64,000 bases of DNA from Candidatus Multivoradales bacterium (GTDB taxonomy: Bacteria > Acidobacteriota > Thermoanaerobaculia > Multivoradales > J023): the NCBI GenBank assembly GCA_965248925.1, contig CBDFLE010000006.1:1088001-1152000 (forward strand). The letters are read 5' to 3'. A model generated the notes under the pieces. That model saw nothing but the letters and a program-made list of their open reading frames with translations. It made no database searches and was not told where the DNA came from. Of the stretch, positions 1 through 64,000 are shown in pieces. Each line of letters opens with the position of its first letter. Position 1 is the first letter of the stretch. The translations under genes and the position numbers were made by a program.

Positions 1-1
1 T

Positions 2-238
2 CGATGGCAGACTACTCACGACCTGTTCAACTGTATCCCTCACGTAGTTAGAAATATTACCTTCTGCTGTGTTAGCGATGGGAACAGTGCGATCCTGAAC
101 AACTCCCACGAGGGCGTTCCATGCCCGGTTCGGGCCAGCTGCGAAACATTTGCGACGATTGGAGGTGGGCTGTTGCCGATCTTCTCGGACTCTGATTTCA
201 GTAGCTGCAGAGAGCCGTGTTTGGATCCCTTCTTCTGA
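2..238 (+). CDS. Possible 3' end of a Cys-rich hypothetical protein entering from the left edge
   Basis: Frame 2 is open from the window edge to TGA at 236-238 (RWQTTHDLFNCIPH...CREPCLDPFF*). No family recognised. Confidence 0.3.
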   Translation, partial: RWQTTHDLFNCIPHVVRNITFCCVSDGNSAILNNSHEGVPCPVRASCETFATIGGGLLPIFSDSDFSSCREPCLDPFF

Positions 239-249
239 TCCTCTAACCA

Positions 250-745
250 AGGCTCGGTGGCGGCCGGACACTGCTTGCTCGGCCGCCACCGAGCGGACTT
301 GTCTACTCAACACCAACCAAGCCTGGATCCTCGGTACCTACTCGTACCAGACCACCGTCGACACCGGCGGCGCCACCTTGCGCCGTGACACCTGCTTCGA
401 TTCCGCGACCGGCTTTTTGAAAGTGGAGCGGCTGCGCCAGGCCAACCCCTCGCCAAGCTCGGACGACGTGGTGCGCGCGATGAGCTACGTCCGCGATGCC
501 GCGAGTAAGGTCGAAACCGTGGTCGAGCGCCATTTCGGCGGAGATACGGGTGCCGTGGCGGCGCCCGGCGACGTCTGCGCGCTGAATCCGGCGCACAACA
601 CCAGCCACGTTGCCCTGGAGCACAAGTGGCGGTACGGCTCGGGCCGCTCAAGCCAATACTTGAAACTCGATGGCAGCCGCTTCCCCTTCTTCGAAGTGCT
701 CCAGACGGTGGACCGGAACACCGGCTTGATCAGCGCGAGTACAGC
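250..745 (+). pseudogene. Fragment of an RHS/YD-repeat-like protein
   Basis: Part of ORF 150-827 (TYSYQTTVDTGG...CFDSATGFL...VDRNTGLISAST) has RHS-like beta character. It has no good start or RBS and shifts abruptly into unrelated sequence near 745. Confidence 0.35.
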
Positions 746-980
746 CCCCTTAGCGGCTGGCACCGCGCCGAAAACGTCCAAGCGATCGGCAAGCACTTCC
801 TGCTCGACACCTGGCGCGACGCCATGATCTTCGTCGACTTCGTGCTCTTCACCGGCGAGCGGCTGGCCATCACCCCGCGAATCGTCATCGTCGGCCGCCG
901 GCTCAGTGTCCAGATCGGACCCCGACCCCCAGCCAGCCTGAACAGCAGGCATTTCGAATATGCCCACTCCCTCGACCTCC
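746..980 (+). pseudogene. Fragment resembling pterin-4a-carbinolamine dehydratase (PhhB/PCD fold)
   Basis: LSGWHRAENVQAIGKHFLLDTWRDAMIFVDFV...PRIVIVGRRLSVQIG...LNSRHFEYAHSLD follows the PCD pattern (LxGW...IxKxF.F..F..A..FV..V...P.I.....V.V.L.....LT..DF.LA..ID). The catalytic His residues, a start codon and a proper stop are missing. Confidence 0.35.
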
Positions 981-1023
981 CATGCGGATCCGGCGAAGAA
1001 ACCCTGAGGTCGCTGGAGCCCTC

Positions 1024-1065
1024 CCTCCGGGCCGGGCCTCTCTCCCGGCCCGGAGGCTCTTTTTT
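1024..1065 (+). terminator. Intrinsic terminator
   Basis: Perfect 13-bp stem CCTCCGGGCCGGG/CCCGGCCCGGAGG with a 7-nt loop, followed by CTCTTTTTT. Confidence 0.75.
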
Positions 1066-1089
1066 CACCCGGTCAGACCCTCACCCGAC

Positions 1090-1360
1090 GGAAAAGGTGC
1101 CAGGCACATTATCGGCCGGCGGAAAAGGTGCCGGCGGAAAAGGTGCCAGGCACATTATCCGGAAAAGGTGCCAGGCACATTATCGGGCACATTATCGGCG
1201 GAAAAGGTGCCAGGCACATTATCCGGAAAAGGTGCCAGGCACATTATCGGGCACATTATCGGCGGAAAAGGTGCCAGGCACATTATCGGCGGCGGCGATT
1301 GGCGGCGGAAAAGGTGCCAGGCACATTATCGGCGGGCACATTATCGGCGGCGGCGATTGG
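1090..1360 (+). repeat. Irregular tandem array of the 24-bp unit GGAAAAGGTGCCAGGCACATTATC (about 7 full copies plus half units)
   Basis: Read directly. Core palindrome GTGCC-A-GGCAC. Linkers are 1 to about 20 nt and rich in GGC. All copies are in the same orientation. Confidence 0.95.
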
Positions 1361-2010
1361 CCGATCCGGCTCCCAGCTACTTTGAAGCCGATCTGGTCGC
1401 GCACTGTGGCGGGTCGATGGCCGGCAGCTTCGTGCATAGCTTCGTCTTGACCGACATCGAAAGCGGTTGGACCGAGGTCGTTCCTCTGTTACTTCGCGAG
1501 CAGGGGCTGGTAACCGTGGCCCTCGACCCATTCAGTGGGCGACTGCCGGTGACGCTATGGGACCTCGACACAGACAATGACAGCGTCTTCATCAACGGCA
1601 CATTGGTGCGGTACTGCGCCCGTCACCAAATCGAGCAAACCCGTTCGCGTGCTTACCGCAAGAAGGATCAAGCGTGGGAGGAGCAAAAGAATGGCTCCGT
1701 GGTGCGACGTCTCGACGGCTACGGCCGCTTCTCCGGAATGGCGTCGGCTCATTCCCTGGCTCGGTTGTTCAATATCGCGCGCCTCTACGTGAACTTCTTC
1801 CAGCCGTCGTTCAAACTCCGAGACAAAACTCGAGTCGGTGCTAAGGTGAACCGTCGGTCCTTCGCGCCAGCGACGCCGTGTGAGCGGCTCCTTGCCCATG
1901 CCACCGTTACCGAAGAAACCAAAGCTCGACTGAGACGGTGCAGAGACGAACTCGATCCCGTCAACTTGATCAAGGGGATTCGCGACGCGCAGGCCGACCT
2001 TGCCCGGTAA
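1358..2010 (+). mobile_element. Truncated DDE transposase, integrase-core type (ISNCY-like)
   Basis: EADLVAHCGG...LTDIESGWTE...DTDNDSVFIN...TRSRAYRKKDQAWEEQKNGSVVRR...YVNFFQPSFKL. The N-terminal part is missing and both ends abut repeat arrays. Confidence 0.8.
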
Positions 2011-2114
2011 AGGTGCCAGGCACATTATCGGCGGTAAAGGTGCCGGTAAAGGTGCCAGGCACATTATCGGTAAAGGTGCCAGGCACATTATCGGCGGTAG
2101 GCACATTATCGGCG
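2006..2114 (+). repeat. Second array of the same unit, variant GGTAAAGGTGCCAGGCACATTATC (3 full copies plus half units)
   Basis: Read directly. Copies here read GGTAAAGG where the first array has GGAAAAGG. Confidence 0.95.
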
Positions 2115-2224
2115 GTTTCGAGAAATGGGCGGCGAGGGCTCTGAAAAGTTGTTTGACGGTAGAACAAAACCTACCACCGGCGCTGTAATATTCCCCCCTC
2201 CCTGATCCAACCTGAGGAAAAGCA

Positions 2225-2572
2225 ATGCTCGAGCTGATCTGCAAACGCACCTGAAGCACCTGTCGCAAGGCGGTCGCCTTGCTCGAAGAACACGGAGCTG
2301 AATACCGCTACCGTGAGTACACCCAAGAACCGCTCGATGAAACCGAGCTACGACGAGTGCTCACCCTGCTCGGTGTCGAACCGCGGCAGGTGCTGCGCCG
2401 CCGCGACCGCGCCTACGCGGAACTCGGCCTCACCGGCGAGGAGTCCGCCGACCAGCTGATCACTCACATGGCTAGCCACCCGACCCTGCTGCAAAGGCCG
2501 ATCGGCGTCCTCGGCAAGCGGGCGGTGGTCGGCAGACCGGTGGAACGATTGCTGGAGCTGCTGAACACCTGA
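2225..2572 (+). CDS. ArsC/Spx/MgsR-family thioredoxin-fold protein, probable selenoprotein (UxxC)
   Basis: RBS GAGGAAA, then ATG 2225 giving MLELICKRT-(TGA 2252)-STCRKAVALLEE, in frame with ORF 2279-2572. The C-terminus has the ArsC signature HPTLLQRPI...VVGRP. Confidence 0.85.
2265..2282 (+). promoter_or_regulatory. Bacterial SECIS-like hairpin
   Basis: Stem GCAAGGC/GCCTTGC with a GGTC apical loop starting 18 nt after the in-frame TGA. Confidence 0.75.
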
Positions 2573-2609
2573 GCTTCCGGCCTAGCGTCGACTGGCACCT
2601 CGGAATTCC

Positions 2610-2643
2610 ACCGGCAAGTCGTCAAGAGCGACGACTTGCCGGT
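2610..2643. terminator. Hairpin between the convergent ArsC-like gene and gdhB
   Basis: Perfect 14-bp inverted repeat ACCGGCAAGTCGTC-N6-GACGACTTGCCGGT. No clear U-tract. Confidence 0.55.
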
Positions 2644-2706
2644 CAAGAAGGCGACAACACGCCGATTGTGGCGAGTTAGCGCGCTGAGCGGCTCCCGCCA
2701 GACTCC

Positions 2707-5700
2707 CTACCAACCGCCACAGATCCGGCGCACCTCGCGCTCTAGCAAGCTCAACATGGCGACGTCGGGCTTGATGTTGGGGCGCAGTTCGCCGACCAGT
2801 CCGGCCAACCTTTCGATGGCTTGGGGGTGCCGGGCGAGAAAGCCCTCGACCGCCGAGCGCGGCCGGCGAGCCGCTTCGGACACCGCCCGCCGGGTGAGGT
2901 CGGCTTGGTGGTGGAAAAGGTCGAGCCCCATCGCCTTGAGCACCTGCCTTCGCCAACGACTCTTCGGGTCAGCCCTGGCCGCCCAACGGCGGATGCGATC
3001 GAGGCCCAAGCGCTCACCGAGGAGGAAGTAGATCTTGCCGACCCGCTCGAATTCCTCATCGGCAGCACGGCCAATGCGCACGATATCGCCACAGCAGGCC
3101 AGATAATCAAGAGCCGAGATTTGCTGGCTGAGACGCCTGGGAACCTTGGCCGTCTCGAAGCGCTTGCGCCGCCGACGCACCTCCGCGCGGGCTCTGGCCG
3201 GCAACAGATCCTCTAAGTTGTCGGCCAGCTCACCGATCGCCGCGCGGTAAGCGGCAACGTGTTTGGACACCTCGCGCGGTGAATCGCCATAGCGTAAGAA
3301 CCAACGAGTCGCCCGCTCGATCAAGCGGATCGAATGCAGGAATAGCTCCGCTTGCAGCTCTGCCGGTACCCGATTGTCGAGTTTCTCGATAGCCCCCCAA
3401 AGGCGACGAATGCGAAAAGCATCGCGAGCCGCGGTATAGGCCCGGGCAATGTCGGGCACCGGGAAGCCGGTGTCGCCGCGCAAGCGCTCGACAAAGGTGG
3501 GCCCGACCCGATTGAGCATGCTGTTGGTGATCGAGGTGGCAATGATCTCGCGCCGCAGCCGATGGCGCTCGGCGAAGCCGCGGAAGCGCTTGGCCACCGG
3601 CTGGGGAAAGTAGCGCAGTAGATCGCCCACCAGCTGCGGGTCGTCGGGTAGATCGGAACTGAGCAGTTCCTCGTAGACGTAGATCTTGGCATAGGCCAGC
3701 AACACCGCCGCCTCGGGCCGGGTGAGGCCGCGCTGCTGTTCTTCCCGCTCGGCCAGAGAAGCTTCGTCAGGCAAGCGCTCGAGCCGCCGATCTAGACGGC
3801 CAGCGCGCTCGAGCTGGAGCAGAAAATGGCGTTGCTCAGCCAGCAGCTCGGCTCCCTGGGCGATGGAGAGGGTCAGCGCCTGGCTCTGCAGGTAGTTATC
3901 GCGCAAGACCAAGGCCACGACCTCTTCGGACATCTCAGCCAGCAATTGATCGCGAGCCGCCTGATCGAGCTGCCCTTCAGCCATCGCCAAATCTAGGGCG
4001 ATCTTGATGTTGACCTCGTGATCCGAAGTGTCGACACCGCCAGAGTTATCGATGAAGTCAGTGTTGATGCAGCCACCGCCCATGGCGTATTCGATCCGGC
4101 CTGCTTGGGTCAGGCCCAAGTTGGCGCCTTCGCCGATCACCCGGCAGCGCAGCTCACTAGCATCGATCCGCACCGAGTCGTTAGCCCGATCGCCAACCTC
4201 AGTGTCGGTCTCCTGGCGTGCTTTGACATAAGTACCGATTCCACCAAACCAAAGCAGATCGACCGAGCAGCGCAGGATCGCCGAGATCAAGTCGTTGGGG
4301 GTCAGGCGGGTTTCGCTCAAACCCAACATCCGCTGAACTTCTGGCGACAGCTCAAGCCGCTTGGCGGAGCGCTCGAAAACCGCTCCACCGGCCGACAGCG
4401 CGCCTCGCTGGTAGTCACTCCAGGTCGAGCGCGGCAAGCGAAAAAGACGCTGGCGCTCAGCATAAGAAGGCTGCGGATCGGGATCCGGGTCGACAAAGAT
4501 CTGCAAGTGATTGAACGCCGCCAACAAACAGGTGTGCTCAGACAGCAACATGCCATTGCCAAAGACATCGCCCGACATATCACCGACGCCGATGGCGGTG
4601 AAGGGCTGCTTTTGAATGTTGTGGTCCAGCTCGCGGAAATGTCGCTTGACCGACTCCCAAGCACCACGAGCGGTGATGCCCATCGCCTTGTGGTCGTAGC
4701 CCACCGAGCCGCCCGAAGCGAACGCATCGCCAAGCCAGAAGTCGTACTCCCGTGCGATTTCGTTGGCCAGGTCGGAAAAAGCCGCCGTGCCCTTGTCGGC
4801 GGCCACCACCAGGTAGGGATCGGGGGCGTCCCGGCACACCAGCCGTGGAGGGGTCTCAATCCTCTCGCCACGACGGTTGTCGGTCAAATCGAGCAGGCCG
4901 CGAATCATCGTTCGGTAACAGCGTTTTCCCTCGGCCAGCAACTCCTCCCGACCACCGGAAGCAGGCGGCCGCTTGACCACGAAACCCCCTTTGGCCCCCA
5001 CCGGCACGATGACCGCGTTCTTGACGATCTGGGCTTTGATCAAACCCAACACTTCGGTGCGGAAATCCGCCGGCCGATCCGACCAGCGCACCCCGCCGCG
5101 AGCCACTAGGCCGCCACGCAAATGCACCGCCTCGACCGCCGGTGAGTAGACGAAGATCTCGAACTCAGGCCGCGGCTCGGGCAACTCGGCAATGCGCCGG
5201 GCCGCCAGCTTGAGCGACAGGTAGGACTTGGGACCGCCGTCCTCGGCAAACTGGTAGAAGTTGGTGCGCAAAGTCGCCGCGACGACACCGATCAAGGCCC
5301 GCAGGATGCGGTCCTCGTCGAGACTGAAGACCCGGTCGAGAGCCGCCCACAGCTGTTGCTCGAGCTGCTCGGCAAGCTGCTTCGCACTTTGCTGCCGATC
5401 CGGATCGAAGAGAGTCTCGAAGAGGTCCACCAAACCGCGGGTGACCTCACCATTGCGGAACAGGGTCTGGGCCATGTAGACCCGGCTGAAAGGCAGATTG
5501 GCTTGTTGCAGGTAGAGCACGTAGGCCCGCAGTACCAGCACCTGCCGCCAGTTCAAGCCGGTGCCCAGGACCAGCCGGTTGAGACCGTCGCTCTCGATCT
5601 CACCGCTCCACAGGCGACTGAAGGTGGCGACGAAACGGTGCTGGCAATCCTCGAGATCGACCTCCTGGCCGGCGATAACGAGTTCGAAATCGCGCACCCA

Positions 5701-7515
5701 AACTGGGTTGACGGCACCTGTCGGGCGCACCTCGAAGGGAATCTCGGCCAAGACCTTGAGCCCCAGATTCTCGAGCAAGGGCAGGAAGTCGGCCAGCGGC
5801 CTCGGCACCGCGAGTTCAAAGGTGCGCAACCTCAGTCGCGACGCCACCGCGCCCGGCCGGCGATAGAGTCGCAGCCCCAGCTGGCCCCGCCCCAGCACTT
5901 GCTCGATCACCGCAATGTCCTCCAGCGCCACTTCGGGTGAAGAGTGCTCCTGGTAGGAAGCGGAGAATGCCATGCCATAGCGCCTGAACACACCCAGGCC
6001 ACCTTCCTCGCCACCGGCGCCGACGAGCCGAGCCCGCAGCCGGTCGCTCCACGAACGCGCCGCTTCCAACAACCGCGCTTCGAGGCTCGGCAGGTCGATC
6101 TCCGGCAGTGGCCCCGACGGCAAGCGGAAGGTATAGTGCAGTTGCGCCAGCGGCAACTCAGAAATCCGCGCGCTGAACGAAGCCTGCTCGCCGGCGAAGG
6201 CTTGTTCGAGGATCTTGCCGATCCGCCGCCGCAGCTCCGTCGAATGCTGATCCCGCGGCACGTAGACGATCGAAGAAGCGAAACGCTCCAACTCGTCGTA
6301 GCGCACCAGTAGGATCACCCGCGGCCGCAAATGCAAACGCAAGATGCGGCGAGCAAAATGGTAGAGATCGTCCTCGGAGATTTGAAAGAGTTCGTCCCGA
6401 GGATAGAACTCCACCACATGCTTGAGCAGCTTGGCGTCGTGGCTGGCCGGCGGCAACGCCGCGCGCTCGATCACCCGCGCCGCCTTCAGCCGCACCAGCG
6501 GTATTTCACCCGAGGGGATGGCGTAGGCCATCGAGGTGAAAAGCCCCAACATACGGTACTCGCCGATCAGCTGGCCATCGGCGGCGAAGCGCTTGAGTGA
6601 AATCACGTCCATGTGCACCGGCCGATGGACGGTGGCGGGGTGATTTGACTTCGAAACCATCACCAAGCGGTCACTATCGAGAAAACGGGCCGCCAACTGG
6701 CCCAAGGGCTGCTCGCTGCGGGCTCGGGCTTCGAGAGAGACATGCCGCCGCACGCCGAGGCCGGATTCGGCCACCGGCCGCAGAAAGCGCTGCTCGCCAT
6801 CACTGGCCAGCCGATACTCACGATAGCCGAGGAAGGTGAAATGGTCGGCCGTCACCCAGACCAAGAAGGCGCGGGTCTCAGCCACCTCGGCGGCGGGCAC
6901 CGGCGGCGGCTGGGCGTCGAACTCACTCAGCAGGTGCTCGGCCGCTCGACGCATCAGCGGCCAATCGTCGACCGCTAGGCGAACCTCGTCGAGGATCTTG
7001 CACAGAGCGGTCTCAAGTTCTACCAGCGGCGCCTTCTGGGTCAGCTGATCGACCTGCAGGTGGATCAGCGACTCCCGGTCACCCTCGGCAGCGATCTCCT
7101 GCAATCGACCGTCGCTATCGCGGCGCACACCGAGCTGCGGGTGGACCATGAAATGCACCGCCAAATCACGCCGCGCCAACTCGCCAGTCACCGAGTCGAC
7201 CAGGAAGGGCATGTCGTCGTTGACCATCTCGATCACCGTATGGTCGCTCGACCAACCATGCTCCTGTTGGGTTGGGTTGTAAATCCGTACCGACGCCCGG
7301 CGCGGCTGGCGCGCGCGACCGAGTCGAAAATGACAGAGCACGGCGCCGCAAAGATCTGCGGTCTCCATGCCCTCGAGGTCTTCCACCTCTACGTGGGCGA
7401 AAAAGCGTCGGGCATAGCTCTCTGCCAGATTCCGCTCCGGCTCTTCGGTACGCTGCCGCAGCAGGCCGAGAATCGCCTCCAGGACCTGGTTCATCGTTCG
7501 CTGTCGAGATTTCAT
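2707..7515 (-). CDS. gdhB: NAD-specific glutamate dehydrogenase, large GDH2 type
   Basis: 1602 aa. Motifs ARGGVRWSDR, VKNAVIVPVGAKGGF, YLVVAADKGTA, GDMSGDVFGNGML, NTDFIDNSGGVDTSDHEVNIKI. Confidence 0.97.
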   Translation of the reverse strand: MKSRQRTMNQVLEAILGLLRQRTEEPERNLAESYARRFFAHVEVEDLEGMETADLCGAVLCHFRLGRARQPRRASVRIYNPTQQEHGWSSDHTVIEMVNDDMPFLVDSVTGELARRDLAVHFMVHPQLGVRRDSDGRLQEIAAEGDRESLIHLQVDQLTQKAPLVELETALCKILDEVRLAVDDWPLMRRAAEHLLSEFDAQPPPVPAAEVAETRAFLVWVTADHFTFLGYREYRLASDGEQRFLRPVAESGLGVRRHVSLEARARSEQPLGQLAARFLDSDRLVMVSKSNHPATVHRPVHMDVISLKRFAADGQLIGEYRMLGLFTSMAYAIPSGEIPLVRLKAARVIERAALPPASHDAKLLKHVVEFYPRDELFQISEDDLYHFARRILRLHLRPRVILLVRYDELERFASSIVYVPRDQHSTELRRRIGKILEQAFAGEQASFSARISELPLAQLHYTFRLPSGPLPEIDLPSLEARLLEAARSWSDRLRARLVGAGGEEGGLGVFRRYGMAFSASYQEHSSPEVALEDIAVIEQVLGRGQLGLRLYRRPGAVASRLRLRTFELAVPRPLADFLPLLENLGLKVLAEIPFEVRPTGAVNPVWVRDFELVIAGQEVDLEDCQHRFVATFSRLWSGEIESDGLNRLVLGTGLNWRQVLVLRAYVLYLQQANLPFSRVYMAQTLFRNGEVTRGLVDLFETLFDPDRQQSAKQLAEQLEQQLWAALDRVFSLDEDRILRALIGVVAATLRTNFYQFAEDGGPKSYLSLKLAARRIAELPEPRPEFEIFVYSPAVEAVHLRGGLVARGGVRWSDRPADFRTEVLGLIKAQIVKNAVIVPVGAKGGFVVKRPPASGGREELLAEGKRCYRTMIRGLLDLTDNRRGERIETPPRLVCRDAPDPYLVVAADKGTAAFSDLANEIAREYDFWLGDAFASGGSVGYDHKAMGITARGAWESVKRHFRELDHNIQKQPFTAIGVGDMSGDVFGNGMLLSEHTCLLAAFNHLQIFVDPDPDPQPSYAERQRLFRLPRSTWSDYQRGALSAGGAVFERSAKRLELSPEVQRMLGLSETRLTPNDLISAILRCSVDLLWFGGIGTYVKARQETDTEVGDRANDSVRIDASELRCRVIGEGANLGLTQAGRIEYAMGGGCINTDFIDNSGGVDTSDHEVNIKIALDLAMAEGQLDQAARDQLLAEMSEEVVALVLRDNYLQSQALTLSIAQGAELLAEQRHFLLQLERAGRLDRRLERLPDEASLAEREEQQRGLTRPEAAVLLAYAKIYVYEELLSSDLPDDPQLVGDLLRYFPQPVAKRFRGFAERHRLRREIIATSITNSMLNRVGPTFVERLRGDTGFPVPDIARAYTAARDAFRIRRLWGAIEKLDNRVPAELQAELFLHSIRLIERATRWFLRYGDSPREVSKHVAAYRAAIGELADNLEDLLPARARAEVRRRRKRFETAKVPRRLSQQISALDYLACCGDIVRIGRAADEEFERVGKIYFLLGERLGLDRIRRWAARADPKSRWRRQVLKAMGLDLFHHQADLTRRAVSEAARRPRSAVEGFLARHPQAIERLAGLVGELRPNIKPDVAMLSLLEREVRRICGGW

Positions 7516-7811
7516 CGCCGGCCTCCACTCCGCCGACGAACGCCGGCTCGGAGGCGGAGCCTAGCCCAAGTGCGACGAGGGTGGAAGACGTAGGGCGAAT
7601 CTCTTTTGGCTCCCCCCCCGGTCGTTGGACAGACACCAAAGTAGACAGTGATCTAAGAATGGCCTAGCCCACGAGCTGGGCGGGGAACCACAAAGGATTC
7701 AACCGCCGAGGGTCCGCCAGCACCGCTGCTTTATGCCACAAGCGCCGGCAACTGCCTGATACAGAAAGGTTTCTTCACTCTCGCCAAACCCCCTTGTCGG
7801 CCACCAAGAAC

Positions 7812-7828
7812 CCGGCACGTAGCTTGCT
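7812..7828 (+). promoter_or_regulatory. Putative sigma-54 (-24/-12) promoter
   Basis: CCGGCACG-TAGC-TTGCT matches YTGGCACG-N4-TTGCW with GG-N10-GC spacing, about 60 nt upstream of the 7890 start. Confidence 0.65.
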
Positions 7829-7889
7829 AAGTGTGCTGTGCATAGCGTCAATAAATACCAACCATCCCGAGATCGGGAGGAGGCTACAC

Positions 7890-10112
7890 GTGAGCTGGAA
7901 AATCAAAGTAAGTTACGACGGTAAGCCGGACGGAGAGTTGCAGGTGGTGGCCTACGCCTTCGATTCAAGAGGCAGGTTTCTTGCCCAGGCACCGATCAAG
8001 AACGGCAAGGCGAAATTCGATCTCGACCCGTCACAGGCCAAGCGTGCTCGCCTGCTGCTGGGCCCAGCGGCGCCCGACGACCTGCGTGCCGACCGTCCAC
8101 CGACCCTAGAACAACTACAACGCTACAACGCCTTCGAAGCCGTGCGCCGGCCGGTAGGCAGCGACCGCTTCGAGGAACTGCTGTCGATACCAGAGCTGAA
8201 TTGGGCTTGGTGGTGGTGGTGCCAGTGCCGGGTGCGCGGGCAGGTGGTGCGGCCGGTCGATATCGGCGGTACGGTGCAGGATCTGCCGGTGTGCCACGCG
8301 CGGGTACACATCTGCGAAGTCGATTATCTTCCTTGGCTGCTAAAGCAGCTGCCAAAAGAGGACATCTTTCGCTTGCGCGACGATCTGCTGATGATCGTCG
8401 AGCGGCCTATCCCCCGGCCGTTGCCCGGCCCGCCGACATTCCAACTCGACCCGCGGGTGATCGATCCAACCCCGATGAACATCGTTGGCCGACGATCTCG
8501 GCCCGACCTGAGCCGCGCCGAAGCTAAATTAGCGCTAGACAATAACCCTCTGGACGGCACCAAATTAATCTCCAGCTTACGCCTCGACCCTGAGCTGCAC
8601 GGCGCTCTGATATCGAATTCGGTGACCTTGATGCGCCGCAGCTTGATCAAGCACTTCAGATTGCTTTTTCCTTATCTCTGCTATTGGCCGTGGTTCCTCC
8701 GTCGCCTCAAATGCGACCAGGTGCGAGTGGTCGAAACCGATAGCCAAGGCTGCTTCGATACCACCATCTACTATCCCTGCGCTGGCGACAAACCTGACCT
8801 CTACTTCTGGGTCGAAGCCATGGTCGGTGGCAGCTGGACGACAGTCTACAGACCACCTTTGGCCTGCAACACCTATTGGAACTACGACTGCGGTAGCCCG
8901 GTGATCCTGCGCACCCACGACCCGCGCGCCCCTATCTGCCAAGACCCGTACGAGCCCCCCGGCCGCCAGATCGCCGTCATGTCGATCGGCAATGGGGTCT
9001 CGATCGCCGAGATTCAGGGAACGGCGGCGGGCACCGCCGAGGGCCTGACTACTAACGGTCAGCCGTTCGGCGCCCGCTTGGAGCCCCATGTGGTCTTCGG
9101 CCGCAGCGGTCTGGCCAGCGCCGGCATCGACCACTACCGTTGGTCCTACCGGCGGCTGACCAACGCCGTTGGCGGCGCGGTGAGCGATTCGTGGCACGCC
9201 ATGGACCGCACCGTGATCCGTCACTACGGGGTGATCGATCCAACCCCCCCTGATTTCCCCCTGACCTTCCATCCCCACACCCTGGGTCCGGACCCTGCTC
9301 ACCCTGGGCTCAACTTGTTCGAGATTCAAGGCGATGCGCCGGCCGGCTCCATCGGCTGGACACCGATCGACGCTCGCGAGGACTCTGCCAGCGCTTTCTT
9401 CAAAACCCACCTGCTGGACGGCGGCGACATGGCGGCGGCGGCGGGCAACTATGAACTCAAATTGGAGCTGTTTATGAGCAATGGCTCGCTGGCCAATCTC
9501 ACCACCGAGAGTGTGCTGGTCAAGGAGGCCGCCGACCCGGCACCCTTCGGCGCCGGCACGGTCAACACCATCCCGGCACCCAACGAGCACTTGTTGCGCA
9601 ACGGCGCTGGCGACGTGGTCGGTTTTCGCATCACCCTGCGGGTCGACAACAACCCCTGTGATGCGGAGATCATCGCCACCACCGGTAGCGGCTTATCGGT
9701 CGATGCCGATTGCGGATTTATCGAGTATCAGGCGGGAGCTTCGGTCGACCTGGCCTTCACCGCCAGTCATCCGAACAACTTCGCCAAGTTCCGCTTCAGC
9801 ACTTTCCGCGGCCCATCGATCGACGTGCCCGAGGCTTCGGCTCCCCAAGCGGGGCAGCCAGCGGCGAGTGTCGGCAGCGCGGTGGTCAACGGCTTCGGGC
9901 GCGACGCGGCGAGCGTATTCCGCAAGAATGTGCCGGTGCCGACAATGCTGACCAGTAACAAACCGCCCTTGAGCGCCGACTGCGACAGCGCCGCTTTTGC
10001 CGAGACCCTCCACGTCACAGCGATGGCGACCGATGGTTGGAGCCGACTCCAGCACCTCGACCGTCACGCCACGCCGAAGGCTTTCGCGTTGGCACCCACC
10101 ACGACACCATAG
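7890..10112 (+). CDS. Hypothetical protein of about 740 aa, beta-rich, possibly with a transthyretin-like segment
   Basis: Long ORF with host-like codon usage. GGGAGGAGG RBS before GTG 7890. No signal peptide. Contains a DKPDLYFWVE segment. Confidence 0.8.
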   Translation: MSWKIKVSYDGKPDGELQVVAYAFDSRGRFLAQAPIKNGKAKFDLDPSQAKRARLLLGPAAPDDLRADRPPTLEQLQRYNAFEAVRRPVGSDRFEELLSIPELNWAWWWWCQCRVRGQVVRPVDIGGTVQDLPVCHARVHICEVDYLPWLLKQLPKEDIFRLRDDLLMIVERPIPRPLPGPPTFQLDPRVIDPTPMNIVGRRSRPDLSRAEAKLALDNNPLDGTKLISSLRLDPELHGALISNSVTLMRRSLIKHFRLLFPYLCYWPWFLRRLKCDQVRVVETDSQGCFDTTIYYPCAGDKPDLYFWVEAMVGGSWTTVYRPPLACNTYWNYDCGSPVILRTHDPRAPICQDPYEPPGRQIAVMSIGNGVSIAEIQGTAAGTAEGLTTNGQPFGARLEPHVVFGRSGLASAGIDHYRWSYRRLTNAVGGAVSDSWHAMDRTVIRHYGVIDPTPPDFPLTFHPHTLGPDPAHPGLNLFEIQGDAPAGSIGWTPIDAREDSASAFFKTHLLDGGDMAAAAGNYELKLELFMSNGSLANLTTESVLVKEAADPAPFGAGTVNTIPAPNEHLLRNGAGDVVGFRITLRVDNNPCDAEIIATTGSGLSVDADCGFIEYQAGASVDLAFTASHPNNFAKFRFSTFRGPSIDVPEASAPQAGQPAASVGSAVVNGFGRDAASVFRKNVPVPTMLTSNKPPLSADCDSAAFAETLHVTAMATDGWSRLQHLDRHATPKAFALAPTTTP

Positions 10113-10142
10113 GTCTCGATCCATTCTTGGGAGGGAATCTGA

Positions 10143-10197
10143 AAAAGGGGTGAGGAGCCCGTTCGGCCCCCCGGGCGAACGGGCTCCCCCCCTCTTT
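10143..10197. terminator. Hairpin, probably a bidirectional terminator
   Basis: GGAGCCCGTTCG...CGAACGGGCTCC stem flanked by AAAGGGG and CCTCTTT, between convergent genes. Confidence 0.6.
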
Positions 10198-10383
10198 ATC
10201 GCGGCATCTGAGCGGGCTGCTGAGCCTTAAGGGGTCCATCCACCGCGGAGGAGCTTTGATGATTCGTCTAGATACTAGGACCGAACCCAGGGATCGTCAT
10301 CTGCCGAAAGTTATGACTTGAGAGAGTGGCAGAAAGGCAGAAAAAAGATGTCACGAAAGGCGCGAAAAACCCGTCCAGGAGGC

Positions 10384-11058
10384 TCAGTCAGCCTTGGGCT
10401 CTTCCTCATGCAGTGACGCCAGACCTTGGCGCAGGGCCCACAGGGCGGCCTCGATGCGGTTGGTAACCCGCAGCTTGGCAAGGATGTGGCTGACATGCAC
10501 TCGCACCGTGCCGCCGGTGATGTGGATGCGCTCGGCGATCCGTTGATTCGAGTAGCCCCGTGCCACCCACAACAACACCTCGACCTCGCGCGCGGTCAGC
10601 GCCTCGGGGGCCGGGCTAGCATCCAGCCGCTCTGCCAGACGGCTGGCAAGCTCGGGAGACAAGACGGTCTCGCCGCGAGCGGCCCGCCTTATCGCGTCAA
10701 CCACCTCGGTCCAAGCGGTGTCTTTGGAGATAAAGCCGAGAGCGCCGGCGCGGATCGCCGCCACCGTTCGCGCCTCGTCGCCGACCCCGGAAAAGGCCAG
10801 AATGCGAGCCGGCGAGGCACTCTCAAGAATCGCCCGGATGGCATCGACACCACTCATCACCGGCATCAGCAAGTCCATCAGAATCACATCCGGCTTGAGC
10901 TCCGCGGCAGCCTCGACCGCCGCCTGGCCATCGGCCACCAGGCCGACGACATCGATGTCCTCGGTCTCACCCAACATCGCGCTGATCCCGCGACCCACTA
11001 AATCGTGGTCGTCGGCAATCAGGACTCGGATGGCTGTCTTGGCTGGCTGTTCGCTCAC
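10384..11058 (-). CDS. NarL/LuxR-family response regulator
   Basis: IADDHDLV, PDVILMDLLMP receiver and LTAREVEVL...HVSHILAKL LuxR HTH. Confidence 0.93.
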   Translation of the reverse strand: MSEQPAKTAIRVLIADDHDLVGRGISAMLGETEDIDVVGLVADGQAAVEAAAELKPDVILMDLLMPVMSGVDAIRAILESASPARILAFSGVGDEARTVAAIRAGALGFISKDTAWTEVVDAIRRAARGETVLSPELASRLAERLDASPAPEALTAREVEVLLWVARGYSNQRIAERIHITGGTVRVHVSHILAKLRVTNRIEAALWALRQGLASLHEEEPKAD

Positions 11059-11201
11059 GGTGCTATTTCAGAGTCATTGGTGACACTTTTCCTGGTTGCG
11101 ACTCTAGCAGGACTGGCGGCTGACACCCAGCAGCAGAGCCACTCTTGCCATACAATTACCCGAACCGAGAGAACCCTCCCAGCATCTGAGGATCCCAGGC
11201 C

Positions 11202-13859
11202 ATGGCATTGGACAAGTACTTCGAACCGCAGCAGAACGAGACCGAGATCTACCGCCAATGGGAGGATTCTGGCGCCTTCCGCGCCGCCGCCGACTCCACC
11301 AAACCCCCCTTCACCATCTCGATGCCGCCGCCCAACGCCACCGGCACCCTGCACTTGGGCCACGCCATCATGCTGACCCTCGAAGACATGATGATTCGCT
11401 GGCGACGCATGGCCGGTGATGAAGCATTGTGGCTGCCAGGAACCGACCACGCGGCGATCGCTAGCGAAAGCGTGGTCATCAGCAAGCTGCAGAAGGAAGG
11501 TATGGCCGACCCCCGTGGCGAACTCGGGCGTGCAGGACTGGTGCGACGGATAGCCGATTTCGTCGCCGGCTCACGCCAACGCATCCGCCAGCAGATTCGC
11601 GCCATGGGTTGCAGCTGCGATTGGTCGCGTGAGCGCTACACCATGGACCCGCAGCTCAACCGGTTGGTCGGCGAGGTGTTCGCAAGGATGTATGGCGACG
11701 GCCTGATCTACCGCGGACCGCGCATCGTCAACTGGGATCCGGTGCTGCAAACCACGGTGTCCGACGACGAGGTCTACCACGTCGATCGGGCGGCAAAGTT
11801 CTACACCCTGCGCTACGGCCCCTTTCTGGTCGCCACCAGCCGCCCGGAAACCAAGCTGGGCGATACCGCCGTCGCCGTCCATCCCGACGACCCGCGTTGG
11901 CAAGAGCACATCGGCAAGACCTATGAAGTGGCTTGGCCCAAGGGGCCCACCCTCACCGTCCGGGTGGTTGCCGACGACCACGTCGACCCGGAGCTGGGCA
12001 CCGGCGCTCTGGGAGTGACGCCAGCCCACAGCCAGGCCGACTTCGACATCGCCAGCCGCCATGATCTGCCGCTGGTGCAGGTGATCGGTGAAGACGGCCG
12101 GATGACCTCCGCCGCTGGCGAATACTATGCCGGGATGACCGTCGAGGAATGTCGCGCGGCCTTTGTCGCCGAGCTCGACGCCGCCGGTCTGCTCGCCGAA
12201 GTGCGCGACTACACCCAACCCATCGCCCTCTGCTACCGCTCCAAGCAGCCGATTGAGCCGCTGCCCAAAGAGCAATGGTTCGTCGACGTCGAGCGCCCGG
12301 CGGTATCCTGGAAGGGTCAGACCCTGAGCCTCAAGCAGGTGCTGCACGACGCCGTCAGTTCAGGCGACATCCAACTGGTGCCGGAGCACCAAGCAAAGAC
12401 CTATTTTCATTGGATCGACAACCTCCGCGACTGGTGCATCTCGCGCCAAATCTGGTGGGGTCACCGGGTCCCGGTTTGGTACCGGGAAGGTGAACAACCC
12501 CACGTCGGCAGCCAAGCGCCCGACGGCGAGGGCTGGCGCCAAGACCCCGACACCCTCGACACCTGGTTCTCCTCCGCCCTGTGGACCTTCTCGACCCTGA
12601 TCGACCCCGAAGTAGCCGCCGATCAGCGGTTGGATCTCGCTGACTTGCTAGCACAGAGCCCGGATTTCCGTACCTTTCACCCCACCTCGGTGATGGAGAC
12701 CGGCTACGACATCCTCTTCTTCTGGGTCGCGCGGATGATTCTGATGACCACCTATGCCACCGGCCAGGTGCCCTTTAAAACCGTCTACCTGCACGGCCTG
12801 ATCCTCGACCGCGACGGCGACAAGATGTCGAAGTCGAAACCGGAAACCTGTATCGATCCACTCGACACGATCGCCGACAGCGGCTGCGACAGCCTGCGCC
12901 TAGCCCTGGTGGTCGGCAACGCTCCGGGTCAAGACCTGAAGCTCACCGAAGAACGCATCGTCGGCTGCAAACGCTTGGTCAACAAGATCTGGAATGCCGC
13001 CAAACTGGTCGAACGAGCAGTGGGTGACCAGCAGCTGAGCAATGTCTCTCTAGAGCACATAGAGCACCCGATGAATCGCTGGATGCTGGCCGAGTTGCGC
13101 CGCTTGGTAGGGACTGTCGACCGACGGCTGGCGGCCTATCAATTCGGCGATGCCGCCGAGCACATCCGCCATTCGTTCTGGAGTACCTTCTGTGACTTTT
13201 ATTTGGAAACAATCAAGGTCGAACCGCTGGCCGAGATGAAAGAAACCAGCGCCGTGTTGCTGGCCACTTTCACCACCTACCTGAAGCTCTTTCATCCCTA
13301 CATGCCATTCGTCACCGAAAAGCTGTGGCAAGAGCTGGGCTGCGAGGGACAACTGATCAGCGCCTCCTGGCCACAACCCAACCCGGCTCACGAATTTGCC
13401 GAAGAGGCCACCGGCGTCGGCGCTGTCGAGCGGCTGGTCGCCGAGGTACGGCGCATCCGCGCCGAGCAGGGACTTCAGCCCGGCGCCAAGATCGAACTCG
13501 CGGTTCGGACCCACGACCACGCCCAAACCTTCGCCGCTTGTCGCGAGATCGTCGCCCGGCTAGTACGGGCCGAGCAGCTCGAGCTGGGTCCGGAAGTCGC
13601 CCTGGACGGCGCCGGCGCCACCGCCGTCGACGCCGCTTTCGAGGTCGAGGTCCGCCTGGGCCAGGCCGACCGCAACGCCGAACGGCAGCGCCTCGAGAAA
13701 CAACTTGAGCAAGCCCTCGGCCATCTCAACGGGGTCGAAAAGCGGCTGGCCAACGAGCAGTTCATCAGCCGCGCCAACCCGGCTGCAGTCGCTGGCGCTC
13801 ACGCCCAGGCAGAGCAGCTCCGCACCACCATAGCCGCGCTGCGAGACCGACTGGGTTGA
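11202..13859 (+). CDS. valS: Valine--tRNA ligase
   Basis: PPPNATGTLHLGH (HIGH), GTDHAAIA, DWCISRQIWWGH, DTLDTWFSS, KMSKS and a C-terminal coiled coil. Confidence 0.97.
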   Translation: MALDKYFEPQQNETEIYRQWEDSGAFRAAADSTKPPFTISMPPPNATGTLHLGHAIMLTLEDMMIRWRRMAGDEALWLPGTDHAAIASESVVISKLQKEGMADPRGELGRAGLVRRIADFVAGSRQRIRQQIRAMGCSCDWSRERYTMDPQLNRLVGEVFARMYGDGLIYRGPRIVNWDPVLQTTVSDDEVYHVDRAAKFYTLRYGPFLVATSRPETKLGDTAVAVHPDDPRWQEHIGKTYEVAWPKGPTLTVRVVADDHVDPELGTGALGVTPAHSQADFDIASRHDLPLVQVIGEDGRMTSAAGEYYAGMTVEECRAAFVAELDAAGLLAEVRDYTQPIALCYRSKQPIEPLPKEQWFVDVERPAVSWKGQTLSLKQVLHDAVSSGDIQLVPEHQAKTYFHWIDNLRDWCISRQIWWGHRVPVWYREGEQPHVGSQAPDGEGWRQDPDTLDTWFSSALWTFSTLIDPEVAADQRLDLADLLAQSPDFRTFHPTSVMETGYDILFFWVARMILMTTYATGQVPFKTVYLHGLILDRDGDKMSKSKPETCIDPLDTIADSGCDSLRLALVVGNAPGQDLKLTEERIVGCKRLVNKIWNAAKLVERAVGDQQLSNVSLEHIEHPMNRWMLAELRRLVGTVDRRLAAYQFGDAAEHIRHSFWSTFCDFYLETIKVEPLAEMKETSAVLLATFTTYLKLFHPYMPFVTEKLWQELGCEGQLISASWPQPNPAHEFAEEATGVGAVERLVAEVRRIRAEQGLQPGAKIELAVRTHDHAQTFAACREIVARLVRAEQLELGPEVALDGAGATAVDAAFEVEVRLGQADRNAERQRLEKQLEQALGHLNGVEKRLANEQFISRANPAAVAGAHAQAEQLRTTIAALRDRLG

Positions 13860-14106
13860 CGATCTAAGAGCTTTGATCTCTATCGACAAAGAATATTTCC
13901 CAAACCACAACAGATCATCAAATCAAGAGATCAACACGAAGATCTAGCTGCCATTTCATGTTACCGTAGAAGTAGCGGAGGCGATGGATGATCGGAAAAT
14001 GGGACTCCTCTCCTATCATTTTTTTAGAAAACATGTTTATACGTTCACTGCGGCCCAGCATTCAATCGACAGCCGCCGCTCACCTCCGGCTCGACAAAGG
14101 CAACAG

Positions 14107-16026
14107 ATGAGCGGCCCAGATCAGAGCGCCCCACCGGCGCAACCCGGCGATCTATTCCAATCCCTTCCGGTACCCCTTTTTCGCTGCACGCCCGAGGGGC
14201 AGTTTCTCGAAGTCAATCAAGCCTTGGTTGCCGTCCTCGGCTATCCGACCCGACCCAGCTTGGAGGCCGCCAACTTCGCCGGTCTGTTCGAGGACCCGGC
14301 GGACTTCAAGCGCCATAACCGGATACTGAGACAAGAAGGCCGGCTGCTGGGCCTGGAAACGCGGCTGAAACACCACCACGGCGGTGCCATCTGGGTGCGA
14401 GAGCGCTGCCAGGCCTTTCGTGAAGCCAACGGCCAGATCTACTACGAAGGCAGTTTCGAGGACATCACTCGCTGCAAGCAAGCAGAAGCCGCGCTACAGG
14501 TCCGAGAGGAGAAATACAGCTGCCTGTTCCATCAATCGAGCAGCGCCATTCTGATCCAAAATCTTGAGGGAGGGATCATCGACGTCAATCAGCAAGCCCT
14601 CGAATTGACCGGCCTCGATCGGGCCACTCTGCTTGGCCTGAAGGCTATTGACCTGCTCTCGCCAGCGAACCGCGACCAGGCCGCGCAGATCTCCAGTCAG
14701 CTCGCTCTAGAGGGCCCCTCGGAGTTTGGCGCCCTGCTCACCGCCAGGAACGGCGAAGACTTCCCGGTGAAGATCTCGGCCAGCACCTTCGAAGTTGCCG
14801 AGCGCACCTTGGTGCAGTGGTCGATGCGCGATGCACGGGAGCGCAACAAGCTGGAGAAACAGCTCCGCCAAGCCCAACGGATGGAGGCTGTCGGCAGATT
14901 GGCTGGCGGAATCGCCCACGATTTCAACAACCTGCTCACCGTGATCTCCATGTATTGCGACTTGCTACTCAGCCGCCTCGACAGCGACAGCCCGCCGCGC
15001 ACCGACGTTGAGCAGATCAAGAAAGCCGGCGAACGAGCCGCCACTCTGACCCGCCAGCTACTGGCCTTTAGCCGCCAGCAAGTGTTGCGACCGCAGATCC
15101 TCGATCTTAATCTGGTGGTCTCCGATCTTGGCCGCATGCTGCGCCGGCTGATCCGCGAGAACATCGAATTGGAGACCGCGCTCGACTCTGATCTGGGACG
15201 GATCAAGGCCGATCCTGGCCAGCTCGAGCAAGTGCTGATGAATCTGGTGGTCAATGCCAGCAACGCCATGCCAGCTGGCGGCCGCTTGCGGGTGAGGACC
15301 GAGAACCTCAACCACCGTCGGGGCGACAATGAGCACAACCCCTTGTTGCAACCGGGACACTGGATAGTTTTGTCGGTCAGCGACAGCGGCATCGGCATCG
15401 CTGCCGCGGCGATGCCGAGGATCTTCGAACCCTTCTACACCACCAAGGACCCAGGCAAGGGGACCGGCTTGGGCTTGTCGACGGTCTATGGCATCGTCAA
15501 GCAAAGCGGCGGCTTTGTGTTCGCTAATAGCGAACAAGGCGTGGGCACCCAATTCCGGGTCTACCTGCCGCGGGTTGAAGATGAGGTCGAACCGCACATC
15601 ACTAGCCCCAGCGACACCGGGCTGCCCGGGGGCTCGGAGACCATCCTGGTGGTCGAAGACCAGACCGACCTCCGAACCTTGGTGGGAAAAGTCCTACGAG
15701 ACCAGGGGTATCGGGTGCTTGAAGCCGAAAACGGCGCGGAAGCACTGGCTAAGATCGCCGAGTATGACGGCCAGATCCACCTGATGGTTACCGACCTGGT
15801 GATGCCCGGAATGAGCGGCAGCGAGTTGTCGAACCAGGTCAGAGACACCGCCGCGGCGATGAAGGTGCTGTTCATGTCGGGCTATAGCACCGAGGCCATC
15901 ACCCAACACGGCCTACTAGAAGAAGGCACCTTCTTCCTCGAAAAGCCCTTCACCTCCCAGACCTTGGCTCGCCAAGTCAACGAGATGCTGCAAAGCAGCC
16001 GGGCAGAGGACACGGCCAAGCCCTGA
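14107..16026 (+). CDS. PAS-PAS hybrid sensor histidine kinase with receiver domain (CckA-like)
   Basis: Two PAS domains, LAGGIAHDFNNLL H-box, FEPFYTTK..GKGTGLGL and a C-terminal receiver. The start could be as early as 13984. Confidence 0.92.
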   Translation: MSGPDQSAPPAQPGDLFQSLPVPLFRCTPEGQFLEVNQALVAVLGYPTRPSLEAANFAGLFEDPADFKRHNRILRQEGRLLGLETRLKHHHGGAIWVRERCQAFREANGQIYYEGSFEDITRCKQAEAALQVREEKYSCLFHQSSSAILIQNLEGGIIDVNQQALELTGLDRATLLGLKAIDLLSPANRDQAAQISSQLALEGPSEFGALLTARNGEDFPVKISASTFEVAERTLVQWSMRDARERNKLEKQLRQAQRMEAVGRLAGGIAHDFNNLLTVISMYCDLLLSRLDSDSPPRTDVEQIKKAGERAATLTRQLLAFSRQQVLRPQILDLNLVVSDLGRMLRRLIRENIELETALDSDLGRIKADPGQLEQVLMNLVVNASNAMPAGGRLRVRTENLNHRRGDNEHNPLLQPGHWIVLSVSDSGIGIAAAAMPRIFEPFYTTKDPGKGTGLGLSTVYGIVKQSGGFVFANSEQGVGTQFRVYLPRVEDEVEPHITSPSDTGLPGGSETILVVEDQTDLRTLVGKVLRDQGYRVLEAENGAEALAKIAEYDGQIHLMVTDLVMPGMSGSELSNQVRDTAAAMKVLFMSGYSTEAITQHGLLEEGTFFLEKPFTSQTLARQVNEMLQSSRAEDTAKP

Positions 16027-16659
16027 CTACTCCACCAACCCCTCTTTGATGCCGTATTGCATGATCTCGGCGTTGTTGCGCAACTTCATCTTTTGCAAAA
16101 TGCGGGCGCGGTAGGTGCTGACGGTCTTGACGCTGAGGACGAGTTCGGCGGCAATTTCCGAAACCGTCCGCCCCGAAGCGATCATCCGCAGCACCTGAAA
16201 TTCCCGATCTGACAGCGTTTCGTGCAATGGCCGGCCGAGATCGCTTTGCAAGCTGAACGCCAGCTGCTCGGCCAACGCCGGGCTAATGTACTTGCCACCG
16301 GTGCGAATTCGGTGGATCGCCTTGATCAGCTCGTCCGACGCCTTGTCCTTGGTCATGTAACCATCAGCGCCACCCTTGAGGCAGCGAATAGCATAGTGAT
16401 CCTCAGGTAGGGCTGAGAGCATCAAGATGTGGGTGTCGCTGTTCCGCTTCTTCAGGTCTTGAGCGATTTCCAGGCCCCCTCGACCTGGCATGGAGACATC
16501 CAAGAGCACCACATCCGGGGCGGTCTTCTTCGCCATCTCCAAGGTCTCTTGGCCATTCGCCGCTTCGCCGACGACAACAAAACTCTCCTCGGCGGCGAAA
16601 ACACTCTTCAAGCCCTCGCGAAACATCGTGTGGTCGTCAGCTATCAGGATCCTGATCAT
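16027..16659 (-). CDS. NarL/UvrY-like response regulator
   Basis: IADDHTMFREG receiver and LSDREFQV...SVKTVSTYRARIL HTH. Its stop codon directly abuts the stop of the convergent kinase. Confidence 0.93.
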   Translation of the reverse strand: MIRILIADDHTMFREGLKSVFAAEESFVVVGEAANGQETLEMAKKTAPDVVLLDVSMPGRGGLEIAQDLKKRNSDTHILMLSALPEDHYAIRCLKGGADGYMTKDKASDELIKAIHRIRTGGKYISPALAEQLAFSLQSDLGRPLHETLSDREFQVLRMIASGRTVSEIAAELVLSVKTVSTYRARILQKMKLRNNAEIMQYGIKEGLVE

Positions 16660-17191
16660 CTCGTCTCCCTCACCGGCTTCAATTGCCCGCCGCAGCTGTT
16701 CGCACCATCCGCTGGTGTGTCCCCAGCCCCTCCCTGGAGGGGCCGCGATAGTCTATTGCTCTGGACGTGATCCTTCAAGATAGACCGCCGCAGATCAGAC
16801 CACAAACTCTGCATGCAATGATCCGCGACACCACTCCAACAACCTGCCTCGGCTGGCGACGCTTGCCTCCCACCATGGCCAAGTGCCGGCCAGCTTGTCA
16901 CGGCGGTAACCGTCGGGTGAATCTTCACGGTGGCGGCGCTTCGAACAGCCGGCAAAGACAAGGCCGAGGGGTCTCGCGACCTCATGCCTCAAACACCCCT
17001 AAGCTAAAGCAACCACCATGCCAATTCGAAGAAAATCAGTAAATTTCTTACTTCAGCCCCCCAGACTCATTGAGCTATATGGGACTATCCACCAACCGTC
17101 AGGTCCTCCGAGAGGCGATATTGGGTCTGTAGCCAGTTCGACAACAAGGTAAGAACCTCCTCTTGCGGAAGAACTCCAGATTTGAACTGGA

Positions 17192-19672
17192 ATGATCCGA
17201 GAACAGATGCCGACCTACCCACCAAGCCGCCGTGGCCGCTTCTTGCAGCTCACCGGCCTCTCCAGCCTGGCGCTGACCCAGCCCCTGCTCGATCTACTGC
17301 GCGCCTCGCCGGAACTACTGGTGGCTCACCGCGCGACCCCTTCAGACCTGCTGCTCATCGCTGTCTTGCCCACCCTGCTGCCGGTGGTGGTGGTGCTCAC
17401 TGTCGAATTCGCCGCTAGCCGCCTATCGAGATCTTTTGCGCGGTGGATACACAACTGTAGCATCGGCCTGCTGGTGGCTCTCTTGGTGCTGGGCATGATC
17501 CGCGGGCTGCCTCTCGGCAGTCCGCTGGCAATCGGGTTGGCGGCACTTGGCGGTGTCGCGGCCGGCTGGGGGGTCCAGCGGACGAAGTCGCTGTCCTTGT
17601 GGCTTTCCTACCTATGGCCAGCGGCCTTGGTGGTACCCCTGGTATTCTGGCTGTCGCCGGGCATTTCGGCATTGTGGCCAGACATTGGAGGCCGCCCGGT
17701 GGGCGCGACCCCTGAGGGGGCGGCAGGGGCCGGCTCAACGGTCGTGGTGGTAATCTTCGACGAGCTGCCAGTAGCATCGCTCAGCGGCCCGGACGGCGGC
17801 CTTGACCGCCAGCGCCTGCCGTCATTCGCTGATTTCGCCTGCTCGGCCACCCTCTACCCTAGGGCCTATTCGGTCAGCGACTTCACCGTCCAGGCGGTGC
17901 CGGCAATTCTCACCGGCCGCTACCCAAGAAGCCGCCGCTTACCGATTGCCGCGCACCACCGCGACAGCCTGTTCAGGCTGCTAGCGGCAAGTCACCGGAT
18001 GAATGTCGTCGAATCGGTCACCCAGTTGTGTCCGGTCGACATCTGCGCCGCAGATCCCGGAAGCGAAGTCGACCGGCGACTGCAACTTGCCGACGATCTG
18101 GGGATTGTGCTCGGCCATCGGCTATTGCCCACCGTGCTGAGTGCCAAGTTGCCACCGATCCAACTAAGCTGGGGGCACTTCGCCGGGTCCGGCGGCTGGC
18201 TTGCCGAATGGCGCCGGCGAGGTCGTGCCGACCGCCTGGACCAGGTCGCGCGCTTCCTGGCGGCTATCGACAACCCATCGCTGCCCACTCTGCACTTCTT
18301 GCACGTACTGCTACCCCATCCTCCCTTTAATTATCTGCCGTCGGGCAAGATCTTCAGCGCCGCCCCCTCGATTCCTGGACTTGAGGGAGAACGCTGGGGC
18401 AAAGAGACCTGGCCGATCACCCAGGCCCGCCAACGCCACCTCCTGCAGGTAGGTCTGGTCGACCGCGTCCTCGGCCAGATTCTCGCCCGACTACGCCACA
18501 GCGGAGTCTACGACAGCGCCACCGTGGTAGTGACCGCCGACCATGGTGTCAGCCACCAGCCAGGGGGCTACCGCCGCCATCTGGCGCCGGAGAACGCAGC
18601 ACAGATCCTCGCCGTTCCCTTGTGGATCAAAGCTCCCGGCCAACAGCGAGCGAAGGTCGACGATCGCCTGGTCGAGAGTGTCGACATTCTGCCGACCGTC
18701 GCCGCCCTTCAAGGCATCGAGCTACCCTGGCAGACTGACGGCCGCTCGCTCACCGTCCCCTGGTCAAGATCCCACATCACCGTCTTCCCACACCGCCAAC
18801 ACGGCGAGCGGTCGCTACAGCTGACCGCCGCCGAGCTGGAAGTTGGAGCTGAACTTCAAATCAACGACCCGTTCGCTCTTGGCCCCCACCCCGAATTGGT
18901 CGGCAGACGGCTCGAGGATCTTGAGTTGGGGCCGCCCTCGCAACTCACCACCGCCCTCGAGTTACCCGTCTCGACGGTGGTTGTGGGCCGTCCATCGCCC
19001 TACGCCGCGGCGTTGGTCAACGGCAGGATCTTCGCCCCTGACAACCCGCCGATGCCTGCCCTGGCAGTAGCGGTCGCGGGTATCGTGCGGGCGGTTACCC
19101 AAATCACCTCGGGCACCGAACACTCCTTCTCGGCTTTGGTTGGCGACCAGGCTTTCACCTCTGCCCAAGATGCCATCAGGGTTTTCGCTGTCACCACGGG
19201 GCCGGAGGGTCTACAACTACGGTCGATCGCTGAACGAAACGGCGCCGAGGGCCACGGTGGCGACCGGAGGTACAACCTGGTTTCCTCGATGCTGGGGCTC
19301 GAACACGACGGTTTCTTTGCCGCAGAGAGGTGGAGTGAGGGCGTCGTTCGCTGGACTGATGGCGACGCCAGAATCACCATCCCAATCGACCCTCGTTTGA
19401 TGCCGCGAGCCTTGCACCTGAAGATCTTGAAGTCCGGACCGCGTGGCGCCCGGCTGAGGATCACCGCCAACGGCAACGAGATATTTGATCAGTGGGTGCC
19501 CCGAATTCGCGGTACCAGCTGGCAGCGACGCGTCAGTCTTGCCGGCCTCGCGCCAGCGGATCAGCTGGAATTGCGACTACGCAGCGGCACCCACATTCCC
19601 CGCCGCGAATTCCACGCCAGCGACGATGGACGCCGGCTCGGCCTCGCCCTGCACGAGTTGCGATTGGACTAG
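17192..19672 (+). CDS. Membrane-anchored sulfatase-like / alkaline-phosphatase-superfamily hydrolase or transferase
   Basis: About 5 N-terminal TM helices. Motifs VIFDELP, T-x3-VPAILTG, HVLLPHPP, VTADHG, VDILPT. C-terminal beta domain. Confidence 0.8.
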   Translation: MIREQMPTYPPSRRGRFLQLTGLSSLALTQPLLDLLRASPELLVAHRATPSDLLLIAVLPTLLPVVVVLTVEFAASRLSRSFARWIHNCSIGLLVALLVLGMIRGLPLGSPLAIGLAALGGVAAGWGVQRTKSLSLWLSYLWPAALVVPLVFWLSPGISALWPDIGGRPVGATPEGAAGAGSTVVVVIFDELPVASLSGPDGGLDRQRLPSFADFACSATLYPRAYSVSDFTVQAVPAILTGRYPRSRRLPIAAHHRDSLFRLLAASHRMNVVESVTQLCPVDICAADPGSEVDRRLQLADDLGIVLGHRLLPTVLSAKLPPIQLSWGHFAGSGGWLAEWRRRGRADRLDQVARFLAAIDNPSLPTLHFLHVLLPHPPFNYLPSGKIFSAAPSIPGLEGERWGKETWPITQARQRHLLQVGLVDRVLGQILARLRHSGVYDSATVVVTADHGVSHQPGGYRRHLAPENAAQILAVPLWIKAPGQQRAKVDDRLVESVDILPTVAALQGIELPWQTDGRSLTVPWSRSHITVFPHRQHGERSLQLTAAELEVGAELQINDPFALGPHPELVGRRLEDLELGPPSQLTTALELPVSTVVVGRPSPYAAALVNGRIFAPDNPPMPALAVAVAGIVRAVTQITSGTEHSFSALVGDQAFTSAQDAIRVFAVTTGPEGLQLRSIAERNGAEGHGGDRRYNLVSSMLGLEHDGFFAAERWSEGVVRWTDGDARITIPIDPRLMPRALHLKILKSGPRGARLRITANGNEIFDQWVPRIRGTSWQRRVSLAGLAPADQLELRLRSGTHIPRREFHASDDGRRLGLALHELRLD

Positions 19673-19686
19673 TTCTGGCGGCCAGG

Positions 19687-20415
19687 TTAGGGTTGGTTAC
19701 GCTCGGATTCGAAGCAGAATTGCTGCTGCTCCTGATGACGTTCCCGCAGCACCTTGAAAACGCAGCGGCCATCGCCCTTTTGGAAACTTTCTTCCCGCAC
19801 CACTCGCCGACCGAGCAACCGCGACAGGGTCTCGACCGTGAGACTGCACAATGCCGGCCGACGGCTGGCCACTCTGAGGTATGGGCAATTGCGTTCCACC
19901 AAGCGCAAAGCACCGTCGTTGCCGCGCTCGACGCTGGTGTAAGGATCGTCGCTTTGGTAGAGGTTGCGCAGGCGCTCGAGTTTCTGCTCGTGGTCGAGCC
20001 CTTCAAGCATCGGCCGCCAACCCTCTTCGCGCCGAGCGACTAGCTCTGCCATCGTCCGACGCATGCCCTCGAGCCCATCACGCTCGGCGATCACATCGAT
20101 CAACTCGGTCGACAAGTCGTGATAGCTCTTGGGAAATAGATTCTCACCGGCCATGGTTAGCCGGTAAAACACCGTCGGGCGACCGACACCGCGGTCAAAA
20201 GGTCGCTCGGCGCGCTGATCTACCCAACCCGCCGAACGCAGGTGAACGACCTGCTGCCGAACCGCTTCATAGGACAGCTCGACTGCCGCCGCGAGCTCGG
20301 AAATACTCGCTTTTTGACGCTGTTTGATGGTCTCCAACAGCTGACGCCGGAGAGAGGTTAGCTGCGCGGTCGAAGTGGCTTCACTTGCCTGGTGCTGAAT
20401 CATCTTGCTGACCAT
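19687..20415 (-). CDS. wHTH transcriptional regulator, SufR/ArsR-like with Cys ligands
   Basis: N-terminal HTH with GVGRPTVFYRLT...FPKSY. C-terminal ERNCPY...LC...GDGRC. Confidence 0.82.
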   Translation of the reverse strand: MVSKMIQHQASEATSTAQLTSLRRQLLETIKQRQKASISELAAAVELSYEAVRQQVVHLRSAGWVDQRAERPFDRGVGRPTVFYRLTMAGENLFPKSYHDLSTELIDVIAERDGLEGMRRTMAELVARREEGWRPMLEGLDHEQKLERLRNLYQSDDPYTSVERGNDGALRLVERNCPYLRVASRRPALCSLTVETLSRLLGRRVVREESFQKGDGRCVFKVLRERHQEQQQFCFESERNQP

Positions 20416-20570
20416 TATCCCATCTTTTCCCGGTAAAATACCCACGGCTAGACAAACTACCTACCTAACCCGTGCCGGGTGAGATACGGCAGCGGCAGGC
20501 ATTCACCGACAGATGTCGAGCTACGCCGCCCGCCACAAGACCAAACCGCGACCTTCGAGACGAGCTGCCG

Positions 20571-22190
20571 CTAACCACTGGCTGTGTCGGCGGCGCGAAA
20601 TAGCTGGCGCAAGCGGCGGATAACAGCATCCTCACTTCGCAGGTCTGCCACCGACACCGCTTGATGAAACATTGACGCCATCTGCCGCGGTTGGGGCCGA
20701 CATTCCACCGCCCGGCGATAACCCTCCAGAGCTCTCTCGCCAGCGCCCAAGACCAGCCAAGCTTCACCCTCGGTGGCCCACCGCCACAGGCCCTCGGGCG
20801 CCGCCGCGCAATGCTCGAGAGCCCGCTGGGCGTGTTCCTCGGCGGCTGGCGGCTGGCGCAGGAAGGCCAGCTGCAAGAAGGCGACGTTGATGGCGTGGTA
20901 ATAGGCTTGCTCTCGGTCCTTGGCGGCCTCGGCCGCGGCCAGAGCCTGGCTATACAACTGTAACGCCCGCGCCCCGTCGTCCTGGCGCCGCTCTTTCAGC
21001 CAGCGACGCTTGAGGCGGCCGGCCAGAGCTCCCATGGGATCGGTGCCGCTGGCACTCTTGAGCACCGCGATCGCATCGTCGCTGCGGCCATCGGACTCGA
21101 GGGCCAAAGCCAAGGTTACGCGAGTGGCATCGTCGAGTTCGTCGCGATGCGGCCACAGACTGTCGATCGCGTCGCGGAAACGGCGTCCTTCCACCGCCAA
21201 CCGAGCGCTGTTCCAAGGGCCCGCCGGGGCAGCTTCGCCGATCAGTTGTTTCTTGACCAGTTCGACGCTGAGCTGTTTCGCCGAACGCGGATTGACAATA
21301 CTCAAATGGTCCCCTGGAACTACCGCCTGGAAATCCTCAGGAAACGAATCGAGCACCGATTCGGCCGCGACGAATTCGTCTTCGTCACCGGCGACCGCCA
21401 AGAACTCGAACGGCGGGTTCTTGCCGATGAGCTCCCGCCAACGCTGCCGCAGATCGGTGATGAACGGACTGCCCTGCGCCATGTCGCGAATCTGGCGCTT
21501 GTAGAAGCTCATTAGCGAGGCCTTGGCCAAACCACCGCTAGGGGTTCCGAACAGAATCAGATGGCTGATCCGCGCTCGCAGCTCGGGTAGGTCGAGCAGC
21601 GCCCGCTGGGTCACCAAGCCACCCATCGAGTGGGCAATGACCGCCAAGCTGCGGTATTTGGCAAAAGGCGAATGGTCGGTGATAGTGCCGAAGAAGCTGC
21701 CCAACCGAGAGATTGGCGGCGACGCCGTCCACAAGCCGGAGAAATCGAGCCACAGGTTGGTCGAATAACCGATGCTGTAGACATCCCACGATTGGAGCAG
21801 TGGGTCGCCGAGCAGAATATTGGGAAACTCACCCCAGGTCTTCGCTGAATTCTGCCCGAATCCATGAACGAAGATGATCGCCGCTTCCTGGCCAAGATCG
21901 CGGAAAGTTGTGTAACTCGGCAAGTCGCTCTCGGCATCGGCTGCCGGCGGCAAATCACCCATCAGCCCCTCGAGTTCGTCAGCATATTCCAACAACGCGC
22001 GGGACAGGGCGCGGGGGAATAGCGCTGAAGTGCGGGCCAGTCGCCGAGCCGGCTCGGTGGCAATACCCTTGGGAAGCAACTTAAACGGCAGGGTCGAGGC
22101 TCGCAATCCTAGTCGGGTCACGGATTCGAAGAGGCTCGCCACCTTGTCACCGACCGCGTGCCCTCCGGCCTCCCCGGCAATACGTTTCAT
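20571..22190 (-). CDS. Alpha/beta hydrolase (PGAP1/DUF676-like) fused to a TPR-S / DUF4071-like helical domain
   Basis: IFVHGF, AHSMGG nucleophile elbow, GTPSGG, GDEDEFV, PGDH. C-terminal GALAGRLKRRW...YYHAINVAFL...WRWATEGEA. Confidence 0.75.
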   Translation of the reverse strand: MKRIAGEAGGHAVGDKVASLFESVTRLGLRASTLPFKLLPKGIATEPARRLARTSALFPRALSRALLEYADELEGLMGDLPPAADAESDLPSYTTFRDLGQEAAIIFVHGFGQNSAKTWGEFPNILLGDPLLQSWDVYSIGYSTNLWLDFSGLWTASPPISRLGSFFGTITDHSPFAKYRSLAVIAHSMGGLVTQRALLDLPELRARISHLILFGTPSGGLAKASLMSFYKRQIRDMAQGSPFITDLRQRWRELIGKNPPFEFLAVAGDEDEFVAAESVLDSFPEDFQAVVPGDHLSIVNPRSAKQLSVELVKKQLIGEAAPAGPWNSARLAVEGRRFRDAIDSLWPHRDELDDATRVTLALALESDGRSDDAIAVLKSASGTDPMGALAGRLKRRWLKERRQDDGARALQLYSQALAAAEAAKDREQAYYHAINVAFLQLAFLRQPPAAEEHAQRALEHCAAAPEGLWRWATEGEAWLVLGAGERALEGYRRAVECRPQPRQMASMFHQAVSVADLRSEDAVIRRLRQLFRAADTASG

Positions 22191-22285
22191 CTCAACTCCT
22201 CTCAGCAGTTCTCAATTGCCGACAACAGCGGTCCACTGTGCGGTACTGCCACTCTCAAAACCGTCCACGAAAAGGGTGTACTGCC

Positions 22286-23956
22286 CTAGATCAAAAAAAC
22301 ATCCAGCATCGGTGCCGGGCTGCCGTTAATCTCCGCCAGTCCTTGGTGGACAATCGAGCGCAGCAGCACTTGCCGCTGCACCACGCTGCCGTCAGGCGCC
22401 AGCTCTTCGACCCACTGCACCGTGCTGCGCAGCCGCTCGGCACCGCGCAACAGCTGCCCGTCGCCAGTGTGCAGGTCGATCCGGTCGACCCCAGGATCAG
22501 TCTGCGGGAAACTCAAGCGTAACTGGGTCAGACCCGTAGGATCGATCGCCGCCAAACCAGCGGCGGTCAAATCAACCCGAAGAGCGTAGAACTCATCGCC
22601 AAGGCTACCGACGAAGCAACCAGCATTCTCGGCATCGGCGGGGGCGGTGGCATCTGCCGGCTCGACCACGGCAGCGCCGAAAGTCCCCCGCTTAACATCC
22701 AGCCGGGGCACTCCCAAATCGCCCGAAAGGAAGGGATTGCTGCCACTAGCCGCCGCCCGTAGCAAATATAGACTGGCGCCGGTAATCACCACATCGTCCG
22801 GCAGCCCTGAGGTGTCGAAAGATACCAGCCCGGCGTAAATCGCGCTGCCGTCGTCACCAACCCGGATCGCCTCCGTGCCACTGCCACTGCCATCGCTCCA
22901 GCCATCGTTGGCACCACCTTGAGAAAAAAAGCTTGCCGCCGGCCCGCCGCGAAAGTGGTCGAAGAAATAACTCTGAGTCTGCTGCGCGATCTTGTATTGA
23001 TAACCATCGAAATCAAGGTGGATCGGATCGGCCGAGATACCTGCCACCTCTCGAAAATTCTGCCGCAGGGTCGGCCGCTGCGGGTTGCCACCGGGGAATG
23101 GATGGTGCAGAGGTGCGGCGATTCCGGGCCGCGGCAGCTCGCCGGGAGCGGCCACCCCATCGCCGTAGTAATAGTGCATCAGGCCTACCGAATTATCGTA
23201 TTCGAGCCCCGCGCGGTCCAAGGTCCACCCCAGGCGCCGACTCTCGATGCCGACCATCATCGAGTTGAGTTCCTGATCGGAGATCAGATCGCCGTCTGGA
23301 TCGCGGGACAGATCATCCCGCTTAGGGCAAGCGTAGATCCAACACCAGAGGAAGTTGACGTTGAAATTCGGATACTCGTAGCTCGACAGCAAGACCGTCG
23401 GCTGATTTGCATGGCCGGCAATGGAGTCGATGATCGTCGTGGTGTCTTGGCGAATGGTGGCGAACAGAGCCGCTTCAGAACCCGCCTGGTCGAGGTCCAT
23501 ATCCTTGTACCAACCGCCGTCCGAACGGCCGGCAAGAAGATCGTTGCCACCGATCGCCAAGACCACCGTATCGATCGCCGGTTGAGCATCGAGTTCGGCC
23601 AGCAGATTAGCGATCCAGGGATAGTTGGTTGTGTCGGCCCATTGCCGCGCCTCGCTGCCCGAAATGGCGTACTCCGACCCGCCGTAGCCTGCTCCCGGAT
23701 CCACATCCAGCGAACGCGCCAACATCAACTTGTCGGCGTGGCCGAAACGATCGAAGACATCGTTGTGCGAACCGTCATCCCACATGAACTGGGCCCAACT
23801 ATCGCCCGCCATCAACGCTCGTGCCCGCGGCGCCGGGCAGGAAGGGCCGCGTTGACTCTCCGCTTGCTCAGCCATTGCAGAATCGGCGGCAGCGCCGACC
23901 GCCAAGCTCACAGTCAACACCGCGAGCAGCAGCTTATCTAGCTGGATATTCGCCAT
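22286..23956 (-). CDS. Secreted SGNH/GDSL hydrolase with a C-terminal beta (DNRLRE-like) domain
   Basis: Signal peptide MANIQLDKLLLAVL...AMA. Blocks GDSW, GGND and DPIH. Confidence 0.75.
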   Translation of the reverse strand: MANIQLDKLLLAVLTVSLAVGAAADSAMAEQAESQRGPSCPAPRARALMAGDSWAQFMWDDGSHNDVFDRFGHADKLMLARSLDVDPGAGYGGSEYAISGSEARQWADTTNYPWIANLLAELDAQPAIDTVVLAIGGNDLLAGRSDGGWYKDMDLDQAGSEAALFATIRQDTTTIIDSIAGHANQPTVLLSSYEYPNFNVNFLWCWIYACPKRDDLSRDPDGDLISDQELNSMMVGIESRRLGWTLDRAGLEYDNSVGLMHYYYGDGVAAPGELPRPGIAAPLHHPFPGGNPQRPTLRQNFREVAGISADPIHLDFDGYQYKIAQQTQSYFFDHFRGGPAASFFSQGGANDGWSDGSGSGTEAIRVGDDGSAIYAGLVSFDTSGLPDDVVITGASLYLLRAAASGSNPFLSGDLGVPRLDVKRGTFGAAVVEPADATAPADAENAGCFVGSLGDEFYALRVDLTAAGLAAIDPTGLTQLRLSFPQTDPGVDRIDLHTGDGQLLRGAERLRSTVQWVEELAPDGSVVQRQVLLRSIVHQGLAEINGSPAPMLDVFLI

Positions 23957-24035
23957 CGCCGCAGGATAGCAGAGGCCGAGGATCCCACTCAGCCGGCGGC
24001 TTGGGCGCGCTACTATCGTCAGCACTGAGATCAAA

Positions 24036-25679
24036 GTGCCCAGCCCCAATCACCAACTTACGCCCGCGAGCCCACCACGGACCGCCGCCTTGCTCGAGGT
24101 CCGTGGTCTACGAGTGCGCTACCGAACCCCGACCGGCGAGGTCACGGCGGTCGCTGGCGTGGACTTCGACATCCACCCCGGCGAGGGAGTGGGTCTACTC
24201 GGCGAGTCGGGCTGCGGCAAGACTAGCTTGTCGCTTGCCGTGGCCGGGTTGCTGCCAGCAAGCGCCGTCACCAGCGGCGGAGTGCATTGGCGCGGCCGGC
24301 GGCTCGATACCCTGCCGGCCGCGGCACGGCGTCGATTCCGCGGCGCCGAGGTGGGCCTGGTCTTTCAGCACCCCGATCGATCGCTCGACCCGCTGCAGCG
24401 GGTCGGCGGCCAAATCGCTCAGATTCTGCGCGCCCACCATCGAGCCAGGGGTCGGCAAGCACAGCAGCAAGCCCGGCAAATGCTCGCCGAGGTCGGCTTC
24501 GCAGATCCGGCAGCCACCGCTCGGGCCTACCCGCATCAACTCAGCGGCGGCCAGCGTCAGCGGGTGGCGATCGCCCAAGCTCTGGTTTGCCGGCCGGCAT
24601 TGGTGATCGCCGATGAACCCACCGCGGGTCTCGATTCGGTATCGCGCGCTCACCTGCTGCGGCTACTGCTACGGCTGCGCCAGGAGCGTCGAACCGCCTT
24701 GCTGGTGATTAGCCACGATCCTCTCGTACTGGCGGCGACCAGCGATCGTTTGCTGGTCATGCAAGAGGGTCGGTTGATCGAACGGGGCGCCGCCAGCGAA
24801 GTTCTCCACCACCCCCGGCAACCCCAAACCCGGCGCCTGCTGAGCGGCCTGTCGGGACCCCGCTCTAGCGCCCGAGAACAGCGGTCCATCACCACCGAGC
24901 GCTCTCGGAGTCCCTTGCTCGAGGCACTCGCTTTGACCAAGATCCACCCATCCCGCGGCCGCTCGGAACGGCCCGCGGTCGACGCAGTCAACCTTCGTTT
25001 GGCCGCCGGCGACACTCTGGCGTTGGTCGGGCGAACCGGTAGCGGCAAAACCTCTCTAGCCCGCTGCCTGGCCTTGCTCGATCGGCCGAGCGCTGGTCAG
25101 ATCCTGCTCGATGGCGAGGAGTTCCACCGCCTCCAGCGGGCTGCCAGAGCACGGATCCATCACCAGGTACAGCTGGTGCCACAGCATCCGGCCAGTGCCC
25201 TCAATCCGCTCTGGCGAGCTGCCCAAGCGGTTGCAGAGCCACTGTTCATCCACCGCCGCGGCAACCACCAACAGCGTCATCACCAGGCCCTCGAATGGAT
25301 GGCCGAGGTCGGCTTGGGCGCCGAGCTGGCACAACGCCCGGTCGGCCGACTCAGCGGTGGCCAAAGGCAGCGCCTGGTATTGGCTCGGGCGCTGGCTGCC
25401 CGACCGCGCCTGCTGATCCTCGACGAAGCTCTCTCGGCCTTGGACCTACCACGACGCGCACAGCTAGCGCAGCTGCTCGACGAGCTACGCCGCAAACACC
25501 ATCTAGCACTGCTGTGGATCTCGCACGACCTGCACACCGTCAGCCGGCTGACCGAGCGCATCGCGGTACTCGACCAGGGTCGCATCGTCGAGCAGGGAAC
25601 CTGTCGAGAAGTGCTCTCGGCGCCCGCTCACCCGGCCACCCAAGCGCTGATCGATGCCCTGCTGGAGCCCCCGGGATGA
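24036..25679 (+). CDS. Oligopeptide/dipeptide ABC transporter ATP-binding protein (fused double ATPase)
   Basis: GESGCGKT and GRTGSGKT Walker A motifs, two LSGGQRQR signatures, DEPT/DEAL Walker B. Confidence 0.92.
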   Translation: MPSPNHQLTPASPPRTAALLEVRGLRVRYRTPTGEVTAVAGVDFDIHPGEGVGLLGESGCGKTSLSLAVAGLLPASAVTSGGVHWRGRRLDTLPAAARRRFRGAEVGLVFQHPDRSLDPLQRVGGQIAQILRAHHRARGRQAQQQARQMLAEVGFADPAATARAYPHQLSGGQRQRVAIAQALVCRPALVIADEPTAGLDSVSRAHLLRLLLRLRQERRTALLVISHDPLVLAATSDRLLVMQEGRLIERGAASEVLHHPRQPQTRRLLSGLSGPRSSAREQRSITTERSRSPLLEALALTKIHPSRGRSERPAVDAVNLRLAAGDTLALVGRTGSGKTSLARCLALLDRPSAGQILLDGEEFHRLQRAARARIHHQVQLVPQHPASALNPLWRAAQAVAEPLFIHRRGNHQQRHHQALEWMAEVGLGAELAQRPVGRLSGGQRQRLVLARALAARPRLLILDEALSALDLPRRAQLAQLLDELRRKHHLALLWISHDLHTVSRLTERIAVLDQGRIVEQGTCREVLSAPAHPATQALIDALLEPPG

Positions 25680-26644
25680 TCCTCCGGTTGGCTCGCCGGC
25701 TACTCGCCAGCGCCTTGCTGCTGCTGCTCATCTCGGCCCTGAGCTTCCTCCTTGCCGAGCTGGCGCCGGGCGACTTTCTCGCCGAGATGCGCTTCCACCC
25801 AGGAGTCTCCGCGGAGACCCTCGAACATCTGCGCCAACTCCACGGCATCGACCGGCCGCTCAGCGAGCGCTATGTGGGCTGGCTGATGGCGATCGGGCGG
25901 GGTGAACTTGGCCATTCCTTTGCCCACAATCTGCCGGTCGTCGAACTCCTCGCTCCACGGGCTCGCAATACTCTGATCTTGACCATCACCGCGACCTGCG
26001 GGCTGTGGTTGCTGGCACTGACCCTGGCCAGCGCCGCCGCTCGCCACCCGCGAGGCGCTGTCGATCGCTGGGCCACCGCTGGCTGCGCGCTGCTCCTGGC
26101 CCTACCCCGACCGCTGCTGGCACTCGCCGCCTTGCTGCTGGCGGCTCGGGTCAGTTGGTTGCCGAGTAGCGGCATGCGCTCGCTGCCGCTGGTCGAGACC
26201 GGCAACTGGCACCCGCTACTGGACGGTGCTCGCCACCTGCTTCTACCTGCCGCGACTCTGATCCTGGCCGGCTTGCCAACCCTTTACCGGCACCTGCGTG
26301 GGGCACTCAGCGAGGCGTTCGGCGAACCCCATGTGGCCGCCGCCCGAGGCCATGGCATCGGGCGGCGAAGGTTGTTCTGGCGCTATGTGCTACCGAGTGC
26401 CGCCGGCCGCCTGACGAGCCTGCTTGGACTTTCTATCGGCGGCTTGCTATCGGGCTCGCTGGTCGTCGAGGTGGTGCTTGGCTGGCCTGGCTTGGGGCCA
26501 TTGATGCTCGACGCAGTGCTGGCCCGCGACATCTACCTAGTGGTCGCCGGCACCCTCATGTCAGCCACTCTGCTGATTGCCGGCAACCTACTCGCCGACG
26601 GCCTGCTGCTGGTTATCGACCCTCGGCTGCGGGAGCACGAGTGA
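25676..26644 (+). CDS. Peptide ABC transporter permease (OppB/DppB-like)
   Basis: ATGA overlap with the upstream stop. LAPGD, GELGHSF, AARGHG EAA loop, VVEVVLGWPGLG. Confidence 0.9.
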   Translation: MILRLARRLLASALLLLLISALSFLLAELAPGDFLAEMRFHPGVSAETLEHLRQLHGIDRPLSERYVGWLMAIGRGELGHSFAHNLPVVELLAPRARNTLILTITATCGLWLLALTLASAAARHPRGAVDRWATAGCALLLALPRPLLALAALLLAARVSWLPSSGMRSLPLVETGNWHPLLDGARHLLLPAATLILAGLPTLYRHLRGALSEAFGEPHVAAARGHGIGRRRLFWRYVLPSAAGRLTSLLGLSIGGLLSGSLVVEVVLGWPGLGPLMLDAVLARDIYLVVAGTLMSATLLIAGNLLADGLLLVIDPRLREHE

Positions 26645-27480
26645 TGGCCAAGACTCGGCGTCTGGCGCTTGGCTTGCTGGTGTTGCATCTGTTGGTTCTC
26701 GGCGCCACCTGGACCGCCCCTCACTCGCCAGAAGCCCAGGATCGCCAGCATCCCTTGGCGCCACCCTCCTTGAACCACCCCTTGGGCACTGACGAGTTCG
26801 GCCGTGACCAGCTTTCCCGCCTGATCTGGGGCGGTCAGATTTCACTCTTCGCAGCCTTGCTCGCGGCCTTGCTCTCGCTGGTCTGCGGCCTGACCGTAGG
26901 GGCGTTGGCAGGCTTCTACGGCGGCCGGGTCGACGCCTTGCTAATGCGCCTGACCGAACTCTTCCTGTCCCTGCCGTGGCTCTATTTGCTGCTGGCGGTA
27001 CGGGCCTTTCTTCCCCTCGACTTGGCGCCGGCAACAGTGTTCGCCCTCTTGATTGGAGTGATCGGTCTGCTGGGATGGCCGCGCACTGCTCGGCTAGTCC
27101 GAGGGGTCACCGTGGGCCTGCGTCATCGACCTTATGTCGCAGCCGCGCGCGGTTTCGGCGCCGCGGACTTCTACTTGCTGCGCCATCATCTGCTACCGCT
27201 GGTGCGGCCGGTGCTGCTGACCCAGCTCACCGTCTTGGTGCCGCGCTATGTCGTGGCGGAGGTCAGCTTGTCTTTACTCGGCCTGGGAGTAGCTGAGCCA
27301 GCCCCGAGTTGGGGCGGCTTGCTGGCCATGCTGCGCCGCTACGAGGTTTCCCTCTGTTGGTGGATGTGGTTGCCAGCTGCCAGCTTGGCGGCAGTCGTTT
27401 GGGGCTATCACCGGCTGGCCGATGACTTTGAGCGACAAACCGCCGTTCTATCGGATCAGCAGATCACTAACGACGAGTAG
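26641..27480 (+). CDS. Peptide ABC transporter permease (OppC/DppC-like)
   Basis: HPLGTDEFGRDQLSRL, YVAAARGFGA, SLSLLGLG..PAPSWG. Overlaps the previous gene. Confidence 0.9.
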   Translation: MMAKTRRLALGLLVLHLLVLGATWTAPHSPEAQDRQHPLAPPSLNHPLGTDEFGRDQLSRLIWGGQISLFAALLAALLSLVCGLTVGALAGFYGGRVDALLMRLTELFLSLPWLYLLLAVRAFLPLDLAPATVFALLIGVIGLLGWPRTARLVRGVTVGLRHRPYVAAARGFGAADFYLLRHHLLPLVRPVLLTQLTVLVPRYVVAEVSLSLLGLGVAEPAPSWGGLLAMLRRYEVSLCWWMWLPAASLAAVVWGYHRLADDFERQTAVLSDQQITNDE

Positions 27481-27510
27481 ACTTGCTGAGCTATCATTCA
27501 CCAGAGGTCC

Positions 27511-27573
27511 ATCTCAAATGCTGCGATCTCAAACGCTGCGATCTCAAACACCGTGAAATCAAACACCGCGATC
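27511..27573 (+). repeat. Four degenerate 15-bp tandem units (ATCTCAAAYRCYGYG)
   Basis: ATCTCAAATGCTGCG / ATCTCAAACGCTGCG / ATCTCAAACACCGTG / AAATCAAACACCGCG. Confidence 0.8.
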
Positions 27574-27599
27574 CGGCACCCGACCCCGGCAACCCTCTG

Positions 27600-29456
27600 A
27601 TGCAATGGTCACCCAGCCAGCCGGCCGCCCCCGGTCTCGAGCCGCGCAACACCCTGCCGCTGTGCTGTTGGCTGCCGCTGTGCGGCTGGCTGCTGCTCTC
27701 CTGTTCTCTGTGGTTCAGCCCTCAACCGCTAGCGGCCGAACTCCCCCTTTCAGCCAGCGCGGCTGGCGTGCAAGGAGCAGACACCGCCGCCGAACTACTG
27801 CGAGTCGAGATTCCAAGCGGCCAACCCGGCGGCCTGCTACGGGCTGTGTTGCGGGCCGAACCCAAGACTTTCAATCCGGTGATCAGTGCCGACGGTCCTT
27901 CACTGGCCATCGCCGGCCTAACCATGGCCAACTTGATTCGGATTGACCGCCACAGCTTGCACACGGTGCCCGCATTGGCTCACCGCTGCACCCCTTCAGA
28001 GGATGGCCGGCGGCTGCGCCTGGACTTGCGTCGCGGGCTGCGCTTCTCGGACGGACACCCGTTCGACGCCGACGATGTAGTGTTCTCTTTCGCGGTCTAC
28101 ACCGATGCCCAGGTCAGCTCGCCGAGTCGCGACTTGCTGAAAGTCGCTGGGCGACCGATCACCGCCCACCGCCTCGGTCCCTATGCGGTGGAGATCGAAC
28201 TGGCTGCGCCCTATGCGGTCGGCGAACGCCTCTTTGACGGTATTGCCATCCTGCCCCGCCACAAGCTAGAGCGGGCCTACCGTAAGGGACGGTTGCGCCA
28301 GGCTTGGTCCTTGGGCACGCCAGCTGAAGAGATCGTCGGCATGGGCCCCTTTCGCCTGCGCCGCCACGTCGCCGGCCAATATCTGGAATTGGAGCGCAAC
28401 CCGCACTACTGGAAGGTGGATTCCGCAGGCCAGCGGCTGCCCTACCTGGAGCGGCTGATCTTTGCCTTCGTCCCTGACCAGAGTGCCGAAGCGATTCGCT
28501 TGCAGAGCGGCGAGGCTGACTTGGTGGAACGGCTCGCCGCCGACAATTTCGAGCGTCTCCGGCAGGCGCAGAGCAAGGGTGATTTCCGAGTCCAGGATCT
28601 CGGCGCGGGGCTGCAGATCGAGTTTCTGTTTTTCAATCTCAACCCGTTATCCGCCAGTGCTTCGGCAGCCCGCCGCCACCGTCAGCGCTGGTTTCGCTCC
28701 GCTGCTTTTCGCCGCGCGATCTCGGCCGCTATCGATCGGCAAGCGATCATCCGGCTGGTCTGGCGCGACCGCGCGCAGCCCCTGCGGTCGCCGGTTAGCC
28801 CCGGCAACCGCGCCTGGTATGACAGCCGCTTACCACCGAAGGCAAGATCGCTCGCCCGCGCCCGTAGCGAACTGCTCAGCGCCGGATTCCACTGGAACGA
28901 CCGCGGCGACCTGCTCGATTCGCAGCAGCATTTGGTCGAGTTATCCTTGATTACCAGCGCTTCCAACAGTCAACGACGAGGCGCGGCAACGTTGATTCAG
29001 GAAGACCTACGCCAGCTCGGCATCCGCCTGCGGGTGACCTCGCTCGAATTCCGCGCCCTGGTCGACCGGGTGACGGCAAGCTTTGACTATGACACTTGTC
29101 TGCTCGGCCTCGGCGGTACGGATACCGACCCAAATCCGATGATCGCCTTGCTGCATTCGCAGGGTGCCACTCACTTCTGGCAACTTGGCGGTGGCGGGAT
29201 CGAGCCCTGGCAAAAGATGATCGACCAGTTGCTCGAGGACCAGCTGATCAACCTCGATCCGCTAGCCCGCAAGCGCCAGTTCGACCAAGTGCAGCAGCTG
29301 GTCGTCGAGCACCAGCCGTTCGTTCCGCTATTGAGTCCCAACGTGTTGGTCGGCGCCCACCGCCGCCTCGGTGGCTTTCGCCCCGCCATCTTGGCACCGC
29401 ATACTCTGTGGAACGCCGACCAGCTCTACTGGCTCAGCCCACCGAGCAAACACTAA
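27600..29456 (+). CDS. Peptide ABC transporter substrate-binding protein (SBP family 5)
   Basis: EPKTFNPV, LRFSDGHPFDADDVVFS, GMGPF, ERNPHYW, FRRAISAAIDR. Start uncertain between 27483 and 27600. Confidence 0.9.
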   Translation: MQWSPSQPAAPGLEPRNTLPLCCWLPLCGWLLLSCSLWFSPQPLAAELPLSASAAGVQGADTAAELLRVEIPSGQPGGLLRAVLRAEPKTFNPVISADGPSLAIAGLTMANLIRIDRHSLHTVPALAHRCTPSEDGRRLRLDLRRGLRFSDGHPFDADDVVFSFAVYTDAQVSSPSRDLLKVAGRPITAHRLGPYAVEIELAAPYAVGERLFDGIAILPRHKLERAYRKGRLRQAWSLGTPAEEIVGMGPFRLRRHVAGQYLELERNPHYWKVDSAGQRLPYLERLIFAFVPDQSAEAIRLQSGEADLVERLAADNFERLRQAQSKGDFRVQDLGAGLQIEFLFFNLNPLSASASAARRHRQRWFRSAAFRRAISAAIDRQAIIRLVWRDRAQPLRSPVSPGNRAWYDSRLPPKARSLARARSELLSAGFHWNDRGDLLDSQQHLVELSLITSASNSQRRGAATLIQEDLRQLGIRLRVTSLEFRALVDRVTASFDYDTCLLGLGGTDTDPNPMIALLHSQGATHFWQLGGGGIEPWQKMIDQLLEDQLINLDPLARKRQFDQVQQLVVEHQPFVPLLSPNVLVGAHRRLGGFRPAILAPHTLWNADQLYWLSPPSKH

Positions 29457-29483
29457 ACCGAGCGAACGCCAAACCGAGCGACG

Positions 29484-30068
29484 ATGACCGCGAGATTGAG
29501 CCCACAGCCGAGCTGGGAAGACCCCAAGCTAGTCGCCGCTTGCCTGGCAGGCGACGAGCGCGCCTGGCGAGCGTTGGTCGACAAGTATAAGAACCTGCTC
29601 TTCGCCATCCTGCTCAAACGCGGCCACGATCGCGAGCAAGCTGCCGACATTTTCCAGACGGTCTGGCTCGATGCCTACAACGACTTGCCCAAGCTGCGCC
29701 AGGGTGGCGCCCTCAAAACCTGGCTGATCTCATTGGCCCACCACAAGAGCTACCATGCGACGCGTCACAAGCGGCGCTTGGAGAGCCGCGAGCAAGGAAC
29801 CGATGAAGAACTGGACGTGGCCGACCAAGGCCCCGACGCCGGCACCTTCATGATCGAGTTGGAACGGCACCAGCAAGTCCGGCAAGCCGTCGTCGGGCTG
29901 CCAGACCGATGTCGAGAACTGATCCGCATGCTGTTCTTCCGCTCTCCGGCCCTGCCCTACCGGCAAGTCGCCGAGCGCTTGGGGCTGGCGACTGGCTCGA
30001 TCGGCTTCATTCGCGGTCGCTGCCTGAAGAGGCTGCAACGAAGTCTCGAGCAAAGCGGGCTCGGGTGA
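29484..30068 (+). CDS. ECF sigma-70 factor
   Basis: Sigma2 (CLAGDERAWRALVDKY...DIFQTVW) and sigma4 (LPDRCRELIRMLF...YRQVAERLGLATGSIGFIRGRCLKRL). Confidence 0.92.
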   Translation: MTARLSPQPSWEDPKLVAACLAGDERAWRALVDKYKNLLFAILLKRGHDREQAADIFQTVWLDAYNDLPKLRQGGALKTWLISLAHHKSYHATRHKRRLESREQGTDEELDVADQGPDAGTFMIELERHQQVRQAVVGLPDRCRELIRMLFFRSPALPYRQVAERLGLATGSIGFIRGRCLKRLQRSLEQSGLG

Positions 30069-32929
30069 TTCGCCCAGCCACTGCAGAAGAACTCGCCCGA
30101 CGCCTCGCCAAGCTCGACGAGGCTGGACGCCAGCGGCTCGTGGCGCGCCATCCCGAGCTTAGGTGCCGGGCTCGAGTGCGGGAGTTGTGCAAGGCCAGTG
30201 CCGCCAATGCCGGCGCCGACCTGGAGCAGATGGACCGCCTGGCCGGCGCCGCGCAGTGGCTGGCGGGAGTTTTGAAAGAACCTCTGCCGCAGGCGCTGGC
30301 GTTGCGCGCCCGCGCCAACACCGCCCATTTCCAGGGCGAACTAGAGCAAGCCCAAGATCAGTATGGCGAAGCCCTGGCACTGCTCGAAGACGCCGGTGAG
30401 CAGCAGGAAGCCGCCATCACACGCTCCAGCGCCTTGCTCAATCTGGCCTATTTAGGCGACTACGACGGCGCCCGGCGGTGGTACGAGGCAGCGCGATGCG
30501 CGTTTGAAGAGCTTGGCGATCGGCAGCGGCTGGCAGTGCTCGAACACAACCTGGCGAACGTCCTCTACCGCCGCGACAGCTGGAGCGAGGCGCTCGATCT
30601 CTACCGTCACGCCCAGAGCGAGCTGGAACAGTTAGATCGACCTCTCGAGGCCGCGATCTGCTTGCGCAATGTGGCCGTCTGCCTGATCAGCCTGCACCGT
30701 TTCGACCAGGCTCTAGAGGCTTATCGCCAAACCCGCGCCTACGCCAACGCTCACCAACTCGATCGCATCTGCCTGCAAGCCGACTACAACATCGCCTACC
30801 TGCACTACCTGCGCGGCGAGTACATGCAGGCTTTACGTTTGTTCCAAACCGTCCGTCGCGATTGCGCCGACCAAGGAGATCTCTACCACCAGGCGTTGTG
30901 CGATCTGGATCTTGCCGAGATGTACCTCGAACTGAACCTGGTCGACGAGGCCGCCGAACTCGCCACCAACGCCCGGCAGAGTTTCACTGTCCAGCAGCTC
31001 ACCTACGAAGCAGCCAAAGCCGAGACCTTCCTGGCGTTGGCGCGCAGTCGGCTGGGTGACACTCAGACGGCGCTCGACGGGTTGGTCAGCGCCCGGCTCG
31101 CGTTCAGCGCCGAAGCCAACTTGCTGTGGCCGGCGCTGATCGATCTCTACCGCGCGGTGGTGCATTACCGACGCGGTGAACTCAGCGCCGCGCGGCCCTT
31201 GGCGAAGCAAGCCCGTAGCGCCTTCGCCGATCCGGCCACGGCGCCCAAAGCAGCCCTCTCTGCTCTGGTGCTGGCGGAGATCGAGTTGGCCAGCGGCCAG
31301 GCGGCCGCGGCCCGCCAAAGCACCGAGGACGCTCTGCGCCAACTCGCCGGCCACGACCTGCCGGTACTCGAGCATCAGGCCTACCGAACTCTCGGGGAGA
31401 TCGAAGAGATCGCCGCCGAATACCCTCGCGCCATCGCCGCCTACCAGCGCTCTCTGGAGCTTCTCGAGCGACTCCAGAGTCAGCTCCACGGCGAGCACCT
31501 AAAGATCCCCTTTCTTAGCGATAAGCACGCCGTCTACGGCAATCTAGTGCGCTTGATCGCCCACGACCGCAAACGCGTCGGCCGCGGGCGGCAAGTGTTG
31601 AAGATCATCGAGCAGGCCAAGTCACGGGCCTTGACCGATCTCCTGTGGTTTCGCAGTCACGACTTACCCTCGACCTCAGCGGCGGGCGATAAGCTAGTTG
31701 TCAGTCTCGCCAATCGGCGGGCCGAGCTGAGCACGATCTACCACCACCTCGACCGCCTGCAGCTGGCCAGCGGCGCTCCCGCTTTGGACCAACTACGCCA
31801 GCTGTGCGATCAGGCGCGGCGCTGCGAGAGTGCCTTGGTCGACCAGCAACGCCAACTCCTGGCCATCGACCAAGACCTCGGCTCCTTGCAGCCAGGGGCG
31901 CCGATCGACCTCGAAGCGATCGCTGGAGCCCTCGGCGACGATCAGCTGCTAGTCGAGTACTTCATCGCTCGCGACACTCTGCTGGCCGCGGTGGTCGATC
32001 GGCGGAGTATCGACATCGTCGAATTGGCCAGCGCCGAAAAAGTGCGCGGTGTTCACCGTCTGCTGCAGCTCCAACTCTCCAAATGGCCCCTAGGAGAAGC
32101 CCGTCTGCGTCCCAACATCCCGTTGATCGCCGCCGCCACCAGCGCTCATCTGGGCGAGCTTTACCAGGCCCTGATCACCCCCCTCGCCCACCTGCTGGAG
32201 GCCGGGCAGCAGCTGATCGTGGCACCGCACGGTTTCCTCCACTACGTGCCGTTTCACGCCCTCTACGATGGCCACGACCACTTGATCGACCATCACTCGA
32301 TCTCCTACACACCGAGTGCTTCCGTTTTTCAGTTGGCGGCCCGCAAATCAGCCGCGGCCAACCAGCGGTCGCTGGTGCTCGGGATCGCTGACCAACAAAC
32401 GCCGCACATTCTCGACGAGGCTCGCGCGGTTGCTTCCAGTCTGCCTCATTCGACCCTGTTGCTGGGTAGCGAGGCGAGCAGCTCGGCGCTGCGCCAGTTG
32501 GGTCCCGGAAGCCGCTTCGTGCACATCGCCACCCACGGCCTCTACCGCCGGGACAATCCAATGTTCTCCGCCATTCAACTGGGCGATGGGCGACTCAGTT
32601 TGTTCGATCTCTACGACCTCCAGCTAGACGCTGAGTTGGTGGCCTTGAGCGGCTGCGGTACCGGTCTGAACACCGTCCTCAGCGGCGAAGAGCTGGTCGG
32701 TCTGACCCGCGGCCTGCTCTACGCTGGAGCCCAATCGGCGCTGGTCACTCTGTGGGATGTCCACGACGCTTCCACGGCTGATTTCATGCGCCGCTTCTAC
32801 CGCCACTTGGGCAGCGGCAACGAACGTGCCGCCGCCCTGCGGCAGGCGATGCTGGAAACTCGCGAGCACCAGCAGCACCCCTACTATTGGGCGCCGTTCG
32901 CCCTGGTGGGAAAGCCCGATGGCCGCTGA
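30065..32929 (+). CDS. TPR-CHAT (caspase-like, HetF-family) protease
   Basis: GTGA overlap with the sigma stop. Long TPR array, then a CHAT domain with PHGFLHYVPFHAL, HIATHG (catalytic His), LSGC (catalytic Cys), TLWDV and HPYYWAPF. Confidence 0.92.
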   Translation: MIRPATAEELARRLAKLDEAGRQRLVARHPELRCRARVRELCKASAANAGADLEQMDRLAGAAQWLAGVLKEPLPQALALRARANTAHFQGELEQAQDQYGEALALLEDAGEQQEAAITRSSALLNLAYLGDYDGARRWYEAARCAFEELGDRQRLAVLEHNLANVLYRRDSWSEALDLYRHAQSELEQLDRPLEAAICLRNVAVCLISLHRFDQALEAYRQTRAYANAHQLDRICLQADYNIAYLHYLRGEYMQALRLFQTVRRDCADQGDLYHQALCDLDLAEMYLELNLVDEAAELATNARQSFTVQQLTYEAAKAETFLALARSRLGDTQTALDGLVSARLAFSAEANLLWPALIDLYRAVVHYRRGELSAARPLAKQARSAFADPATAPKAALSALVLAEIELASGQAAAARQSTEDALRQLAGHDLPVLEHQAYRTLGEIEEIAAEYPRAIAAYQRSLELLERLQSQLHGEHLKIPFLSDKHAVYGNLVRLIAHDRKRVGRGRQVLKIIEQAKSRALTDLLWFRSHDLPSTSAAGDKLVVSLANRRAELSTIYHHLDRLQLASGAPALDQLRQLCDQARRCESALVDQQRQLLAIDQDLGSLQPGAPIDLEAIAGALGDDQLLVEYFIARDTLLAAVVDRRSIDIVELASAEKVRGVHRLLQLQLSKWPLGEARLRPNIPLIAAATSAHLGELYQALITPLAHLLEAGQQLIVAPHGFLHYVPFHALYDGHDHLIDHHSISYTPSASVFQLAARKSAAANQRSLVLGIADQQTPHILDEARAVASSLPHSTLLLGSEASSSALRQLGPGSRFVHIATHGLYRRDNPMFSAIQLGDGRLSLFDLYDLQLDAELVALSGCGTGLNTVLSGEELVGLTRGLLYAGAQSALVTLWDVHDASTADFMRRFYRHLGSGNERAAALRQAMLETREHQQHPYYWAPFALVGKPDGR

Positions 32930-33020
32930 ATGGACAAGAAAAGTTCTTAACGACTATATTTTTCGCCGGCCAGCATCACCCCCATACTAGGTAGAGGGAC
33001 TTTTCATAGGAGCGTTCTCG

Positions 33021-33644
33021 ATGTCCAAGCCTGACTTGGCAGAATGGTGTGACTACGTGCGAGGGGTGGGAGATCCGCAACGCAAGGAGCGTTTGAGTGA
33101 ACTGCTCGCCAGCGGGCCGGCTGCCGCCCGCGATACCATCGCGGCGTTCTCTCAGGTGTTGGCCACGGCCCGCGCCGACCAGCTGCAGGAGCCTCCGGCC
33201 TATGCTCTACGCTGCGCCTACTCGCTCTCAAGCACCCGCCCAAGCGGTCGTCGAGAGAGTGGCTTTACTGACCGCGCTTTCCAAGTCGTCTTCGACAGCC
33301 TGCGCGATGCTCTGCCGGCCGGTTCGCGACGGCTGCACAGCGCTCATCGCCAACTGGTTATCGAGTCGGCTGAGATTCAGCTCGACTTGAAAATCGAGCG
33401 CGAAACCGATCCCGGGCAAACCGTGGTGGTCGGCCAAGTCATCGACCGGCAAGACGGTGATCCGCGCCCCCTGCGGCAAGTACCAGTGCTGTTGTTCTCG
33501 GCAACACGGGTCGTCGGACGAGCCCTCTCAGGGCCCTTCGGGGAGTTTCAGGCGGATGGACTGCGAGAGGATCCGGTCAGCCTCTGCCTGTTGATCAGCG
33601 ACGATGAGCGACTACGAGTACCTCTCGACGAGGCTTTTGAATAG
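33021..33644 (+). CDS. Hypothetical protein, putative anti-sigma factor / CHAT substrate
   Basis: AGGAG RBS. Helical N-terminus resembling a degenerate zinc anti-sigma domain (WCDYVRG...LSELLASG), central FDS..RR motif, C-terminal beta sandwich (LDLKIE...VVGQV...GPFGEF). Confidence 0.65.
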   Translation: MSKPDLAEWCDYVRGVGDPQRKERLSELLASGPAAARDTIAAFSQVLATARADQLQEPPAYALRCAYSLSSTRPSGRRESGFTDRAFQVVFDSLRDALPAGSRRLHSAHRQLVIESAEIQLDLKIERETDPGQTVVVGQVIDRQDGDPRPLRQVPVLLFSATRVVGRALSGPFGEFQADGLREDPVSLCLLISDDERLRVPLDEAFE

Positions 33645-33662
33645 CGAGATGGAGGAACTGGG

Positions 33663-35123
33663 GTGTTTGAGCAATCGATCCATATTGAATCTCTCCGCGG
33701 TCTGAAGATCGCCCTGCTGCTGGCGGCGCTGGCGGGCACTGCCACCCTGGTAGAACCGACGCTCGCGGAGCCCGGCCAAGGCAACCACTTCGACCGCCGC
33801 AACCCGCAGGTCAACCAAGCCTTGCTACGTGCCGACGCCAGCCAGCATCAGGCGATCGCCGCGCAATACGGCCTCAGCATCGTTGGCCGGCACGGCGATC
33901 TAGCCCTGGTCGAAGGACCCGGCTCGATGACCGCCGAACAGCTGACCGAGCTGCTGACCGGCGACCCGCGCCTCACCGCCATCGAGCCGGCCCTGCAAGC
34001 GCGCTTGCCGGCAAGTGCTGACGGCGGGAGCGAACGCGAAGACAGCGGCAGTCTGGCGCCCGATTTGCTGCGCCTTGGCAGCGCCGCGACTCCATGCACC
34101 AGTCAACTGGTCAACACTCCGCTGTGGAGCGGCTACGCCGACCAAAGCGCCGGCGACAGGATCCATCTCGACGAGGCCCAACAAGCTGCCGCGGATTGCG
34201 GAGCCATCACCGTGGCGTTACTCGACACCGGGGTCGATCCCGACCACCCGGTCTTGCAAGGGGCATTGCTACCCGGCTTCGATTTTCTCAGCGACACTCC
34301 GGGGACGGCTTCTGAGTTTCTCGATCAATCCGTGATGCCCATTGTCGAACACACGTTGATTACCGTCGCCGGCATGTCCGCCGCTGCGGTGGCAGCGGGC
34401 AACGCCCAGCCCCTGGAACTCGGAACCACGATGGCGGTCTTGGTGGCCCCGAGCAGCGCCGCCCAGCTGAGTAGCCAAGACCTGCCAGCATTCTTCGGCC
34501 ATGGCACGATGGTCGCCGGCATTGTTCGGCTGACCGCTCCCGGCGCCCGGATTCTGCCGCTACGAGTGTTCAACAGCGAGGGTCAAGGGCACGTCTTCGA
34601 CATCGTCCGGGCGATCTACTACGCCGTTGCACAAGGCGCCGAAGTGATCAGCATGAGCTTCAGCGTCGCGGAGTCCTCGGCCGAGCTGCGGCGAGCGGTG
34701 CAGTACGCCCGCGGCCAGGGGGTGACCTGCGTTGCCGCGGCGGGCAACCAAGGAGAGCGCGTGCTGGTCTATCCAGCCGCCCTTGCCGACGCTATCGGCG
34801 TCACCTCGACGACCCAGAACGACCAGCTCAGTGGATTCTCGAACTTCGGCGCCGCGCTGGTTGACCTCTCCGCCCCGGGCTCGGCGGTGATCTCCACCTA
34901 TCCCGGCGGCCTCTACGCCGCCGGCTGGGGCACCTCATTCAGCACTCCATTCGTCGCCGGCACTTTGGCCCTGCTGCACAACCTGGTCGACCCAGGCCCC
35001 ACCGCTCGGCAGAGCCGGATCAACGCCCTGCTATCTGGAGCTGAACGCATACCTGGATTGGCGGGCGATATCGGCCGCGGTCGGCTCGATGCCCAAGCGG
35101 CGGTACTTGCCGCCAGTCCATAA
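33663..35123 (+). CDS. Secreted subtilisin-like serine protease (S8)
   Basis: GGAGG RBS and a Sec signal peptide. Catalytic motifs VALLDTG, GHGTMVAG, AAAGN, GTSFS. Confidence 0.92.
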   Translation: MFEQSIHIESLRGLKIALLLAALAGTATLVEPTLAEPGQGNHFDRRNPQVNQALLRADASQHQAIAAQYGLSIVGRHGDLALVEGPGSMTAEQLTELLTGDPRLTAIEPALQARLPASADGGSEREDSGSLAPDLLRLGSAATPCTSQLVNTPLWSGYADQSAGDRIHLDEAQQAAADCGAITVALLDTGVDPDHPVLQGALLPGFDFLSDTPGTASEFLDQSVMPIVEHTLITVAGMSAAAVAAGNAQPLELGTTMAVLVAPSSAAQLSSQDLPAFFGHGTMVAGIVRLTAPGARILPLRVFNSEGQGHVFDIVRAIYYAVAQGAEVISMSFSVAESSAELRRAVQYARGQGVTCVAAAGNQGERVLVYPAALADAIGVTSTTQNDQLSGFSNFGAALVDLSAPGSAVISTYPGGLYAAGWGTSFSTPFVAGTLALLHNLVDPGPTARQSRINALLSGAERIPGLAGDIGRGRLDAQAAVLAASP

Positions 35124-35181
35124 GGCATCACCTCATGAGCGACCGTCCCCAGCCGAAGTAATGCTGGAGACGGTCGTTCGC

Positions 35182-35562
35182 TTACTCGCCGATCACTCCG
35201 CGCATCCACTCGGTCAGCTCGTGCTTGTCGCAGCGACTGGTTGCTACTCGCAAGGTGATCTCTTCAAGATCCTCGGGGGCCGGTAGTGGGTCAACGCCGT
35301 TGACTTCCAGAAACACTAGCGCAGCCAAGGCCGCGGCGCGCTTGTTGCCATCGTGAAAAGCGTGGTTCTTGGCAATGTGGAACAAGTAGGCAGCCGCCAT
35401 GGCGGCCACTCCATCGTGCAAGCATTGGCCACCGAACTGCTGCTGCGGCATCAATACGGCAGACTCCAACAGTCCCGGATCCCGCAGCCCGGCCAGCCCT
35501 CCCTCACGGGCGATTGTGTTCTCTTGGATGAGAAGGACGTCCACGACACTGAGGAAGCGCAT
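35182..35562 (-). CDS. doc: Fic/Doc-family toxin
   Basis: GLRDPGLLESA and the HAFHDGNKR Doc motif. ATG lies 1 nt after the antitoxin stop. Confidence 0.88.
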   Translation of the reverse strand: MRFLSVVDVLLIQENTIAREGGLAGLRDPGLLESAVLMPQQQFGGQCLHDGVAAMAAAYLFHIAKNHAFHDGNKRAAALAALVFLEVNGVDPLPAPEDLEEITLRVATSRCDKHELTEWMRGVIGE

Positions 35563-35563
35563 T

Positions 35564-35791
35564 TCACTCAGCCAACCGCTGCAACATCTTGGAATACCGA
35601 GGCCGAAGCTTAGCCAGAGATTCCTCGACTCTCTCGCGTCCAATTCCTACTTCGACCGGGGTCATGATCAACGAGTTGCCACTGATCGAAATCTGTAGAG
35701 GACTGTTCGCTTGGATACCTATCGCTTCCATCAGCGGCTTGTCGATCACCAATGCGTGGCTGTTGCCGTGCTTCTTGAGTGTCTTGACCAT
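35564..35791 (-). CDS. AbrB/MazE-like antitoxin
   Basis: MVKTLKKHGNSHALVIDK AbrB motif, C-terminal YSKMLQRLAE, AAGGAGG RBS. Directly upstream of doc. Confidence 0.88.
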   Translation of the reverse strand: MVKTLKKHGNSHALVIDKPLMEAIGIQANSPLQISISGNSLIMTPVEVGIGRERVEESLAKLRPRYSKMLQRLAE

Positions 35792-35803
35792 GGGCGCCTC
35801 CTT

Positions 35804-35822
35804 GTTAGTACAATGTTGTAAC
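35804..35822. promoter_or_regulatory. Possible toxin-antitoxin operator
   Basis: Imperfect palindrome GTTAGTACAATGTTGTAAC immediately upstream of the antitoxin RBS. Confidence 0.4.
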
Positions 35823-35992
35823 GCCTGCACAGCTCTGTCAAGTGCCACCACGGCTGCTGTGGCGACTTTCACAGCGGAACATCGCCTCCGCTTCGCCCCA
35901 CAGTCGCCACAGTCGGCCCCAGTCTCGCCCTGAAGGCTTGCCAGCCTACGGTTCTCGCGCCACACCGGCGCCGCACAACCGTGGAGGATCTC

Positions 35993-37447
35993 ATGCTGGT
36001 ATTGCTCACCCTCATCCTGCTTGCTGCCGTCGTTGGCATGGCGGTGTACTTCGGCTCGATGGACGCGGATCTCAGACTTCAACGTTGGCTCCGCTTGAGC
36101 CAATCCCTGACCCTGCGCTTCGCCCTGGTGGCCACCCTGACACTGGTTTCGCTGATCCCCCTCCAACTGGTCAAGTCGGTGGTCGGCGAGCGGGCCGGGC
36201 GTTACCATGGAGTGCTGAGCGAGATCGCCAAGACCTGGGGGCAGGCCCAGACCTTGACCGGCCCACTGCTCATCGTTCCTTACGAATACCAGGAGATTCG
36301 CCGGACTCCCTTCGAGAAAAAAGACGGAACTATCGAAGAACGGGTAAAGAACATCACCCATCAAGACCGGGCGGTCTTCCTCCCCAACTTGGTCGACATC
36401 ACCAACTCGATCGAGCCACAGTTCCGTCATCGTGGGATCTACAGCTCGTTGGTCTATCGCGCGGCGGTCGAGCTGAAGGGACATTTCGCCGCGCCCGACT
36501 TCTCACGCTTCGACAAAACACCGACCCGCATCGACTGGGATGGCGCCTACCTCAGCCTCGGCCTCAGCGACACTGGAGCGATCGACGGCGCGGCCACCTT
36601 GACTTGGAACACGCGCCAGGTCGGCTTCTCGCCCGGAGCGCGCTACGACGACCTCCTATGCTGCGGCCTGCACGCCGAGCTGGGCCAGTTGCTGGCGGCG
36701 GAAGAAGCGGGTGAGTTCTCGATCTCCTTGCAGCTCAGAGGCTCCGACAGCTTCTTCTTCACCCCCGTCGGCCGCCAGACCCACGCCAAGGTCACCTCCC
36801 CATGGCCCGACCCCAGCTTCAGTGGCGCCATCCTGCCCACCGACTATGAGACCGGTGCCCAAGGCTTCAGCGCCGAGTGGAGCATCCCTCACCTGACCCG
36901 CGCCTATCCCCAGACCTGGACCGTCGAGCACAGCCAACCGGACAAGTCGTCGATCAAATGCTCGAACACCGGCGTCAAGCTCTTCGAGCCGGTCGACTTC
37001 TACCTCACCTCTCAGCGAGCGATCAAATACGCCGTCTTGTTCATCGGCTTGACCTTCCTCGCCCTCTTCCTCTTCGAGCACGCCCTCGGCGTCCGCCTGA
37101 GCGTCATTCAATACGCCTTGGTGGGCAGCGCCCTGGCCCTGTTCTACTTGCTGCTGATCTCAATGGCCGAGCACATCGGCTTCTTCGCCGCCTACCTGGC
37201 TGCGGCCAGCGCGGTGGTGGTGATCGTCGGCCTCTACGCCAAGGCGGCACTGCGCAACAGCGCCCGGGGGCTAGCCATGGGCGCCGTGCTGGCGGCTATC
37301 TATTCCCTGTTCTACATCCTGCTGCAACAGCAAGACTATGCTCTGTTGTTGGGTTCGCTGCTGCTTCTGGCCGTGCTCGCCCTGACCATGTTCCTGACCC
37401 GCAAACTCAGTCGGGAGAGGGGAGAGAGGGGAGAGGTGGTGAGTTGA
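35993..37447 (+). CDS. creD: Inner membrane protein CreD
   Basis: WGQAQTLTGP.LIVPY, RHRGIY, WPDPSFSGAILP, PVDFY...RAIKYAVLFI, QYALVG, QDYALLLGS. GGAGG RBS. Confidence 0.9.
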   Translation: MLVLLTLILLAAVVGMAVYFGSMDADLRLQRWLRLSQSLTLRFALVATLTLVSLIPLQLVKSVVGERAGRYHGVLSEIAKTWGQAQTLTGPLLIVPYEYQEIRRTPFEKKDGTIEERVKNITHQDRAVFLPNLVDITNSIEPQFRHRGIYSSLVYRAAVELKGHFAAPDFSRFDKTPTRIDWDGAYLSLGLSDTGAIDGAATLTWNTRQVGFSPGARYDDLLCCGLHAELGQLLAAEEAGEFSISLQLRGSDSFFFTPVGRQTHAKVTSPWPDPSFSGAILPTDYETGAQGFSAEWSIPHLTRAYPQTWTVEHSQPDKSSIKCSNTGVKLFEPVDFYLTSQRAIKYAVLFIGLTFLALFLFEHALGVRLSVIQYALVGSALALFYLLLISMAEHIGFFAAYLAAASAVVVIVGLYAKAALRNSARGLAMGAVLAAIYSLFYILLQQQDYALLLGSLLLLAVLALTMFLTRKLSRERGERGEVVS

Positions 37448-37469
37448 CGCTCACCAAGAACTCTCTGAG

Positions 37470-40400
37470 TCACTTCCCTTTCTGCAAGTTCGGAATGTCA
37501 TCGTCATTGATGACAAGAGTCTGAGCAGAAAAAATCGGAGTACCGTTCTTGCAGTTCCTGAACCTCTGCTTGGCAGGTTCTCTTTTTTCGACGACTACCT
37601 TCCAGGCCCTGAGGGTAACCTTCTTTGGAATGAATCGCACCAACTCGATCGGCTCGGGCGCACGACCGTACTCAACCGTGACTTTATAGTGAATCGGCTC
37701 ATTATAGCGATAGATCTGCTCGGAAACCAACCTCTCAAAGGGCCTCATCGAGCGATTGTGATCGCCCGTGTTGAAGAACCCTGGAACGATCATGAGATTT
37801 TGCTTGAACCCCGGACCATGGAGATGCTTAGCGAGAAGATGCGCACGGTGACACTTGCGGGTATCCCCCGAAACTATTCGTTCGTTCAACGCACCCACCG
37901 GAGCACCGAGAGCTACGGGTCGAGACTCGTGTAGGGACCCTGGTCCGAAAGCAACAATCGCATCCATTTCGGTTCCACCGTAGTCTCCGCCATCGAATTC
38001 CGCAATGCTGTGATAGACGGGGCGCTTTCCTTGATTCAATCTCTCGACGAGCCAATGCATGATCTTCGTAATCCGGCCACCCTGATATCGTATATTAGCG
38101 TAACCGCGAGCGGATTTCTCCAATTTTTGAATATCGACAATATTTGCCACCGCTCTGTAGAGGAACTCAGACTCGTCTGAAGGCACATTGCCGTCGATGT
38201 ATTTTCGAATATTCAAAGTCCGACTATTGACGATCAACTGCCCGCTATGCTGAAAGCTCAAATGGTGACGCTCGCCATCCCGCTCAAATGGCAAGCTAAG
38301 ATCGCGCCACGCTCCAGGGGTAGACGACACCTGTTGCTTGTCCTCGGGAGCGTTCTTTTTCTTCTTCGACAGCCCGAGCATAGCCGCCGCCCGTTCGAGG
38401 AGCCATTGCACCATGTCCTGGACTTTTCCACCCACCGTCCCGATCGCTTTGCGCAGCGCCTTGCCGAAGCCGGAACCGAGCACCATGCCGCCGGCAAGAC
38501 CGATCAGCACCGGCACCACCCCCCGCACCGCGTTGTAGATCGCCTGGGCGGCGGGCTCGACCTTCTCTTCGACCACCAGCTTGACGCTGTCGAGCATCTT
38601 GTCGACCACCGAGCCGAGGCGATCGGCCCAGCCGAGCAACATTTGCACCACCCCCCACAGGCTCTTGAGCGCGGTCACTATTCCCAGACCGGGTATCAAT
38701 ATCTTTCCCAGCCGTACCAGCAAGGGTTGCAGCACACTGTCGATGATCCATCCACGCAGGGTCTCGATCACCGTCGTCTTGATCTCACCCAGCTTGGCGG
38801 TGGCGGAGTCGAGCAAGGCGCTGGTGCCGCCCTCGAACATCGGCAACAGCTCACCGACGATGGCCTCCGCCCGATCGACCTTGCCGGCGCCCACCACCTT
38901 GACGGCGATCGCCCGCAGCCCGTTGTAACCCAGGCCAAGCACTTGCAGCAGGAGACCGGCGATCGAACGTAGGTTCCACACCCTAGGCAGGGTGATGCGA
39001 TCCTTGGCAAGAGCGCCCGTGAGGAAACCGGCGAGACCGCCGACCAGCATACCGCCGAGGTTCTCCCGCACCAGCTTGAAGGCACGGACCAAAGCCTTGC
39101 CGAAATAAGACGCCACCTTGCCCGGCTGCTTGATCAGCTTGCTCAGCGCGCCGCCGCCTGCCTTGTGGAAAGGCGCCAGGAGCTTGTCGACATCGATACC
39201 GAGACCGCGGGCAATTCTCTTGAAGCCAGCCACGGCGAGATCCAAGAGGCGCCCGGCAAAAGATGAGAGCAACCCCTCCCGCTTGGCCACCGGGGTGGAG
39301 CGAATCGCCTTGCTGCTCGCCGCCCGCAGCTCACCAGCATCGCGCTCACTGGCATCGTTGTAGATCGCCTCCCGTGCCTGACGCAGACCCTCCTCCGCCC
39401 GACGCTCTGCTTTGTTGTCGGCCTTGTGCTGCTCCAGCTTGGCCTGGATGGCGAAGACCAGGCGTACTCGGTCTTCGATCGCCGCATGGCGCGGGACCCC
39501 ATCACCCCAATAACGCTTATGTTGCAAGGCCTCGACCGTGCGCTGCGCCTCCTCAAGCCCGCAGGCGTCCTTCGCCAGCCGACCCAGCACCCAGCCATGG
39601 AGGTCGCGGTGAAACCACGCGACGTTCGACGCCCACCGTTCAAGCTGCTGGCGTTCCTTCTTCGGCGAGTGAGCAACAATCGTCGCTACCGCGCCGCTCG
39701 CCTCGGCCGCCCTGGCGGCGACGATCAGATCGACCCGCTGCGCTGAGGATGCCGCGGCCACCAGCCGTGGCGCCGCGGGGGATTGCATCGCCAAAGCCAC
39801 CGCCTCCCCCGCTTTCCGCGACGGCCCGAAGGCCCGCACCACGGCATGCAGCTGCCCGAGCGTGGCATCGAATTGAGCCAGCTCGATCGCCTCCGCGGTC
39901 TCCGCGGTGTCGGTGCCGCCAGCGGTGTTGGCCACCGAATTACCATAAATGAGCCGATAGCCGTGGAGCAGAGTTCGGTACTCGGCAGGCAACTCCGCCT
40001 GCTGCTGCGCAGACCACCTATTATCGAACTCCGCCAGGCGTGCCACCGCGTCACCTCCCGCGGCGAGATCGCGACGCAAGACATCGATGTCATTGAGGAG
40101 AAAAGGTACCTTGTAGGCTGCGTCTCGGGCTACCCGATCACCTTGGAGACTCTGGGCAATCCAGGCGTGACCGTCTACGTTCCACACCACGCCATAAAGA
40201 AAAATCAATCCCTGTCGCGCCGCTTCGGGCAAGCTCTTAGCCATGGCCGCGATAGCGCCTTGCCGAGGGGCCAAGCGGCTGACCACCAGATCGACCGCGC
40301 GACCGGAGGTGAGGCGGGCCAGAGCGGCCTGCCGGGCCAGGGCGCCGATCCACAGGGCCAATTCCGACGCCTGCGTTGTAGGCTCTTCGCTTTCACGCTG

Positions 40401-40598
40401 AATGGGCTGGCCCAAAGTTCCTCGTAAGGACAGCACTTGGCTGAAAGTCAGGCCGAGGTTTCGTGCCCTGGCGAGCCTCTTCTCCGACCAGACGGCAGCC
40501 GGTTCGGAGCCCTTCTCTTGCAGCTCTAGAACACGCTGAACGGCCTGCCCAGAAGTGGGCAGTGCAGGACGAGGACTTCTGCATTGGCGATCCATCAT
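37470..40598 (-). CDS. eCIS-effector-like polymorphic toxin with a C-terminal non-specific endonuclease (NS_2-like) domain
   Basis: Central amphipathic region (GFLTGAL...TLPRVWNLRSIAGLLLQVLGLGYNGLR) like DUF4157-type effectors, N-terminal AVQR/PIQR motifs, and a C-terminal HRAHLL..HLHGPG..QNL...N motif in lower-GC DNA. Confidence 0.7.
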   Translation of the reverse strand: MMDRQCRSPRPALPTSGQAVQRVLELQEKGSEPAAVWSEKRLARARNLGLTFSQVLSLRGTLGQPIQRESEEPTTQASELALWIGALARQAALARLTSGRAVDLVVSRLAPRQGAIAAMAKSLPEAARQGLIFLYGVVWNVDGHAWIAQSLQGDRVARDAAYKVPFLLNDIDVLRRDLAAGGDAVARLAEFDNRWSAQQQAELPAEYRTLLHGYRLIYGNSVANTAGGTDTAETAEAIELAQFDATLGQLHAVVRAFGPSRKAGEAVALAMQSPAAPRLVAAASSAQRVDLIVAARAAEASGAVATIVAHSPKKERQQLERWASNVAWFHRDLHGWVLGRLAKDACGLEEAQRTVEALQHKRYWGDGVPRHAAIEDRVRLVFAIQAKLEQHKADNKAERRAEEGLRQAREAIYNDASERDAGELRAASSKAIRSTPVAKREGLLSSFAGRLLDLAVAGFKRIARGLGIDVDKLLAPFHKAGGGALSKLIKQPGKVASYFGKALVRAFKLVRENLGGMLVGGLAGFLTGALAKDRITLPRVWNLRSIAGLLLQVLGLGYNGLRAIAVKVVGAGKVDRAEAIVGELLPMFEGGTSALLDSATAKLGEIKTTVIETLRGWIIDSVLQPLLVRLGKILIPGLGIVTALKSLWGVVQMLLGWADRLGSVVDKMLDSVKLVVEEKVEPAAQAIYNAVRGVVPVLIGLAGGMVLGSGFGKALRKAIGTVGGKVQDMVQWLLERAAAMLGLSKKKKNAPEDKQQVSSTPGAWRDLSLPFERDGERHHLSFQHSGQLIVNSRTLNIRKYIDGNVPSDESEFLYRAVANIVDIQKLEKSARGYANIRYQGGRITKIMHWLVERLNQGKRPVYHSIAEFDGGDYGGTEMDAIVAFGPGSLHESRPVALGAPVGALNERIVSGDTRKCHRAHLLAKHLHGPGFKQNLMIVPGFFNTGDHNRSMRPFERLVSEQIYRYNEPIHYKVTVEYGRAPEPIELVRFIPKKVTLRAWKVVVEKREPAKQRFRNCKNGTPIFSAQTLVINDDDIPNLQKGK

Positions 40599-40736
40599 GG
40601 CGCGTCAAACCAAGCAATGCTGGGCCAGGGACGATTGAGATAAGGGGCAATTCTACAAGAGACTTAGGGTAACTCGCAAGAGATCGCTGTGACTAGATCC
40701 CCACTTCGCTGCCCAGCCCCAAAAGGACCGAGCTGT
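40544..40736. repeat. Copy 1 of a diverged direct repeat of about 190 bp (toxin 5' end and upstream region)
   Basis: Aligns by eye with 42770-42960. Identical 28-mer ACAAGAGACTTAGGGTAACTCGCAAGAG at 40655-40682. Confidence 0.9.
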
Positions 40737-40750
40737 TCCGCCGCGCTGCC

Positions 40751-40985
40751 ATGGTTGCGCTAGGTGTCACCCTAGCCATCGGCGGCTGGCTGGCTCAGCA
40801 CCACCTGGTGCGCGAGCGCATCGCCGCAACCGAGAAAGAAGTCTCGGAGTTGCTCATCGGCAAGCCGGCTCCAGTCCTCAGCGGGCTCGAGCCTTTGAAC
40901 ACCGAGCCGGCGGTCCTCGAGGAGGCCGCCGTCTACCGCGGCTACCAAGTGAGATCGGTACCCAGCACCGCTTTGATCGAGGGAA
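40751..40985 (+). pseudogene. Internally deleted TlpA/thioredoxin-like gene
   Basis: A TM anchor plus LIGKPAP is joined almost directly to YQVRSVPSTALI. The CxxC-bearing core is absent. Confidence 0.45.
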
Positions 40986-41053
40986 CAAACAGCTGGAGAG
41001 TCAGGAAAGCGAGGGCAAGGGAGATCTATGTTCGGATCTTCATTCAGAGATTC

Positions 41054-42595
41054 CTAGTCTGTCACAGGTGGTTTGTTCTGCGGCTGTGCCTTCGAGTACA
41101 GCATGAGGATGACACCAGGGAAGTGCTCTTCTGAGACTTTTCGGCGACCGACGGCGGCGAGAGCGTTATCGACGATCTTCACTTCTCTACCGAAGAAATG
41201 GCCCATCACGACCCACAGCCTCCCCCCCTTCACTCTCTGGATATCCTCACCTAGACTAAGCTGAGCCGGCTGCTTGCCAAGCCTAACATTTCTGAGACTT
41301 TGATCGCGAGTGTAAAAACGAAATGCCGGGGCTGCGGCAAAGTAAACGAAAATCCCGTCATTCTCTCTCTGCCTGTCATTGAGGTGCTCGACCAACGGAC
41401 CCATCTCTTGCCGCATGTACTGCGGCCAATTGGCCATCCGCTGCGCCGCCGGATAGGCAAACATCAGCGCCAGGAAAATGACCGCCAACCGGCTACGCAG
41501 ACCACTGGCGAGAGCGGCCATGCCCACTCCTATCAATATCAAGGTCAAGGGCAGTGAGAACAGCAAAAACCTGGAGTTGATCTCATGTTGACCGGCGACT
41601 ATTGGATAGCGTTTGGCCGCAGAGAGCAGCAGCAGCAGCAGCAGCGGAGCGATCAGCAGCAAGCCCTGAGCCACTTTCCTGCGATCTTTCAACAAAAAGA
41701 TCACGCCCAAGCCAAGGCCAAGCAACGGCAAGCCCAAAGAGCCAGCGAAACCGAGTGGGTAATCAAGATATCCAACTGCTGCTCTCAGGTACCAATCCCA
41801 ATCCGTCCAGAGCGACAGGGGAGCAAAACCACTTTGATGGTAGGCAAAGAGATCCGCGTTGATCGCAGGACGAATCAGAAGAGTGTAGAGGATCCCGAAG
41901 TGGCCAAGTACGACAACGCCCGACAGGGCCGCCAGCCGAACCTCTCCTCGCCGCCGCAGAAGTTCCTTCGTGGCCAAACATGCGAGAGCGCCAACTATCA
42001 CGAGGATCGCTGTGTGTGAGAACCAAGTCGCTACCACACCCGCAGCCACCAGGTACGCCGAGGTGGAGATTTTCCAACCCTCTTCGAGACATTTGAGGGA
42101 GACCAGGAGAATCAACACAGTAGCCAGCAGGTCGAAGGAGTACTGCTTTAGCTCAGCCGAGTAATAAACCGCCGTGGAAGACATCGCGAGTGGCAGGACC
42201 GCAAACACCGCACCCTGTTCCCCGCACACTCGCCTGGCGACCGGTACGAACAACAACAAGGCCGCAGTCCCGGCAATCCACGAAGGAAGGGTCAATGCGC
42301 GCTCGGAATAGCCGAACACCTCTCCAGCCAGCTTGGTGACCCAGAGAAAGCCGAAGGGCGCAGCCTGATTGAAATCGAGAGGCCCCAGCAGCTGCCAGTA
42401 ATTCTTGTCAACCAGGTTGAGTGCCAGCATTGCTGGATCGAGCCACAGAGAACGAGTTTCCAGCCACATTCGCAATCGAAGCGCCAGCCCGACCAGAACG
42501 ACGATTGCCAATACCGCGCGAGACACCCACAGGCTCCCATACCGGGCGGTTCCAGTTGGCAAATGGGAAGATGGTTCCGGTCTCTGTTCAGCCAT
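41054..42595 (-). CDS. GT-C superfamily membrane glycosyltransferase (family 39 / ArnT-PMT-like)
   Basis: LALRLR...RSLWLDP, APFGF, YYSAELKQYS, and about 11-12 TM segments. Confidence 0.82.
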   Translation of the reverse strand: MAEQRPEPSSHLPTGTARYGSLWVSRAVLAIVVLVGLALRLRMWLETRSLWLDPAMLALNLVDKNYWQLLGPLDFNQAAPFGFLWVTKLAGEVFGYSERALTLPSWIAGTAALLLFVPVARRVCGEQGAVFAVLPLAMSSTAVYYSAELKQYSFDLLATVLILLVSLKCLEEGWKISTSAYLVAAGVVATWFSHTAILVIVGALACLATKELLRRRGEVRLAALSGVVVLGHFGILYTLLIRPAINADLFAYHQSGFAPLSLWTDWDWYLRAAVGYLDYPLGFAGSLGLPLLGLGLGVIFLLKDRRKVAQGLLLIAPLLLLLLLSAAKRYPIVAGQHEINSRFLLFSLPLTLILIGVGMAALASGLRSRLAVIFLALMFAYPAAQRMANWPQYMRQEMGPLVEHLNDRQRENDGIFVYFAAAPAFRFYTRDQSLRNVRLGKQPAQLSLGEDIQRVKGGRLWVVMGHFFGREVKIVDNALAAVGRRKVSEEHFPGVILMLYSKAQPQNKPPVTD

Positions 42596-42769
42596 GGTTT
42601 GCTCTGGTGGTTTGGTGAATAGGAGTCCGTCAGGAGTCCTCACGGTACCTCGTGCGACAGCCAATGGAACAGTAGCTTCGGAGCATCGTTGAATCGCTGG
42701 GCGATTTCAGGGAGCCAAACTACACGACTGGAAACCGCACGTCCAGCTACGGGATCCGTAGCTGGACAG

Positions 42770-42960
42770 CCTGCCCAGATGTGGGTAGTACAGGAAGAGG
42801 ACCCTCGCATTGGCAATCCTTCATGGCGCCAAGTGTAGCAATGCCAAGCCAAGTACTATTGAGACAGGGGAGTTACTCCACAAGAGACTTAGGGTAACTC
42901 GCAAGAGGCCCCCGGACTACACCCCCCACCTCGCAGCCCGGCCCGAAGAAGGCCGAGCTG
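42770..42960. repeat. Copy 2 of the repeat, encoding a 25-aa truncated paralogue of the toxin N-terminus (42747-42824, minus strand)
   Basis: MKDCQCEGPLPVLPTSGQAVQLRIP* versus MMDRQCRSPRPALPTSGQAVQRV. Identical 28-mer at 42880-42907. Confidence 0.88.
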
Positions 42961-42989
42961 GCGAAACACACTTCCAGCGATCAAGTTCC

Positions 42990-45900
42990 CTAAAACTCCA
43001 ACACCGCCAACTCACGGCGTAGCTGCAACACCTCCACATCCGGGTCGATCACCACTCGCTGGGGCTCGAAGTCGCTGTCGATCAGCAGCTCGCGGACGTA
43101 GCCCGGGCCGAGGTCGACTCGGACGCGGGCATCATGATAGCTGGGGTCGGGTTGGCCATCGTGGTCGAAGCGCTGGCCGCTCGACACCGCCACGGTGATG
43201 GGCAACTGACCGCCGCCAACACTTTCGACCACCAGGCGGGTGCGCCAGCCAACGGCGGTCTTCTCGACCGTGGCTTCTTGGATGCGGAACTCGGGCACGA
43301 CCACATCAAAGAACCACTGGGCGGTGAAACGATCGAAAGCTCCGGCGTCGGCGGCATGCGGTCGCAGCACTTCGAGCAGGTCTTCGAGCAGCGGATAGTC
43401 GGGCCCGTTTTCGTAGCGGGCTATGAACTCACCCAGCCCGGCTAGCAACGGCTCTCGGCCCATCTCGTGTAGCAACATCCACATCACCCAACCTCCCTTA
43501 TCGTAAGTTACGGTCTGATCACCCGACAATCGGCCGTCAATCTGCACTAGCGGCCGCTCGTCATCAGCCCGGCGACGCTCGCCGTAGCGCTTTTCGATCA
43601 GCTTGAGAAACCCCATCCGGCTGCTATCGCCAGCCAGCTGCTGGAGCAGCAGGATGGTGGAAAAATGGGCCATGCCCTCGGATAACATCGCCCCTCCGGG
43701 GCCCTCGCCCGGAGTCAGAATATTACCCCACCACTGGTGGGCTGCTTCGTGGGCGGTCACCATGCGCACCGCATCGGCCCGATCTTCGCTCAGCGTCAGA
43801 AAGCCAATCCCCTCAGAAAATGTAATATTGGTCGGAAATCCCTGAGCATAGGTCGCGAGGTCGGCAAACTCACTCAATTTGAGTTCCTGCCAAGGATAAG
43901 GATAGAACCACTGCGAATAGTAGCGGCGCGCTGCGTCAAGAGTCTCTGACATGGCGTCTATGTTGTAGGCATGGTCCGCGTGATAGTGAATCACTGTCCC
44001 CTCCCCCTGCCTCTCTCGCCAGCGCCCGGCGACAACATTGAAAAAACGTACCGGGTGGTCACTGACCCACTCGACGGTCCGCCGGCCGGCCGCGACCTCG
44101 TCGCGGCGCTTGACCCCCACGGAGTTGTATGTCAGTTCGGCCGGGCCGCTGATTGTCACCCGAGTGGAGTAGGGTCGCCGGTTACCGAGCGCTGGCGGCA
44201 ACGACTCGAGATATAGATCGCTTTTCCAATCGGCTGGATCGGTGCGGTTGTCTTCATCGACGCCGATATCCTCCAGATAGCCAAGCTGAGGCATGAAGGC
44301 GGTGCCGAAGCTGGTCAGCACCACTCCCGAGGCCAGGACGAACTGGTTACCGCCACCACCGTTCTTGCTCATCCCATCCGGAAAATGCCCTTCGAAAGTG
44401 AGCCCCAACTCGAGTTCGGCAGCCGGGGCTAGCGGCTCAGCAAGCTCGAAAACGTAGAGGCCAGAACGCTCGTCGGGAGTCTGCTCGACACCATCCAAGG
44501 TCCAACTCACCTGCCGCCAATGAGGTCCACCGGTCAAGGCAAAACGGTCGATCGGCTGGTTGTGGGGATTGTAAAGACGATAGCTGCCACGGCTCTTCAA
44601 CCAGCCCTCGGCGGGCCGCAAATCGAGTTGCAAGTCGATCGCCGAGTAGGACGGCTGGAGGGCCTCGATCCAGGTCTCGCGGTTCTGCTTCCAGTAGTCC
44701 TTGCTTTGCTGTTCGGCGACCTCTCCCTGGGAACCGTGCAGCACCCCGACCCACAGCATTCCAGCAGTGACTAGCAGCGGCAAGATCGCCGGCAGCAGAC
44801 CGACGACAACGCGGCTCAGCGGCCGCGGGCGCAGTCGCACCATCAGTCCGGCGATGTCGAGCTGACGGCGGCGATAGAAACGCACCGCCAGCAAGCTGAA
44901 GAGCACCGCCGCCGCCAAGACTGTCAGCCGATTGAGTATCAAGGCACGGCGGTCGAACTCGAAGAGGCTGATATCGCTCCATTGTAAAGCGCCCCACAGC
45001 CACCAGTTGAAAGCCCATTCCATCTGGCCCGTAAGCTGGCGATAAAGGGTGTAGGCAATGATCGCAAAACCCACCGCCCAAGTCAGATAACGACTGCCGA
45101 ACAGGCCGTGCAAAGCAGCGATCAAAGCTGACCAGGCAAGGAAAGTCGGCAGCAGCAACAGTCCCCAAACCAGCAGATAGGGCCACAGCGTGAAGCTTGT
45201 CTGCCCCTGAATTGCCAAGGCGATCCAGTGCGCCATCATCACGGCTAGCAGCACCAGCAGCACGACTCCGCTATTGCCTAAAACCTTGCCCAACAAGATC
45301 GCCGGGGTAGGCAGTGGCGAGCTGCTGACCAGCGGCGCCGCTCCACCGCTGCGTTCGCGGTCCAGGGACTCGACGAGGAAAAACATCAGCAACAGAGAAA
45401 CCAATAGCGCCAAAGTGTTGAACGACCCCACCGCCAGCTGACCGGAAGTGAGCAGCAGGCGGGTGGAGAACGGACCCAGCTGCAGCAGATTGCCAGCCAC
45501 GGTTTGGACTAAGACAAAGAAGGCAAAGAGGTACAACCCTGGCTCGCGCAACAAGGAACCCGCCTCAACCGAAGCGATGGTCCGAGTAGCACGCCACCAG
45601 CCGGGAGGCTGGGAAGACATCCGTAGCCGGGCGCCGGTCAGCGCCGGCAGCGGTGCCGGAGCCTGCCGGCGACGCCGCTTGGCTTTCGCCTCCACCTGTC
45701 CGCGCAGAGTCCGCGCCAGGCGGCGCTGCGCCAGCACCACCGCGCCGATGCCGATGGCGACCATCGCCACTCGGCTGAGCAAGAACCAAGATTCGAAGGG
45801 CAAGCGGGCGGTGTTGTAGATCTCAGCCCCGCGGTCGACATCTAGCCAGCTGCGGTTGAGCCAGCGCACACCGGCGGGGTCGAGCGCCATCAGCAGACGG

Positions 45901-46550
45901 TCGAGCCGCGGATCGAGCCAGGCGGGTGCCCAGTTCCACAGCAAGAAACCGCTCAGGGTCGTCGCCACCAGGGGGAAGAGAAACGCCACCGCGGCCCGCC
46001 GGGTGAGCACCCCGAGATAGAACACCACACCGATGAATACCACCAGCGGCGGCACCCCCAGCACCAGCGCCGGGCGCAGGTAGTTCCACAACACGAACGG
46101 CCCGCGCAGCTTGTCGGCCTCGGCACTTGGCACGAGATGGAAGAAGACCATCATCATCACCAGCTGCGCCAGCAGCACCAGCAAGAAGGCGCTGGTCAGC
46201 GCCAACACCTTGCCCCAAGCGTATTGGCGAACGCTGAGCGGCGTCGAATGCAGCAGCTCGCCGACTTTGTGCTCGTCGTCGCGCAGCACCACCGTACCGG
46301 CGGAGATCGAGGCGAACCAGGAGTAGAGAGTGGCTACCAGCATCGAGATGTAGAAAGCCACGCTCGACTCTGAGGTCAGCCACACCTTGGTACCCCCGAC
46401 CGAGGTCGAACCACTGGAGATCTGCACAGTGCCGGTGCTCAGCCCCCAGGTCATCAAGGCCACCGTCAACAGCAAGAGCCAAGTCATCGGCCGGCTTAGT
46501 TGATAGCCCAGCTCGAGCCGCCAGACCGCCCAGAACGGCGCCCGTTTCAC
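42990..46550 (-). CDS. ABC-2 permease / M1 aminopeptidase fusion
   Basis: Two ABC-2 membrane blocks followed by YAQGFP, HEAAHQWWG, LSEGMA and YDKG. Confidence 0.9.
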   Translation of the reverse strand: MKRAPFWAVWRLELGYQLSRPMTWLLLLTVALMTWGLSTGTVQISSGSTSVGGTKVWLTSESSVAFYISMLVATLYSWFASISAGTVVLRDDEHKVGELLHSTPLSVRQYAWGKVLALTSAFLLVLLAQLVMMMVFFHLVPSAEADKLRGPFVLWNYLRPALVLGVPPLVVFIGVVFYLGVLTRRAAVAFLFPLVATTLSGFLLWNWAPAWLDPRLDRLLMALDPAGVRWLNRSWLDVDRGAEIYNTARLPFESWFLLSRVAMVAIGIGAVVLAQRRLARTLRGQVEAKAKRRRRQAPAPLPALTGARLRMSSQPPGWWRATRTIASVEAGSLLREPGLYLFAFFVLVQTVAGNLLQLGPFSTRLLLTSGQLAVGSFNTLALLVSLLLMFFLVESLDRERSGGAAPLVSSSPLPTPAILLGKVLGNSGVVLLVLLAVMMAHWIALAIQGQTSFTLWPYLLVWGLLLLPTFLAWSALIAALHGLFGSRYLTWAVGFAIIAYTLYRQLTGQMEWAFNWWLWGALQWSDISLFEFDRRALILNRLTVLAAAVLFSLLAVRFYRRRQLDIAGLMVRLRPRPLSRVVVGLLPAILPLLVTAGMLWVGVLHGSQGEVAEQQSKDYWKQNRETWIEALQPSYSAIDLQLDLRPAEGWLKSRGSYRLYNPHNQPIDRFALTGGPHWRQVSWTLDGVEQTPDERSGLYVFELAEPLAPAAELELGLTFEGHFPDGMSKNGGGGNQFVLASGVVLTSFGTAFMPQLGYLEDIGVDEDNRTDPADWKSDLYLESLPPALGNRRPYSTRVTISGPAELTYNSVGVKRRDEVAAGRRTVEWVSDHPVRFFNVVAGRWRERQGEGTVIHYHADHAYNIDAMSETLDAARRYYSQWFYPYPWQELKLSEFADLATYAQGFPTNITFSEGIGFLTLSEDRADAVRMVTAHEAAHQWWGNILTPGEGPGGAMLSEGMAHFSTILLLQQLAGDSSRMGFLKLIEKRYGERRRADDERPLVQIDGRLSGDQTVTYDKGGWVMWMLLHEMGREPLLAGLGEFIARYENGPDYPLLEDLLEVLRPHAADAGAFDRFTAQWFFDVVVPEFRIQEATVEKTAVGWRTRLVVESVGGGQLPITVAVSSGQRFDHDGQPDPSYHDARVRVDLGPGYVRELLIDSDFEPQRVVIDPDVEVLQLRRELAVLEF

Positions 46551-47479
46551 GCTCCACCTCCTACCGCGGCGGCCGCTGCTGGGGCCTCGCCATTGGCCGC
46601 GGCGCTAGCAGCGTCTTGCATCAGCAGAAGATAGGCATCTTCCAACGTCGGCACCGCGGCCTCGAAACCGAGTGGCGGCGAACCGTCCTGGTGATAGATG
46701 CGGACCCGATGACGGCCTTCGACCAACACCGATTGGGTCAGGCGATGCTGGCGTTGCAAGGTCTCCAGATCGTCACGTCCGACGGTGGCTTCCCAGATCT
46801 TGCCGGCCACTCGCTGTCGCGCCTCGGTGGGCGTTGTGGAAACCAGCAGGCGGCCCTCACGGATCACCGCGAAGCGCGGGCAGAGCACCGCCACGTCCTC
46901 AACGATGTGGGTCGACAGCAACACCACTCGCTGCTCGGCCAGCTCGGCCAACAAGCGGTAGAAACGCAGCCGTTCTTCCGGATCTAAGCCAGCGGTAGGC
47001 TCGTCGACAATGATCAGCCGCGGGTCGCCGGCGATCGCTTGCGCCACCCCAAGGCGTTGCCGCATGCCGCCCGAGTAGGAACTCACCTTGCGCCCCGCCG
47101 CGGCGGTCAGATTGACCTGCTCGAGTAGCTCCGCCACCGTCTCATCGAGACTTCTGCCAGCAGCCTCCACTCCTTTGAGCTGCAACAGATGGGCAAGCAT
47201 CTTGGCACCGCTCAAATGAGGATAGAAACCAAACTCCTGCGGCAGATAACCAAGCTTGGGCCACACTCGACGCGGATCGCTGAGGATGTCCTCGCCATCG
47301 AGTTCCACCGCTCCCGAGGTGGGCTCGAGCAGGCCGGCCAGAATGCGCATCAGGGTGGTCTTGCCGGCACCGTTGGGCCCCAGAAGACCGAACATGCCGG
47401 TGGGTACTTCGAGCCGAATGCCCGCCAACGCCGTCACCGGTCCAGGGTACACTTTCACTAAATCGTGAATCTTCAACAT
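46547..47479 (-). CDS. ABC transporter ATP-binding protein
   Basis: GPNGAGKT, YSGGMRQR, DEPTAGLDPEER, LSTHIVED. Confidence 0.93.
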   Translation of the reverse strand: MLKIHDLVKVYPGPVTALAGIRLEVPTGMFGLLGPNGAGKTTLMRILAGLLEPTSGAVELDGEDILSDPRRVWPKLGYLPQEFGFYPHLSGAKMLAHLLQLKGVEAAGRSLDETVAELLEQVNLTAAAGRKVSSYSGGMRQRLGVAQAIAGDPRLIIVDEPTAGLDPEERLRFYRLLAELAEQRVVLLSTHIVEDVAVLCPRFAVIREGRLLVSTTPTEARQRVAGKIWEATVGRDDLETLQRQHRLTQSVLVEGRHRVRIYHQDGSPPLGFEAAVPTLEDAYLLLMQDAASAAANGEAPAAAAAVGGGA

Positions 47480-47579
47480 GGTCATCTCCAAGGACTTATT
47501 TACCAAGCGTAGGGCTCCCCTCGCCGGTCCCCAGGAAGCGAGGCCGGTAGTTCGAAGAGCACGTTTCTTCAACAACTAG

Positions 47580-48458
47580 CTACAAGCCGTGGCGGCGGGA
47601 ACGCGCCGCCCAAGTCACCAACGCCGCGCCGATGGCGAGCCACAGCAACAATCCCCCCAGCCAAGGGGCGAGGGCGAACGGTTGCAGCGATAAAAAATCT
47701 TGATAGATAGGCCCACCCAAGACTCCCAGAAGACCCATCGGGAAGCCCATGATGGCGAATTCCAATACGCTTACGAAGCTCACCCAGCCGGATTTCATAG
47801 CCAGGGTCCACAGGACGAAAGCAGTACCCTGGACGGCGAAGAACCACCCCCAAGGCCGATCGCTGCGCACCACAGCGGCACTGACCAGCAGATAGGGCAC
47901 CAGCGGCGCCAGCAGTAGATTCAGCCAAGCAGTGAACGAGAAAGTGGCGAAGATCAAGTCGCCATGCCCCACCAAGGTCGCCGCCAGCACCGCCACTGCC
48001 GCTTGCGCAGCCACCACCACCACCAGCCAACAGCCCCCAGCGGCGGTGCGCAGCAGGTCGTGCAGCCAGCGCTCCACCGGCATCGACCAATGGTAACCAC
48101 GACCCGCTGGCCGTTCGTCGCGCCAAACGATCCGCGCCGCGAAGAAGCCCCACAGCATGCTAACCACAAAGGCAAACGCCACCGCTGCCGTACCCCGGTC
48201 CAGCGGGAAATCGACCCCTTCGGCAAGCTGGCCGATGTCGGTCCAGAGCATTGTGGTAGCACCCTTGGGAGCCTCGCTGATCTGGATCTGAATGGCAAAA
48301 ACTACACCCCCGGCCGCCAAGCTGGCGAGCTGCAGCAGGATCACCACCAGGGCAATCTGCACTCCCCTTCCCGAGCGCGGCGGAATCAGCCGTAGCTGGG
48401 TGAGGAAAACCCTACCCAGGGAGGGCAAGCCCGCGTCGGGGTTCACCGCGGTACTCAT
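47580..48458 (-). CDS. Putative ABC transporter permease
   Basis: About 6 TM helices, WSMPVER motif, ATGA overlap within the operon. Confidence 0.7.
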   Translation of the reverse strand: MSTAVNPDAGLPSLGRVFLTQLRLIPPRSGRGVQIALVVILLQLASLAAGGVVFAIQIQISEAPKGATTMLWTDIGQLAEGVDFPLDRGTAAVAFAFVVSMLWGFFAARIVWRDERPAGRGYHWSMPVERWLHDLLRTAAGGCWLVVVVAAQAAVAVLAATLVGHGDLIFATFSFTAWLNLLLAPLVPYLLVSAAVVRSDRPWGWFFAVQGTAFVLWTLAMKSGWVSFVSVLEFAIMGFPMGLLGVLGGPIYQDFLSLQPFALAPWLGGLLLWLAIGAALVTWAARSRRHGL

Positions 48459-49378
48459 GACGGCTCCATCGACAAGAAGTCGCGGGTGGCTTCTTCGAGG
48501 GTAGGCGAGACTTGATGGCGGACGGTTGCCCCCGCCACCGTGAGTTCCGCGGCCAGGGCCCGCGGATCGCCCCAGAGGGTCCAGCAAATCTCCCGACCGC
48601 GGTCCTGCCGGCGGAGCACCCGGTCCTGGATCGACGGGGCGCCGGGCCAGTCGGCGGGAACTTCAGCGCGCAGTCGCCACAAGCGCTGTTCGAGCAAGTC
48701 GCGGCGCACCTGAGCTCGCAAGCGACCTTTGTCGAGCACCCCCAAACAGTCCCCCAGACCTTCCAACTCGTGCACCAAGTGAGTCGAAATCAGCGCCGTC
48801 GTCGGGCTCTCCGCGAGGTGCTCGGCCAACAGACCAAGAACCCGGTCGCGGGCCAAGGGATCGAGCCCGTCCGTCGGCTCGTCGAGCAGCAACAGGGCCG
48901 GCCGATGAGCCAACGCCAGGATCAGTTGCAGCCGCCGCTTCTGCCCCTTCGACAACTTGCCGAAACGCCCTTCGAGAGGCACTTCCAAAGCGCTTACCAG
49001 GCGCTCGGCATAGGCCTGGTCCCAGCGCGGAAAATAGCTGGCGTGGTGCCGCAGAAGCCTGCCCACCCGCAAGCGCGGGTAGCCGAAGTCGGGGCTGTCG
49101 GCAACGAAGCCGATCCGTGATCGAGCTTCGGCGCCGCGCTCAGGCAGCATAAATCCCAGTACTTCCGCCTCGCCCCCATCCATCCGCAATAGCCCTACCA
49201 GGGCCCTCAACGTGGTCGTCTTACCAGCCCCGTTGGGTCCAACCAAAACATAGACCGCGCCCTCCGGCACGCTGAGATCCAGGCTTTCCAGGGCTAACTG
49301 GCGGCCAAAGTTCTTGGCCAAACCAGTGGTGCAAACCGCCAGCGGACCGTCGAGTTCTCCTAGCAATTCCTCAATCAC
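48455..49378 (-). CDS. ABC transporter ATP-binding protein (YtrB-like)
   Basis: GPNGAGKT, LSKGQKRR, LLDEPTDGLDP, STH. Confidence 0.92.
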   Translation of the reverse strand: MIEELLGELDGPLAVCTTGLAKNFGRQLALESLDLSVPEGAVYVLVGPNGAGKTTTLRALVGLLRMDGGEAEVLGFMLPERGAEARSRIGFVADSPDFGYPRLRVGRLLRHHASYFPRWDQAYAERLVSALEVPLEGRFGKLSKGQKRRLQLILALAHRPALLLLDEPTDGLDPLARDRVLGLLAEHLAESPTTALISTHLVHELEGLGDCLGVLDKGRLRAQVRRDLLEQRLWRLRAEVPADWPGAPSIQDRVLRRQDRGREICWTLWGDPRALAAELTVAGATVRHQVSPTLEEATRDFLSMEPS

Positions 49379-49764
49379 GATGTCTCCTCCAGCGGCTCCG
49401 CGGCGGCCACCTGCTGCAACGCAGTCACCAAATCATCGACCCCCAAGCCATGGCGGTAGGCCTCGCGCAAGCTACGTTCAGCCAAGGACTTGGCCAACCT
49501 GCGCCGCTCCTCCGCCAGCGAACTCAAACCGGCGACGAAGGTGCCCATGCCACGCCGCACATAGGCCACTCCCTCGCGCTCGAGTTCACGGTAGGCCTGC
49601 TGTACGGTATTCGGATTGACCCGCAGATCAGCCGCCAGCCGGCGCACCGACGGCAGTGGATCGTCAGCCCGCAGGCTACCCACGACCAATGCACGGCGAA
49701 TCTCGTCCATGATCTGCTGGTAGATCGGGCGTGGGTCAGAGGGCTCGATAGTGATGATCGCCAT
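49375..49764 (-). CDS. GntR-family regulator, YtrA subfamily
   Basis: PIYQQI, LPSVRRLA, VNPNTVQQAYRELE, RGMGTFV and a short C-terminal domain. Confidence 0.93.
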   Translation of the reverse strand: MAIITIEPSDPRPIYQQIMDEIRRALVVGSLRADDPLPSVRRLAADLRVNPNTVQQAYRELEREGVAYVRRGMGTFVAGLSSLAEERRRLAKSLAERSLREAYRHGLGVDDLVTALQQVAAAEPLEETS

Positions 49765-49825
49765 ACCGCTTCGTCGCTCTCACTTGGGACCAAGGCAGAA
49801 GGCAGTGCCTCCTCAGGTGCCTCGG

Positions 49826-49871
49826 TGTATCGGTTGACTAATACGGTAATGCTGCCAGAAGGTTTCGTCAA
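49826..49871 (-). promoter_or_regulatory. Sigma-70 promoter overlapping a YtrA-type operator
   Basis: Minus strand TTGACG-N17-TACCGT overlaps the imperfect palindrome TGTATCGGTTGACTAATACG (49826-49845). Confidence 0.6.
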
Positions 49872-49955
49872 CAGCCGCCCTAGGGGAAATTCAACGCCGA
49901 GAAGGCCGGACCGGCCCTCCAGCCCCCCAAGGTCCAGACCAGGTAGGCTCAGCCG

Positions 49956-50720
49956 ATGACCGCAATGACTCTGATCGAACGTTTCCGCGGCGCCCGAGCA
50001 GATCCCACTCTGGCCGTGCTCGAGGGCTTTCATGCGCTCAAGCACGCGCTACGCTTCGGTGCCGAGTTGATCGATGCGAGGAGCCGCGACAAGGCGGCTG
50101 TCGAGCGGCTGTGCGAGCAGCTGGCGCCAGATCTCACCGCTACTCTGACGGACATCGTCGACCAAGTGCCAGCCGATTGTTTCGCCCAGTTAGCACCCCG
50201 CGCGCCGCGCACCGGCGTTCTAGCCCTGGCGCGGCGACCGTCGGTAGATGCAACCGCGGTGTTGAGAGATCCTGGAGACGCGCCGCTGGTGTTACTCGAA
50301 AATCCCACCCAACACGGCAACATCGGTGCGGTGATCAGGGTGGCGGCGGCGGTCAGCGCCGCCGGGGTGCTCACCCTGGGCGGTGTCGACCCGTGGCATC
50401 CGGCGGCCTTGCGCGGCGCGGCGGGCTTGCACTTCGCCCTCTCCGTCGCCCGCCTCACCGAGCTGCCTGAGCACGATCGGCCGTTACTGGCGCTTGCACT
50501 GGGTGGTCAGCCGCTGGCAGGTCCGCTGCCGGCCCGCGCCCTGCTGGCCTTCGGTAACGAGCGCGAAGGACTCAGCGAAAGCCTGTTGGCCGCCGCCGGT
50601 CAACGACTGACCTTACCCATGCGATCCGGCATTTCCAGCCTCAACTTAGCAACCAGCGTCGCCGCGGTGCTCTACCTTGGAGGCCACAAGTCAGCGGCCG
50701 CGACAGCAACACCGCTTTGA
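49956..50720 (+). CDS. TrmH/SpoU-family RNA methyltransferase
   Basis: LENPTQHGNIGAVIR, FGNEREGLS, LPM...SLNLATS. Confidence 0.9.
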   Translation: MTAMTLIERFRGARADPTLAVLEGFHALKHALRFGAELIDARSRDKAAVERLCEQLAPDLTATLTDIVDQVPADCFAQLAPRAPRTGVLALARRPSVDATAVLRDPGDAPLVLLENPTQHGNIGAVIRVAAAVSAAGVLTLGGVDPWHPAALRGAAGLHFALSVARLTELPEHDRPLLALALGGQPLAGPLPARALLAFGNEREGLSESLLAAAGQRLTLPMRSGISSLNLATSVAAVLYLGGHKSAAATATPL

Positions 50721-50724
50721 GAGG

Positions 50725-51495
50725 TCAGTCTTCTTCGAGAGTCGGCGAACGCTCCTCCACGAGCAACCGCTGAGCGACCACTGCATGCTCGTACTCTCTC
50801 TGGAACGAATCCGGATCGGACGCCCAGCCAAGCCAAGGAAAGACCCCACCGACGGACAACTCTGGCAGTCGTCCAACCAAGTCTTGCCAGCGCCGCCCCT
50901 GGCCCAGGCTGTCGCCGCAGGTGCTGAAGTTCTCGATCGCCTGAAAGGCCTCCAAAGCTGAACTGAGACGCAACTCGACCAAGACGAGTTCCTCGCCTTC
51001 GCCCTGCGCCTCGATCACCACTCCGACAATCGCCCCTTCACACCAAGAGCGCATGGCCAGGGCGCCGACACCATCATCGCCGGGCACTATGACCGAGCCG
51101 GAGCGAAGGATCTGGTCGACTGGTTTACGCACCATGACCTGACCCTGGAGCGCGACCTTTACCGTGTCACCAGCCTGGCCATCGCTCAGGGTTACGCCAA
51201 TGGCGGGAAAGTGCTCCGCGGGAACGGCGAAGATCAGTTCACCCTCAGGGTCAAAGAAGAACAGCGAGTGGGTCGGTGTGGCAATACCATCCATCAGCCA
51301 GACAACGGTGCCGCCGAGGATCTCCTCCTTGATCTCCAGCTTCCGCTCCACCAGTACCTTGACTCTAGTACTGTCCAACGTAGTTGCCTTTTTGGTTGTA
51401 CTATCACTGTTGCTTCCGCTGTCGCCCTCAGCGCCAGCCAAGCCAGTGATCGAAATCGCGAAAGCCAAGAACAACATCAAGATTCGATTCAACAC
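50725..51495 (-). CDS. Secreted hypothetical protein with a DUF2190 / capsid-cement-like beta domain
   Basis: GGGAGG RBS, signal peptide, Ser/Thr linker, then AIGVTLSDGQAGDTVKVALQG...IVGVVIEAQ...LVLVEL. Confidence 0.5.
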   Translation of the reverse strand: MLNRILMLFLAFAISITGLAGAEGDSGSNSDSTTKKATTLDSTRVKVLVERKLEIKEEILGGTVVWLMDGIATPTHSLFFFDPEGELIFAVPAEHFPAIGVTLSDGQAGDTVKVALQGQVMVRKPVDQILRSGSVIVPGDDGVGALAMRSWCEGAIVGVVIEAQGEGEELVLVELRLSSALEAFQAIENFSTCGDSLGQGRRWQDLVGRLPELSVGGVFPWLGWASDPDSFQREYEHAVVAQRLLVEERSPTLEED

Positions 51496-51701
51496 GACAT
51501 TTTCCCTCCCAGGCCAACCACCCGAAAAAAATGTTCCCGAAATCTCCAGCCATGTAAAACAGCCATACAGATCGCGAAATACAGTTGTTTCAATGAGTCG
51601 GCCGGGGCTCAAACCAATTCTTTGAATCAGATCCCAAGCCGCTTCTAGAGCACTAGCCTAACCCCAGAAGCTGCAAGAACAAACAGGTACTTTCCCTCGA
51701 T

Positions 51702-52037
51702 CTAAGTCGCAAGGCACTGGACGCCTGCTGCGAGGGAAGTAAAGTCCGTCCCCTCAGGGAGTCTTGTAGATTCAGGACGTTTCGCTTCCTTGCTCCAGCG
51801 ACACCCGCGTGCCAACGCTGAGAAAGCAACCGTTGGCGCAAGGTAGGTCGTCGTAGAGTTCGTCCACTTCGTTGTCAAAACTGTTGCTGCGCACCGAATA
51901 CAAACCTGTTCGATAGTCCTGCCCCTGACTGGCGGATCAACCTCGGTAGCCGCTGACCCGCTGGCGGCGTGACTTTCCGCACCAGAACTCCAGGCACTCA
52001 GCGCTGCCAGAATGAGGAAGGGAACGAGTCGCCGCAT
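51702..52037 (-). CDS. Small secreted hypothetical protein, possibly degenerate
   Basis: GGAG RBS and signal peptide MRRLVPFLILAALSAWSSGA. Confidence 0.45.
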   Translation of the reverse strand: MRRLVPFLILAALSAWSSGAESHAASGSAATEVDPPVRGRTIEQVCIRCAATVLTTKWTNSTTTYLAPTVAFSALARGCRWSKEAKRPESTRLPEGTDFTSLAAGVQCLAT

Positions 52038-52191
52038 GAAGAATCTCCGCCATTCATCTGGGACAGACACTCCTTCGTCGCCATCCTAGAAGACCTCCGT
52101 CATACCCTCGAGGCGTAGTCGAGGGCAGATTTGTTACAGTGAAGGTTCAGAAACAATTGCCTAGTGCCCACTACCGTAGTACATTGGTAAC

Positions 52192-52455
52192 ATGCCAAAA
52201 AGTTCACCCCGCAAGACTGTAGAGCGCGTGCAGACCGGTGTGCGCATCGAAAAACGAATGCTGAAAGTGCTGAAGGGCTTGGCCGAGTACCTCGACATCA
52301 GTCTTGGCGATCTGCTGGAAGGCATCGTGCTGCACGCCTTCGAGGGCCAGGCGCCATTCGGCGATCCGACCCTCGAGGTGATCGCCAACCTGAAGAAAGT
52401 CTATGGCCTCGATCTCGACGCCAGTGACAGCCACCGGTTGGTCGAAAAAGGCTGA
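52192..52455 (+). CDS. Small conserved hypothetical protein, ribbon-helix-helix-like
   Basis: ERVQTGVRIEKRMLKVLKGLAEYLDISLGDLLEGIVLHAFEG with a beta-alpha-alpha pattern and strong host codon usage. Confidence 0.75.
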   Translation: MPKSSPRKTVERVQTGVRIEKRMLKVLKGLAEYLDISLGDLLEGIVLHAFEGQAPFGDPTLEVIANLKKVYGLDLDASDSHRLVEKG

Positions 52456-52471
52456 GGTCCGTCGGCCGTAT

Positions 52472-53037
52472 CTAGCTCCAGCCCAGCCAACCGAGGGCCG
52501 GCAGCAGCAGTGAGGACCAAGAGCCGGTGTAGACCAACATCAGCATGAAGGCGGTCAAATGGGCCAGACGGAGACCGTGCTGGTCTCGTCGCAGGGTGGC
52601 TATAGCCATGATGATCAGCAACCAAGCGAAGCCAATCACCGTCGCCACCGAGTAGGTAGTGACAGCGAACAGCAGCAACCTTCCACGGGCTCTGACCGTA
52701 AACCTGGGCGCGGTAGATCTGTAGCGAGGCGATGGCGACCAACAACAACGGGGCAGCAAAGCCGAGGAGCTGAGTCGAGAGTCGGCGCACCGATTACCTC
52801 CTGGTAAGAGACCCGGCTCGGAGATTCCGAGCCAGGCTAGGAAACGGCGGCCGAGAAGGTCGGCGGGCTGCAAGAGCTACAGCTCGGCGGCTTCAACTCG
52901 CCACTCCTAGACTTCACGCTGGTGCTCCGCAGTTCCGGGCGGTGCCGCTTCAATGCCGCTGGAAAAGGCCACAAAGGCAAAGATGACCACCGCGACAGCC
53001 TTCAGGGCGGGGACTTGGGATCTCTTGATTGAGCATC
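52472..53037 (-). pseudogene. Degenerate mosaic of membrane or secreted gene fragments
   Basis: A signal-peptide ORF from about 53037 is broken by two in-frame TAGs. A second ORF (MRRLST...QSPWK) jumps frame into an unrelated TM tail. Confidence 0.4.
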
Positions 53038-53181
53038 TCCTCGATGGACCTGTGAAGTAGTTCCGGCCTCGGCCGCCGGTCCAGCAGGCGAAACAACTGA
53101 GTCGGGGTGAGCTAGCAGAGAATTGGCTGGGGGGCGGAGCATGGGCTTGACGGTACTTTGTTACCCAGGTACCATTTATTC

Positions 53182-53598
53182 ATGAACGCCGACACTTTGC
53201 TTGCTCGCTTTGAAGACTGCTCTCTCGACCCGGCGCAGATGGATCACCAGCTGCACTTGCGTCTAACTTGGATCCTGCTCCGCCGCTACTCGTTGATCGA
53301 AGCCCTGGACCGCAGTACGTCTGGCCTACGGCGCTTCACCCGCACCCATGGTGCCAAGGGCAAATACCACGAGACCATTACTTGGGCCTGGGTGCTGGCG
53401 GTGCATGAGCGCCTTTCGGTGGATGGCGACGATGCCTCCTGGGAGGTTTTCATCCACCGCCATCCGGAGTTGCTGCGGCGGCAACCCGGTTTGCTGGCCG
53501 ACTACTACCGCCCCGAGACCCTCGACTCCGAATTTGCCCGACAGAGCTATGTCTTGCCGGATCGGCATCTAACGCGGGAAGACGGGGGCCGGGTATGA
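53182..53598 (+). CDS. Conserved hypothetical protein
   Basis: MDHQLHLRLTW...KYHETITWAW...YY....L.S..AR....LPD pattern. Confidence 0.75.
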   Translation: MNADTLLARFEDCSLDPAQMDHQLHLRLTWILLRRYSLIEALDRSTSGLRRFTRTHGAKGKYHETITWAWVLAVHERLSVDGDDASWEVFIHRHPELLRRQPGLLADYYRPETLDSEFARQSYVLPDRHLTREDGGRV

Positions 53599-53608
53599 TC
53601 GCCGCAGC

Positions 53609-55375
53609 ATGTTTGTACTTCACCGCTCCCCACCCGTCTTCCCGCTAGCAATCCTGCTCGGCACTGCAGTGCTCGGCGCTTCGGTGCTCGCCGCCGCCGG
53701 GCTCAATTCCACAGCGATCAAGACCAAGCTGCTGGTCGAGGTCTCAGCCGAAGTCGGCCTCGACTTCGTGCATTTCAACGGCATGACCGGGCAGCTCTAT
53801 TTTCCTGAGATGGCCGGCGCTGGCGCCGCCTGGCTAGACTACGACGGCGATGGCGACCTCGACCTCTACTTGATCGACGGCAGGGTTCTGCAACCGGGCA
53901 AGAAGCCAGCCGAGGCGGTGTTTCCCTATGGCGGCAAGGGCGTCCCCAGAGATCGTCTCTACCGCAATGACTTGCAAGTGCTGCCGAGCGGCGAGCATCG
54001 GGTCCAGCTGGTCGAGGTCACCGATCAGAGCGGCTTGCGAGCCACCGGCTATGGCATGGGTATCGCCACCGGCGATTTCGACAACGATGGTCACGTCGAC
54101 ATCTATCTGGCTAATTTTGGCCCCAACCAGCTGTGGCACAACCGGGGCGACGGCACGTTTGAAGATTGGACCGCCAAGAGCAGCACCGACGATCCCCATT
54201 GGTCGGCCACCGCCAGCTGGATCGACTTCGACCGCGATGGCTGGCTCGACCTGCTGGTGGTCAACTACGTCACCTTCACCGTCGACAACAACCTGGAATG
54301 CTACGCCGACTCTTCGCGCCGCGACTACTGCGGCCCGGCGGCCTACCCGCCGGTGGCCGATCGACTGCTGCGCAATCGCGGCGACGGCACGTTCGAGGAT
54401 GTTTCACTGATCTCGCATATCGGCCGTACCGCTGGCGCCGGCCTGGGAGTGGTGGCAGCCGACCTCAATGGCGACCGCTGGATCGACCTTTACGTCGCCA
54501 ACGACGGCCAGCCCAACCAGCTGTGGATCAACCGCCAAAACGGCACTTTCGAAGACGATGCGCTGTTTGCCGGGGTGGCGGTCAACCGCAAAGGGCAACC
54601 GGAGGCTTCGATGGGGGTTGACGCCGCTGATCTCGACAACGACGGCGATCTCGACCTGTTCATGACCCACCTGATGGGCGAGACCAACACCCTCTACATC
54701 AATGACGGCGGCGCCCTGTTCGAAGACCGCACCACCGAGAGCGGCCTGGCCGCCTCCGGCTTACCCCTGACCTCGTTCGGCACCGCTTTCTTCGACCTCG
54801 ACAACGACGGCCATCTCGACCTGTGGATCGCTAGCGGCGCAGTGCGTCTGCTGGAGCCGCTGGCTCGGGCGGGTGACGTCTACCCCCTCGATCAATCCAA
54901 CCAACTGCTGCACAACCGGGGTGATGGCCGGTTCGAAAATTGGAGCGCCCGCGCTGGTGCCGCTCTCGAACCAGTCGAGGTCAGTCGCGGCACCGCCTTC
55001 GGTGACTTCGACAACGACGGCGACACCGATCTGCTGGTGAGCAACAACAGCGGCCCGGCCCGCCTGCTGCGCAACGACGCCGCCAACGGCCAGCCCTGGC
55101 TCGGCTTGCGGCTGCTGGACAGGAACGGCCGCGACGCCTTGGGCGCTCGGGTCGAAGTGCGGCGCGTTGGCGCCGGCAGTCTGTGGCGCCGAGTGGCCAC
55201 CGACGGCAGCTACGCCTCGGCCAACGACCCACGCATTCTCGCCGGCCTCGGCGGTGGCGATAAGCTCAGCGGCCTGCGTGTCAATTGGCCCGATGGCCAA
55301 CAAGAAGATTTTCCCGCCCCGCCGATGGGGCGATACACCACCCTGCACCAGGGGGGAGGCAAGAAAGTTGAGTAG
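53609..55375 (+). CDS. CRTAC1-family protein (FG-GAP/VCBS repeats plus ASPIC/UnbV)
   Basis: Repeated DxDxDGxxDL motifs, SRGTAFGDFDNDGD, GSYASAND..GLG and V.WPDG. Confidence 0.92.
   Translation: MFVLHRSPPVFPLAILLGTAVLGASVLAAAGLNSTAIKTKLLVEVSAEVGLDFVHFNGMTGQLYFPEMAGAGAAWLDYDGDGDLDLYLIDGRVLQPGKKPAEAVFPYGGKGVPRDRLYRNDLQVLPSGEHRVQLVEVTDQSGLRATGYGMGIATGDFDNDGHVDIYLANFGPNQLWHNRGDGTFEDWTAKSSTDDPHWSATASWIDFDRDGWLDLLVVNYVTFTVDNNLECYADSSRRDYCGPAAYPPVADRLLRNRGDGTFEDVSLISHIGRTAGAGLGVVAADLNGDRWIDLYVANDGQPNQLWINRQNGTFEDDALFAGVAVNRKGQPEASMGVDAADLDNDGDLDLFMTHLMGETNTLYINDGGALFEDRTTESGLAASGLPLTSFGTAFFDLDNDGHLDLWIASGAVRLLEPLARAGDVYPLDQSNQLLHNRGDGRFENWSARAGAALEPVEVSRGTAFGDFDNDGDTDLLVSNNSGPARLLRNDAANGQPWLGLRLLDRNGRDALGARVEVRRVGAGSLWRRVATDGSYASANDPRILAGLGGGDKLSGLRVNWPDGQQEDFPAPPMGRYTTLHQGGGKKVE

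Positions 55376-64000: not shown

Follow-up and report, generated by a model that had tools for sequence, protein, structure and literature searches.

The 64,000-nt stretch of DNA that we analysed (the window) carries eight genes on one strand between positions 24036 and 35123, encoding an ABC importer with its solute-binding protein (SBP), an ECF sigma factor, a TPR-CHAT protein, a 207-residue protein that we call p207, and an S8 subtilase. Pfam searches upheld this content and the coordinates, both as given in an initial annotation made from the sequence alone. The features, including a promoter-like motif, are as follows.

24036–25679, + strand: fused double ABC ATPase of the Opp/Dpp/Nik (PepT) type (Pfam ABC_tran twice, oligo_HPY)
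25676–26644, + strand: ABC permease, OppB/NikB-like (Pfam BPD_transp_1, BPD_transp_1_N; five hydrophobic segments)
26641–27480, + strand: ABC permease, OppC/NikC-like (Pfam BPD_transp_1)
27483–29456, + strand: family-5 SBP, predicted exported (Pfam SBP_bac_5, E 1.1e-70)
29484–30068, + strand: ECF (group IV) sigma factor, RpoE/AlgU-like (Pfam Sigma70_r2 and r4)
30065–32929, + strand: cytoplasmic TPR-CHAT caspase-like cysteine protease (Pfam CHAT, E 8.5e-65)
32955–32986, + strand: bipartite promoter-like motif before p207-S8 (consensus from 20 relatives)
33021–33644, + strand: p207, soluble and anti-sigma-like, 207 aa (no Pfam or NCBIfam match)
33663–35123, + strand: S8 subtilase, predicted exported (Pfam Peptidase_S8, E 1e-39)

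The overlaps and gaps described initially all matched when re-read from the sequence: ATGA at 25676–25679 joins the ATPase stop to the first permease start, GTGA at 26641–26644 joins the two permease genes, 27 nt separate the SBP gene from the sigma gene, and GTGA at 30065–30068 joins the sigma stop to the CHAT start. Gaps of 91 nt and 18 nt then separate CHAT from p207 and p207 from S8. We propose two transcription units, the first running from the ABC importer through sigma to TPR-CHAT and the second comprising p207 and S8. Dozens of genomes share this gene set, so its clustering is far beyond chance; the genes flanking the module are not conserved alongside it in relatives, and the named relatives are Acidobacteriota.

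The ATPase matches the NCBIfam models for DppD/F, OppD/F and NikD/E with whole-protein scores that sum its two domains, and it exceeds the NikD and NikE cut-offs only on that summed basis. In most relatives the ATPase is split into two genes, and these orthologous ATPase genes head their modules. Every NCBIfam match of the SBP and the permeases was far under cut-off, including the top model for the SBP, nickel NikA. The label ‘Opp’ used initially is therefore loose, and both it and a peptide ligand are unproven. The only hydrophobic segment of the SBP (Kyte-Doolittle) spans residues 58–78 of the frame begun at the TTG at 27483, suggesting that this start is probably too early and that the true one lies downstream.

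The sigma factor scored 80.9 bits against the ECF superfamily model TIGR02937 (NCBIfam), above cut-off, and among solved structures its best relatives were 8z6g_B and 6in7_B, both at E about 1e-16, together with sigma-E of E. coli (1or7). The CHAT protein also matches TPR_12, TPR_1, TPR_2 and TPR_MalT (Pfam). Its His/Cys dyad is intact, as had been noted, and each catalytic residue is kept in 52/53 relatives’ loci. The closest solved chains were the CHAT domains of Csx29 (E about 1e-7, with the CHAT domain alone covered), and the NCBIfam model for Csx29 gave 52.6 bits, its cut-off being 300. We propose that TPR-CHAT is both the sensor and the protease of the module.

p207 belongs to a family of 2363 representative clusters (E 0.001 or better) without annotation. 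Its N-terminal domain is of the ZAS/zf-HC2 type (family consensus W.DFVRG...HLxxGCxxC), and its C-terminal part resembles CarboxypepD_reg; Pfam found zf-HC2 in 4 of 70 family members and CarboxypepD_reg in 8. The CxxC is kept in 63/68 relatives, while p207 of the window has no zinc ligands, P33 and A36 replacing the Cys residues. The top two matches in a PDB search were the anti-sigma factors RslA (3hug_B, E 0.028) and RsiW (5wuq_C, E 0.038), both with weak E-values and alignments covering the H/CxxC region; the same search gave no match to Csx30 chains. The initial description of p207 as anti-sigma-like is therefore supported at the family level, and p207 itself looks like a soluble protein of this kind. 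D92, R103, G138 and F176 are invariant in all 68 relatives, and D92, G101 and R103 form a conserved linker motif between the two domains. We propose p207 as the candidate CHAT substrate.

The Asp/His/Ser triad of the S8 subtilase is intact, as first annotated, and is kept in relatives’ loci (Asp 53/56, His 56/56, Ser 56/56). Topology was predicted by Kyte-Doolittle hydropathy, over 19 residues for the proteins of the window and over 15 residues (1.8 or more, counting N-terminal hydrophobic segments) across loci. S8 has the hydrophobic N-terminus expected from the signal peptide reported earlier (residues 13–34), and no hydrophobic segment was found in sigma, CHAT or p207 of the window. Across loci, an N-terminal segment was predicted in 54/56 S8 and 28/34 SBP proteins, compared with 1/68 for p207, 1/49 for CHAT and 0/54 for sigma. 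This fits the arrangement assumed in the initial annotation, with S8 and the SBP exported and the other three proteins cytoplasmic.

A bipartite motif precedes the p207-S8 unit. Its consensus, derived from 20 relatives without the window, is cCCTATATTTTTc, a spacer and taCCCTTATg, with a fixed box-to-box offset of 23–24 nt and an A/T tract upstream. Sites of at least 15 bits numbered 52 in 1.18 Mb of loci, versus 1 in the reversed control, and most of the 52 sit immediately upstream of p207. In the window, box 1 lies at 32955–32963 and a degenerate box 2 at 32979–32986, with a 17-nt spacer from hexamer to hexamer. This site scored 17.1 bits, box 2 being weak, and the reversed-genome control peaks at 17.3, so a regulon cannot be defined in this genome; a sigma-70-type scan of the same place gave an alternative reading, TGGACA-18-TATATT. 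The loci scan found no motif before the ABC-sigma-CHAT operon. In the closest relative (L001) the motif also precedes a gene for a signal-bearing S9 prolyl oligopeptidase located after S8, which points to protein or peptide scavenging. The extra genes that bear the motif differ from locus to locus and include a general oligopeptidase. We propose that S8, which comes after p207 in 36/39 CHAT-p207 loci, is an ECF-dependent output co-transcribed with p207, with the motif as putative target of the module’s own sigma.

We asked if the importer stays with the rest of the module, a survey that the initial annotation had suggested. A matching SBP gene lies within 12 kb in 32 of the 39 CHAT-p207 loci, accompanied by permeases in 28, and the linkage holds in 25 of 28 genera or units. 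It persists in rearranged loci (L034, L060/L096, L066, L068 and L075). Absence of the ABC genes from beside the module, named initially as a refuting result, is thus not what the survey shows. Exceptions were two well-flanked loci with no ABC gene (L063 and L003) and four with an SBP gene and no permease within 12 kb (L059, L061, L077 and L082); no ATPase-permease run was present in the 3.7–4.8 kb upstream of the SBP gene in L059, L077 and L082, and in L061 the upstream sequence spans only about 2 kb. L002 and L064 carry a p207-S8 pair without sigma or CHAT nearby, and L057 carries p207 alone. These loci were selected via p207, and the set omits 10 of the 52 positive genomes. Among 301 genomes, which include related ones and so are not independent samples, 47 have both p207 and the SBP clade, 5 have p207 alone, 3 the SBP alone and 246 neither, making the clade nearly co-extensive with p207. 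SBPs of relatives’ modules share 36–51% identity with that of the window and form one clade with it, and the sole other SBP5 protein in the window’s genome scores 125 bits against it. Judged by sequence and co-occurrence, this SBP clade is dedicated to the sigma-CHAT-p207 module. In the loci of distant relatives, sigma is directly upstream of p207 in 16/17 and CHAT directly downstream in 14/17, while S8 is kept without any ABC in 8/17 and an SBP gene is nearby in 1/17. We therefore regard the importer as something that one clade has added on the sensing side.

The conserved cluster is probably an uncharacterised proteolytic switch that reports material imported from outside the cell. Our preferred reading, held tentatively and at a little less than an even chance, is an import-coupled, wholly cytoplasmic switch of ECF sigma, anti-sigma and TPR-CHAT in two transcription units. 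What the sequences show is the gene content with its conservation and linkage, the topology, the motif and anti-sigma features at the family level; the binding, cleavage and ligand steps, and the reading of the motif by the module’s sigma, are inferred. The SBP and ABC importer would take up a ligand from outside the cell, short peptides being the likeliest, and this ligand, or the transport state, would switch on TPR-CHAT. CHAT would then cleave the ZAS-like p207, for which a candidate site lies in the inter-domain motif, following the invariant Arg103. Transcription by the freed sigma would cover p207-S8 and also, in relatives, genes for other secreted peptidases; exported S8 would yield more peptides in a feed-forward manner, and newly made p207 would reset the switch. 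The likely role would be to sense proteinaceous substrate and induce extracellular proteolysis, rather than cell-cell signalling.

The strongest competitor, which we consider rather unlikely, is that sigma, p207 and CHAT sense an unrelated cytoplasmic cue, with the importer and S8 as a nutritional output that does not feed back on CHAT. A protease and a peptide importer would be a sufficient feeding unit in themselves, S8 shares a conserved motif-headed unit with p207, the secreted S9 oligopeptidase of L001 bears the motif as well, and an extra S8 gene follows in L081, L088 and L089. However, the ABC genes are not motif-headed and are instead joined to sigma and CHAT by the 27-nt gap and the overlapping stop and start. 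The retention of S8 without ABC in distant modules, and the near co-extension of the SBP clade with p207, also argue against this view.

The initial annotation had called the system quorum-sensing-like, and in its strict form (S8 matures a secreted peptide dedicated to signalling, which returns through the ABC to be bound by the TPRs) we find this improbable. In RRNPP systems (Rap, Rgg, NprR, PlcR, PrgX), an intracellular TPR receptor is paired with peptide import through a family-5 SBP/ABC (Opp) transporter, a precedent that the module resembles in both components. This explanation draws on the same synteny, topology and co-occurrence as our preferred one, and S8 shows weak similarity to QhpE and PatA/G, proteases of peptide maturation, in every case under NCBIfam cut-off. 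But no conserved precursor peptide gene was seen beside the module, either in the gaps of the window, where 91 nt and 18 nt leave it no room, or in the gene listings of relatives’ loci, and substrate or peptide sensing therefore fits better. Pfam found no HTH or phosphatase output of the RRNPP kind, the output here would be anti-sigma proteolysis, and the sequence relationship is limited to generic TPRs. The locus-to-locus variation of the extra motif-bearing genes, a general oligopeptidase among them, weakens the idea further, as does the motif-bearing S9 gene of L001.

Slightly more doubtful still is a co-sensor role for the transporter, in which TPR-CHAT or p207 reads the transport state through contact with the ATPase, just as MalK, an ABC ATPase, holds the regulator MalT. 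Co-transcription of the ABC genes with sigma and CHAT would suit it, as would a weak TPR_MalT match in the TPR region (E 4e-5, below cut-off), but it is at odds with the four loci that have an SBP gene and no nearby permease. A conflict or defence function, in which CHAT would be the effector of death or immunity, as in CRISPR-linked Craspase or SAVED-CHAT, is very improbable: Csx29 is the closest solved relative, type III-E and III-B loci pair CHAT proteases with sigma factors (PMC10028731; 10.1101/2023.06.23.546230) and Fic/DOC and TPR-S genes lie near the module, but PADLOC gave generic TPR and subtilase models and no system-level match, a Pfam scan of genes between 13984 and 42664 gave no Cas, CARF or SAVED family, such neighbours are not conserved with the module, and the importer and the secreted protease are the partners that are conserved.

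Our preferred import-coupled switch has several partial counterparts. The type III-E Craspase accessory module (Csx29/Csx30/Csx31/CASP-sigma) likewise encodes a cytoplasmic TPR-CHAT together with an ECF-type sigma and its small soluble inhibitor, and Csx29 cleaves Csx30 to lift inhibition of CASP-sigma (PMC10028731). Unlike Craspase, which responds to target RNA, the module would be activated by an imported ligand; the window shows no Cas7-11 or CRISPR context (Pfam, PADLOC), the N-terminus of p207 is ZAS-like, unlike Csx30, and an importer and a secreted S8 belong to the set. In Anabaena, the CHAT protease HetF cuts PatU3, a small inhibitor by which a regulator is sequestered, after Arg117 and so removes it (PMC9457339). 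R117 parallels the invariant R103 of p207. HetZ, initially taken for a sigma-type regulator, is described in the available text of that paper as sequestered by PatU3 and not as a sigma factor, in a context without importer or subtilase.

The initial annotation knew of no system with this full composition, a claim that needs tempering, since carboxypeptidase, subtilase and CHAT domains are already known as conserved neighbours of ECF54 sigmas, with proteolytic control proposed, in a 2022 review (PMC8999054). The likeness is one of gene neighbours: S8, CHAT and p207, whose family matches CarboxypepD_reg in 8/70 members. ECF54 sigmas are described as an actinobacterial group that has no anti-sigma (PMC7826278), unlike the module with its acidobacterial relatives and anti-sigma-like p207, and the available text of both sources mentions no ABC importer. 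The coupling to an importer did not turn up in our literature searches.

DdvA of Myxococcus xanthus similarly acts in one pathway with an ECF sigma, DdvS, and combines an anti-sigma domain of the zinc type with a TPR-CHAT that has a His/Cys dyad; here a transmembrane ZAS anti-sigma is fused to a periplasmic TPR-CHAT, and CHAT self-cleavage is proposed as the releasing step, with proteolysis itself unproven in the available text (PMC11506125). In the module, by contrast, the anti-sigma-like protein and TPR-CHAT are encoded apart and are both soluble, lacking any membrane span, and the signal would need import. The window’s genome carries other sigma-X-CHAT modules, in which X has one hydrophobic span in 6/10, CHAT frames have an N-terminal hydrophobic segment in 5/10, and zf-HC2 matched weakly in 2 of 5 X proteins scanned. 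From these features they look like split, membrane-bound versions of the DdvA type, and the importer thus goes with the soluble version.

The module consists of eight genes, all on the + strand within positions 24036-35123, and NCBIfam is in accord with their Pfam assignments at the superfamily level.

Genes of the module in order, with Pfam domains
Gene 1, + strand: fused double ABC ATPase with an oligo_HPY tail
Genes 2 and 3, + strand: two permeases (BPD_transp_1)
27483-29456, + strand: solute-binding protein (SBP), family 5
Gene 5, + strand: ECF sigma factor, 194 aa, with regions 2 and 4 (Sigma70_r2, r4)
Gene 6, + strand: TPR-CHAT protein, 954 aa, with TPR and CHAT and no other domain type
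33021-33644, + strand: p207, a 207-aa protein with no Pfam match
33663-35123, + strand: S8, a subtilase (Peptidase_S8)

The initial annotation described several of these genes as coupled, and the sequence bears this out: the overlaps can be read as ATGA at 25676-25679 and GTGA at 26641-26644 and 30065-30068, and the gaps are 27 nt between the SBP and sigma genes and 18 nt between p207 and S8. The sole sizeable intergenic gap, 91 nt, lies between CHAT and p207. By hydropathy, S8 carries an N-terminal hydrophobic segment, the SBP has one, and sigma, CHAT and p207 have none; across the genomic loci described below such a segment occurs in 54/56 S8, 28/34 SBP, 1/68 p207, 1/49 CHAT and 0/54 sigma proteins. 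Rfam gave zero matches at E 1 or better in 23800-35400, and a terminator scan was uninformative (3 sites vs 6.8 expected). A look for RNA evidence turned up four runs, which are DNA-type contigs of a single study.

For p207, a word-based search found two relatives only. A full HMMER search, run with a profile of three sequences, brought this to 2363 representative clusters with E values of 0.001 or lower, 170 of them at 1e-30 or better. Nearly all relatives are 190-240 aa long, and the ten clusters checked for names were all called 'hypothetical protein'. The consensus of 70 members begins W.DFVRG and contains HLxxGCxxC, and Pfam recognized zf-HC2 in 4 and CarboxypepD_reg in 8 of the 70. Against the PDB, the top two matches of the profile were weak and concordant: RslA (3hug_B, E 0.028) and RsiW (5wuq_C, E 0.038), both anti-sigma domains aligned across the H/CxxC stretch. 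Both CxxC cysteines are kept in 63/68 p207 proteins from genomic loci; the window's p207, which matches no Pfam model, has P33 and A36 at these positions. Invariant in all 68 are D92, R103, G138 and F176, with G101 in 62, and the block D92...G101-x-R103...R110-Q111 sits between N-terminal helices and a beta-rich C-terminal domain. Our reading is that p207 is a putative soluble ZAS-type anti-sigma factor with a CarboxypepD_reg-like C-terminal domain. S8 as a site-1 protease of p207 was rejected, since S8 acts outside the cell as an exported protein and p207 lacks a membrane span.

Sigma matches TIGR02937 at 80.9 bits vs a cut-off of 42.9, and every NCBIfam equivalog scores it under its cut-off. 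The CHAT His and Cys are each kept in 52/53 relatives, the single miss being a gap, and the S8 triad is retained across loci (Asp 53/56, His 56/56, Ser 56/56). The Csx29 model NF041237 matches the CHAT domain only, at 52.6 bits vs a cut-off of 300, and Pfam found no Cas families in the module and the ten neighbours scanned.

The window's source genome has 31 CHAT matches vs one p207. In a phylum sample, p207 was matched at an E value of 1e-5 or lower in 45/401 genomes, including 0 of the 17 genomes from the same order, and in the class of genome G147 52/301 had one at E 1e-20 or better. Stretches of up to 20 kb around the matches were fetched for 42 of these 52 genomes (ten, G462 among them, were left out of the locus set), along with 17 distant loci, 3 loci from named MAGs and 1 metagenome locus. 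A search for related loci found 3 in genome contigs and 5 in metagenome contigs, and of the latter only L057 had flanks. All loci were annotated with profiles made from the window's proteins and from own-genome paralogues. The resulting sample of the window's clade held 51 p207 genes in 48 loci, with CHAT directly before p207 in 39 cases. In these 39, S8 came next in 36, sigma was present in 37, and an SBP gene lay within 12 kb in 32, accompanied by permeases in 28.

The initial annotation had proposed a synteny survey of the ABC genes and the sigma-CHAT-S8 block. In our loci they stay together, both by SBP count (32/39) and by spread, with an ABC component present in 25/28 genera or units. 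Seven CHAT-p207 cases had no ABC genes: two (L085, L098) have less than 2.5 kb of upstream sequence, three (L061, L088, L089) are the second module of a tandem pair, and two (L063, L003) are true negatives, each flanked by some 9 kb or more of sequence on both sides. In L061 the SBP gene is in the first tandem module; the L088 and L089 stretches end before that position. Linkage to the ABC genes is also kept where gene order is rearranged, as in L034 (p207-S8-ABC-sigma-CHAT), L060 and L096 (permeases divergent, SBP gene behind S8), L066 (S8 preceding the ABC genes), L068, L075 (S8 ahead of the ABC genes) and L094 (no S8 within the available stretch).

The tandem loci all belong to genus g235, which carries the sigma-CHAT-p207-S8 module in two copies. 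In the second copy, an extra gene of about 2 kb stands between CHAT and p207; it has its own copy of the motif described below and encodes a DUF5666 protein in L061. Partial modules were seen in L002, L064, L057, L078 and L087. Their forms are a p207-S8 pair that has neither sigma nor CHAT within 6-10 kb, a solitary p207, an ABC-sigma-p207 set lacking both CHAT and S8, and ABC-SBP-p207; these may be split modules, decay or assembly breaks.

The 17 distant loci (L037-L053) are arranged as sigma-p207-CHAT(-S8). Sigma is directly upstream of p207 in 16/17, CHAT directly downstream in 14/17, S8 behind CHAT in 8/17, and an SBP gene nearby in 1/17. The sigma gene is thus adjacent to and conserved with p207 (16/17 distant loci; 37/39 in the window's clade, where CHAT alone separates the two). 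A maximum-likelihood tree of 68 p207 proteins, made by a quick search with several long branches and midpoint-rooted for drawing only, split the window's clade from the distant set with 98% SH-aLRT on both sides. In it the window's p207 groups at 100% support with those of L001, L002, L003 and L057, and the named members of this group are Thermoanaerobaculia or Acidobacteriota MAGs.

The importer has the parts of the Opp/Dpp/Nik (PepT-family) systems: a family-5 SBP, two BPD_transp_1 permeases, and two ATPase domains with an oligo_HPY tail. Neither the SBP nor the permeases score above any NCBIfam equivalog cut-off; the best models for the SBP are NikA (110.7 bits vs a cut-off of 393) and then Opp4A (94.3 vs 650). 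The ATPase exceeds the cut-offs for NikE (350.7 vs 332.55) and NikD (339.6 vs 318.7) only when the scores of its two fused domains are added up. Over about 540 residues the window's SBP is 36-51% identical to the module SBPs of its relatives, and the only other SBP5 of its own genome scores 125 bits. SBP searches of the 301 genomes gave two tiers of scores, the upper tier (at least 419 bits) comprising 50 genomes. Both p207 and an upper-tier SBP were present in 47 genomes, p207 only in 5, the SBP only in 3 and neither in 246; no P value is given for this table because the genomes are related and hence not independent samples. Among the five genomes with p207 only, G545 and G435 have a lower-scoring module-linked SBP, with an internal stop in G435. 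Judged from SBP identity and co-occurrence, the ABC importer is dedicated to the module.

The regions upstream of p207 have a fixed bipartite motif in common. The consensus of box 1 is cCCTATATTTTTc. Between the starts of box 1 and box 2 (taCCCTTATg) there are 23-24 nt, giving a hexamer spacing of 17 nt, and box 1 is preceded at 11-18 nt by an A/T-rich tract. Positions 0-6 of box 1 were picked by the search pattern; box 2 and the flanks emerged independently of it. With a weight matrix built from 20 relatives, the window excluded, we found 52 sites of at least 15 bits in 1.18 Mb of loci vs 1 in a reversed control, and the majority of the 52 are directly upstream of p207. The same scan of the loci found zero sites upstream of the ABC operon or sigma, and no shared motif was seen by eye before the ABC operon in 11 upstream regions, whose starts are uncertain. 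The window's own site (32955-32986) scores 17.1 bits and has a degenerate box 2. In L001, the closest relative, a signal-bearing S9 prolyl oligopeptidase (12259-14879) directly follows S8 and has a motif of 29.7 bits, which suggests a small secreted-peptidase regulon. Other extra sites precede genes that vary, among them those for a DUF5666 protein, an inositol monophosphatase and a sigma-54 activator. At 12 bits or more, the own-genome scan found 9 sites vs 5 in the reversed control and is not discriminating; we claim no regulon there because the scan does not exceed the control.

A sigma-70 consensus scan found TGGACA-18-TATATT at 32931-32960, and by this reading box 1 could be a sigma-70 -10 element in the window. 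Across loci there is no conserved -35 at sigma-70 distance from box 1, whereas box 2 holds its 17-nt spacing. A housekeeping promoter was rejected as an explanation of the motif, which is rare outside the heads of p207 units. We infer that the motif is likely the target promoter of the module's sigma.

The mechanism that we consider most likely has six steps. The ABC importer would bring in a ligand, probably peptides; the cytoplasmic TPR-CHAT protein would then become activated; p207 would be cut, with a candidate site after R103 by analogy with HetF and PatU3; sigma would be set free; the p207-S8 unit would be transcribed; and finally S8 would be exported and p207 made anew. We also weighed an output-only arrangement against this chain. 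Strict quorum sensing fares less well. The initial annotation had proposed essentially the same chain as a quorum-sensing-like switch, and we keep the chain but replace quorum sensing with substrate or peptide sensing, because the module's gaps in the window, 91 nt and 18 nt, are too short to hold a precursor gene, and because the nearest relative has the motif before an oligopeptidase gene as well. The transporter might alternatively be a co-sensor. The last rival was a defence function, and PADLOC found no defence-system match. Returning to the six-step chain, its boldest version, which we offer tentatively and as less likely than not, is that the caspase-like TPR-CHAT protein is a cytoplasmic receptor-protease for a molecule delivered by its own dedicated importer. 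Cleavage of a soluble ZAS-type anti-sigma behind an invariant Arg would then set the ECF sigma free. If true, it would be a new kind of import-coupled 'extracytoplasmic' sigma signalling that needs neither CRISPR nor a membrane anti-sigma; it would be conserved across at least 25 genera or units, and could account for some of the large TPR-CHAT expansions that these bacteria show.

Protease release of ECF sigmas is textbook biology. To our knowledge, control of sigma factors by CHAT proteases is documented beside CRISPR systems only, and for the DdvA fusion it has been proposed. Type III-E is a documented case of a CHAT protease that acts on a sigma inhibitor (PMC10028731), such action is under discussion for III-B (10.1101/2023.06.23.546230), and HetF cuts PatU3 after R117 (PMC9457339). 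Unlike type III-E Craspase, the module shows no Cas7-11 or CRISPR association in its own genes, in the ten neighbours scanned or by PADLOC, and its CHAT falls below the Csx29 family model. For actinobacterial ECF54 sigmas, a review reports carboxypeptidase, subtilase and CHAT neighbours and puts forward proteolytic control (PMC8999054); the module's neighbours likewise include subtilase, CHAT and carboxypeptidase-type domains. ECF54 appears without a recognized regulator in the available part of PMC7826278, and neighbourhoods of a caspase, an ECF sigma and DUF1822 are described in that of PMC8195603. DdvA is one polypeptide of ZAS, a transmembrane helix and periplasmic TPR-CHAT, whereas the module encodes p207 and CHAT by two genes, and both proteins lack hydrophobic segments. 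RRNPP receptors combine TPRs with an HTH or phosphatase output and have an adjacent small precursor gene, while the module's protein has TPR and CHAT only. The covered parts of the literature, which also include PMC3174227, make no mention of an ABC importer in such a module or of the p207 family. Our literature search found no paper on the module's composition; this sigma group or architecture may already be catalogued in the ECF group tables that go with PMC7826278 or in PMC11506125, table S7.

We therefore file the module as a putative protease-released ECF sigma system. Its one unusual addition, which is well conserved, is the coupling of an importer to a caspase-like sensor in the cytoplasm. 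Relative to the searchable literature, this dedicated importer feeding such a sensor would be the new element, and the module would extend CHAT-sigma logic to ordinary environmental sensing. The analysis also gives a name and a testable role to the large unannotated p207 family, makes concrete proposals for a cleavage site (Arg103) and a target promoter, and points to a small and probably orthogonal switch from ligand to transcription, suited to reconstruction in a laboratory host.

Most of the 29 strong CHAT genes in the window's source genome have an ECF sigma within 6 kb, and many of its TPR-CHAT genes lie 0.6-0.8 kb downstream of one.

Example CHAT sets in the window's source genome
G000:C6:461119-465352
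C6:1218212-1221693
C5:1911690-1916146
C5:1474635-1477978
C5:1771623-1776201

The product of the intervening gene, X, is about 240-270 aa long, contains a CxxC-type motif and has a single hydrophobic span. In ten sigma-X-CHAT sets, with frames taken stop to stop and positions thus rough, X has one hydrophobic span in 6/10 and the CHAT frame an N-terminal hydrophobic segment in 5/10. A weak zf-HC2 match, just under cut-off, was found in 2/5 X proteins scanned. Based on what is available of PMC11506125, these sets look like a split, membrane-bound DdvA-type design, many-fold expanded; the window's module, by its predicted topology, is the all-soluble version and the one that carries an importer.

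Around the module, 19687-22190 and 35182-35643 (both - strand) encode a TPR-S (TPR sensor) protein and HVO_A0114-like and small Fic/DOC proteins, neighbours that are not kept beside the module in relatives. A 1042-aa open frame at 37470-40598 (- strand) has zero Pfam matches at E 1e-4 or better. G+C content is 0.673 at 24001-26000 vs about 0.616 in the preceding 4 kb; this step and the lack of p207 in the 17 same-order genomes would fit horizontal acquisition of the module.
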